From Vibrio vulnificus CMCP6 (GTDB lineage Bacteria; Pseudomonadota; Gammaproteobacteria; Enterobacterales; Vibrionaceae), in NCBI RefSeq assembly GCF_000039765.1, contig NC_004460.2:1620001-1652000 (forward strand): a DNA stretch of 32,000 bases. The letters are read 5' to 3'. A program made the position numbers and the translations under genes. The notes below the pieces were generated by a model. It was given only the letters and a program-made list of their open reading frames with translations, did not search any database and was not told where the DNA came from. Shown in pieces: positions 1 through 32,000 of the stretch. How positions within the stretch are numbered: the first letter of the stretch is position 1; every line of letters begins with the position of its first letter.

Positions 1-128
1 ATTGTGCCACTCACAGCTCAGACAAATACGTATTCTGGGGCGTGACGCATCCCACCACGGCAGTGCACAAATACATCGCCGAGAAAATGCTCGCACCAGG
101 GGCAGGCATGCAACGCTTTAATTTTTAG
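1..128 (+). CDS. SGNH/GDSL phospholipase (thermolabile-hemolysin / PlpA-like), C-terminal fragment; 5' end lies outside the window
   Basis: Frame 3 reads ..CATHSSDKYVFWGVTHPTTAVHKYIAEKMLAPGAGMQRFNF* with the stop at 126-128. FWGVTHPT is SGNH block V (normally DxxH) with Gly at the Asp position. As I recall, this is a hallmark of Vibrio TLH/PlpA-type phospholipases. Confidence 0.55.
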   Translation, partial: CATHSSDKYVFWGVTHPTTAVHKYIAEKMLAPGAGMQRFNF

Positions 129-164
129 GTCAACAGAACCTAATACCTCTTAGCGTTAACAATG

Positions 165-197
165 AAAACGGAAGCCAAGTGCTTCCGTTTTCTATTT
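165..197 (+). terminator. Rho-independent terminator after the lipase gene
   Basis: Perfect 11-bp stem AAAACGGAAGC / GCTTCCGTTTT (165-175 and 181-191) with loop CAAGT, followed by TTTTCTATTT. Confidence 0.7.
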
Positions 198-323
198 AGG
201 ATGGAATGGAGGAGGGGGGACAAATTTCATTTGTGCCTGAAATTCACTAATGCTTTTCCAAATACTGGGATAATCGTTTTCTCTGCCATGGATTACACTT
301 GAAAGTAATAACGCGCATTCGCC

Positions 324-339
324 TGTGACCCTTGTCACA
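324..339. promoter_or_regulatory. CRP-type palindrome TGTGA-N6-TCACA upstream of kbl
   Basis: TGTGACCCTTGTCACA has perfect half-sites. A perfect TATAAT hexamer at 352-357 lies 12 nt downstream, and the kbl ATG is at 403. Confidence 0.5.
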
Positions 340-402
340 TAAAGGCTGCCCTATAATCAGCCGACCTCAAGGTTGGCCAATCAAACTGGAAGGAAATTCT
401 CC

Positions 403-1596
403 ATGTCGTCTGCATTTTACCAGCAAATTCGCGATCAACTTGAAGATGTGAAAGCGGAAGGTCTCTACAAATCTGAACGTATTATTACTTCTCACCAGCA
501 AGCAGCCGTTAAGATTGCCAGTGGCGAAGAAGTGTTGAACTTCTGTGCCAACAACTACCTAGGTTTGGCGAACCACCCTGCGCTGATTGAAGCGGCAAAA
601 GAGGGCATGGACGGCCACGGTTTTGGTATGGCGTCTGTGCGCTTTATCTGTGGTACACAAGACATCCATAAAGAGCTAGAGCAAAAGCTTTCTCAATTCC
701 TAGGTAAAGAAGACACCATCCTTTACACCTCTTGTTTCGATGCCAACGCGGGCCTATTTGAAACCTTGCTGGACAAAGAAGACGCGATCATCTCTGACGC
801 ACTAAACCACGCTTCTATCATCGACGGTGTGCGCCTATGTAAAGCAATGCGTTTCCGCTACTCAAACAACAACATGGCCGAGCTAGAAGAGCAATTGATC
901 GCAGCGGATGCCGCTGGCGCTCGCCACAAATTGATCGTCACTGACGGCGTGTTCTCAATGGATGGTGTGGTTGCGAACCTACCAGCAATTTGTGACCTTG
1001 CGGACAAATACAACGCGCTTGTGATGGTGGATGACTCTCACGCCGTCGGTTTTATGGGCAAAAACGGCGCAGGCACGCACGAGTATCATAACGTGATGGA
1101 TCGCATCGACATCATCACTGGTACGCTTGGCAAAGCGATGGGTGGCGCATCAGGCGGTTACACATCCGCAAAAGCAGAAGTGATCGACTGGTTACGTCAG
1201 CGTTCTCGTCCATACCTATTCTCAAACTCAGTGGCACCTGCCATTGTTGCCGCCTCAATTCGCGTATTGGATTTGCTACAAGAAAGTGGCGATCTACGTG
1301 AGCGTCTATGGGAAAACGCAGCGCACTTCCGCACGCGTATGGAAGCGGCTGGCTTCACCATGGGTGGTGCCGATCACGCTATCATTCCAATCATGCTAGG
1401 CGATGCCAAAGTGGCCGCAGAGTTTGCTGAGCGTGCCCTTGCAAAAGGCATCTACGTCATTGGTTTCTCTTTCCCTGTGGTACCAAAAGGCCAAGCACGT
1501 ATTCGTACGCAAATGTCTGCGGCGCACTCACGCGAGCAACTAGACCGCGCGATCGATGCCTTCATCGAAGTGGGCAAAGACATGGGTATCATCTAG
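403..1596 (+). CDS. kbl: 2-amino-3-ketobutyrate CoA ligase (glycine C-acetyltransferase)
   Basis: 397 aa from ATG 403, with a GGAAGGA Shine-Dalgarno just upstream. The track's TTG start at 373 adds 10 unconserved residues. The protein is colinear with E. coli Kbl as I recall it: [57 protein letters not shown]-lysine motif [15 protein letters not shown] and [15 protein letters not shown]. Confidence 0.97.
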
Positions 1597-1600
1597 GATT

Positions 1601-1630
1601 CTAGTACCTAGTACCTAGTACCTAGTACCT
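1601..1630. repeat. Heptanucleotide tandem repeat (CTAGTAC)x4 in the kbl-tdh intergenic spacer
   Basis: CTAGTAC occurs at 1601, 1608, 1615 and 1622, followed by CT. The repeat starts 5 nt after the kbl stop and ends 18 nt before the tdh ATG. It places TAG in all three frames. Confidence 0.95.
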
Positions 1631-1647
1631 TTATTTAAGGCTAAATT

Positions 1648-2679
1648 ATGAAAATCAAAGCACTATCAAAGCTAAAGCCAGAAGAAGGCATTTGGATGAC
1701 CGAAGTGGACAAGCCTGTTCTTGGCCACAACGATCTGCTGATCAAAATTAAGAAAACCGCGATTTGTGGTACCGACGTACACATCTACAACTGGGACGAA
1801 TGGTCACAAAAAACCATCCCAGTACCTATGGTGGTTGGCCATGAATACGTGGGTGAAGTGGTTGGCATTGGCCAAGAAGTTCGTGGTTTTGAGATCGGTG
1901 ACCGCGTTTCTGGCGAAGGTCACATCACTTGTGGCCACTGTCGTAACTGCCGTGGTGGCCGCACGCACTTGTGCCGCAACACCATTGGTGTGGGCGTAAA
2001 CCGCACAGGTTGTTTCTCTGAATACCTTGTGATCCCAGCGTTCAACGCCTTTAAAATCCCTGCAAACATCTCTGATGATCTTGCGTCTATCTTCGACCCG
2101 TTTGGCAACGCAGTACACACTGCACTGTCGTTCGATCTGGTTGGTGAAGATGTACTGATCACCGGCGCTGGCCCAATCGGCATTATGGCGGCTGCGGTCG
2201 CGAAGCACGTTGGTGCGCGCCACGTCGTGATCACCGATGTGAACGAATACCGTCTAGACCTCGCACGCAAAATGGGTGTGACTCGCGCGGTGAACGTTGC
2301 CGAGCAGAAACTTGACGATGTGATGGCAGAGCTAGGCATGACAGAAGGCTTCGATGTGGGCCTGGAAATGTCGGGCAACCCATCAGCATTCAACTCAATG
2401 CTGAAAACCATGAACCACGGTGGCCGCATTGCACTGCTTGGCATTCCACCATCAGACATGGGCATCGATTGGAACCAAGTGATCTTCAAAGGCTTGGTGA
2501 TCAAAGGTATCTATGGCCGTGAAATGTTTGAAACTTGGTACAAGATGGCAAGCTTGATTCAATCTGGCCTTGACCTAACACCAATTATCACTCACCACTT
2601 CAAAGTGGATGATTTCCAGCAAGGCTTCGACATCATGCGCAGCGGCATGTCAGGCAAAGTGATCCTTGATTGGGAATAA
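1648..2679 (+). CDS. tdh: L-threonine 3-dehydrogenase (Zn-dependent MDR family)
   Basis: 343 aa, near-colinear with E. coli Tdh as I recall it: [35 protein letters not shown], structural-Zn cysteines [21 protein letters not shown], and the NAD fold [20 protein letters not shown]. The kbl-tdh order is the classical operon order. Confidence 0.97.
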
Positions 2680-2703
2680 TCGGCCCTAGCCAAAAATAAC
2701 GAA

Positions 2704-2728
2704 AGCGCTCCGAAAGGGGCGCTTTTTG
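2704..2728. terminator. Hairpin terminator after tdh (possibly bidirectional)
   Basis: AGCGCTCC-GAAA-GGGGCGCT is an 8-bp stem with one U-G pair and a GNRA-type loop. It is followed by TTTTTG on the plus strand and preceded by an A-rich run that serves the minus strand. Confidence 0.75.
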
Positions 2729-2750
2729 TATTTCATAAAGGCGAAAACCA

Positions 2751-3218
2751 TCAGTTGACGTCGCAGAAAGCAAAATGCGATTGATGCTTGTCCACTTGTG
2801 ACGCACTGTTTTTGGCTGCCTGAACGAAGGAGATGGCAGCGCTAAATTGTGCACCTACTCCTGGCCAGTAATATTCATCATTGTCAGAACACAGGGTAAT
2901 GATGACGGGAGTGGTATCTAAAGTCACATCCTCATCTTGTTCAACATAGAGCGTATATCGAATCCGTTTATGTTGTTTGCCGCGAAGTGTCTCAATAACT
3001 TCAGCTTCATAAACAAACTGGGTTATAGAGCCAGTATCAGATTCGTTGATAACGTCGACATTAGTGTGTCTAACAACCGCTGAATAAGGTGTGTTGACAA
3101 TGGCTTCTATTAAAAATGGTGCTTGTGTCTCGAACACTTCGCTATCTGTGTCACTTTTAGCTGAAGTGCTACTCGCCATCAAAACAACCAATATAAGAAG
3201 GTTCATATTACTTTTCAT
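2751..3218 (-). CDS. Hypothetical secreted protein
   Basis: The likely start is MKSNMNLLILVVLMASSTSA (Sec-type signal peptide) rather than the track's start at 3248. No family is recognisable by eye. The gene is AT-rich. Confidence 0.55.
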   Translation of the reverse strand: MKSNMNLLILVVLMASSTSAKSDTDSEVFETQAPFLIEAIVNTPYSAVVRHTNVDVINESDTGSITQFVYEAEVIETLRGKQHKRIRYTLYVEQDEDVTLDTTPVIITLCSDNDEYYWPGVGAQFSAAISFVQAAKNSASQVDKHQSHFAFCDVN

Positions 3219-3273
3219 ATGGTTATATAGAGTCTTGTGCTTAAGCAATGAGTTAAATCTAAGTTTTTAAGCA

Positions 3274-3759
3274 TCAATGCTGACCGCCGATACCTATGTA
3301 TAAGTTGATGGTTTCATCTAATATGGCATTTTCGTAACGTTCCTTTGTTCCTTGCACCTCTAAAGTATCAAATTTAGCTTCAATCATTCCGTCGAGTTCA
3401 TTGCTGTTTTTGAACCATGTTGGGAAGAAATCGGTATTAATGACCAAATTATGCTTGTTCTTTATTTCGTTGATTATTGTATTGGTTCTCGATTTGACCT
3501 TATTGAACGATAAAGAACTTGAAGAATAGTGGATGTCGTAGTTGTTCATCAGACAATATTGATTCTCGAAGATCAGTTGGTCGCCATCTGAAAAAATGTA
3601 GTAGTACCTCAATATGTTTTCACCACTTTCTGTATCTATACCTTCAAAAACGTAGGAGACCGAAGAGCTTTCAACCAAAGGCATGATTGGTGATTTATCA
3701 CAAGAGTATGAATAAAAGGAAAATGTTGATAAAAATATTGTGATTAAAAAGTGCCGCAT
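3274..3759 (-). CDS. Hypothetical secreted protein or lipoprotein
   Basis: The likely start is MRHFLITIFLSTFSFYSYSC, a hydrophobic leader ending in Cys (weak lipobox). No family is recognisable. The gene is AT-rich. Confidence 0.5.
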   Translation of the reverse strand: MRHFLITIFLSTFSFYSYSCDKSPIMPLVESSSVSYVFEGIDTESGENILRYYYIFSDGDQLIFENQYCLMNNYDIHYSSSSLSFNKVKSRTNTIINEIKNKHNLVINTDFFPTWFKNSNELDGMIEAKFDTLEVQGTKERYENAILDETINLYIGIGGQH

Positions 3760-3961
3760 GTTTATTTCTGACAAGCTAGTAGGTTTAGGGACATTTTTAA
3801 ACAAGGATTGCGTATTTCAATAGTGATAGGAGTATTTCTGCCGTTCATTAGGCAGATATCAAATTACTAGAAAGGATTAACTTCATTTTTATAAGTTATC
3901 CCTGTCCGAATTGGATCTTTAACGGTGTTGATTGCACATTGTTCAATGTCACGCGATTTCG

Positions 3962-4030
3962 AGCTAACCAGATAGTGAGTCAGCGTTTATGGGGCTCACT
4001 CACTTACCTCTGGCTTGCAACTCTAAGTCG
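3962..4030 (-). repeat. Short attC-like imperfect palindrome (candidate decayed attC of the OGFr-like cassette)
   Basis: CTAAC-CCAGATAGTGAGTCAGC...GGCTCACTCACTTACCTCTGG forms a bulged inverted repeat about 50 nt 3' of the 4076-4585 ORF. The minus-strand core GTTAGCT fits GTTRRRY with one mismatch. The opposite core is not recognisable. Confidence 0.3.
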
Positions 4031-4075
4031 CTAGGGTATACAAGCCAACTTGATCAGATGCTTACTTCTTGCTTT

Positions 4076-4585
4076 CTATTTTTCTCTCTCTTCTAGAGCA
4101 TAGCACCAATACTGCTGCGTTTTCTCCGAGACACTGCCCACTTGCTTGGTGGCAGAGAGGAGGAAATCACACAGGTTGCGTGCAATGCGCTCATTACCCA
4201 ATAGATACAAGCTGCGAATTGCTCGCGTTAATCGTAGTTGGTTGTGGTCGTGGTGTTTAAGCCAGACATGATTAGTAGGGGTGAGCGGCAGTAACGATGA
4301 GATTTCATCGCCATTTCTCACCATGCCCCAAAATTCGAGCATAAGATCGAGAGCCTTCAAATGTGCGGTGCGAAGGGCTAAAGAGTTGGCAAATTGCTCT
4401 CTGTCTTGCGCTGTTACAAGAGGAGCGTGTTGATTGAACTTGGTTCCCTCGTCAATCGGAAACAGCACTTGTATGTATTTGTGGTCGTGCTCCAACCAAA
4501 AGTGGTTGTAAGCCAGCAACTGTTCTATGTTGCGACCGAACTTGTCTGGCGCTTCGCCAGAGATGAAACGAGCAATCTCACTCAT
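4076..4585 (-). CDS. Opioid-growth-factor-receptor (OGFr) N-terminal-domain-like protein
   Basis: 169 aa. The block WLEHDHKYIQVLFPIDEGTKFNQHAPL...ALDLMLEFWG...HNQLRLTRAIRSLYLLG parallels the human OGFR conserved region as I recall it (LEWNHSYIQWLFPLRE...AKPL...YELMLGFYG...HNNLRITRILKSLGELG). Confidence 0.7.
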   Translation of the reverse strand: MSEIARFISGEAPDKFGRNIEQLLAYNHFWLEHDHKYIQVLFPIDEGTKFNQHAPLVTAQDREQFANSLALRTAHLKALDLMLEFWGMVRNGDEISSLLPLTPTNHVWLKHHDHNQLRLTRAIRSLYLLGNERIARNLCDFLLSATKQVGSVSEKTQQYWCYALEEREK

Positions 4586-4661
4586 TGTAAATCCTGTAAA
4601 ACTCTGTAGTGGGGGAATGTGTTTTGAGTGAAGCCTTCACAACGCCACAGTGAAGCGGTGG

Positions 4662-4925
4662 TTAACGTTTTTCACACTCTTTTTTATCTTTGAATAAGTT
4701 TGTAAGTGCCGTTGCTTCCGTCCGCTCAAGATCTTGGTATGCGTCAAAAGCATCGCCATTTTTGTAGCCTAATAAGCATAAACCGCCTTGAATGATCAAG
4801 GTAAAAAGCGACACAACAAGCACCAAAAACGGGATCACACCAAACATATCAATCGAAATCAAAATGGAAGACAAGACGATAGCAATGGCAGAAATCACGA
4901 CTTTAACTTTGCTAGTAAAAACCAT
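4662..4925 (-). CDS. Small two-pass membrane protein, unknown function
   Basis: 87 aa with two hydrophobic spans (VVISAIAIVLSSILISI and VIPFLVLVVSLFTLIIQGGLCLL) and a charged C-terminal tail. Confidence 0.5.
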   Translation of the reverse strand: MVFTSKVKVVISAIAIVLSSILISIDMFGVIPFLVLVVSLFTLIIQGGLCLLGYKNGDAFDAYQDLERTEATALTNLFKDKKECEKR

Positions 4926-5009
4926 AACGCACTCTAATATTGGGAATTTTAGCCATTTTATAAGTTCTCAGTTGCGCATAGTGATTGCTTGGTCACATGA
5001 AAGCGACAG

Positions 5010-5113
5010 AGACCACGCCGCAGGGCGGGTATGTAGTGATGTGGGGGGCCGATTTGAGTTCTAAGCCCAACGCATGTGGGGATGCGTTGGGGATTCTTAA
5101 ATGCTTTGTTAAC
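5010..5113 (-). repeat. attC, same family but shortened, with a mutated R' core
   Basis: The right part, CCCAACGCAT-GTGGGG-ATGCGTTGGGGATTCTTAAATGCTTTGTTAAC, aligns with the family motif CCCAACG..GCGTTGGGAATCACTCTTAAACAG.TTGTTA. The left part, ACCACGCCGCAGGGCGGGT, aligns with CTAACGCCGCATTAAGGTGT, but TAAC is replaced by CCAC. Confidence 0.6.
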
Positions 5114-5162
5114 TGAGCGCGTCACTATTCACGCTCACGAATGGCAAGAGCGCATGATCATA

Positions 5163-5990
5163 TTATTTTTCTTCAACAAGTCGAAAACCTACATATGGCT
5201 CTCGAATATCAATATGCCTTGCCCAGTAGGTATGAGGAACTAAATCTTGTCCCGGTAAAAACCACCCTCCGCCGACAAACAAGTAAACTGCACATTCTTG
5301 ACTTCCTTTTTCTCGTTTAGGTAAACATTGCTCTACCCACTCTCCTACATTTCCTAGCATGTCAAAAACGCCAAACCGATTTGGAGGAAAAGAGCCTACT
5401 TGTGCGGTTTGTTTATTACTCCAAGCTGTGCCACAGTTATTGCAGTTAGCGTTGCTGGCCTTAGGTGGGTTTCCCCAATCATAACTCTCCGACATACCTG
5501 CTCTCGCAACATACTCCCACTCAGCACGCGTAGGTAAGCGGTATTTTTTACCAAACTTGGCATTAGCCCAGTCTATATAACCTTGCACATCAGAATAACT
5601 TACATTGATAACGGGACGAGTTCCTCTACCCCAACCCATATCATCAGGGTATTGACAGACTTCCCCTTCTACACATGGCGCTTTTATAGGACGATTTTTA
5701 TATGCCCAGTCAGATTTAGGCTTTTGACAGCCTCCATCAGAAACACAGGCGTCCCATTGTTCCATTGTGACTTCAAATTTACCGATGCGAAAAGAAGGAA
5801 CTGCAATATTGCGTAATATAAACTCTGGTTCGCTGCAAATTCTCGCATCATCAGGACATGTATAAAGATCAACGTTACCCTTTGGAACATCTATCATTTC
5901 TAAAATAGTAAGTTGACTCTCTGCATACACTTTCAAAGAGATACAGCTGATACTTACAATCCAAAAAAACAGACTAACAACTCTTACCAC
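5163..5990 (-). CDS. Secreted formylglycine-generating-enzyme (FGE/SUMF1) family protein
   Basis: 275 aa from a GTG start with an AGAGGG Shine-Dalgarno. The signal peptide is VVSLFFWIVSISCISLKVYA. FGE-sulfatase domain motifs are present: FRIGKFEVT..QW, YRLPTRAEWEYVARAG, FGVFDMLGNVGEWV and GFRLV. Confidence 0.8.
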   Translation of the reverse strand: MVRVVSLFFWIVSISCISLKVYAESQLTILEMIDVPKGNVDLYTCPDDARICSEPEFILRNIAVPSFRIGKFEVTMEQWDACVSDGGCQKPKSDWAYKNRPIKAPCVEGEVCQYPDDMGWGRGTRPVINVSYSDVQGYIDWANAKFGKKYRLPTRAEWEYVARAGMSESYDWGNPPKASNANCNNCGTAWSNKQTAQVGSFPPNRFGVFDMLGNVGEWVEQCLPKREKGSQECAVYLFVGGGWFLPGQDLVPHTYWARHIDIREPYVGFRLVEEK

Positions 5991-6023
5991 ATTACCCTCT
6001 CTTAAATAACGACCAATTGCCAG

Positions 6024-6149
6024 TTAACACCGCGTTAAGGTGTGGGTGGCGCCACCACGAAACCTAACCAGACCACCGCAAATACAAAACCCAACGATGG
6101 AATGAAAAATGCCACGCGTTGGGAATCACTTTTAAATTGTTTGTTAGTT
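6024..6149 (-). repeat. attC recombination site (VCR-like, ~125 bp)
   Basis: Plus-strand TTAAC...GTTAG with imperfect internal dyads. It aligns along its whole length with the copies at 6782 and 8124. Its reverse complement resembles the V. cholerae VCR layout as I recall it (TAACAA..TTAAGAG..CAACGC....GCGTTAG). Confidence 0.85.
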
Positions 6150-6205
6150 GCCCATCTCAAAGCCTAGTGCTAACATTTGTACACACACCAACAAAGGAAT
6201 ACATC

Positions 6206-6490
6206 ATGGACACTAGAATTCAATTTCGTGTTGATGAAGAAACAAAACGCCTAGCTCAACAAATGGCTGAGAGCCAAGGTCGCACTCTTAGTGACGCATG
6301 CCGTGAACTTACTGAGCAACTCGCTGAACAACAAAGAAAAACATTGTCTCACGATGCATGGCTAACTGAACAAGTAAATCTAGCATTTGAGAAGTTTGAC
6401 TCAGGAAAATCCGTTTTCATTGAGCACCAAACTGCTAAATCTCGAATGGAAGAGCGCAAAGCCAGAATCCGTAATCGAGGTAAGCAATGA
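6206..6490 (+). CDS. RelB/DinJ-family (ribbon-helix-helix) antitoxin
   Basis: 94 aa from ATG 6206 with an AAGGAA Shine-Dalgarno. The track's start at 6119 would run into the attC. The N-terminus TRIQFRVDEETKRLAQQMAESQGRTLSDACRE is DinJ/RelB-like. The stop overlaps the toxin start (ATGA). Confidence 0.8.
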   Translation: MDTRIQFRVDEETKRLAQQMAESQGRTLSDACRELTEQLAEQQRKTLSHDAWLTEQVNLAFEKFDSGKSVFIEHQTAKSRMEERKARIRNRGKQ

Positions 6491-6765
6491 TTTTATGGGA
6501 AGAAGAGTCACTTAATGATCGTGAAAAGATCTTCGAGTTTCTCTATGACTTCAACCCTGATGTGCCAGAAAAAACTGACAACCTCATTGAAGCAAAAGTA
6601 GAAAACTTGCTTGAACAACCTTTAATGGGTGTACAACGAGATAGCATCCTCGGTCGATTACTCATTATTCCTGAGATTTCGATGGTTATCTCTTACTGGG
6701 TCGAGGGCGATATCATCCGAGTTATGCGTGTCCTCCACCAGAAACAAAAATTCCCTACGGATTGA
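6487..6765 (+). CDS. ParE/RelE-superfamily toxin
   Basis: 92 aa. ILWEEESLNDREKIFEFLYD...GRLLIIPE..MVISYWVEGDIIRVMRVLHQKQKFP is the typical RelE/ParE fold signature. The gene is coupled by a 4-nt overlap to the upstream antitoxin. Confidence 0.85.
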   Translation: MILWEEESLNDREKIFEFLYDFNPDVPEKTDNLIEAKVENLLEQPLMGVQRDSILGRLLIIPEISMVISYWVEGDIIRVMRVLHQKQKFPTD

Positions 6766-6781
6766 TTGCTTCCTCTGGGGA

Positions 6782-6906
6782 ATTAACGCCCTGTTAAGGG
6801 GTGAGCAACGCAATACCTAAGCCGCCGCATACCACCTTAAACACTAAAACCAACGCATAGTAAAAATGCCACGCATTGCGAATCACTCTTAAACAGTTTG
6901 TTAGAA
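6782..6906 (-). repeat. attC recombination site (VCR-like, ~125 bp)
   Basis: ATTAACGCCCTGTTAAGGGGTGAGCAACGC....GAATCACTCTTAAACAGTTTGTTAGAA. It is homologous to 6024-6149 and 8124-8251 and abuts the stop of the 6915 ORF. Confidence 0.85.
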
Positions 6907-6914
6907 TATTGCCT

Positions 6915-7458
6915 TTAGGGAGCATTCATACCTGACACTTTAAGATGGCCTACATATATGAGCTTGGAGTTATTTGCTAGATCTTTCGGTGTTGTTTGGC
7001 TTGAAAACCACTCCAATGGTACTCCTGCCTTTTTATAAGAAAATGCTACTAGCTCAGAACAATAAAAGTCGCTCTCTGGTGAAATTAGGTTAGCCATTGT
7101 TGGTAGCATTCCAAGTGCTGCTCTACCAGCACCACTCGAACCAATAGCACCTGAAAGATCGTATTGTTTACCAAGTTGTTTTCTGGCATAGGTCATAATC
7201 TTATTTTTGAGCTTCAGATAGGCCAGGGTATCTATATACGACTGTATAAAGATCGCCTTTCATAACATCGACTAATTTGACTTTGACTACTTCGGGATCA
7301 ATAGCTTCAATAATATGCTCACCACCCACATAAAGTCGAGCATGACTGTAATTTGAAATTGTTGCCAATTTTACGACCTTTGAAACTGCTTCATTTGTTG
7401 TCGATAGAATGACATCACCTTTTTGGAGTTGCCCAAGTGTGATAACTTTAGTTGACAT
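6915..7458 (-). pseudogene. Permuted papain-like (YiiX/C92, NlpC/P60-superfamily-like) hydrolase, split by a frameshift
   Basis: The 7201-7458 ORF carries the His half (GDVILS..SNYSHARLYVG) and the 6915-7196 ORF carries the Cys half (DFYCSELVAFSY). The downstream frame stays open upstream as ..LKNKIMTYARKQLGK. Adding one A to the A5 run (plus-strand T5 at 7204-7208) would fuse both halves into ..EAQKNKIMTYARKQ.. Confidence 0.65.
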
Positions 7459-7467
7459 TTTATTCCC

Positions 7468-7968
7468 TTACTTAGATGTATACGAGATCCATGTAGCATT
7501 GACATTATCCAACGAGACATTAGACCTAATATCAATTGTGGTAAATTTTAGGCCCATTAAATCTATGTCGCTTTCAGGAAAGAACAATATACCCGTAGAT
7601 TGTCCCTTTGGCCGAAATTGGTATTTTTTTCCCTCATTAGAGGTAGCTACTATTTCGATTTCAATTTCAAAATTTGGCCATTTAGACGATACAAATACAT
7701 CCCTATCATACGCTGAATCTGATGCAATCATTTCTGTTGAAAAAGTTAAATTCTCTGGTTCACTTCCGTCAAAAATCAACCTTATCATTTGATTTCGATT
7801 CAAAGCAGTAACATCAACATTAAATTTTGACCACCCCACAGATTTAATTTTCTTTGCGCTAAACATGTCTACAATGTGCGGATTGCGGAAAAACTGTGAA
7901 AATAGATGATTGTCACACCCTAGAAGAATAAATGGGAAACAGATAAAAATAATTAATTTAAACCTCAC
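7468..7968 (-). CDS. Lipoprotein, unknown function
   Basis: 166 aa from a GTG start with a TGGAG Shine-Dalgarno. Lipobox: MRFKLIIFICFPFILLGC. The stop lies 9 nt before the hydrolase ATG and overlaps its Shine-Dalgarno, so the two genes share one cassette. Confidence 0.65.
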   Translation of the reverse strand: MRFKLIIFICFPFILLGCDNHLFSQFFRNPHIVDMFSAKKIKSVGWSKFNVDVTALNRNQMIRLIFDGSEPENLTFSTEMIASDSAYDRDVFVSSKWPNFEIEIEIVATSNEGKKYQFRPKGQSTGILFFPESDIDLMGLKFTTIDIRSNVSLDNVNATWISYTSK

Positions 7969-8123
7969 GCCAACTCCAAAAATTACGATTTAATAGCAGT
8001 TATTTTTATATGGTCAGTGAGTTTTTCAATATAAAAGCATACTTTTTCAACAAATCTCGACTAACGTCAAAAAATCATCAGCGAGAATTTTTAGTTTTAT
8101 AAGCAACGAATGTTAGTGAAATA

Positions 8124-8251
8124 TTCTAACGCCGCATTAAGGTGTGAGCAACGCTACCACGAAACCTAACCATACCACCATAAACACAAAACCCAACGAT
8201 GGAACGAAAAATGCCAAGCGTTGGGAATCACTCTTAAACAGATTGTTATGT
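8124..8251 (-). repeat. attC recombination site (VCR-like, ~128 bp)
   Basis: TTCTAACGCCGCATTAAGGTGTGAGCAACGC....GGGAATCACTCTTAAACAGATTGTTATGT. The minus-strand R' core GTTAGAA fits GTTRRRY. The site starts 3 nt after the stop of the 8255-9901 ORF. Confidence 0.85.
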
Positions 8252-8254
8252 CAC

Positions 8255-9901
8255 TTAGTTTACAAAAACTACTTTGTCTTCAGTTTCAATATCTAGGGCT
8301 CTATATAACATCTTGTGTACCTTTAAATGACTAGACCTCTTAACTTCACCCTTACTAACACTAGACTGATCTATGTAAGACCATAGGAATGTATCCAAAG
8401 AACTGACCTTAACACCAACAGCGCCAACACGATATAAACACTGAAGTAACGCATATAGCACATCAGATTCTTTTACAGCCTTACCTTCGAAGTAAGAATG
8501 TACGATTTTCACGCAAGGATCAGTGTTTTTTGTATCACTCAACGACATGACAACATCATTTAAACGTTCTTGGTTTATAGAAGAACGAGAAAATGTTGCA
8601 GGTAACCCTCTGAGTAGCTCAGCAGTCTCTTCAAAAGATGGATACATTTCACCCCATTCTTCTTTTAAGGACTTTAAACGTTTCTCTGAATAGTTGGCTT
8701 CAGCAGCTATTAGCGCCCTCCAAGATACACGGTCTCGTTCTGAAGCAATATTAAAGGTTTCATTTACAAACTGGAGAACATCCCGTGGTCTTCTGAGCGT
8801 ACGTTCTAATATGAAGTCCATAGCGGTTTGTCCGCCGCCTTTCTTTGGTTTAGGGAATATATGCTCTAACTTAACTGTGTCTTTGGTATATTGGCTTTTA
8901 AAGACCTCGTTTATCCTCAATTCAACCAGTTTAGTTAATTCTTCGTTACTCCACTTGAGTTCAAGCATGTAAGATTCGTATTTTTCTTCTTGAAACCCAG
9001 AGTCTCTAGTTTGATCATAAACCAAATCTAATAGGTCTTTTCGTAATGCAGCTATAATTTTAACCGTTTCGATCTTACGGAATGACTTTACTTCTTCGAT
9101 TAAAGCTCTAATAAATCGACACCTTGTAGAAGTATTGGCCCAATTTTCATCCAACTGGTCAATTACGATATAAAATTTCTTTTGTGTATCATCAAAGGAA
9201 TACTGTGCGAGCAATTCCAGAACTTCATTTAATTTTTTTATTTGTAAGCCATTAACAACCTGACTTGCTCGTTGCTTAATCTCCGTTCTTTCTTGCTCTG
9301 ATAGTTTTTCGACACCATCGAGACTTAAAGACACACCCGAATATTTTGCTCCAATTGAAGCTTTAGTATCATTTTCTAGCTTCGACGTGATTTCGCGAAG
9401 GTGTTCATCTGTATCTAACCAGAACTTATCCCCCCACTCGTTGAAGTACTCTATAGCTTTTTTCTTTGCCTTATCTCTTCGAAGCCAAGAAAAAATGCCA
9501 TCAGTAAAACGCTGTCCATCCTGCTCATTTTTAATGTCGTATCTGAGTTTTAGTATTTCTACAACAAGTAGATGACGCCATAGCAGCTTGTAAAATAAAT
9601 CTAATTTTATATCTAAAGCATCGAAAAACTTGATTATATCCGAGTACTCCAAAAATCGGACTGAAATATCATTAGGGTCTAGCCTCGCACAGTGGTCTGT
9701 ACTTGTTTCAATTTTATGAATTAAAGCGCTTTTCCCTGAGCCAGTTCTCCCAAGAATAACTGCTGCGGGGTTACTGACGTCCAATAATTCGTCAAGATCT
9801 CCCTTATCTACAAAACACTTGTCTAGTAAAGAACTATCTGTTTCAGCATCTAAAGCTCCGACCTTCAAGTTTCGTGTAATTTTTATTCCTGAATCACTCA
9901 T
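8255..9901 (-). CDS. P-loop NTPase (STAND/AAA-like core) with an uncharacterised C-terminal region
   Basis: 548 aa with an AGGAAGG Shine-Dalgarno 5-6 nt before the ATG. Walker A is GRTGSGKSA (aa 51-59, nt 9725-9751). Walker B is FYIVIDQLDE (nt 9146-9175). Downstream elements are KIIAALR, LELKWSNEEL and TLRRPRDVLQF. Only about 45 aa precede the P-loop. No nuclease, protease or TIR-type motif is visible by eye. Confidence 0.8.
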   Translation of the reverse strand: MSDSGIKITRNLKVGALDAETDSSLLDKCFVDKGDLDELLDVSNPAAVILGRTGSGKSALIHKIETSTDHCARLDPNDISVRFLEYSDIIKFFDALDIKLDLFYKLLWRHLLVVEILKLRYDIKNEQDGQRFTDGIFSWLRRDKAKKKAIEYFNEWGDKFWLDTDEHLREITSKLENDTKASIGAKYSGVSLSLDGVEKLSEQERTEIKQRASQVVNGLQIKKLNEVLELLAQYSFDDTQKKFYIVIDQLDENWANTSTRCRFIRALIEEVKSFRKIETVKIIAALRKDLLDLVYDQTRDSGFQEEKYESYMLELKWSNEELTKLVELRINEVFKSQYTKDTVKLEHIFPKPKKGGGQTAMDFILERTLRRPRDVLQFVNETFNIASERDRVSWRALIAAEANYSEKRLKSLKEEWGEMYPSFEETAELLRGLPATFSRSSINQERLNDVVMSLSDTKNTDPCVKIVHSYFEGKAVKESDVLYALLQCLYRVGAVGVKVSSLDTFLWSYIDQSSVSKGEVKRSSHLKVHKMLYRALDIETEDKVVFVN

Positions 9902-10016
9902 CTAAGCCTTCCTATGTGCACACTCACTTAAATATACACCGAGACTCATATTCATTCTGTGAGCAAGTTATTGAGTTGAATAAGTGACATAACTGCTGCT
10001 AGCAATCACTGTGTTT

Positions 10017-10121
10017 ATCTAACCTTTGTAATTGTGTTTTAGGCGTCACCATGAATGCCAAATTAATGTGCAAATACTGGCATAGCACTCAATAAAGTCA
10101 TTACTCTTTAAGTGGTTATAC
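10017..10121 (-). repeat. Candidate fifth, divergent attC bounding the NTPase cassette
   Basis: ATCTAAC (minus-strand GTTAGAT, a perfect GTTRRRY) ... CATTACTCTTTAAGTGGTTAT. The right arm resembles the family motif CACTCTTAAACAG.TTGTTAT. There is an internal dyad ATGCCA-N17-TGGCAT. The centre is not homologous to the other copies. Confidence 0.4.
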
Positions 10122-10198
10122 TCATGCTTTTATCGCAAGTTAATGATTTGATATATATAGAAAAAACTTATAAAGAACTGAAGGTTTAGACCGTCTTG

Positions 10199-10747
10199 TA
10201 ATGAGCGCTGACACTATGGTTTTCTCAACAAACTTCCAGCGCACTCTGCGCAATGGATTCTGCATCACGCTCGTGCCCCGCTATCCAGAATGACGAGCGT
10301 AGAGAGCGGTGTTTGGGGGGACTTTAAGCGGCAGTTGTCTGTGAAGAGGCCGATAAACACACAGAGCCTACCATCTGTCATCCCAGCAAGCCTAGGCGCG
10401 ACTAGGGATCCATTCATCGACGAGCGCTAGAGCGGCGGTTTGCTCACTGAACTTTCAGCGCACTCTGCGGAATGGATTCTGCATCACGCTCGTGCCTCGC
10501 TGTCCAGAATGACGAGTTTAAAGAGTGATGTTTGGGAAAGGGCTTTAAGCGGCAGTTGTCTGTGAAGAGGCCGATAAACACACAGAAACCACCGCCTGTC
10601 ATTCCAGCAAGCCTAAGCGCGACTAGGATCCATTCATCGACGAGCGTTAGAGCTGTGGTTTTCTCACCGAACTTTCAGCGCACTCTGCGCAATGGATTCT
10701 GAATCACGCTCGTTCCTCGCTATCCAGAATGACGAGCTTAAAGAGTA
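10199..10747. repeat. Noncoding tandem repeat, unit ~219-220 bp, ~2.5 copies
   Basis: The landmark CAGCGCACTCTGCG recurs at 10237, 10456 and 10676. Copies differ by scattered substitutions. No ORF of 60 aa or more is present on either strand. Confidence 0.9.
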
Positions 10748-10791
10748 CCTTCTAGAGAAAGCACGATCGTTAAGCGTTCTTATCTCTGGTG

Positions 10792-11307
10792 TTATTTCTG
10801 CTCGACAAAGATAAGACGCTCAGTATCAAATCCACGTTCTTTGGCCATGGCGACGAAGGTATCGATGAGCGATTGGTCGACGGTCGGGGTGCGTGCTAAA
10901 AGCCATAAATAGTCGGTATTAGGACCAGAGACAAAGGCGTATTGGTAGTCGGTTTTGTCGAGCGCAAACACCACGTAAGATCCGTAAAACGGGCCAAAGA
11001 ACGAGACTTTCAAGTAACCTTCAGAGTCGCCATTGACGAAGTAGGCTTTTCCTTCGGCTTCTTTCCATTGGTTTTCATCGGCCAAAAAGCCTTTGTTGAG
11101 TACCGCGACACCGCCATCGTCTTTTAAGGTGTATTCGGCGGTAACTTGAGTTAATCCCGCTTCAAAAGAGTGGTCTAGACGGGCGATTTCGTACCATTTC
11201 CCTAAGTAATTTTGTAGGTTGAACTCGTCGACGGGTTTGACGGTTTCTGGCATGCCAAGGCAGCCACTCAGTGTGATGGAAAGTGCCAACAGTAGAATTT
11301 TTCTCAC
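10792..11307 (-). CDS. blc: Outer-membrane lipocalin lipoprotein Blc
   Basis: The likely GTG start at 11307 has GGAG 6 nt upstream and gives MRKILLLALSITLSGC (lipobox). YLGKWYEIARLDHSFE, KGF...W..AEGKAYF, LKVSFFGPFYGSY and DYLWLLARTP parallel E. coli Blc as I recall it. Confidence 0.9.
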   Translation of the reverse strand: MRKILLLALSITLSGCLGMPETVKPVDEFNLQNYLGKWYEIARLDHSFEAGLTQVTAEYTLKDDGGVAVLNKGFLADENQWKEAEGKAYFVNGDSEGYLKVSFFGPFYGSYVVFALDKTDYQYAFVSGPNTDYLWLLARTPTVDQSLIDTFVAMAKERGFDTERLIFVEQK

Positions 11308-11449
11308 AATTCGCTCCTGAAAAATGAGTCTCACATTGCCTTCAAGTCTAAGCGGTTGAACTAAAAAACAGAAGCGACATATGGGTAGATTATGTGAAGG
11401 CGTTTGGGAGCAATAGTAAGTAGCATCTCAGCGGAAAAGTGTTAGAAGG

Positions 11450-11482
11450 TAAAAATAAAAAGCGCTCGTTGATCGAGCGCTT
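11450..11482 (-). terminator. Rho-independent terminator after mipA/ompV
   Basis: On the minus strand, AGCGCTCG-ATCAA-CGAGCGCT is followed by TTTTTATTTTT. Confidence 0.8.
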
Positions 11483-11524
11483 TGCTTATTCCCTAGAGGG
11501 GGAGTTTTGTGGGAATTCGAGTTA

Positions 11525-12253
11525 TTAAAACTTATACGCCCCGCCTAAGCTGATTTGCCAAGCAAGGTCGTTTTGAATCAGCGGGCTATTCGAATCATGG
11601 TGTTCAAACTCCACTTTGGCAATGGCTAGCCACTGCTCGGTGATATCGTAGAGTGAAATCAAACCAGCCTTGTAAACCCAAGTCTCATCAGCATCAAATT
11701 GTGCTAAACCGGACGCGGCAGATTCTTGCGCAGAGACGTTGTAAAGATGCTGCGAGAGTTTTTTGGAGCGGTAATCCACTTCAACATATGGGGAGAGCAC
11801 CCACTGATCAAACGGGGTATCAAAAGCGCGACCAAGGTGAAGTTGAATCTCATAACCGTCGTGAACATTGGTGACATCTTGCAGGTAGGTGAGGCGTGCG
11901 CCAACTGTTCCCACGGTGATACCAAGATCGGCGTTACCATCACGGTTTTTGATGCCGCGAGGAATGTCATCGAAATCGTCCGACACTTCAGCAAAACGCA
12001 GGTTGCCCGACAAACCCAACCAAGGGGTGAGTGAGTAATTGGCTAAGCTGCCATCAATAAAGCCGTATTTTCCGTTGTAAAACAAAGAGGGCTCAATGCC
12101 AGCTTTGGCCCCATCCGTTGAAAATGCGGATTCGCCGTAGGTGATACCCGCGCCAACAAACGCGTAATCTTGGTATTGTTCTTGTGCCAACACAGGAGCA
12201 GACAGTACCAGCAGGGGAATGGACACGCGCATGCCGCGCATAAGATTTTTCAT
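11525..12253 (-). CDS. MipA/OmpV-family outer-membrane protein
   Basis: 242 aa with signal peptide MRVSIPLLVLSAPVLAQE. The sequence shows a beta-barrel-like alternating pattern and ends in the aromatic terminus GGAYKF. The overall resemblance is to the MltA-interacting MipA/OmpV family. Confidence 0.75.
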   Translation of the reverse strand: MKNLMRGMRVSIPLLVLSAPVLAQEQYQDYAFVGAGITYGESAFSTDGAKAGIEPSLFYNGKYGFIDGSLANYSLTPWLGLSGNLRFAEVSDDFDDIPRGIKNRDGNADLGITVGTVGARLTYLQDVTNVHDGYEIQLHLGRAFDTPFDQWVLSPYVEVDYRSKKLSQHLYNVSAQESAASGLAQFDADETWVYKAGLISLYDITEQWLAIAKVEFEHHDSNSPLIQNDLAWQISLGGAYKF

Positions 12254-12467
12254 GGCTAACTTCCTTTTTCTTTTCGTTTTATAAAAGAACGGCTAAGTGG
12301 CGGTTTTCTTACATCAGGGTGGGCTTAATTCATTGTTTTTGGGTTTATTCGCAGAAGGACGTTGTATTAATGGCCAATAAAATAGAGTTAAAACAAATGC
12401 TTACTGTTTATACATCCACCCTGCAGCGATGGGCAGGGCGGTGTTTTTGATGTGGTGTGACGATGAA

Positions 12468-13598
12468 TTAATGATCAATCATGTCCGCAAGAATCATTGC
12501 TGCGTGGGTTTCTACGACACCAGCGTTGAAGCCGTACATGTGGCCATATTTGCTCGCCAGAGCCGTTTGTACGTTGCGGGTGATCTCTTCTTGCCAACGT
12601 TTAAACCAAACGAAATGGTTCCCATCGCTGAGCATTGGCGTGTAAGGCACCACTTCAAGTTGTTTGCCCACTTCCGCTCTTACATCGGCGATGTATTGCA
12701 GTAGATCTTTCACATCCTGTTTTGAGCCGATGTTGCCGTGGCCACCATTAATGAAGTCCCATTGCCAGCCAAGGTGTTTGCCGAGCAAGTTTTTGAGATC
12801 GTCTTCATAGCCGTGGAAGTGCTCTGCGCCAGCAAAGTTGTAAAACGGCAATTGGTCAGGGTTAATCATGTCAGCGAAATGCAGTACGCGATCACTTGGA
12901 ATCAGAATCATGGTGTTATCTGGGGTATGGCCAGAGCCTGCTGGCGCGATCAAATGCACTTTGACGGAACCAAACTTCACCACCTTCGGTTTTCTCAGGT
13001 CGTAGACATCAGTTGGTGCTGGCACTTTCGTTGTTTTTACGCCGTTTTCATTGGTTTCTGCATGCTGGGCGATTTTGTTGGCCACCGCTTGGCTGGCAAT
13101 CACGCGTACTTTGTTCACGCTCGGATAGTTTTGCTTGATCAGTTCGACCAATTGGTTGCCACCGCCAACATGATCAAGGTGGTAGTGTGAGTACATAATG
13201 GTGGTAATCGGCTTGTTGGTGATGGATTGCACGCCTTTGAAAAGCGCATCGATGCGGCCATCGCCTAATGGGTCAATCAGCATCACCGAATCTTCGTTGA
13301 CGATTACCGTGGAATTGTAATAGTTGACGCCAATCCAATAGGTGTTTTTGCCCAGCTTTTGCACGGTGGCTTTGCTGTCGTCAAACTGGCGCTCATAGAG
13401 ATTGTTGATTTTCTGGCCCACTTTAAGCGCTTGAGTGGCGGATGGTTCGACTTCGCTAGGCAGCGTGCTTTGCACTGTTTCGCCAGGGAAAACAATCGCA
13501 CGTTGTTGATCGTGGCTGTGGTTATGGTTTGCAGCGCCAGCATTGAAAGACAGCAGTGCGGCAGTGATTGGGGCTAAAGCAAAGGTGAATCGTTTCAT
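12468..13598 (-). CDS. Secreted MBL-fold metallo-hydrolase
   Basis: The likely start MKRFTFALAPITAALLSFNAGAA (signal peptide) is preceded by a GGAGAG Shine-Dalgarno. The HxHxDH motif appears as YSHYHLDHVGG, with later His/Asp ligands (GSGHTPDN, GGHG). Confidence 0.8.
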   Translation of the reverse strand: MKRFTFALAPITAALLSFNAGAANHNHSHDQQRAIVFPGETVQSTLPSEVEPSATQALKVGQKINNLYERQFDDSKATVQKLGKNTYWIGVNYYNSTVIVNEDSVMLIDPLGDGRIDALFKGVQSITNKPITTIMYSHYHLDHVGGGNQLVELIKQNYPSVNKVRVIASQAVANKIAQHAETNENGVKTTKVPAPTDVYDLRKPKVVKFGSVKVHLIAPAGSGHTPDNTMILIPSDRVLHFADMINPDQLPFYNFAGAEHFHGYEDDLKNLLGKHLGWQWDFINGGHGNIGSKQDVKDLLQYIADVRAEVGKQLEVVPYTPMLSDGNHFVWFKRWQEEITRNVQTALASKYGHMYGFNAGVVETHAAMILADMIDH

Positions 13599-13710
13599 TT
13601 TTTCTCTCCTCATCAGGTGAGGAAAAAGATAAATGAGAATCACATATATCAAAAATGCATGATTGTTATAGTATGTATATCACTTACGCACGAAATTATT
13701 AGGTGTTTTG

Positions 13711-14643
13711 ATGGTCGCTCCCGAGATCAATTTGCGCAGTATTGACCTAAATCTGTTAACTATTTTAGAAAAGCTGTTGATTCATAAGCATATTAGCCAA
13801 GCAGCTCAAGCGTTGAACATGAGCCAGCCTGCGGTGAGTCGAGCATTGATGCGTCTGCGCGAACAATTTGGCGATCCGCTGTTGGTGAAGGTCAACCGTG
13901 AGTACCGCTTAACCGCTAAGGGGGAATACCTTCGGCGCGAATTAGAAAGCTCATTGAATACGATTCGGCAGATGCTGGTGGATGATGCGTTTGATCCGTT
14001 GCAGTACGCAGGTGTGTTCACCATAGGCGCACTGGATTTTGAAATGATGATGATTGTGCCAAAGCTGTTGGCACGTTTTCAGCAGCGTGCTCCCAAGTTG
14101 AAATTGCAAATTGTGCCGTATAACGCGTACATGCCATTGCACGATTACTTGGAGAAAGTGGCGGATCTGCTGCTGTATTCGACCGATGATTCCCCCACCA
14201 ATGTGTTTAAGCAGCGACTCTTCAATGATAACTACGCGGTGGTGATGTGCCAAAATCACGTGCTTGCCAATCAACCCATGACGTTGGAGCGTTACTGCCA
14301 AAGCCGACACGTGATCGTCTCTGGTAATGGGTTGGGAAAAACCGATATTGACCATGAGCTAAAAAGGCTGAACCAGCAGCGCGAAGTGGTGGCGTCACTG
14401 CCGCATTTTTCAATGGTGCCAGAGTTGTTGATCAACACCGATCTGATCGCAACGTTGCCAAGGCGCTTGGTCAGCCATTTAAGCCATCGTTATGAAATAA
14501 CCGTTGCTGAATTGCCGTTTTACACCGCGGATTTCCAGGTTGAACAATTTTGGCATTTGATTCACCACAGCAACCCTGCGCACCAGTGGGTTCGGCAAGA
14601 AATCAAAAACATGGTGGATGAAGAGATAGAAGCAAGGTGCTAA
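13711..14643 (+). CDS. LysR-family transcriptional regulator
   Basis: N-terminal helix-turn-helix LRSIDLNLLTILEKLLIHKHISQAAQALNMSQPAVSRALMRLRE followed by a LysR substrate-binding-type domain. The gene is divergent from the MBL hydrolase gene. Confidence 0.9.
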   Translation: MVAPEINLRSIDLNLLTILEKLLIHKHISQAAQALNMSQPAVSRALMRLREQFGDPLLVKVNREYRLTAKGEYLRRELESSLNTIRQMLVDDAFDPLQYAGVFTIGALDFEMMMIVPKLLARFQQRAPKLKLQIVPYNAYMPLHDYLEKVADLLLYSTDDSPTNVFKQRLFNDNYAVVMCQNHVLANQPMTLERYCQSRHVIVSGNGLGKTDIDHELKRLNQQREVVASLPHFSMVPELLINTDLIATLPRRLVSHLSHRYEITVAELPFYTADFQVEQFWHLIHHSNPAHQWVRQEIKNMVDEEIEARC

Positions 14644-14701
14644 GCGGCAAAGTCGCATGCTTAGCTCTGTAAAATTTCAAAGTAATGTCTCAAGGCAATG
14701 A

Positions 14702-14731
14702 TAAAAAAGAGGCACAATAATTTGTACCTCT
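14702..14731 (-). terminator. Rho-independent terminator after the membrane-protein gene
   Basis: On the minus strand, AGAGGTACA-AATTAT-TGTGCCTCT (one mismatch) is followed by TTTTTTAT. Confidence 0.65.
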
Positions 14732-14756
14732 GATGCTTAATGTTGGCTTGCCTGCT

Positions 14757-15557
14757 TCACTGGGGGAAGATCACTAAACCGCTGGCGAGGTGCAAAGCAC
14801 ACAACAGCGCCAAACCCAGGCCGGTGTAGTTAATCCACTTGGCAATATTGGGTTTTTGAATGGCGACCAGCGATGGCAGCACGGCGAACTCCCTGCCTCC
14901 CCAATCTCGGTTTTTGAAGTCAAAACAGAGGCTCAAAAACAAGAAATGACTGGCGGTAACAATGCGAGCGTGGAAGAAATCCTCCGCCTGCAACGCAATG
15001 GTCAGCGAGGCCAAATGCGCCAGCAGTATCGTCACTTTGGGCAAAATATAGCGATATTCCACCAACAACAGTTGCAACAGCCACAGGGTGTAAATCGCCT
15101 TTAGTTGCCACGGCACGGCGGTGCTAAACAACTGCAATTGCCCGGAGTCGAGTACTTGGGTTTGCCCGGCTTGGCTGATCCAGACCAAGATGGCAAAAGA
15201 CAAACAGACAGAGACAGCGAAAGATAACCACGCTTTCTTGCGCCTCTGCACCAATAAAAAGCCACCCGCCTGTAAAACAAAAAACACCATAAACGCTTTA
15301 TCCATCAGTGCCAAAGGAAGCAGATGAAGTAGAGCGACCACACAAAGCAGGTTGAAGCCACTTTCTAACAGCAATATCCGAGTGATTTCGGCTTGGTTAT
15401 CAACTGGTTTGACTAAGCGCCAAAATAGCACGGGTAACAGTAGTGTTAAGATCACGGCGGAAATCACCGACGACTGCACCGCTTGGTAGAAACCGCTGAA
15501 ATAGAGCAGCACCAGCAGGAAAAACAAAAGCGCAGAAAGGTGATTACGCATCGGCAT
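14757..15557 (-). CDS. Polytopic inner-membrane protein, unknown function
   Basis: About 265 aa with at least 7 hydrophobic spans. The start is probably ATG 15557 or 15551, and the latter forms ATGCGTAA with the stop of the upstream oxidoreductase gene. Confidence 0.6.
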   Translation of the reverse strand: MPMRNHLSALLFFLLVLLYFSGFYQAVQSSVISAVILTLLLPVLFWRLVKPVDNQAEITRILLLESGFNLLCVVALLHLLPLALMDKAFMVFFVLQAGGFLLVQRRKKAWLSFAVSVCLSFAILVWISQAGQTQVLDSGQLQLFSTAVPWQLKAIYTLWLLQLLLVEYRYILPKVTILLAHLASLTIALQAEDFFHARIVTASHFLFLSLCFDFKNRDWGGREFAVLPSLVAIQKPNIAKWINYTGLGLALLCALHLASGLVIFPQ

Positions 15558-17070
15558 GATAAGGCTCCTCGTGGCGATGGACGGTAATGCGTTTTTCAAG
15601 CGATTCCACTGCCAGTTTGGCGGTTTCTACACATCGTTCCATGGTCACAGGTACTCGCCAGGTTTGGCGCGGATCGGTCAGATATTCCCCAGCCAGAAAG
15701 ACGTTTTGGTAGCTATCGATCTCGATAGGAATTTGGCAATTGGCATCGGGGTGGGTGAGTGCGTGATCAGCCACCCAGCAGTGCGCCACACCGTTTTCGC
15801 CGATGACAGTAGGGCCGACGAATCGATTCGACGTTGCCTCATCGGCGTGTTTTTCCTTCCAATACAAGCCAGGCCCGACATGAAAACCCTGATATCCGAA
15901 GGTGGTGAGTAATGCGCTATTGCCAAAAATCTGAGTCACGATCTCTTGTTCAATCTGCTGTGGCGTGCAGGCGAGCAGCGGCTTGTTAAATGCGGTGCCT
16001 GCAGCGATATTGAGATCGGTGGCAGTGACTGAGAGGCAGTACAGCCCGTTGGGTTCTGGCTGAGTCAGGTGATAACTTAAGCCCCACGGCGAATCAATAA
16101 CAATTCCCACGGTTTTATCGCGTAAGATGTCGGGCAAGGTGGCGAAGTGAAACTGAAAACCGTGGCTAAGAACGTATCGGTAGCTGAACTGCACAGCGGT
16201 CGCAGAGAGCAGCGATTGGGTGACATGAATCGGCAGCGCCAAAATAAAGTAGTCCGCCTCAATCACCTCACCTTGGGACGAAAGCACATGGGTAATCTTA
16301 CCTTGCTCGCTATCTTCTATCAGCCGTTCTATCTCACAGCCGAGCCTAAACTGCACCGACTGTTGGCGTAAGTGTTCGGTTAATGGATTTATCACCGATT
16401 CTGAGATCGGGCGTCGATAGCCCAAACTGTAGGCATCGGGTGCATCGGAGTGAAACGGCCCTTCTTTGTTGTTGAGCAAATCCAAAACAGAGAGGGCGGG
16501 GCTGTGGTCTGTTGCGCCGATCCAACCCAGTAGGACTGGGCGCAAAAAGGCCGCCAATTTGGGTCTTTGGTTGTACTCGAAATAGCGCTCAAGAGGGGTT
16601 TTGAGTAACTCTGCGCTGTCAGGCAAGTTCTGTAAACGCGTTTTAAACCAATAAATATCAATGAGTGGAACCCCTGCGTAGTGCATGGCATAGGCAGATT
16701 TCATGTCGTCAATAAGCTTGTCTATCGGTGAAAAATAGCTGCGTTTGAACTGCATTGTTTTATCCGATTGCCCCCAATGAAACTGTACTTTCTGCTGGGG
16801 GTAGACGAAGTCAAAGCAAGTGCCGTTTTCGGTTGGTATTTCTTGCAAGAACGACAGTAAATGGATGTTTTTGGCGAAGAACTGCCGATGTGTCAGCTCA
16901 TGCACTTTGCCGTGATGCACCGCACCAATGCATTTTCCTCCGCTAAAGGGCAATTTATCGTAAACCGTGACGCGATAACCTTTCTTAATACATTCGTGTG
17001 CAGCCGCTAAACCTGAAATACCGGCCCCTAAAATCGCAATGTGTGGGGGAGTGTTTGATTTGTTATTCAT
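15544..17070 (-). CDS. FAD/NAD(P)-dependent oxidoreductase (amine-oxidase / desaturase-like)
   Basis: 508 aa. The N-terminal Rossmann dinucleotide motif is IAILGAGISGLAAAHECIKKGYRVTVYDK, followed by GGK. The C-terminal FLAGEY is typical of the flavin amine-oxidase fold. Confidence 0.75.
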   Translation of the reverse strand: MNNKSNTPPHIAILGAGISGLAAAHECIKKGYRVTVYDKLPFSGGKCIGAVHHGKVHELTHRQFFAKNIHLLSFLQEIPTENGTCFDFVYPQQKVQFHWGQSDKTMQFKRSYFSPIDKLIDDMKSAYAMHYAGVPLIDIYWFKTRLQNLPDSAELLKTPLERYFEYNQRPKLAAFLRPVLLGWIGATDHSPALSVLDLLNNKEGPFHSDAPDAYSLGYRRPISESVINPLTEHLRQQSVQFRLGCEIERLIEDSEQGKITHVLSSQGEVIEADYFILALPIHVTQSLLSATAVQFSYRYVLSHGFQFHFATLPDILRDKTVGIVIDSPWGLSYHLTQPEPNGLYCLSVTATDLNIAAGTAFNKPLLACTPQQIEQEIVTQIFGNSALLTTFGYQGFHVGPGLYWKEKHADEATSNRFVGPTVIGENGVAHCWVADHALTHPDANCQIPIEIDSYQNVFLAGEYLTDPRQTWRVPVTMERCVETAKLAVESLEKRITVHRHEEPYHADA

Positions 17071-17253
17071 TGTAATCTCGGTGATGTGTGTTGCGCTGTT
17101 CGTCCCTGTCCGTTGTGGCGGTTAAATGACATATAAATCCAAGCTTTATATGAAATGGGTGGGTCACTGCTCTTTCGACTTCTCCCCCCTTTCTCAATCT
17201 AGGACTTGAGTGAGGGCGTAAAGACGTACGTTGAAACGGTGACTCTATGCAAA

Positions 17254-17276
17254 TCGCCAGATCCGAAGATCTGGCG
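17254..17276 (-). terminator. Hairpin 3' of the small secreted-protein gene
   Basis: CGCCAGATC-TTCG-GATCTGGCG is a perfect 9-bp stem, but the U-tract is weak (ATTTGCAT). Confidence 0.45.
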
Positions 17277-17304
17277 GCTGATTTGGTAGGCGTTCGTGTG
17301 GAAG

Positions 17305-17727
17305 TTAGAAGCTACGTTGCATATTTACGCGGTTCGCCACTTCCAAATATTCAAAGATATGGGTGGGAATGTTTTGCAAAAATGCGGTTAGATCGACTTC
17401 CATTGCCTCGGTAAAGCCAGCGCGGCATGGGAATGGGTCGGTGTTACCCACAATAAGCAGCTTCGGTGTTTTTCCTTCCCAAATGAGTTTTGCTTCGTAT
17501 TCAGGATTATCGACTTCAACAACACATGTATTTACTTCTGAACGGAAAATCCCATCTTTGATGGTATAGCCATTGTAAAAAGTGATTGGTGTTTTTGAAG
17601 AGGTTGGGAAAGTGACTGGTGCGTCTGGCACCGAACTGCCTTCACCAGGAAAAGTAATGGCTGTGTTTGCAGAGGCAACAGATGAAGCAATAAGTGTCAG
17701 TAGGCCAAGTAATTTTATCGTTTTCAT
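17305..17727 (-). CDS. Small secreted protein, unknown function
   Basis: The likely start MKTIKLLGLLTLIASSVASA (signal peptide) has an AGGAAG Shine-Dalgarno. The protein is 140 aa with two Cys. No family is recognisable by eye. Confidence 0.55.
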   Translation of the reverse strand: MKTIKLLGLLTLIASSVASANTAITFPGEGSSVPDAPVTFPTSSKTPITFYNGYTIKDGIFRSEVNTCVVEVDNPEYEAKLIWEGKTPKLLIVGNTDPFPCRAGFTEAMEVDLTAFLQNIPTHIFEYLEVANRVNMQRSF

Positions 17728-18163
17728 GATACTTCCTATTTTTTTAGTTTGGGAACATTCCCAGATGGAAATGTATAGCACAAGTAAATGAGAATGAATA
17801 TCAATTGTATTTATTTTGGCAGAGTGTCACATATTATTTTTTTATGTGTGGTTGATTATTGATAGTTTTAACGCAGTGAGGGCTTTTCTGATTTCGGATT
17901 GGTTGTTTTTTGTTCTTTTTTACAAAATGTCATTTTCCATTTTTGAAAAATAGACCGAGAGAAAACAGCGAAATGTTTTTAAAACAGTATGTTATGCCAA
18001 ATTTATCCTAAATTAGAGCTGGCTAATTTAGTGGTATGTTATGTAAGTGTCAGGGCAGAAAATAATTTATGACGTGGCAATAACAGAATTTTCCTACAAG
18101 CAATTAAGCTGTGTGTCTTACAAAACAGACAAGGAGTGTTGTTGATAAAAAGAGAAAGTAAAC

Positions 18164-18751
18164 ATGACAGTAGAAAAAGTATTGATTATCGACTCACAAC
18201 CCCTTTACGCAAGAGCGCTCTCCTCATTGGTCAAAGAGGTGATTAATCCCCTTGAAGTGACCATTACGACAAACACTAAGCAGATCCTCGACTGTGTGCG
18301 CGAGGAAAATGTGGACCTGATCATCATGGACGTTTTAATTGAAGGCCGAGATGGCATCAGTTTAGCGAAGTCAATTTTTGCCAACGGTTATGTTGGAAAA
18401 CTGCTTTTTGTCTCTTCCAATGACTATGACAGCCTGTCCAACGTAGCGTATACCATCGGCGCGCATGGGTATTTGACCAAGTACGCGAGTCAATCAACAC
18501 TTAGCAATGCCATTGTTAACGTGCTGAAAGGGTATACGATGTTTAAAGCTCAACCTGCTCAGTCTGATCAACAAGCGTTATCTGAACGCGAAGTCACGGT
18601 GCTGAGTTACCTAATGCAAGGCTACAGTAATCAGAAGATCTCCGAGCTTTTGATGCTGAGCAACAAAACCATCAGCACCTACAAAGCTCGAATTTTGAAG
18701 AAGTACAACGCGAAGTCCATTGTCGAAATCGCGGAAATCCATCGCTCCTAA
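18164..18751 (+). CDS. NarL/FixJ(LuxR)-type response regulator
   Basis: The REC domain shows VLIIDSQP (DS instead of the acidic pair DD), DLIIMDV, FVSS and YLTK. The C-terminal LuxR-type helix-turn-helix is LSEREVTVLSYLMQGYSNQKISELLMLSNKTISTYKARILKK. Confidence 0.85.
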   Translation: MTVEKVLIIDSQPLYARALSSLVKEVINPLEVTITTNTKQILDCVREENVDLIIMDVLIEGRDGISLAKSIFANGYVGKLLFVSSNDYDSLSNVAYTIGAHGYLTKYASQSTLSNAIVNVLKGYTMFKAQPAQSDQQALSEREVTVLSYLMQGYSNQKISELLMLSNKTISTYKARILKKYNAKSIVEIAEIHRS

Positions 18752-18834
18752 GTTCTGTTTTAGATGTTTGCGAATTGCCAATCCCCATTCGTGCAGATAA
18801 CGTCGATAAACGATGGGGATGGTGAAGCAAACCA

Positions 18835-20190
18835 CTATCGGCGGCTCTCCTTGGCTTTATAGAGCGCTTCATCTGCTTGCATCATCAATTCTTGCAATGT
18901 TTCGCCTTGTGCTCGCGTGGCAACCCCTGCGCTTACTGCAATCGTAAGATCTTTATAAGGTAGAGTGCTGTTTTTTAAATGCTGCTTGAGCTTTCCAACC
19001 AGTTCACTGGCTTTCCTGTGGTCACAATCTGGCAATATCGCCAAAAATTCATCTCCTCCGGTTCGAATGAGGAAATCACCACGGCGAAATGTGGCCTTCA
19101 TGGATTTACCGACTTGGCAAATCACTTCATCACCGACGTGATGGCCAAAGGTGTCGTTGATGTTTTTAAAACCGTCGCCATCAATGGCGATCACCGTGTA
19201 TTGAGAATCTTCCAGCGTGTCTTTAAACAGAGTGTCATTGAAGATCTTTCGATTGTGCAGCCCGGTTAGCTCGTCTTTGATCACCTCGGAAGAGACTTCA
19301 TCTAACTGCTGTTTTCTGGTTTTGGATTGTTCATACAGACTCAAGTAGACAAAAAACAACAGCAGAAAAACGAAAAACAAATACGAATAATCAATCACCA
19401 ATTTTGAAAGTGGGTAGGAAAATAAGAAAATGGTTTTGTTATCCGCAATGTAGGTTTTGGTGTAGGCAAACTTAGCTAAAGGATAGCCATTGTAGGTTAA
19501 CAGCGTGGTTTTAAACCCTTGGTTGTAGATAGTTTCCACATTTCTGTCTTTGAGGTCGTAAAAAAGGCTAAAGACGTATTCGCCGACAATTTCATTTTCC
19601 TCTTCGCTTGAATAGACAGGGCTAGAGACAGAAATTAAGTTTTCTCCTAGATCGCTGTCGTGGTAGATGGTGGACACCACTGCGCGATCCAACAGTTGAT
19701 CTGGCCATGCGTACTGAGTGCAGACAAATTGTGTTTTACACCAGTTTTCGCTGAACTTGCGCGCATCGACTTTGAAGCCGTTGACTTTGCGATCAAGCAG
19801 ATACTTTTTACCGGAGTAAGAGCGGTAATAAAAAACGGAATTTTTATTATTAAACAAGCTCATGAAATAGTTTCTTGTTTCATGCATGGTTTTATAGGCA
19901 ACCGCTTCATAATAATCCAATTCTGAATTGTCTATGGCGTAAATATACTCTTCAAACGAACGTTGAGTGGATTGAATGATGTTCTTCCTATCCTTTTTCT
20001 CAGAGGCATTGATGTTGGATTGGGTTAATAAGCCCATGGTTACCACGTAGTTTTTAATACTTTCTAAACGGTCTGCGTGCCTATCAAATCGCTCCACTTC
20101 AATGGAAACGGCATAAATAGCCAGTGCAATTAAACACGATAAAAAAGAAAGTGTGGCAAACAAAAAGGCCAGGCTTAAACTTTTTTTCAT
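18835..20190 (-). CDS. Membrane-anchored diguanylate cyclase (GGDEF) with a periplasmic sensor domain
   Basis: The first transmembrane span is near the N-terminus, followed by a ~230-aa extracytoplasmic region and a second span (YLFFVFLLLFFVYLSLY). GGDEF domain elements are TGLHNR, IDGDGFKNINDTFGHHVGD and an intact GGDEF. An RxxD I-site (RRGD) lies 5 residues upstream. Confidence 0.9.
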   Translation of the reverse strand: MKKSLSLAFLFATLSFLSCLIALAIYAVSIEVERFDRHADRLESIKNYVVTMGLLTQSNINASEKKDRKNIIQSTQRSFEEYIYAIDNSELDYYEAVAYKTMHETRNYFMSLFNNKNSVFYYRSYSGKKYLLDRKVNGFKVDARKFSENWCKTQFVCTQYAWPDQLLDRAVVSTIYHDSDLGENLISVSSPVYSSEEENEIVGEYVFSLFYDLKDRNVETIYNQGFKTTLLTYNGYPLAKFAYTKTYIADNKTIFLFSYPLSKLVIDYSYLFFVFLLLFFVYLSLYEQSKTRKQQLDEVSSEVIKDELTGLHNRKIFNDTLFKDTLEDSQYTVIAIDGDGFKNINDTFGHHVGDEVICQVGKSMKATFRRGDFLIRTGGDEFLAILPDCDHRKASELVGKLKQHLKNSTLPYKDLTIAVSAGVATRAQGETLQELMMQADEALYKAKESRR

Positions 20191-20224
20191 TTTCTTTCTC
20201 GGCTGATGGTGGTGATTGTTATTT

Positions 20225-20717
20225 TTATAGTGAAACGAGTTTTGCTAAATCAACGATGTTTTCGACATTGAATTTATTCAGCAATCGCCGTTTGTAGGTA
20301 CTAATGGTTTTATCGCTGATCGACAAAATTTTGGCTATTTCACGGTTGGTTTTTCCTTTTAAAAGGTAATTCATTACGGCCGCTTCTCGGTCTGAAAGTT
20401 CTGGTTGAGCTTGGTTGACCGCAGAATTAGGCTTGAATTTGAAAAAGGTGTAACCGTTGATCACCGCGTCGATAGCGTCTTTCAAAATGCGTTGATCTTC
20501 GGATTTGCACACATAACCATCCGCGCCTAAGCGAAAGGCTATTTCGCTAAACAGCTGGCTGGTTTCCGCGGAAAAGAAGATCACTTTGCCTTTATAACCG
20601 TGGGATTTGATGCGTCTTAAGAAGTCAAATCCATCACAGTCTGAAAGATTAACGTCTTGATAGCGAAACAGACCATTGGGTGATCATCAAAGATCAGGCA
20701 GTTGACTTTATTTATCA
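20225..20717 (-). pseudogene. NarL/LuxR-type response regulator, disrupted by an internal deletion plus frameshift in the REC domain
   Basis: From ATG 20717 the sequence reads MINKVNCLIFDDHPMVCFAIK, then runs to a stop (20616). A different frame continues ..YQDVNLSDCDGFDFLRRIKSHGYKGKVIFFSAE.. into the 20225-20584 ORF, which carries the LuxR helix-turn-helix LSDREAAVMNYLLKGKTNREIAKILSISDKTISTYKRRL. About 35-40 residues normally found between the DD pair and the phospho-acceptor Asp are missing. Confidence 0.75.
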
Positions 20718-20719
20718 TG

Positions 20720-21880
20720 CTATGCGCTCAATATATTGATTGCCTCAATCGGCATCGGTTTGTTAAAGAGATAACCTTGGCAAACGTCGATATTGTATTT
20801 TTTCAACATGTTCCAAGTGGATTGTTTTTCAACGCCTTCGGCGACGATTTTTAAATTTAAACTTTTCGCCAGTCCGCAAATGGAATTGACAATTTTCTGC
20901 TTTTTGCTGTCTATTTCCATTTCGGAGACAAACGAGCGATCGATTTTCAGTTCGTTAAAAGGCAGCAGGGAAAGTTTCTCGAGAGAGGAGTGCCCTGTTC
21001 CAAAATCATCAATAGAGACATTGACGCCGTTGAGGCGCAGTTTTGCCAAGTTTTTATACAGTGCCACGCTGTTGCTAAACGACGTGTTTTCCGTAATTTC
21101 AATAGTAAAAACGCTTGGCTCCACCTGATTTTCTAGGCACTTAGCGATAAAACGCTCGCTGAAGTTGCCATCTTCGATATTGATTTGATCCGCATTGATT
21201 GAGATACGCTGGCCTTGGTTGATGTGCCTTGCGTCGCGAATGGCGTTATCCGTGACAATATCAAACAGCTCATGTGAGAGATTGCATCGCTCGACGATGG
21301 GCAAAAAGTGCGCAGGAGAGAGCATGCCGTGGATAGGGTGCAACCATCTTGCCAGGGCTTCATAACCAACCACGTCACCAGTGCGGCAATCCACTAACGG
21401 TTGGTAGTAGTTTTTTACACGGCCATTGGCCAAATCGAACAAGAACTCTTGATCGCTCACATCGATTCTTCGACGCAATTTTCGTGCAGGCTTTAGGGCG
21501 TTGGCGGCGTTGTCCAGTAACTGCTGAATGTCGTTATTGGAGTAAGGCTTGCTAATCTTGCCTAACACTTGAAACGAAAAGTTTTCACACATGGCTGAAA
21601 CGGCAGAAATAATCGGGCGGTCCAGCGCACTGATCAACGCGACATTGCCTGTGTATTTCTGTTCATTCAGTGAGATCAACAAGTCAATGCCATCGCTGTG
21701 TGGCATGTCTAAATCACAGAAGACGAAATCGTAGTGATCATCAGACAAGGTGCTCAAGGCACTCGCCACGGTTTGCTCGGTGGCAACACGGGTATTGGGT
21801 ATTTTTGCCAGTTGTTGTTTCATCAAAGTCAGATGGATCGGATGATCATCAACAACCAATATTTTCAAATCATTACGCAT
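20720..21880 (-). CDS. Response regulator with an EAL c-di-GMP phosphodiesterase domain (REC-EAL)
   Basis: The likely start MRNDLKILVVDDHP at 21880 overlaps the kinase stop (ATGCGTAA). The REC Asp is in FVFCDLDMP. EAL domain motifs are YEALARW, EITE, DDFGTGHSSL, LKIDRSF, EGVE and QGYLF. Confidence 0.9.
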   Translation of the reverse strand: MRNDLKILVVDDHPIHLTLMKQQLAKIPNTRVATEQTVASALSTLSDDHYDFVFCDLDMPHSDGIDLLISLNEQKYTGNVALISALDRPIISAVSAMCENFSFQVLGKISKPYSNNDIQQLLDNAANALKPARKLRRRIDVSDQEFLFDLANGRVKNYYQPLVDCRTGDVVGYEALARWLHPIHGMLSPAHFLPIVERCNLSHELFDIVTDNAIRDARHINQGQRISINADQINIEDGNFSERFIAKCLENQVEPSVFTIEITENTSFSNSVALYKNLAKLRLNGVNVSIDDFGTGHSSLEKLSLLPFNELKIDRSFVSEMEIDSKKQKIVNSICGLAKSLNLKIVAEGVEKQSTWNMLKKYNIDVCQGYLFNKPMPIEAINILSA

Positions 21881-24800
21881 AGCTTTCCATCCACATGATT
21901 GTTCGGTTAATTTCCGCATCCAGTTCAGAGATCACTTTCTCCACCAACGCGGGTTTGTGCGCCATGTCCACTGATTCAGCGTCTTCACAAAGGGCGACAA
22001 TGTGCTGAATGCCCAGCGCGCCACATGCGCCTTTTACCTTGTGCACTGCCGCTCTCATTTGGTGGCCACTCTCCGCTTGTTTCAGTTGCGTTAAGTCTTT
22101 GGCCATTTCGACAATGAAGACTTTCGCCACTTCTTGGGCGTCGTTTTCCGAGAACTTATCGAGCCAGTTTTCTCGAGCCTTTGGTTTGGCGAGGTAGCGC
22201 GCCAATAATGCGCCGAGTTGTTTCAGGTCATAGGGTTTATACAAAATTTCATTGATGCCACTTTGCATCGATTTCTCATTGGCGATTCTCGAGTCTTCAG
22301 CGGTCACGCCGACAACCGGAAGCGTGGCAAAGCGCTCGTTCGCACGTAATGTTCTCACTAACTCATAGCCATCCATTTCTGGCATATGGAAGTCGGTTAG
22401 TAACAGGGCAACATCGCCGTGCTGTTTCATGTAGTTCAGCGCTTCGACGCCGTTGTTGACCACAATGGGGGTGAGCCCCAACTCGGCAAATTGCATTTTG
22501 ACAATGTGCTGGTTGATCTTGTTGTCCTCCGCCACGAGCACCTTGCCTGCCAGTGTGTCCATCGGGATATCCTCGATGTGGCGTTCTTGCTCTGCACTGG
22601 TCATCTTTAGTAAGCAATCCAATAACGCATCTGGGTATTGCGTGCATTCCAGTGCGCTGTTTCTCTGACAGCCGCTTGGCTGGCAACTGAGCGTGTTGCA
22701 TTCACCGCTTAGCCCCTTGTTTACGCTTGGGTTAGCGTCGTTTTTGACCAGCCCCCAGCATTGACACCAATCCTGAATGACCGTAGGTAATTGTGACGAA
22801 TAGCTTAAGGCGTTCAGCTCAGGATAAGCGCCTTCACACAGGGTCAGTGGCAGTTCAATGTCAACTTGGGTCCCGACATTCAACGCACTGTGCAACGCGA
22901 TGTGACCACCCATTTGCTTCAACAGTTGTTCAACAATGGCCAATCCCAATCCTGTCCCGCCAAATTGTCTGGTGATGGAGTCATCAGCTTGAACAAAGGG
23001 CTTGAAGATATTGGCCAGTTGCTCTTGCGTCATACCAATACCAGTGTCTTTGATGGTCAGAAGTAATCGCTCGTCGACCACTTGCGCTGTCAGCGTAATG
23101 TCTCCTTGTTCAGTAAACTTGATGGCATTGGAAATCAAATTACTGACGATCTGGTTAAATCTGAGATCATCAATCATCGCCCACCTCAATGAGAACGGAA
23201 TGATGTTCACCGTGTAGTCCAGCCCTTTGCTGTTGGCTTTGGCTTCAAACCCGCGCAAGGTTTGGCTCAACAGACGCAACAGTTCATTTTTCGCTGGATG
23301 AATCTGCAACTCGCCCGCTTCCAGTTTTGAGTAATCAAGTACCTCATCCACCAACAGATTGAGGTGGTTTAGCGACTGCTTGGCTCGTAACACCAACTCT
23401 TTGTCTCGTTCGCTGGTGGAGTGGGTTGCCACCAAATCGAGCAAGCCATAAGTCGCGGCGAGTGGCGTCCTCAATTCATGGCTCATGGTTGCCAAGAATC
23501 GCTCGCGTGCTTTCACTGCACTTTGTGCTTCATGCTGAGCGGCGATCAGTGCGGCCTCGCGCTCTTTTTGCGCCGTCACATCTTGCAATACGGTTAAAAC
23601 GAACTGCTTGCGATGATCTAAAGAGCGAATGGCTTTGCGCTCGCGATAAATGTGCTCAATTTGCAAATCACAATTGACGGTCTGGCTGTACTCTTTGATT
23701 CGTTTACCGCTCAGGACTTGCTGCACTTCCTCGAAATCACCAACGAGTGAGATTTGTGTTGCGGCGTTCTTAATTTGGCAATTCGTGCAGTGGCCTTTGA
23801 GATACTCAGAGCAGTTGCTAAGAACCAGTTGTCCCTTATCATCATGAATAAAAACCTTGTTATTCAGTTCTTGAATGATTTGGGTTAACCACTGTTTCTC
23901 TTTCTCTTCATTGTCGGCGTTAATTTCCGCTAAGCTCACTTTGAGCTTCATATTGGTAATCACGAAATAAATAATGATCGCAATAATGATTAATAAAACC
24001 GATATGATAATGGCAGAAAAAATAACGGTTTCTGAGTCGTAGCCATACGTGAGATTAAAGTCTCGATAACTTTTGTTTATTTTCTCGATTTCTTTACTAT
24101 CGATGGTGTCGATAATGCTATCGAGCAGTTTATTTAACTTAATGTCATGATTAGACACAGAAAATGCGATTGAAAAACGTTTCTCTTGAGATTTGTCGAT
24201 TTTCAATTGCCCTTTATTGAACTGAGATAAAAGGCTGTAAAGCACATCATCAGATAAATATGCCGATTGAATTTTTCCGTCTTCCAAATCCTTCATCAGC
24301 TTTTTAATGTCAGAATATTCTCTGAAGTTTTCATTATTCCAAGCGTTGATATGGATCAGCCCTTGCTTTTGTAAGCTGAGTAAAATGCCAGAGATCGGTT
24401 TTCTATTATTAATGGCTTTAGCTGAAGCCAACTCCACTTTGTGAAACTTTATCTGCATAAAGGGCTTAGTGAGGAGCCAATTAGGTGATTCCACACGATC
24501 AATGTAGGCAACAGGAATAATATTGGCATTGAACGTAGCAAGCTCTTGATTGTATTCAAATATAGGGCTCTTATATTCAAAATCTAAACCAGAACGTGAC
24601 TGGATCAAATCGAGAAAATCGGCTAATAACCCTCTTTGTTCACCATTGTCTGATATTTCAAAAAATGGGTAGGCGTTATTGCTGGTGCTGAATGTGATGA
24701 CAGAATCGTCATGATGCTCCCTGCGATATTCAGAAAGAAGCCTGTCATTAAGATGGTAAAGATTATTCGATGCAACCGAGCGAATATTCTTGCCTTTCAC

Positions 24801-25526
24801 TTCCCATTCTAAAACTTTGTCAATACTCTCCATTAATGCGACGTTGTTCTTCGCGGTAATAAAACTGATCTCTTCTGGTTCTATCCAATCGGGTATTTCA
24901 ACGGCGCCACGTACAACATCATGCTTGTCGAGATATTCGTTAATCGTGACAAATGACGAGATAAACGCATTCGCTTGCCCTTTATTCATGATCGCAACGG
25001 CGTCAGTAAAATTCAGAGCATAATGAATGTTTTTAATGCCTTTGATTCTTAAATATTCGCAGTAAGAAGTGCCCTGAACACACGTCCAATTGAGCGTGCT
25101 AAATGGCCTTGTTTGATAAAAACTTTCTTTGAACCAAATGGAAACACTGCTTTTAAATAGAGGTTTAGAAAAGAGAAAACGGTTCATCCTTTCTGGTGTT
25201 TTTGCAAAACCTACTGTGCCATCAATTGCACCGGTTTCAACGTCATGCAGCAGCTCAACGACGTTTGAATAATGTTTCAGTTGAATATTGATGTTGAGAA
25301 TTTTGGCGATATTTCTTAGGTATTCAACATTGACGCCCCAATAAACGCCCAACGATTCACTATCCAGTGATGGGTTGATCGATTTTGAGGTGATGCCGAT
25401 CACTATTGTTGATGGAGGATTCGTTTCTTGTTCAGAGTTTTCTTCTTGTGGCAGTGCATTACCCGAAAATAACAGTCCGGATAGTAAAATTAGAAATGAA
25501 ACGAATCTAATGTGGGCGTTCAACAT
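21873..25526 (-). CDS. BvgS/EvgS-like hybrid sensor histidine kinase (2x periplasmic binding domains, TM, HisKA, HATPase, REC, HPt)
   Basis: The likely start MLNAHIRFVSFLILLSGLLFSGNA at 25526 has a GAGGAA Shine-Dalgarno. About 460 aa of tandem solute-binding-protein-like sequence are followed by the transmembrane span VIFSAIIISVLLIIIAIIIYFVI. The H-box is FLATMSHELRTPL, and the HATPase motifs are DTGIGM and GGTGLGLAIV. REC is VLVAEDNKINQ..LLLTDFHMPEMDG and HPt is HKVKGACGALG. Confidence 0.9.
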   Translation of the reverse strand: MLNAHIRFVSFLILLSGLLFSGNALPQEENSEQETNPPSTIVIGITSKSINPSLDSESLGVYWGVNVEYLRNIAKILNINIQLKHYSNVVELLHDVETGAIDGTVGFAKTPERMNRFLFSKPLFKSSVSIWFKESFYQTRPFSTLNWTCVQGTSYCEYLRIKGIKNIHYALNFTDAVAIMNKGQANAFISSFVTINEYLDKHDVVRGAVEIPDWIEPEEISFITAKNNVALMESIDKVLEWEVKGKNIRSVASNNLYHLNDRLLSEYRREHHDDSVITFSTSNNAYPFFEISDNGEQRGLLADFLDLIQSRSGLDFEYKSPIFEYNQELATFNANIIPVAYIDRVESPNWLLTKPFMQIKFHKVELASAKAINNRKPISGILLSLQKQGLIHINAWNNENFREYSDIKKLMKDLEDGKIQSAYLSDDVLYSLLSQFNKGQLKIDKSQEKRFSIAFSVSNHDIKLNKLLDSIIDTIDSKEIEKINKSYRDFNLTYGYDSETVIFSAIIISVLLIIIAIIIYFVITNMKLKVSLAEINADNEEKEKQWLTQIIQELNNKVFIHDDKGQLVLSNCSEYLKGHCTNCQIKNAATQISLVGDFEEVQQVLSGKRIKEYSQTVNCDLQIEHIYRERKAIRSLDHRKQFVLTVLQDVTAQKEREAALIAAQHEAQSAVKARERFLATMSHELRTPLAATYGLLDLVATHSTSERDKELVLRAKQSLNHLNLLVDEVLDYSKLEAGELQIHPAKNELLRLLSQTLRGFEAKANSKGLDYTVNIIPFSLRWAMIDDLRFNQIVSNLISNAIKFTEQGDITLTAQVVDERLLLTIKDTGIGMTQEQLANIFKPFVQADDSITRQFGGTGLGLAIVEQLLKQMGGHIALHSALNVGTQVDIELPLTLCEGAYPELNALSYSSQLPTVIQDWCQCWGLVKNDANPSVNKGLSGECNTLSCQPSGCQRNSALECTQYPDALLDCLLKMTSAEQERHIEDIPMDTLAGKVLVAEDNKINQHIVKMQFAELGLTPIVVNNGVEALNYMKQHGDVALLLTDFHMPEMDGYELVRTLRANERFATLPVVGVTAEDSRIANEKSMQSGINEILYKPYDLKQLGALLARYLAKPKARENWLDKFSENDAQEVAKVFIVEMAKDLTQLKQAESGHQMRAAVHKVKGACGALGIQHIVALCEDAESVDMAHKPALVEKVISELDAEINRTIMWMESYA

Positions 25527-25816
25527 CTTATATTCCTCAAATATGGAATATAAGATTAAAATTATGTGAGAATTTGTCAAATTTTGAGATTTTAATAAAT
25601 TCACATAACCTTTTGAATTTTAAAAATAAATTTTGATTGTGTAAGAATGTTCCTACAGAGGAATCGTAATAGGATTACAAATGGAGATAGGTGAGGATTA
25701 TATTAATTTGAATTTTATTTACGTTTAATGAACGTGGGAAAGTCGGCGAAAGAAAATAATGAAAGTAAGTGTGTATGTCAATGTTGTTCAAAATAAACGT
25801 TTGTGAATTTGAAGAA

Positions 25817-25858
25817 TACCAAACGAGTTGAGTAATGGCGTTTCAACGTCGTTTGGTA
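25817..25858 (-). terminator. Possible terminator hairpin after ygiW
   Basis: TACCAAACGA ... TCGTTTGGTA is a 10-bp stem with a long (~22-nt) loop, followed on the minus strand by ATTCTTCAAATT. The geometry is atypical. Confidence 0.3.
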
Positions 25859-25886
25859 CGCAGAGCAACACAGAGGCAGATGTTAT

Positions 25887-26249
25887 TTACAGTTTTTGGA
25901 TAGAGTCCACATCGATTTTTGTCGACACGAGTTCACTGTCTACTTCACCAATAATGAGCACTTTATCTTTTGGAGCGACATTCTGCCCACGCCAATCTTC
26001 GTGATCGATTTCCACCTGAATTTCGCCAGTCGCATCTTTAAATAGGTAGATTTCATTTCCTAGGGATTGAACGATGTTCCCTGTCAGTTCAACGGCCGTA
26101 TCATCGCGTGCGGTCAGTGCATTGGCTACCGTGTTGACGCCGCCCACTTTTGGACCCGTAAAACCACCTTGCTGCTGTTGAGCGTCGAAAGCAGCAAAAG
26201 CGGAGTGAGATGCAAGCAAAACAAATGGCACTAATAGGATTTTTTTCAT
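25887..26249 (-). CDS. ygiW: YgiW/YdeI-family periplasmic OB-fold (BOF) stress protein
   Basis: The likely start MKKILLVPFVLLASHSAFA has a GAGGAAG Shine-Dalgarno. GGFTGP...TV..A....DD..V.L.G.IV...G...Y.F.D.TG.I.VEID...W.G..V...D.V.I.GEVD matches the family pattern as I recall it. Confidence 0.85.
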   Translation of the reverse strand: MKKILLVPFVLLASHSAFAAFDAQQQQGGFTGPKVGGVNTVANALTARDDTAVELTGNIVQSLGNEIYLFKDATGEIQVEIDHEDWRGQNVAPKDKVLIIGEVDSELVSTKIDVDSIQKL

Positions 26250-26545
26250 AATGACTTCCTCTTTTTGATGGTGTTGATTATTCATCATCAAATGTGAAGT
26301 AATCGTGAAGTTTTTTGCGAAGACAAAGAGTTAGATGAATATTGAGTGATGAATTTGGTTATGAAACGAACTGAATTGAATGGTATCAATTTGTTCAATA
26401 ATTGAGAGAGGCTCATTTGGCATGTGAATCTGTTAATGAAGTGTGGATTTAATTTAAAAAACATAAGCTTAAATGATAGGTCAAACCTTGTGAGTTTGTT
26501 TGGCATGCATTAAATTTATAGCAGTAAGCGCAGTGGCATAGGGAA

Positions 26546-29500
26546 ATGACAATGAAACCGGTACTTTATATCGAAATTGATGGCGTAGTTTGGAAAATTA
26601 TGCCGGACGGTCAGTGGGTTGCCGTACAAGCCGATGAGGTGGTTGACCCAACGGTGAAGTACGTTAAAGAAACACCGCTACCCATCAATGATAGTGATGC
26701 CGTTAACATTGACGATCCTATTGACGCAGAGCCAGTATACCAACGCCCTACAACGCCAAACGATGCGCCATCTTCGGATCAGGACCTTTCTTCTGAAAGC
26801 GCGAGCTTATTCGGTTTCATTCGCCCTGAACTGCGTGAGGTGTTGGCTCAATCCGGTTATGACACGCTGCCGACAGATTATGAAAACACGCCTGAGCGTG
26901 AAAGCCCAGACGCGCAATTTTATCTCTTGGATGACGACGCCACGATCACGGTGACGATTGCCGACGGTGGCGATGGTTACGAAAATGCGCAGGAAGTGCC
27001 GAGCATTGCGATTTTCGGTACCACGACAGATGTTGAAGATGGCCGCCTCGTTCAGTTGGTTTTGTCCGATGCTTCCGGTCAACAGCAAGTGTTTAGCGCC
27101 ACGGTTTTTCAAGGTGAGTACCGCGTTGAAGGCATTGATGCCAGTGGGTTTGATGAAGGCACCTTGACTGTCACCGCAACCATTACCGATGAACTCGACA
27201 ACTTTATTCAAGCCTCTGACACCACAATCAAAGATACCTTAGCGGAGATCACCACCGAGTTTGATGGCCGAGGCGACGAGTTCTTTAACCGTTTTGAAAT
27301 CTCTTCCTCGGGGCTGACAGGCACTGTTAGCCATGTTGAAGATGGGCAGCGCATCGATATCGAAGTGATTGATAGCTTGGGCCAAACCTTACGTTTTACC
27401 ACTACGGTCAATGGTGGAACCTGGTCGATCAATGAAGATTTAAGCAGCCTTGCGGAAGGCCCACTGACGATTCATGCTCAAACCATCGACATAGCAGGCA
27501 ATCCTGCCAGTGCAAGCGATACCATCGTCAAAGATACGCAAGCTTCCATTACGGTAAGCATTGACTCTGGCGATGATGAGTTGGTGAGCGATGCTGAGAG
27601 TGGCAACGTTCGTGTCTACGGCGAGGTGGCCAATGTTGAAGATGGACAAGCGATTCGAGTTGTCCTAGTAGACTCGGCAGGCCATGCCCAGTGGTTTATT
27701 ACCTCGGTGTCGGGCAATCAATGGTCGATCGATAATATCGATGTTTCTCAGTTTGCCGATGGTGATTTTCGCGTGTTGGCGGTGACGAAAGATGTTGCGG
27801 GTAACCCCGCTGTTGCGACCGATAGCGCAGGGCTAGATACCACTTTTCCTACCATCGATATTGATACCTTAACTGGTCTGCAGATCATCGATTTTAAATC
27901 CGGTGCAGACACGGCCTTGCAAGGCACCACCACGGGCGCAGAAGCTGGGCAGCCGGTTTTAGTCACCATCACCGATGGGGTGAATACGGTTGAAGCGCTC
28001 ACCCAAGTTGATGCGGCTGGCAATTGGTCGTTCGACAGCATTGATCTTTCGACGTTGGATGCCAATTTGGAATGGCAATTGAACGCAACGGTGACGGATC
28101 TCGCTGGCAACCGCGCAAGCGACGATATGCCTAGTCTGATTGTGCCTGATGTGGTCAGCGTCAATGAAGATATTGCCGTTGTTCTTGGCAGCAGTGACGC
28201 GCTTTCGCCAATCAATATTGATAATGCCGATTTCACTTTCATCGACGAGCAAAGCAGCTTGTCTTCGCTGACCTCACTTGGTCAGTCCATCTCTGTGGTC
28301 ATCTCTGCCGATGGTCTTTCTTTGTCGGCGGTGCGAGCCGATGGTCAAGTGGTGTTGTCGGCCAGCATTCTCAATAATCAAGAAGTCAAAATTCAACTCT
28401 TTTTGCCAGTCGATCACGGTGACTCCCAACGCTTACTGACGGAGCTGATGATTCAAGGTACGCAAACCGACAGTGATGGTACAACCGAAACGGTGGTTGC
28501 GCCGGTGGCGGTGGTGATTGGCGATGCGATCGTTTTTCCTCCACTGGTTGACAGCGCGGCGATCACCGTCACCATCGACGACGGTGGCGATGGCTACGAG
28601 AATGCGCAAGAAGTCCCCGCCGTCGTCATTCATGGCACCACAACCGATGTGGAAAATCTCCGATTAGTAACGATCACTGTGACCGATGTGGATGGCAATA
28701 CGCTGACATTCACCACTCGAGTAGAAAACAACCGTTACCAAATCTCACCAGTTGATTTGACGGGCTTAGCCGAAGGGCCGTTGAGCGTCGAGGCTCATAT
28801 CGACGATGTCTATGGTAAGACCATTCAAGCCACCGATAGCACCATCAAAGATACCTTGGCAGACATCACCGCGGAGTTTGAAGGCAATGGCGATGAGTTT
28901 CTCAATCAGTTTGAAGTGAGCAAAACCGTACTGACAGGCCGAGTCACCGAGGTAGAAGATGGTCAGCGCATTGATATCGAGGTGATCGATGCTCTAGGGA
29001 ACACCTTAACGTTCTCGACGCTTGTGGCGGGCAATACGTGGACAATCGAAGCCGATCTTTCATCGCTGGTGGATGGCGAATTGACGCTCAATACGCAGAC
29101 CATCGATGTTGCCGGTAATGTGACCACCGCAAGTGACACCATTGTTAAAGATACGCAAGCGGCGATTACCATCGCCATCGACAGTGGCGAGGATGAGGCA
29201 CTGAATCCGACCGAACTGAGTGCTGTGACGCTCTCTGGCGTCGTCAGCCATGTTGAAGATGGCCAAGCGGTGCAAGTGGTGGTGACGGATACCTCTGGTG
29301 CGAAGTTAGTGTTCACTACCGTTGTCGTCTCGGGTGCGTGGTCACTCAAAGATCTCGATCTTTCGTCTCTTACGGATGGCGAAATCCGTGCCACCGCCAG
29401 TACCATCGATGTGGCGGGTAACCCTGCCACAGCAGAAGATACAGCGATCGTGGATACCACCGCGCCCACGATCGACATTGATACCTTAACTGGCCTTGAG

Positions 29501-32000
29501 ATTGTTCAATTTAAGCAAGGCACAGAAACTGCACTGCAAGGCAGTACCACTGGGGCAGAACCCGGACAGCCAGTCGTGGTGACCATCAGCGACGGCACTC
29601 AGACCATTTCGGTGACAACAACCGTGGATGCGGCTGGCGTGTGGTCGTTTTCCTCCATCGATGTCAGTGCGCTGGATGCTGCGAAAAGTTGGAGCTTAAC
29701 CGCCACGGTGACCGATGCTGCAGGCAATAGCGCCACCGATGAGACGCCAACGCTGGATATTCCAGACACCGTGGCGTTGTGGGAAGACTTAGCCGTGATT
29801 CTCGACAGCAGCGAGGCGCTGTCGGAGATCAATATTGAAAACGCCCAGTTTACTTTTCACGGCACGCAGTCCGATCTCGCCGCACTGACCTCCCTTGGTC
29901 AATCCGTGTCAGTGGTGATTTCAACCGATGGCCTATCCTTGAGCCTTGTTCGTGGCGATGGGGCAACGGTATTGACCGCTGCAATTGAAACCAATAGCCA
30001 AGTTAAGTTGTCCCTCTTTTTGCCGGTTGATCATGGCGAAGCACAACGCTTGCTGACGCAAATTTTGTTGGAAGGTACCCAAACGGATGCCGACGGCACC
30101 ACGGAAACGGTGATTGCACCGTTGCCGATTGTGATTGAGGACGCGATAGTCTTCCCGCCGTTGGTGGACAGTGCGTCGTTGACGGTCACTATCGACGATG
30201 GCGGCGATGGCTACGAAAATGCTCTCGAAGTACCTGGCACGCGGATTCACGGCAACACGGTGGATGTTCAGGATCTGCGTTTAGTCACCATTACCGTGAC
30301 CGATTCGTTGGGTGCGACACTCACTTTCACCACCCGAGTGGAGAACAACCAATATCAGATTTTCCTTGTCGATTTGAGCTCGCTTGCCGAAGGGCCGCTC
30401 ACGGTCGAGGCAGAAATTCATGACGCCTACGGCAAAGTCATCACCGCCAACGACACCACCATCAAAGACACATTGGCTGAAATTGATGTTGCCTTTGATG
30501 GTCAAGGGGATGCATTTTTAAATCAGTTTGAAGTGGCCACCACCACGCTCAATGGCCACGTGGCCAACGTGGAAGATGGACAAACCATCAACATTGAAAT
30601 CATAGATGGACAAGGCGGACGACTGACGTTTACCACTGTGGTATCGGGCGACCAATGGTCTTTGGATGTTGATTTGAGCACGTTAAGTGATGGTGAACTG
30701 ACGGTACACGCTCAAACCATTGATATCGCGGGCAACCCTACCACCTCACACAACACCATAGTGAAAGATACTCAAGCGTCCATTACGGTTGAGATTGACA
30801 GTGGTGATGACGACTTATTGAATCCAGCAGAGTTGACTTCGGTAAAAGTCAGCGGTTTGGTTAGTCATATCGAAGATGGCCAAAGCGTGAATGTGGTGCT
30901 GTCGGACTCGGCAGGCAACACCATGACAGTGCAAACCACGATTGTGGGTGGGGCATGGGCAATCGATAATCTCGATCTTTCAGGCTTTGTGGATGGCGAG
31001 ATATCTGCCACCGTCTCGACCGTCGATGTGGCAGGCAACCCCGCAACGGCAACGGATAGTGCGACGGTAGATACCACGGCTCCAACCATTGATATTGATA
31101 CGTTCGATGGTCTCAACATTCTGCAGTTTAAATTAGGGACCAATACCGCGTTGCAAGGCACCACAACGGGAGCAGAAGCTGGCCAACCAGTGGTGGTCAC
31201 CATCAGCGATGGCACTCAAAGTATTCGTGTTACCACGAGCGTGGACGCCGCGGGGAGCTGGCAATTTGCAACCATTGATGTAAGCGCCTTGAACAACCGC
31301 GCGACATGGACACTCACCGCCACGGTGACCGATGCCGCAGGAAACAGTGCGGTGGATGACATGCCCACGCTCACTTTCCCTGATGTGGTGACCGTGTATG
31401 AAGATTTGACGGTGGCGATTGGCAGCAGCGGCGCAACATCCGATATCAATGTGGAACAAGCGCAATTCCGATTCCATGAGGTTCAAACGGATCTAGAAAG
31501 TCTGACTTCGTTTGGTCAAAGCATTACGAGCACGCTTTCAGCCGATGGGCTGACCTTAACCGCCACCCGTGCCGATGGTGAAATTTTACTGACGGCGCAT
31601 ATTGCCTCCAATGCGCAAGTTCAGTTGCAACTCTTCCTGCCGGTGGACCACGGCGATGCACAGCGCCTACTCACGGACCTGATGATTGCGGGAACGCAAA
31701 CCGATGCCGATGGCACCACTGAAACGGTGCTAACGCCACTGCCCATCGTGATTGAAGACGCGATTGTCTTTCCTCCGTTGGTTGATAGCGCAGAGATCAC
31801 CGTGGTGATTGACGATGGTGGCGATGGCTACGAAAACCAGTTTGAAGTCCCCGCAGTGCGTATTCACGGTAACACAGTGGATGTTGAGGATTTACGCCTC
31901 GTTACCATTACCGTCACGGATGTGGATGGAAAGGTGCTGACCTTTACCACCCGCGTTTCCGATAACGCCTATCAAGTGAGTCCGGTTGATCTCAGCTCAT
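26546..32000 (+). CDS. Giant repetitive adhesin (Bap/LapA/RTX-adhesin-like, Ig-like domain arrays), 5' part; the ORF runs off the window end
   Basis: The frame containing ATG 26546 (MTMKPVLYIEIDGVVWKIMPDGQ..) has no stop through 32000 (more than 1818 codons). It is absent from the track only because it is not closed. It contains repeated ~100-aa beta-rich modules ending in D(I/V)AGN..T..DT.(V/I)(K/V)DT, which is typical of bacterial Ig-like adhesin domains. Confidence 0.9.
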   Translation, partial: MTMKPVLYIEIDGVVWKIMPDGQWVAVQADEVVDPTVKYVKETPLPINDSDAVNIDDPIDAEPVYQRPTTPNDAPSSDQDLSSESASLFGFIRPELREVLAQSGYDTLPTDYENTPERESPDAQFYLLDDDATITVTIADGGDGYENAQEVPSIAIFGTTTDVEDGRLVQLVLSDASGQQQVFSATVFQGEYRVEGIDASGFDEGTLTVTATITDELDNFIQASDTTIKDTLAEITTEFDGRGDEFFNRFEISSSGLTGTVSHVEDGQRIDIEVIDSLGQTLRFTTTVNGGTWSINEDLSSLAEGPLTIHAQTIDIAGNPASASDTIVKDTQASITVSIDSGDDELVSDAESGNVRVYGEVANVEDGQAIRVVLVDSAGHAQWFITSVSGNQWSIDNIDVSQFADGDFRVLAVTKDVAGNPAVATDSAGLDTTFPTIDIDTLTGLQIIDFKSGADTALQGTTTGAEAGQPVLVTITDGVNTVEALTQVDAAGNWSFDSIDLSTLDANLEWQLNATVTDLAGNRASDDMPSLIVPDVVSVNEDIAVVLGSSDALSPINIDNADFTFIDEQSSLSSLTSLGQSISVVISADGLSLSAVRADGQVVLSASILNNQEVKIQLFLPVDHGDSQRLLTELMIQGTQTDSDGTTETVVAPVAVVIGDAIVFPPLVDSAAITVTIDDGGDGYENAQEVPAVVIHGTTTDVENLRLVTITVTDVDGNTLTFTTRVENNRYQISPVDLTGLAEGPLSVEAHIDDVYGKTIQATDSTIKDTLADITAEFEGNGDEFLNQFEVSKTVLTGRVTEVEDGQRIDIEVIDALGNTLTFSTLVAGNTWTIEADLSSLVDGELTLNTQTIDVAGNVTTASDTIVKDTQAAITIAIDSGEDEALNPTELSAVTLSGVVSHVEDGQAVQVVVTDTSGAKLVFTTVVVSGAWSLKDLDLSSLTDGEIRATASTIDVAGNPATAEDTAIVDTTAPTIDIDTLTGLEIVQFKQGTETALQGSTTGAEPGQPVVVTISDGTQTISVTTTVDAAGVWSFSSIDVSALDAAKSWSLTATVTDAAGNSATDETPTLDIPDTVALWEDLAVILDSSEALSEINIENAQFTFHGTQSDLAALTSLGQSVSVVISTDGLSLSLVRGDGATVLTAAIETNSQVKLSLFLPVDHGEAQRLLTQILLEGTQTDADGTTETVIAPLPIVIEDAIVFPPLVDSASLTVTIDDGGDGYENALEVPGTRIHGNTVDVQDLRLVTITVTDSLGATLTFTTRVENNQYQIFLVDLSSLAEGPLTVEAEIHDAYGKVITANDTTIKDTLAEIDVAFDGQGDAFLNQFEVATTTLNGHVANVEDGQTINIEIIDGQGGRLTFTTVVSGDQWSLDVDLSTLSDGELTVHAQTIDIAGNPTTSHNTIVKDTQASITVEIDSGDDDLLNPAELTSVKVSGLVSHIEDGQSVNVVLSDSAGNTMTVQTTIVGGAWAIDNLDLSGFVDGEISATVSTVDVAGNPATATDSATVDTTAPTIDIDTFDGLNILQFKLGTNTALQGTTTGAEAGQPVVVTISDGTQSIRVTTSVDAAGSWQFATIDVSALNNRATWTLTATVTDAAGNSAVDDMPTLTFPDVVTVYEDLTVAIGSSGATSDINVEQAQFRFHEVQTDLESLTSFGQSITSTLSADGLTLTATRADGEILLTAHIASNAQVQLQLFLPVDHGDAQRLLTDLMIAGTQTDADGTTETVLTPLPIVIEDAIVFPPLVDSAEITVVIDDGGDGYENQFEVPAVRIHGNTVDVEDLRLVTITVTDVDGKVLTFTTRVSDNAYQVSPVDLSS
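26945..32000 (+). repeat. In-frame tandem super-repeat of exactly 1617 bp (539 codons): 3 full units plus the start of a 4th
   Basis: The landmark codons D-G-G-D-G-Y-E-N have their first Gly codon at 26966, 28583, 30200 and 31817, giving spacing of 1617, 1617 and 1617. Units 2 and 3 align by eye without any indel despite many substitutions. Confidence 0.95.

Follow-up and report, generated by a model that had tools for sequence, protein, structure and literature searches.

Clusters of attC sites lacking an associated integron integrase, termed CALINs, were defined in 2016 (PMC4889954). According to the part of that study considered here, an IntI is encoded on another replicon in 3.5% of CALIN cases, 95% of CALINs have no intI pseudogene nearby, and both integrase loss and rearrangement have been proposed as their origins. 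Integron integrases also insert cassettes at double-stranded genomic sites with a GWT core, and small CALINs were proposed to arise by such cassette insertion into genomes (bioRxiv 10.1101/2022.09.11.507474). The attI sites, for their part, are recognised only by the cognate integrase (PMC2095811).

The locus described here lies between tdh and blc in Vibrio vulnificus. The window, meaning the whole stretch of DNA analysed, is 32,000 nucleotides long, and the cassette array occupies positions 2728-9993, read from right to left (minus strand). Its GC content is 0.34-0.47 within 3000-10000 and 0.45-0.53 in the flanks, in agreement with the AT-rich block seen by eye in the first-pass annotation. 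Left of window position 1, the counterpart region of other strains contains ordinary genes. In a comparison across different assemblies, the array was found on replicons of 1.79-1.85 Mb and intIA on replicons of 3.26-3.39 Mb; these sizes indicate that the array is on the small chromosome and intIA on the other one.

attC sites and cassette organisation

The array contains three direct repeats of about 125 nt (mean column identity 80%), set 759 and 1343 bp apart, in accord with the lengths of the cassettes. All three have a plus-strand TAAC at the low end (6025, 6784, 8127) and GTTA at the high end, the inverted AAC and GTT triplets of the terminal R'' and R' boxes. The bottom strand, which folds and is recombinogenic, is here the plus strand. 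The repeats were scored with a family-specific covariance model built from 116 members, some of which adjoin validated integron integrases. The attC1 site (6025-6146, plus) scored 99.8 bits (E 4e-23) and has two mismatches in the spacer stem; attC2 (6784-6903, plus) scored 134.5 bits (E 7e-32) and is near the family consensus, with one non-standard pair; attC3 (8127-8248, plus) scored 121.9 bits (E 1e-28), is chimeric, and has three mismatches in the spacer stem. The fourth-best match in the 32 kb reached only 11.4 bits. The attC1 site is conserved between strains, its orthologues elsewhere scoring 92-106 bits. The species' own integron holds 116 attC sites of the same family at 69-144 bits, oriented relative to intIA as in the array.

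The repeat core was present in more than 120 stretches from Vibrionaceae and related genomes, with 541 full-length family copies and a maximum of 13 per 8 kb. Family sites directly follow three integrase ORFs (L013, L061, and L106) that pass TIGR02249 (489-505 bits; cutoff 265). The consensus hairpin comprises R and L boxes, an unpaired spacer of 2 nt, a stem supported by covariation, and two bases that bulge out; its fold has 21 pairs, 13 of them with compensatory changes. Paired cells amounted to 97.6% versus 85.8% in shuffles, double-sided changes numbered 262 versus 73, and pairing dropped to 36-51% in slid-partner controls. Pairs 6-10/133-137 were kept in 111-115 of the 116 family members. 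All of attC1-3 have extrahelical bases on the 3' arm of the bottom strand, a T in column 121 and A or G in columns 125/126. Both arms of the published VCR bottom-strand substrate align with those of this hairpin, and the positions missing from the VCRΔG and VCRΔGTT substrates match the bulged bases of the family (PMC2095811).

These sequence criteria identify the three repeats as attC sites of the VCR type, from the family that fills the large chromosomal integron of the species. The VCR likeness that the first-pass annotation had proposed is thus borne out by the model scores, the covariation, and the published substrate, and the structure-aware model did not fail on any of the three. The repeats might instead belong to another dispersed element (REP, MITE, or terminator-like) with TAAC/GTTA ends by coincidence. 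Single-sequence DNA folding was not significantly better than that of shuffles (z -1.7 to +0.1), and an Rfam search of the repeats gave no match, with no attC family among the Rfam matches. The weak minimum-free-energy fold may come from the variable segment of about 70 nt, unpaired between the arms. Against a dispersed element stand the strong covariation supporting an attC hairpin, the match to the published VCR substrate, the arrays that the family forms beside validated integron integrases, and the exact cassette boundaries at G|TT, which together leave it scarcely any probability.

The cassettes are organised from right to left, a proposal that survived testing. Cassette 1 (8130-9992, minus) contains a STAND-type NTPase ORF at 8255-9901 (548 aa; Pfam nSTAND1 28.9 bits, AAA_16) and attC3. 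Cassette 2 (6787-8129, minus) contains a 166-aa ORF (7468-7968), a frameshifted C92 amidase pseudogene in two pieces (7201-7458 and 6915-7196), and attC2. Both pieces match Peptidase_C92 below the Pfam cut-off (26.3 and 16.8 bits versus 27); the L008 locus has an intact 181-aa gene that aligns at 97-100% with both of them and has an unmarked PF05708 match. Cassette 3 (6028-6786, minus) contains attC1 and a reverse-oriented toxin-antitoxin pair, namely a RelB-like antitoxin (6206-6490, plus; Pfam RelB E 3e-4) and a ParE toxin (6487-6765, plus; ParE_toxin E 7e-12). The antitoxin start at 6206 rests on the translation and on gene calls of 94 aa at the loci of other strains. This cassette was found in nine of the first ten strain loci, and reversed toxin-antitoxin cassettes also occur in the true integron of the species (L153 and L154). 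Each repeat had been placed directly 3' of a minus-strand ORF; this holds for the STAND ORF and for the C92 fragment at 6915-7196, but fails for the repeat at 6025-6146, where RelB and ParE are on the plus strand.

The array also has two degraded attC sites besides the three annotated at first. Fossil cassette 4 (5052-6027, minus) has an FGE-sulfatase-like ORF at 5163-5990 (Pfam E 1e-40) and a decayed short attC at 5052-5116, the 11.4-bit match (E 0.61; inner hairpin z -2.3). This site retains the L box, the inner stem, and the 3' GTTAAC, and its 5' TAAC is gone. Fossil cassette 5 (4586-4925, minus) has an 87-aa ORF (4662-4925) and a truncated attC near 4586-4680. At the L146 locus, the orthologue of the 87-aa ORF leads into an intact attC (9276-9401, 86 bits), and the window diverges from it immediately after AAGAGTG. 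The ORF at 4076-4585 (minus) has an OGFr_N domain (Pfam E 1.5e-19) and is present in most strains; no conserved array gene lies beyond it, and its attC is lost. A strain-variable insert of 1353 bp (2728-4080, minus) lies beside the tdh terminator, with break points 2727|4081 against nine of ten strains. Its two ORFs (2751-3248 and 3274-3804) had no Pfam match, and the covariance model found no attC in the insert. PADLOC matched no cassette protein to a known defence family. Judged by its decayed and truncated attC sites, its pseudogene, and its nearly fixed content, the tdh-proximal half of the array is fossilised.

The conserved junction and strain variation

At the blc-proximal side, the array ends exactly at 9993|9992, and not near 10120 as first annotated. 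The junction site J (9990-10216, minus) reads ...AGTGATTGCTAGCAGCAG|TTA on the minus strand; the G is position 9993, and the crossover falls between it and 9992. Its conserved part is 9993-10216; cassette 1 starts at 9992 (TT 9992-9991, A 9990), and the two overlap at 9990-9992. An unusual expandable 220-bp tandem repeat lies to the right of J. The blc gene had been taken as a clean outer boundary, which it is not, since some strains have extra genes between blc and mipA.

In all 27 tdh-blc loci, the left part of the junction is common, and the sequences diverge right after G|TT(A). These loci have at least 11 different cassette starts at J. The core is GTT in 26 of the 27 and ATT in L007. Between strains, J is 87.6-100% identical, and its sequence is unique to the tdh-blc locus. 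Four different first cassettes were found on J haplotypes at least 98.7% identical.

The true attIA junction reads ...GATGTATAGAGAGCG|TTA. Local alignment of J with attIA gave scores of 17-19 (shuffle mean about 18), which is no similarity, and alignment with the attI sites of resident or related integrases gave 17-21 (shuffles about 18 ± 2). True attI regions from four Vibrio integrons score 29-45 against each other. J was also not an attC by the covariance model, and formed no significant hairpin. On these comparisons, J matches neither the cognate attIA nor any recognisable attC. As J neither fits the attC model nor folds, only the junctions suggest that it would be recombined in its present form; J may be a natural hotspot of the attG type.

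The whole tdh-blc interval differs in nearly every V. vulnificus strain, with break points at attC ends, and it is absent downstream of tdh in two other Vibrio lineages. This variability supports the earlier description of the block as a hotspot of accessory functions. The L008 locus lacks exactly cassette 1, to the nucleotide. The 5' boundary of the STAND cassette, G|TTATGTCAC, is identical in three contexts: after J in the window, and after a canonical attC in L136 and L138. In L138 the cassette sits within a dense array of five attC sites. L139 begins inside the STAND cassette, and only its 3' boundary is available, which matches. L138 and L139 are short contigs that presumably belong to the big integron. 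The start of cassette 2, TTAGAATATTTCAC, lies directly at J in L008, L145, L148, and L149, and after attC3 in the window. Three loci form a nested series, J|C92 in L008, J|STAND|C92 in the window, and J|DUF1848|STAND|C92 in L136, which looks like stepwise insertion at J. No cassette in common was found with the 80 kb of sampled integrase-proximal array.

Both attC3 and attC1 are chimeric, with crossovers inside the site. In attC3, the top-strand 5' part of about 15-28 nt matches the native attC of the STAND cassette, and the remainder equals the attC preceding the C92 cassette in L001. Because this crossover falls inside the site and not at G|TT, homologous recombination accounts for some of the variation. 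A limited number of old site-specific events could also be spread if strains exchanged entire variable segments by way of the conserved flanks.

Integrase source and alternative explanations

A tblastn search of the 32-kb window with the V. vulnificus and V. cholerae IntIA proteins gave a best E of 1.8. The same search of ten strain loci, extending 10 kb to either side of tdh, gave no matches, and a Pfam scan of selected window ORFs of at least about 110 aa found no Phage_integrase domain. The first-pass annotation, which saw no tyrosine recombinase in the window, was correct in this respect; the attC orientation also supports its expectation that a missing integrase would lie to the right of the array. 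Unlike in a complete integron, neither intI nor a cognate attI adjoins the array, either in the window or, in the ten other strains, over a distance of about 10 kb. Since no integrase or integrase remnant was found in the 32 kb, the block, with three same-strand attC sites spaced by 759 and 1343 bp, is classified as a CALIN, as first labelled. This identity, together with that of the attC sites, is almost certain. The attC identity, the integrase absence, and the exact cassette boundaries in several contexts are established; the evidence for mobility is comparative throughout.

The most probable explanation is that the block is a CALIN on the small chromosome with live exchange at J, served in trans by IntIA from the other chromosome; for this statement as a whole, the probability is about 0.68. 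The blc-proximal end would be the live exchange point and the tdh-proximal half a fossil. Cassettes would enter and leave at the fixed G|TT in J and at the attC sites, and homologous recombination between similar attC sites would also remodel the array. The enzyme is most likely IntIA, encoded beside the big integron, and J would behave like an attI without being the cognate attIA, being best described as a natural double-stranded site of the attG type. Against this explanation stand the broken spacer stems of two of the three attC sites and the lack of similarity between J and attIA, as attI sites are recognised only by the cognate integrase (PMC2095811).

The earlier choice between an orphan cluster and a remnant can now be narrowed. 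The block could be left from a complete second integron, J being the attI of a deleted right-hand integrase, and the diversity would then predate the loss and be only reshuffled. The orientation, with the integrase expected to the right of J, and the attI-like conserved left half of J with variable cassettes after G|TT fit such an origin; the tandem repeat occupies the room to the right of J, and integrase loss is among the CALIN origins proposed in the part of PMC4889954 considered. However, no intI remnant was found at E < 1 in the window and ten strains, the four Vibrio integrons have attI regions that resemble one another but not J, and an orphan cluster is favoured for these reasons. The four first cassettes on near-identical J haplotypes and the nested series also suggest turnover later than any loss, and the 95% of CALINs without a nearby pseudogene (same part of PMC4889954) point the same way. 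A remnant therefore appears rather unlikely.

The array might also be static, either a translocated piece of the big integron or a one-off insertion at a secondary site. All strain differences would then come from homologous recombination and transformation through conserved flanks and similar attC sites. Crossovers inside the chimeric attC3 and attC1, conserved anchors on both sides (the J region, and the toxin-antitoxin cassette with attC1 and attC2), and rearrangement as a proposed CALIN route (again in that part of PMC4889954) are compatible with this. But every one of the 11 junctions, all at one and the same G|TT, requires site-specific recombination at J, by insertion or by J × attC deletion, and homologous recombination cannot create them; the presence or absence of cassette 1 is also exact to the nucleotide. 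A purely static array is accordingly judged quite improbable, and exchange at J with IntIA in trans is preferred.

Comparison with described systems

What is new here is the hypervariability between strains, the at least 11 cassettes at one conserved junction, the STAND boundary in three contexts, and the nested series. It is further suggested, only tentatively, that J is an attG-type site in repeated natural use, and that the small chromosome carries an integrase-less second platform for cassette recruitment with IntIA in trans. If true, V. vulnificus would have two cassette docking points, one of them outside any integron, and natural variation at the population level would provide field evidence for the genomic-insertion route, so far shown in laboratory assays.

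The array resembles the CALINs of PMC4889954, as described in the part considered, in that its three same-strand attC sites are spaced by less than 4 kb, neither an integrase nor a pseudogene is close by, and the genome encodes an IntI on another replicon. It differs in its defined conserved proximal junction, which received many different cassettes across strains, and in its gradient from live to fossil attC sites; neither the junction nor the gradient is mentioned in that part of the paper. With Vibrio superintegrons it shares the attC family, hairpin, bulged bases, and length, the small ORFs of unknown function, the reversed ParE toxin-antitoxin cassette, and one or more identical cassettes, the STAND NTPase cassette having been seen in a dense array elsewhere. 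However, it is on the other chromosome and has neither intIA nor a cognate attIA; it has only three intact sites, two of them with mismatched arms, whereas the true array has one site per about 690 bp.

Like the attG sites of Loot and colleagues (bioRxiv 10.1101/2022.09.11.507474), J is neither attI nor attC, has a GTT (GWT) core, and is joined to cassettes there. Experiments in E. coli with IntI1-3 defined the attG sites, whereas J is known from natural V. vulnificus variation, as one site reused; the attG hotspot motifs lie on the right-hand side of the cleavage point, and in J that half is replaced by cassette sequence. Compared with attI sites, J has no adjacent integrase and no similarity to the attIA of V. 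vulnificus or to three other Vibrio attI regions. It does resemble attIA and attI1 in its conserved left half, in the variable cassette after G|TT, and in the additions that apparently occur at the J end.

Identity of the repeats as attC sites

The first-pass annotation described three repeats resembling VCR-type attC sites. They were recovered as direct repeats of about 122 nt (attC1, 6025-6146; attC2, 6784-6903; attC3, 8127-8248) with a mean column identity of 80%, and the initial observation was therefore real. Their 21-base core was found in more than 120 stretches from Vibrio, Photobacterium, Aliivibrio, Pseudoalteromonas, Shewanella, and related bacteria, often several times per 8 kb. 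A profile search of the core-bearing loci identified 541 full-length copies, up to 13 per 8 kb. In V. atypicus, Vibrio sp. M260121, and V. fujianensis, the copies lie directly behind a divergently oriented integrase ORF; these three ORFs pass the NCBIfam model TIGR02249 ("integron integrase") with 489-505 bits (cutoff 265). A VCR-type attC is also carried by a 3.4-kb Corynebacterium lemuris contig (coverage 360x), which is probably contamination from a Vibrio-like organism.

Structure analysis of the bottom strand, based on an alignment of 116 family members, showed that the consensus fold is a textbook attC hairpin. The outer part consists of the R box (TAAC/GTTA), two unpaired bases, and a four-pair stem; further in are the L box, whose 3' arm has two bulged bases, then an inner stem and a long variable segment. 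Paired cells amount to 97.6% versus 85.8% in shuffles, with 262 versus 73 double-sided changes (pair 14-129, for example: UA 43, CG 31, AU 22, GC 9), and sliding the partner by 1-3 columns reduced pairing to 36-51%. The arms of VCRWT, the VCR bottom-strand substrate of integrase binding studies (Table 3, PMC2095811), are identical to the V. mimicus rows of the alignment, and the bulged positions are exactly those removed in the ΔG and ΔGTT VCR mutants (PMC2095811). Folding each repeat as a single DNA sequence gave no significant result; this method is uninformative owing to the much unpaired sequence between the attC arms, and covariation analysis was used instead. A covariance model built from the alignment and scanned against the 32-kb window gave 134.5 bits for attC2, 121.9 for attC3, and 99.8 for attC1, with the plus strand acting as the bottom strand in each case; the next-best match scored 11.4 bits. 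Rfam gave no match in the whole window at the gathering threshold, and none in 9900-11600 at E ≤ 1. The integrase-linked family, the covarying hairpin, the match to a published substrate, and the scores of 99.8-134.5 bits together bear out the VCR-type assignment.

Gene content and decay within the array

According to Pfam, the block is preceded by the plus-strand genes kbl (373-1596) and tdh (1648-2679), and followed by three minus-strand genes: blc (10792-11334), mipA (11525-12253), and one with an MBL fold. The GC content of the tdh-blc block is 0.34-0.47, versus 0.45-0.53 in the flanks. Most of its ORFs lie on the minus strand: two ORFs without Pfam match (2751-3248 and 3274-3804), an ORF with an OGFr_N domain (4076-4585), one of 87 aa (4662-4925), a protein resembling FGE-sulfatase (5163-5990), a frameshifted C92 amidase in two pieces (7201-7458 and 6915-7196; intact in the strain locus L008), a 166-aa ORF (7468-7968), and a STAND-type NTPase of 548 aa (8255-9901). 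A RelB-like/ParE pair (6206-6490 and 6487-6765) is encoded on the plus strand. PADLOC found no matches among ten array proteins, so no defence role is claimed beyond a weak nSTAND1 Pfam match.

The attC sites deteriorate towards tdh. The site at 5052-5116 is decayed (11.4 bits): its 5' TAAC is gone, and the L box, inner stem, and 3' GTTAAC remain. In another strain locus, L146, the 87-aa ORF leads into an intact attC (86 bits), and the corresponding site in the window is cut off after AAGAGTG; the OGFr_N gene has no attC left. These decayed, truncated, and missing sites show that the array has a live end adjoining its blc-proximal junction and a fossil end adjoining tdh, and that cassettes become fixed chromosomal genes upon attC decay. 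Two of the three intact sites, attC1 and attC3, are chimeras with non-complementary spacer triplets in their arms (GCG/TTG and GCA/CAG). attC3 combines the first ~15-28 nt of the native site of the STAND gene with the body of the attC that precedes the C92 cassette in the strain locus L001. Since this crossover falls within the attC and away from G|TT, it is attributed to homologous recombination or gene conversion and not to integrase action.

Directly after the tdh terminator there is a 1353-bp insert (2728-4080) with two ORFs of 165 and 176 aa. Of the first ten strain loci, L002 alone has a match to it; similar-sized ORFs occupy this place in L134, L135, L146, and L148. No attC or other recognisable end was found for it. 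The kbl-tdh spacer (1601-1630) contains a perfect 7-bp tandem repeat, CTAGTAC x 4.3; at this point the BLAST alignments are broken in L006, L008, and L010, which suggests that the copy number varies between strains.

Strain variation and the zones flanking the array

The ten loci with identical Tdh share the tdh-proximal genes and carry different genes towards blc, including a Tae4 pair, DUF6119, NACHT, reverse transcriptase, DUF4236, DUF2971, and DUF6602. The defence flavour of such strain-specific cassettes (STAND, NACHT, and RT, with an AbiC-like gene in the integron) is suggestive only. BLASTN alignments to the window break at 6023, 6904, and 8130, which are attC ends, and all strains resume at about 9990. 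This position is the blc-proximal junction of the array (J), where the crossover lies between G at 9993 and TT at 9992. The minus-strand sequence …AGTGATTGCTAGCAG(C/T)(A/G)G is common to all 27 tdh-blc loci, which diverge right after G|TT(A) into eleven different continuations. Four different first cassettes occur on J haplotypes that are at least 98.7% identical, which points to turnover in recent times.

L008 lacks exactly 8131-9989, which is the cassette of the STAND NTPase; J|TTAGAATATTTCAC is the deletion junction expected upon loss of this cassette (8130-9992). The start of the STAND cassette, G|TTATGTCACTTATTC, was found in three settings: it follows J in the window, a canonical attC in the strain locus L136, and another attC in L138, whose 5.4-kb contig holds five attC sites and cassettes of unrelated content. 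The attC end of this cassette is likewise followed by three different cassettes. The loci form a nested series, with J followed by the C92 cassette in L008, by the STAND and C92 cassettes in the window, and by a 278-aa-DUF1848 cassette, the STAND cassette, and the C92 cassette in L136. Stepwise insertion at J, or stepwise deletion by J x attC recombination, would leave such a pattern. Judging from these sequence comparisons, the array is probably being, or was recently, remodelled at cassette boundaries.

Other mobile elements were also found. An IS-type transposase (HTH_38 + rve) lies inside the tdh-blc array of L004 (16394-17362) and L146 (4655-5623). Group II intron-type reverse transcriptases (RVT_1 + GIIM) were identified just after tdh (L006, 11818-13101), just after intIA (L131, 2302-3585), and inside an integron array (L156, 659-2020).

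No attC sites occur to the right of J, where the 220-bp repeat and, in some strains, lipoprotein genes are located. The repeat is a noncoding tandem array between J and blc (10217-10746), with 2.4 copies in the window and 2 to 11 among strains, found only at the tdh-blc locus among the fetched loci. Folding as RNA gave z = -2.8 for the minus strand and 0.05 for the plus strand, and there was no Rfam match. Lipoprotein-like ORFs of 195 aa (weakly Blc-like, BLASTP E 6e-4) and 166 aa lie between blocks of the repeat in L001 (16900-19300) and in L002, L007, L008, L136, and L142-149; a piece of the blc 3' end is duplicated beside one of them. An attC search among the repeats and lipoprotein ORFs of the other strains found none. 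This region is a second variable zone of a non-integron type adjoining the array. The blc-mipA gap (about 11371-11451, without insertion in the window; L005 17184-18578; also L008 and L001/L004/L007) is a third variable spot. It contains an HSDR_N-domain gene followed by a weak attC-like match (20 bits, E 0.03) in some strains, and ORFs of 207 and 154 aa in others. The terminators of tdh (2701-2726) and mipA (11459-11483) form similar GC-rich hairpins (AAAGCGC…GCGCTTT), inverted relative to each other. Since the outermost break points among strains, 2727 and 11452, coincide with these terminators, the two hairpins bracket the whole variable island including blc.

Comparison with relatives, which the first-pass annotation had proposed, showed that the tdh-blc interval varies among V. 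vulnificus strains. In both of the other Vibrio lineages compared, V. cholerae being one, the genes after tdh are ordinary and unrelated and there is no attC, so the array is not genus-wide. A clean empty site was sought in other species and none was found, since synteny after tdh differs in both lineages examined. Further along the window, 17300-26300 includes two low-GC stretches (about 17.5-21 kb and 24-26.5 kb) with c-di-GMP and two-component signalling genes: GGDEF (18835-20190), an EAL response regulator (20720-21919), a hybrid histidine kinase (21873-25604), and LuxR-type regulators (18164-18751 and 20225-20584). No attC was found there.

The resident integron and the nature of the junction

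Thousands of assemblies encode exactly this Tdh protein, and the long contigs among them are 1.3-1.87 Mb (CP016322.1 is one). The V. vulnificus IntIA genes adjoin rplT-rpmI-infC-thrS on replicons of 3.26-3.39 Mb. On their cassette side there are 116 family attC sites in 80 kb, in a single orientation and with scores of 69-144 bits; the window sites score within this range, and the same family fills the main integron of the species. From the orientation of the window sites, an integrase would be expected to the right of the array, in line with the first-pass annotation. As the first-pass annotation had noted, it is missing: tblastn searches with V. vulnificus and V. cholerae IntIA gave a best E of 1.8 in the window and no matches in the ten strain loci. 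An intI remnant beneath the 220-bp repeats was also searched for, and none was found. With attC sites and no integrase in the window or the ten strain loci, the block corresponds to the definition of a CALIN. The array is almost certainly such an element of VCR-type cassettes, which is a known kind. No cassette of the tdh-blc arrays was found in 80 kb of integrase-proximal integron sequence, except for the STAND cassette in the attC-bearing loci L138 and L139.

J may be an attG-type genomic insertion site, an orphan attI of a lost integrase, or an attC diverged past recognition. The V. vulnificus attIA crossover is …GATGTATAGAGAGCG|TTA, from comparison of two strains with different first cassettes. 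J has no similarity to attIA, and a copy of the cognate attIA was rejected. Against attIA and three other Vibrio attI regions, J scored 17-21 (shuffle mean about 18); the Vibrio attI regions scored 29-45 against each other. A possible likeness to attI1 (GCCCTAAAACAAAGTTA) was considered and plays no part in the conclusions. The stretch 9988-10121 (GTATAAC…GTTAT, about 133 nt) was considered as a diverged fourth site. The covariance model gave no match there, at J, and neither strand folds better than shuffles; this stretch was therefore rejected as a family attC. To the right of J, ~230 bp are unique to the tdh-blc locus within the whole set of fetched loci. The strains indicate repeated use of a single conserved site that resembles neither attI nor attC, which makes service in trans by the integrase of the other chromosome the most likely mechanism. 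Cassettes would be exchanged at J by the IntIA of that chromosome's integron. We put the probability that IntIA acts, or until recently acted, on J and the intact attC sites at about 0.65-0.7.

CALINs turn up often when genomes are scanned, but one can seldom tell whether they still function or are mere debris. The tdh-blc locus provides a clean natural series, with a fixed junction, at least eleven alternative first cassettes, the STAND cassette in three contexts, and a nested order; the question can thus be put to a direct test in a human pathogen that is culturable and naturally competent. Population evidence for repeated use of one conserved non-attI, non-attC site goes beyond a routine IntegronFinder-type result. 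If J is an IntIA substrate, cassettes could accumulate and be exchanged outside the integron, at a site dedicated to this, and the range of places in which to seek adaptive, possibly defence, cassettes would be wider. Among known concepts, J comes closest to the attG site, where IntI inserts cassettes into double-stranded genomic DNA at a GWT core, and attG insertion has been proposed as a source of small CALINs (bioRxiv 10.1101/2022.09.11.507474). The specific assignment of J as an attG-type platform is tentative and somewhat doubtful. PMC4889954, the source of the CALIN definition, reports an IntI on another replicon for 3.5% of CALINs, and the situation described there matches this locus.

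Follow-up and report, generated by a model that had tools for sequence, protein, structure and literature searches.

The cassette and its attC array

The window, meaning the whole 32-kb stretch of DNA that was analysed, contains a small array of gene cassettes, located in Vibrio vulnificus between blc and tdh/kbl. A single ATPase gene occupies one of these cassettes. The features on which the description rests are as follows.

8255-9901, minus strand: open reading frame of 548 aa from the ORF list, Sll1717-family P-loop ATPase; stop codon at 8255-8257
8130-9992, minus strand: gene cassette of 1,863 bp, from TT at 9992-9991 through G at 8130, delimited by blastn breakpoints
9902-9992, minus strand: leader of the gene, 91 nt
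9987-9993, minus strand: true 5' core, GTTATGT, with the crossover between G9993 and T9992
8121-8261, minus strand: attC of the cassette, Vibrio-repeat type (nhmmer E 4.6e-45), with the R' core GTTAGAA at 8124-8130
10017-10023, minus strand: GTTAGAT, the 5' core proposed earlier, 24-30 nt outside the conserved cassette
6780-6916, minus strand: next attC (nhmmer E 1.1e-40), closing a lipoprotein / split C92-amidase cassette
6017-6159, minus strand: third attC (nhmmer E 2.2e-45), closing an inverted ParE/RelB-like toxin-antitoxin cassette

The reading frame reported in the initial annotation is confirmed by the ORF list, and a chance origin is ruled out by the existence of more than 1,900 homologous clusters. 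The attC site that had been described directly 3' of the gene was recovered by nhmmer. This site is 82-86% identical to the two other attC sites of the window and also matches 17 sites in locus L001; every Vibrio copy of the gene, like that in Marinomonas, is followed by the same attC. The GC content of the cassette is 37.8%, compared to 45-50% in the flanks.

The 5' boundary differs from the one first given. GTTAGAT at 10017-10023 was rejected, as it falls outside the conserved unit in other arrays, and homology breakpoints in four independent arrays, all beginning exactly at G9993|TT, place the junction in GTTATGT instead. By blastn, positions 9993 to 8127 of the window correspond to L001, L101-L103, and L005, while the flanks differ. 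In L001 and L101 a canonical attC abuts the 5' junction, which reads ...GGGCG|TTATGTCAC. Also, the segment at 9990-10745 is homologous to one that precedes a different cassette in L101 and L102. The core at 9987-9993 therefore sets the cassette at 9992-8130 and shortens the leader to 91 nt from the earlier estimate of about 115 nt. The Shine-Dalgarno sequence noted with that estimate is present (AGGAAGG, 9907-9913, 5 nt ahead of the ATG). A simple scan found no sigma-70-like promoter in the cassette upstream of the gene, and Pc and intI are absent from its vicinity; both absences, which make expression in this strain uncertain, were counted against a defence reading of the gene.

Upstream 220-bp tandem repeats were considered as structured RNA or empty cassettes and rejected, with folding z-scores of only -1.86 and +1.06. 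These repeats match neither the array attC profile (E <= 10) nor Rfam, and no Rfam family was found in the window.

As in integron gene cassettes generally, the unit ends in a 3' attC, recurs elsewhere with the same ends beside other neighbours, and has its breakpoints at G|TT. The neighbours differ among V. parahaemolyticus, V. vulnificus, and Marinomonas, and super-integron arrays of V. parahaemolyticus with the cassette hold 17 attC sites in 10.8 kb. Judged from these alignments, the cassette is truly mobile as one unit with differing neighbours. The adjacent intI and attI of a complete integron were not found, and no intI or integrase domain occurs among the ORFs of at least 90 aa in the window. 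What is present is an attC cluster that is small, varies between strains, and lacks an integrase, not a classical intI/attI integron. From the integron context originally proposed, the mobile, attC-bounded cassette is retained; the 5' core is replaced, and intI is absent from the window.

A conserved ATPase of the Sll1717 family

The protein matches the NCBIfam model NF047389, "P-loop ATPase, Sll1717 family", with 220.4 bits (E 4.9e-65, cutoff 75), residues 15-536 aligning to positions 2-454 of the 454 in the profile. The family is also covered by PHROG 13260, whose function is unknown, and homologues carry the same Sll1717 name in RefSeq. Clustering at 50% identity divides the family into at least 553 clusters, which are distributed over many phyla and nearly all 530-585 aa long. 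By its profile match, the protein is a member of a named family, and the name comes without a function. The initial annotation, which regarded the gene as of an undescribed type, was half right: an NCBIfam name and a PHROG exist, and homologues have already been predicted computationally.

Residue conservation was determined from an alignment of 64 homologues, to which the statements on invariance below refer.

9767-9901, minus strand: N-terminal 45 residues, with a pre-Walker-A motif G15-x3-A19-E20-x-D22...L26...F30 of invariant or near-invariant columns
9725-9751, minus strand: Walker A, GRTGSGKSA (residues 51-59), with G51, G54, G56, and K57 invariant
9188-9661, minus strand: insertion of about 158 residues (81-238), entirely helical in the AF2 model, that separates the strands of Walker A and Walker B
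9146-9172, minus strand: Walker B, YIVIDQLDE (residues 244-252), with D248 and D251 invariant, inside the nSTAND1 match
8780-8791, minus strand: RPRD (residues 371-374), with R371, P372, and R373 invariant
8258-8740, minus strand: C-terminal domain (residues 388-548), the least conserved region (1.74 bits vs 2.2-2.7 elsewhere)

The Walker A and B, LKWSNEEL, and RRPRD motifs first read from the sequence are all present, with their key residues invariant. The helical insertion bears a motif LLWRHxxxxE, in which W108 is invariant and H110 and E115 are nearly so. Four arginines (R287, R329, R371, and R373) are invariant, and RPRD probably carries the sensor-2 or lid arginine. This pattern of conservation suggests an intact ATPase site that is capable of catalysis.

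The earlier STAND/NACHT-style reading of the motifs is supported by Pfam nSTAND1 (PF20703), which scores just over its gathering cutoff (28.9 vs 27.1 bits) and matches only positions 95-197 of its 379, and by AAA+/STAND-like Foldseek matches. The NACHT and nSTAND3 models score under their cutoffs. The absence of a recognisable effector module, also noted at the outset, was borne out by Pfam, PADLOC, NCBIfam, and Foldseek, none of which reported an effector domain. Sequence searches of the PDB with the protein and with the 64-sequence profile gave matches at the level of the P-loop only.

An AF2 model of the 548-aa protein (pLDDT 85.9) was compared to known structures with Foldseek, as had been proposed. 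The matches include Sso1545, PAB2304, RdrA (RADAR), BrxC (BREX), ORC/Cdc6, and MalT, with E-values of about 3e-4 to 1e-2. Likeness to an AAA+ core and lid reaches a probability of 0.98-1.0 for Sso1545, PAB2304, FtsH, RdrA, BrxC, and ORC/Cdc6; the insertion and an extra domain keep the TM-scores low (0.2-0.48). In the model, the fold is AAA+/STAND-like with the 158-residue helical insertion inside the NTPase domain. Viral structures (BFVD) yielded only generic AAA+ and clamp-loader matches. The C-terminal domain is predicted as a single compact helix/strand domain (pLDDT 95), for which no similar solved structure was found (best Foldseek PDB match E = 1.7). As modelled, it may serve for sensing or specificity and may end in a winged-helix-like element, and its position as the least conserved region of the protein is a hint of a sensor role.

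Genomic company and possible role of the family

Homologues were located in integron arrays and on 186 plasmids, and also in an ICE, in an integrase island, and in a hotspot for defence genes within a P2 prophage. The Pantoea homologue lies in a P2-like prophage, between gpA and the portal gene and beside an AAA_15/21 ATPase; that of a Serratia ICE lies between traC and traU; and that of P. syringae belongs to an integrase/AlpA/DUF927 island. In Cronobacter the gene is a solitary insertion, and on IncFIB plasmids it stands between repB and vapBC. Only 30 of 5,426 E. coli genomes have it, every time on plasmids. Immediate neighbours include HsdR, Mrr, CAP12/Pycsar-TIR, mad3/mad8, AriA/NsnB, PbeA, PsyrT, and type IV restriction endonucleases, and homologues often adjoin genes of restriction, TIR, MADS, or PARIS-like type. 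Neighbours were tallied over 80 loci, without a formal background control. The mobile and defence contexts anticipated in the initial annotation are supported. Members of the family stand alone, are scattered on mobile elements, and lie next to defence genes, and this company, as read from the genomes, strongly suggests anti-phage defence.

The neighbours also bear on whether the ATPase acts alone. It could supply only the sensing or switching part of a two-part system whose partner, for example a TIR effector, is encoded elsewhere or missing, and the cassette copy would therefore be incomplete or dependent on a host factor. Such an arrangement is suggested by three Pseudomonas loci (L024-L026), in which a 295-aa CAP12/Pycsar-type TIR protein is encoded immediately upstream on the same strand at a distance of about 36 nt, by the AAA_15/21 ATPase directly after the homologue in L011, and by the lack of an effector domain in the ATPase itself. 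However, the TIR neighbour occurs in just these 3 of 80 loci, and no partner family recurs in a conserved operon, the best cluster being present at 9 of 80 loci and non-adjacent. Moreover, the gene is alone in its one-gene cassette, in Cronobacter, on the IncFIB plasmids, and in the ICE, and protein length is uniform over about 1,900 clusters. The two-part reading is considered unlikely.

Several mobile settings would also suit cargo with no immune role, either an addiction or toxin-like P-loop enzyme resembling the zeta-toxin kinase or a factor for maintenance of or competition between elements. Some database records indeed say 'zeta toxin family protein', and Pfam Zeta_toxin (PF06414) gives a weak match of 20.5 bits; this match is below the cutoff of 22.3 and confined to the P-loop at residues 43-90, and the label was rejected as a P-loop-only annotation. 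The IncFIB position next to vapBC and the richness of integron arrays in toxin-antitoxin cassettes point in the same direction, a ParE/RelB cassette (Pfam ParE_toxin and RelB) lying only two cassettes away in the window. Against this, no antitoxin-like neighbour was seen in the cassette or at the 80 loci, and the AAA+/STAND-like fold differs from that of a zeta kinase, which makes non-immune cargo quite improbable.

Other records use the names 'DNA repair protein' or 'ATPase involved in DNA repair', and among the housekeeping genes found next to the family at some of the 80 loci (RNR in 7, UvrB in 3), UvrB as an immediate neighbour would fit a repair ATPase. Housekeeping neighbours of this sort were counted against a defence role. 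These names are source-given, and NCBI has since assigned the family a neutral one. No match to RecF, RecN, SbcC, Rad50, or any other repair family was obtained in Pfam, NCBIfam, or the PDB. A housekeeping role in repair is effectively refuted by the distribution, which is patchy and linked to mobile elements and does not follow core-genome synteny. The 'DNA repair' label was rejected as an unsupported legacy annotation, and the role it implies is extremely unlikely.

The reading that we prefer, with a probability of roughly 55%, is that this stand-alone AAA+/STAND-like ATPase of the Sll1717 family acts as a single-gene immunity protein against phages or mobile elements and travels as integron-cassette cargo. 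Two homologues are scored as defence proteins in the supplementary prediction tables of DefensePredictor, WP_000026497.1 with log-odds of 14.71 and WP_261735718.1 with 15.42, where the strict cutoff is 4. The validation rate of that method climbs with score, and 45% of its tested predictions were validated (PMC13092281). Genomic context is part of the input of the predictor, and its score is for that reason not independent of the context argument. An accession search covering all supplement files found neither protein in the tested-systems table. What was already known of the family is its NCBIfam name, its PHROG, and this computational flag for two homologues.

In the PADLOC check that had been proposed, no model of a known system in PADLOC-DB v2.0.0 matched the protein significantly (best PDC-M28C, E 0.0023, and mad8, E 0.013), and over the 64 homologues the best matches (E 2.4e-6 and 8e-7) cover the P-loop or Walker B region only. 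"Sll1717" and WP_000026497 are not mentioned in the paper texts searched, and the literature searched contained no experimental report on any member of the family. In a preprint, screening of cassettes from the super-integron of V. vulnificus yielded a small membrane protein and a NUDIX hydrolase but not the cassette ATPase, and the domain-centric screen of NAR 2026 left out single-gene systems. On the basis of homology and context, the cassette ATPase is a well-supported, as yet unvalidated, candidate for single-gene defence. The original proposal of a defence or abortive-infection gene is upheld for a defence candidate by the fold, mobility, context, and log-odds of about 15; abortive infection specifically is unsupported.

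If the ATPase worked like defence ATPases of the STAND/NLR-like and AAA+ kinds, a trigger derived from the phage, protein or nucleic acid, would be recognised by its variable C-terminal domain. Binding of the trigger would switch the ATPase into an ATP-dependent oligomer, and the oligomer itself, not a fused enzyme, would block infection, possibly by binding or remodelling phage DNA or the complexes of replication or packaging. Alternatively, the block could come from a toxic activity of the helical insertion. Because an effector domain is undetectable, the killing or blocking step is one that we purely infer. A more far-reaching version, held only tentatively and judged rather doubtful, would regard the Sll1717 family as a complete, effector-less, one-protein immune system in more than 10 bacterial phyla. 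Its ATP-driven oligomer would combine a novel sensor fold at the C-terminus with a helical domain embedded in the NTPase and would act directly to disable a replication or packaging intermediate of phages or plasmids, and integrons, P2 hotspots, ICEs, and plasmids would traffic the same module.

Confirmation of the defence reading would give a role to a large family that has no assigned function and is carried in the plasmids, ICEs, prophages, and integrons of pathogens. It would also provide a further case of immunity by a bare ATPase without a fused effector, the mechanism of which is poorly understood, and the view of integrons as libraries of defence genes would then take in attC clusters that lack an integrase and lie away from the main super-integron. 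Such a finding would count for somewhat less now that new defence systems appear by the dozen and the family stands on a published prediction list.

Comparison with known defence systems

Proteins of the STAND class combine a Walker A motif and a Walker B motif of the hhhhD-x-x-DE type with an N-terminal effector and a C-terminal repeat sensor (TPR, WD40, or LRR). The cassette ATPase has the Walker part, GRTGSGKSA and IVIDQLDE with K57, D248, and D251 invariant; it has only 45 residues before the P-loop and gives no effector or repeat matches. Like the STAND/NLR proteins Avs and bNACHT, it shows hhhhDxLDE, an acidic motif before Walker A, a helical lid with an arginine motif, and a variable C-terminal region. 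Unlike them, it carries neither an N-terminal effector nor C-terminal TPR, WD40, or LRR repeats.

The best structural matches to the whole model are RdrA, BrxC, Sso1545, and PAB2304 (E 3e-4 to 1e-3, TM-scores 0.3-0.48), whose sequence identity to the cassette ATPase is only 11-13%. RdrA and BrxC act with partners, the RdrB deaminase and other BREX proteins, respectively; no such partners are encoded at the cassette. The mode of carriage, a small attC-bounded unit, is the same as in Vibrio cassette systems such as Cernunnos, Belenos, Sirona, Ogmios, and VP1817; among those named in the accessible text, none is an ATPase of the Sll1717 kind.

A further comparison is with DS-41 (working name AAA2, WP_033812887.1, 502 aa), a validated single-protein defence system of E. 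coli (DefensePredictor, PMC13092281). DS-41 is 46 residues shorter and belongs to a separate family. BLASTP between the two is not significant (E 0.12), and hhalign, for which residues 1-399 of DS-41 were compared, gives a probability of 92.7% (E 4.4e-7) over 132 columns that cover only the part from Walker B to the lid. Within this part, SPRE of DS-41 aligns to RPRD of the cassette ATPase. Outside it, DS-41 carries TAENEPD, an analogue of the pre-Walker-A motif. By these alignments, DS-41 is a remote relative and not a fellow member of the family. Even so, each system consists of one gene, and the order of motifs is common to both: an N-terminal AE-x-E/D, GxxGxGKSA, a long helical insertion, hhhhD-x-LDE, W-N/S-x-EL, and (R/S)PR(D/E).

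The cassette and its attC cluster

The gene of the 548-aa ATPase is carried by a cassette of foreign composition (GC content 37.8%, compared with 45-50% in the flanking chromosome), and the following features define it.

8255-9901, minus strand: ATPase ORF of 548 codons (ORF list)
5 nt before the ATG, minus strand: Shine-Dalgarno sequence AGGAAGG (sequence)
about 8121-8261, minus strand: cassette attC, directly 3' of the stop codon, with R' core GTTAGAA at 8124-8130 (repeat family, alignment and nhmmer)
6017-6159 and 6780-6916, minus strand: two further attC sites, 82-86% identical to the cassette attC
9987-9993, minus strand: true 5' core GTTATGT, with the crossover inside it, between G9993 and T9992

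The ORF, its own strong Shine-Dalgarno sequence and the 3' attC, placed at 8124-8251 by the initial annotation, were thus all recovered. The 5' boundary had to be moved. Homology to other gene-bearing contigs in blastn runs from window position 9993 to 8127 and ends there, and in V. parahaemolyticus (locus L001) and two V. vulnificus loci (L101 and L102) a canonical attC ends right at the 5' end of the cassette, reading ...GCG and then, across the junction, TTATGTCACTTATTC. The crossover was therefore placed between G9993 and T9992, and the GTTAGAT core at 10017-10023 proposed before is not the boundary. The cassette extends from 9992 to 8130 (1,863 bp), with a leader of 91 nt from the revised junction and not about 115 nt. 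Its protein product is an exact sequence match to AAO08364.1 of V. vulnificus CMCP6.

The array spans about 2700-9993 of the window and belongs to a 1.86-Mb V. vulnificus contig; its site in this species lies between blc (lipocalin) and tdh/kbl. Domain searches of the window ORFs found no integrase gene anywhere in the 32 kb; the cassette resides in an integrase-less attC cluster, not beside attI/intI. Cassette content varies across the V. vulnificus strains (L099-L103): the arrays of L099 and L100 agree with the window, and in L101 and L102 the ATPase is preceded, on its upstream side, by additional cassettes (195 aa; 278 aa plus DUF1848; a second 166-aa gene). This cassette, together with its attC, also turns up in V. 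parahaemolyticus, in an array that packs 17 attC sites into 10.8 kb, and in Marinomonas balearica (protein identity 91%). Because it is shared in this way, the cassette is real and mobile; this part of the integron-cassette description stands, and an adjacent integrase or attI/intI is missing from the window.

The stretch 9990-10745, made up of three 220-bp repeats and about 195 nt, is 92.8% identical in sequence comparison to an L101 segment that precedes a different cassette. Since this homology stops exactly at the junction between ...AGCAGCAG and TT, the junction behaves as a recombination site, and its use by different cassettes in different strains suggests insertion at a site that is neither attC nor attI. 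The three tandem units of about 220 bp (10187-10746; 74-92% identical, 52% GC) lie between blc and the first cassette, and many more copies are found in the same array of other V. vulnificus strains (L101 823-2132 and 3156-3684). The repeats have no Rfam match, and their folding signal is weak (z = -1.86 and +1.06).

Several other features of the window were recorded.

4640-4680, minus strand: short hairpin with GTTAAC...GCGTTG ends, after a small membrane ORF
5054-5125, minus strand: truncated or degenerate attC (nhmmer E 0.009), after an FGE-sulfatase-like cassette gene
6119-6765, plus strand: ParE-toxin/RelB-like antitoxin pair in one cassette, opposite in orientation to the other cassette genes
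6915-7196 and 7201-7458, minus strand: YaeF/YiiX-type C92 amidase, apparently divided between two neighbouring ORFs (85 aa and 93 aa)
12468-13652, minus strand (L099 2304-3434): metallo-beta-lactamase-fold protein next to the array
26928-32000, plus strand, running off the window end: very large ORF with 1,617-bp (539-aa) repeats, 62-77% identical, with a Big_13 Ig-like domain; probably a giant adhesin

The hairpin and the degenerate attC point to erosion, or to different attC types, at the array's distal end. The amidase split recurs in all V. vulnificus strains inspected (L099-L102), which implies an old pseudogene or a genuine two-ORF arrangement. The precomputed Pfam annotation of the L099 metallo-beta-lactamase-fold gene includes Anti-Pycsar_Apyc1 (PF23023); a Pfam scan of the protein (E <= 0.001) gave Lactamase_B families only.

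Protein family and predicted structure

NCBIfam places the protein, over its full length, in NF047389, the "P-loop ATPase, Sll1717 family" (220 bits against a cutoff of 75), and it also matches PHROG 13260, which carries no known function. In Pfam, only a marginal, partial nSTAND1 match was obtained (28.9 bits, cutoff 27.1), with AAA_16, Zeta_toxin, NACHT and nSTAND3 below threshold; no sequence relative was found in the PDB. The homologue search gave 1,915 clusters (50% identity) at E <= 1e-3 and 553 at E <= 1e-30; of the top 150 matches, those of full length almost all measure 530-585 aa. Species-level genomes with relatives include Gamma-, Beta- and Alphaproteobacteria, Acidobacteriota, Nitrospirota, Chloroflexota, Planctomycetota, Bacteroidota, Chlorobiota, Kiritimatiellota and Cyanobacteria. 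The following residues are invariant in a 64-sequence alignment.

N-terminal segment: G15, A19, D22
Walker A: G51, G54, G56, K57
Walker B (IVIDQLDE): D248, D251
RPRD: R371, P372, R373
Elsewhere: W108, R287, K307, W317, R329, N380, S405, E415, W416

A confident AF2 model built from the same alignment (pLDDT 85.9, pTM 0.84) displays, by secondary structure and motif positions, a P-loop core into which a wholly helical stretch of about 158 residues (81-238) is inserted, a lid of helices bearing RPRD, and a C-terminal domain (about 388-548). The whole model has only distant AAA+/STAND-like matches in the PDB by Foldseek (E 3e-4 to 1e-2, TM 0.2-0.48), namely the archaeal ATPases Sso1545 and PAB2304, FtsH, BrxC (BREX), RdrA (RADAR), ORC/Cdc6 and MalT; no close match emerged, and viral structures gave generic AAA+ matches only. 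The C-terminal domain, modelled alone at pLDDT 95, matched nothing significant in the PDB (best E 1.7, with a few winged-helix proteins in the noise), and is the least conserved region (1.74 bits, compared with 2.2-2.7 elsewhere). Motifs, fold and Foldseek results bear out the STAND-like character noted initially, and the ATPase is apparently catalytically intact and AAA+/STAND-like. The initial observation that the protein lacks nuclease, TIR, protease and repeat modules is likewise correct.

Genomic settings of the homologues

The family is solitary, patchily spread, and found on mobile elements and among defence genes. In Pantoea floridensis the homologue adjoins an AAA_15/21 ATPase in a P2-like prophage, between gpA (replication) and the portal gene, an interval reported to be the tin/old defence hotspot (Rousset et al. 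2022). Other copies are inserted between traC and traU of a Serratia ICE, within an integrase/AlpA/DUF927 island of P. syringae, beside HipA, RtcB/RF-1 and HNH genes in Shewanella algae, and alone between housekeeping genes in Cronobacter. The 186 plasmid records include Klebsiella and E. coli IncFIB plasmids, on which WP_000026497.1 lies between repB and vapBC with an AAA-ATPase/UvrD pair nearby. Among 5,426 complete E. coli genomes, 30 have the gene, invariably on a plasmid, and two Klebsiella phage records hold a distant copy (22.6% identity). On such elements the gene may instead be non-immune cargo or a toxin-like enzyme. The Pantoea P2-like prophage that carries a homologue (locus L011) also bears, at 18340-20225 among its tail genes, an RVT_1 reverse transcriptase and an STM3845-family gene, which look like a second defence-type insertion.

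No neighbour family recurs across 80 loci; the best cluster reaches 9 and is not adjacent. Immediate neighbours include HsdR (4 loci), Mrr-type nucleases (3), RNR (7) and UvrB (3). The gene may be a repair ATPase, as a legacy label has it, although nothing supports this. Another possibility is that it forms one half of a two-part system, perhaps with a TIR protein: in three loci, from three Pseudomonas species (L024-L026, about 9050-9980), a 295-aa CAP12/Pycsar-type TIR protein is encoded immediately upstream of the homologue on the same strand, and may serve as an optional effector partner. When 148 immediate neighbours were scanned with PADLOC, 233 models were matched at E <= 1e-5, including mad3, mad8, PDC-S35, PbeA, PsyrT, AriA, NsnB, TIR effectors, type IV restriction enzymes, BrxH, DrmD and DpdF; having no matched background set, the scan lends qualitative support only.

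The defence reading and known systems

A high computational score for defence comes from an independent source. DefensePredictor assigns mean log-odds of 14.71 to WP_000026497.1 and 15.42 to WP_261735718.1, a 553-aa Pseudomonas iridis protein (L024; 68% identity); the predictor's strict cutoff is 4, 45% of 94 tested units were validated, and validation rate correlated with score (r = 0.95) (PMC13092281). Both accessions are labelled "Predicted novel defense gene", and among known systems they remotely resemble only Shango SngB and PifA, at about 27% coverage each (PMC13092281). In an accession search across all of its supplement files, neither is in the tested-systems table and both occur only in prediction tables. 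No mention of Sll1717 was found in the literature searched, and a 2026 preprint screening Vibrio integron cassettes, including V. vulnificus, did not recover the gene.

A role in defence, in the general sense, is put at slightly better than even (about 0.55). As a defence gene, the ATPase would be a one-gene immunity module, in which the variable C-terminal domain may sense a phage cue and ATP-dependent oligomerisation would carry out the response without a fused enzyme. Since it belongs to a catalogued family and was flagged by a published predictor, the gene is not categorically new, and the "undescribed type" of the initial annotation is to be narrowed accordingly: it lies outside every validated defence family that could be compared, with no recognisable effector and a structurally unmatched C-terminal domain, and PADLOC v2 gave no significant match for the protein or 64 homologues. 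It is a good bench candidate, not a surprise. DS-41, a validated 502-aa single-protein E. coli system (PMC13092281), is a remote relative: BLASTP is not significant, hhalign against the family profile gives a probability of 92.7% over 132 columns, and, in its first 399 residues, DS-41 has the motifs in the same order as the family.
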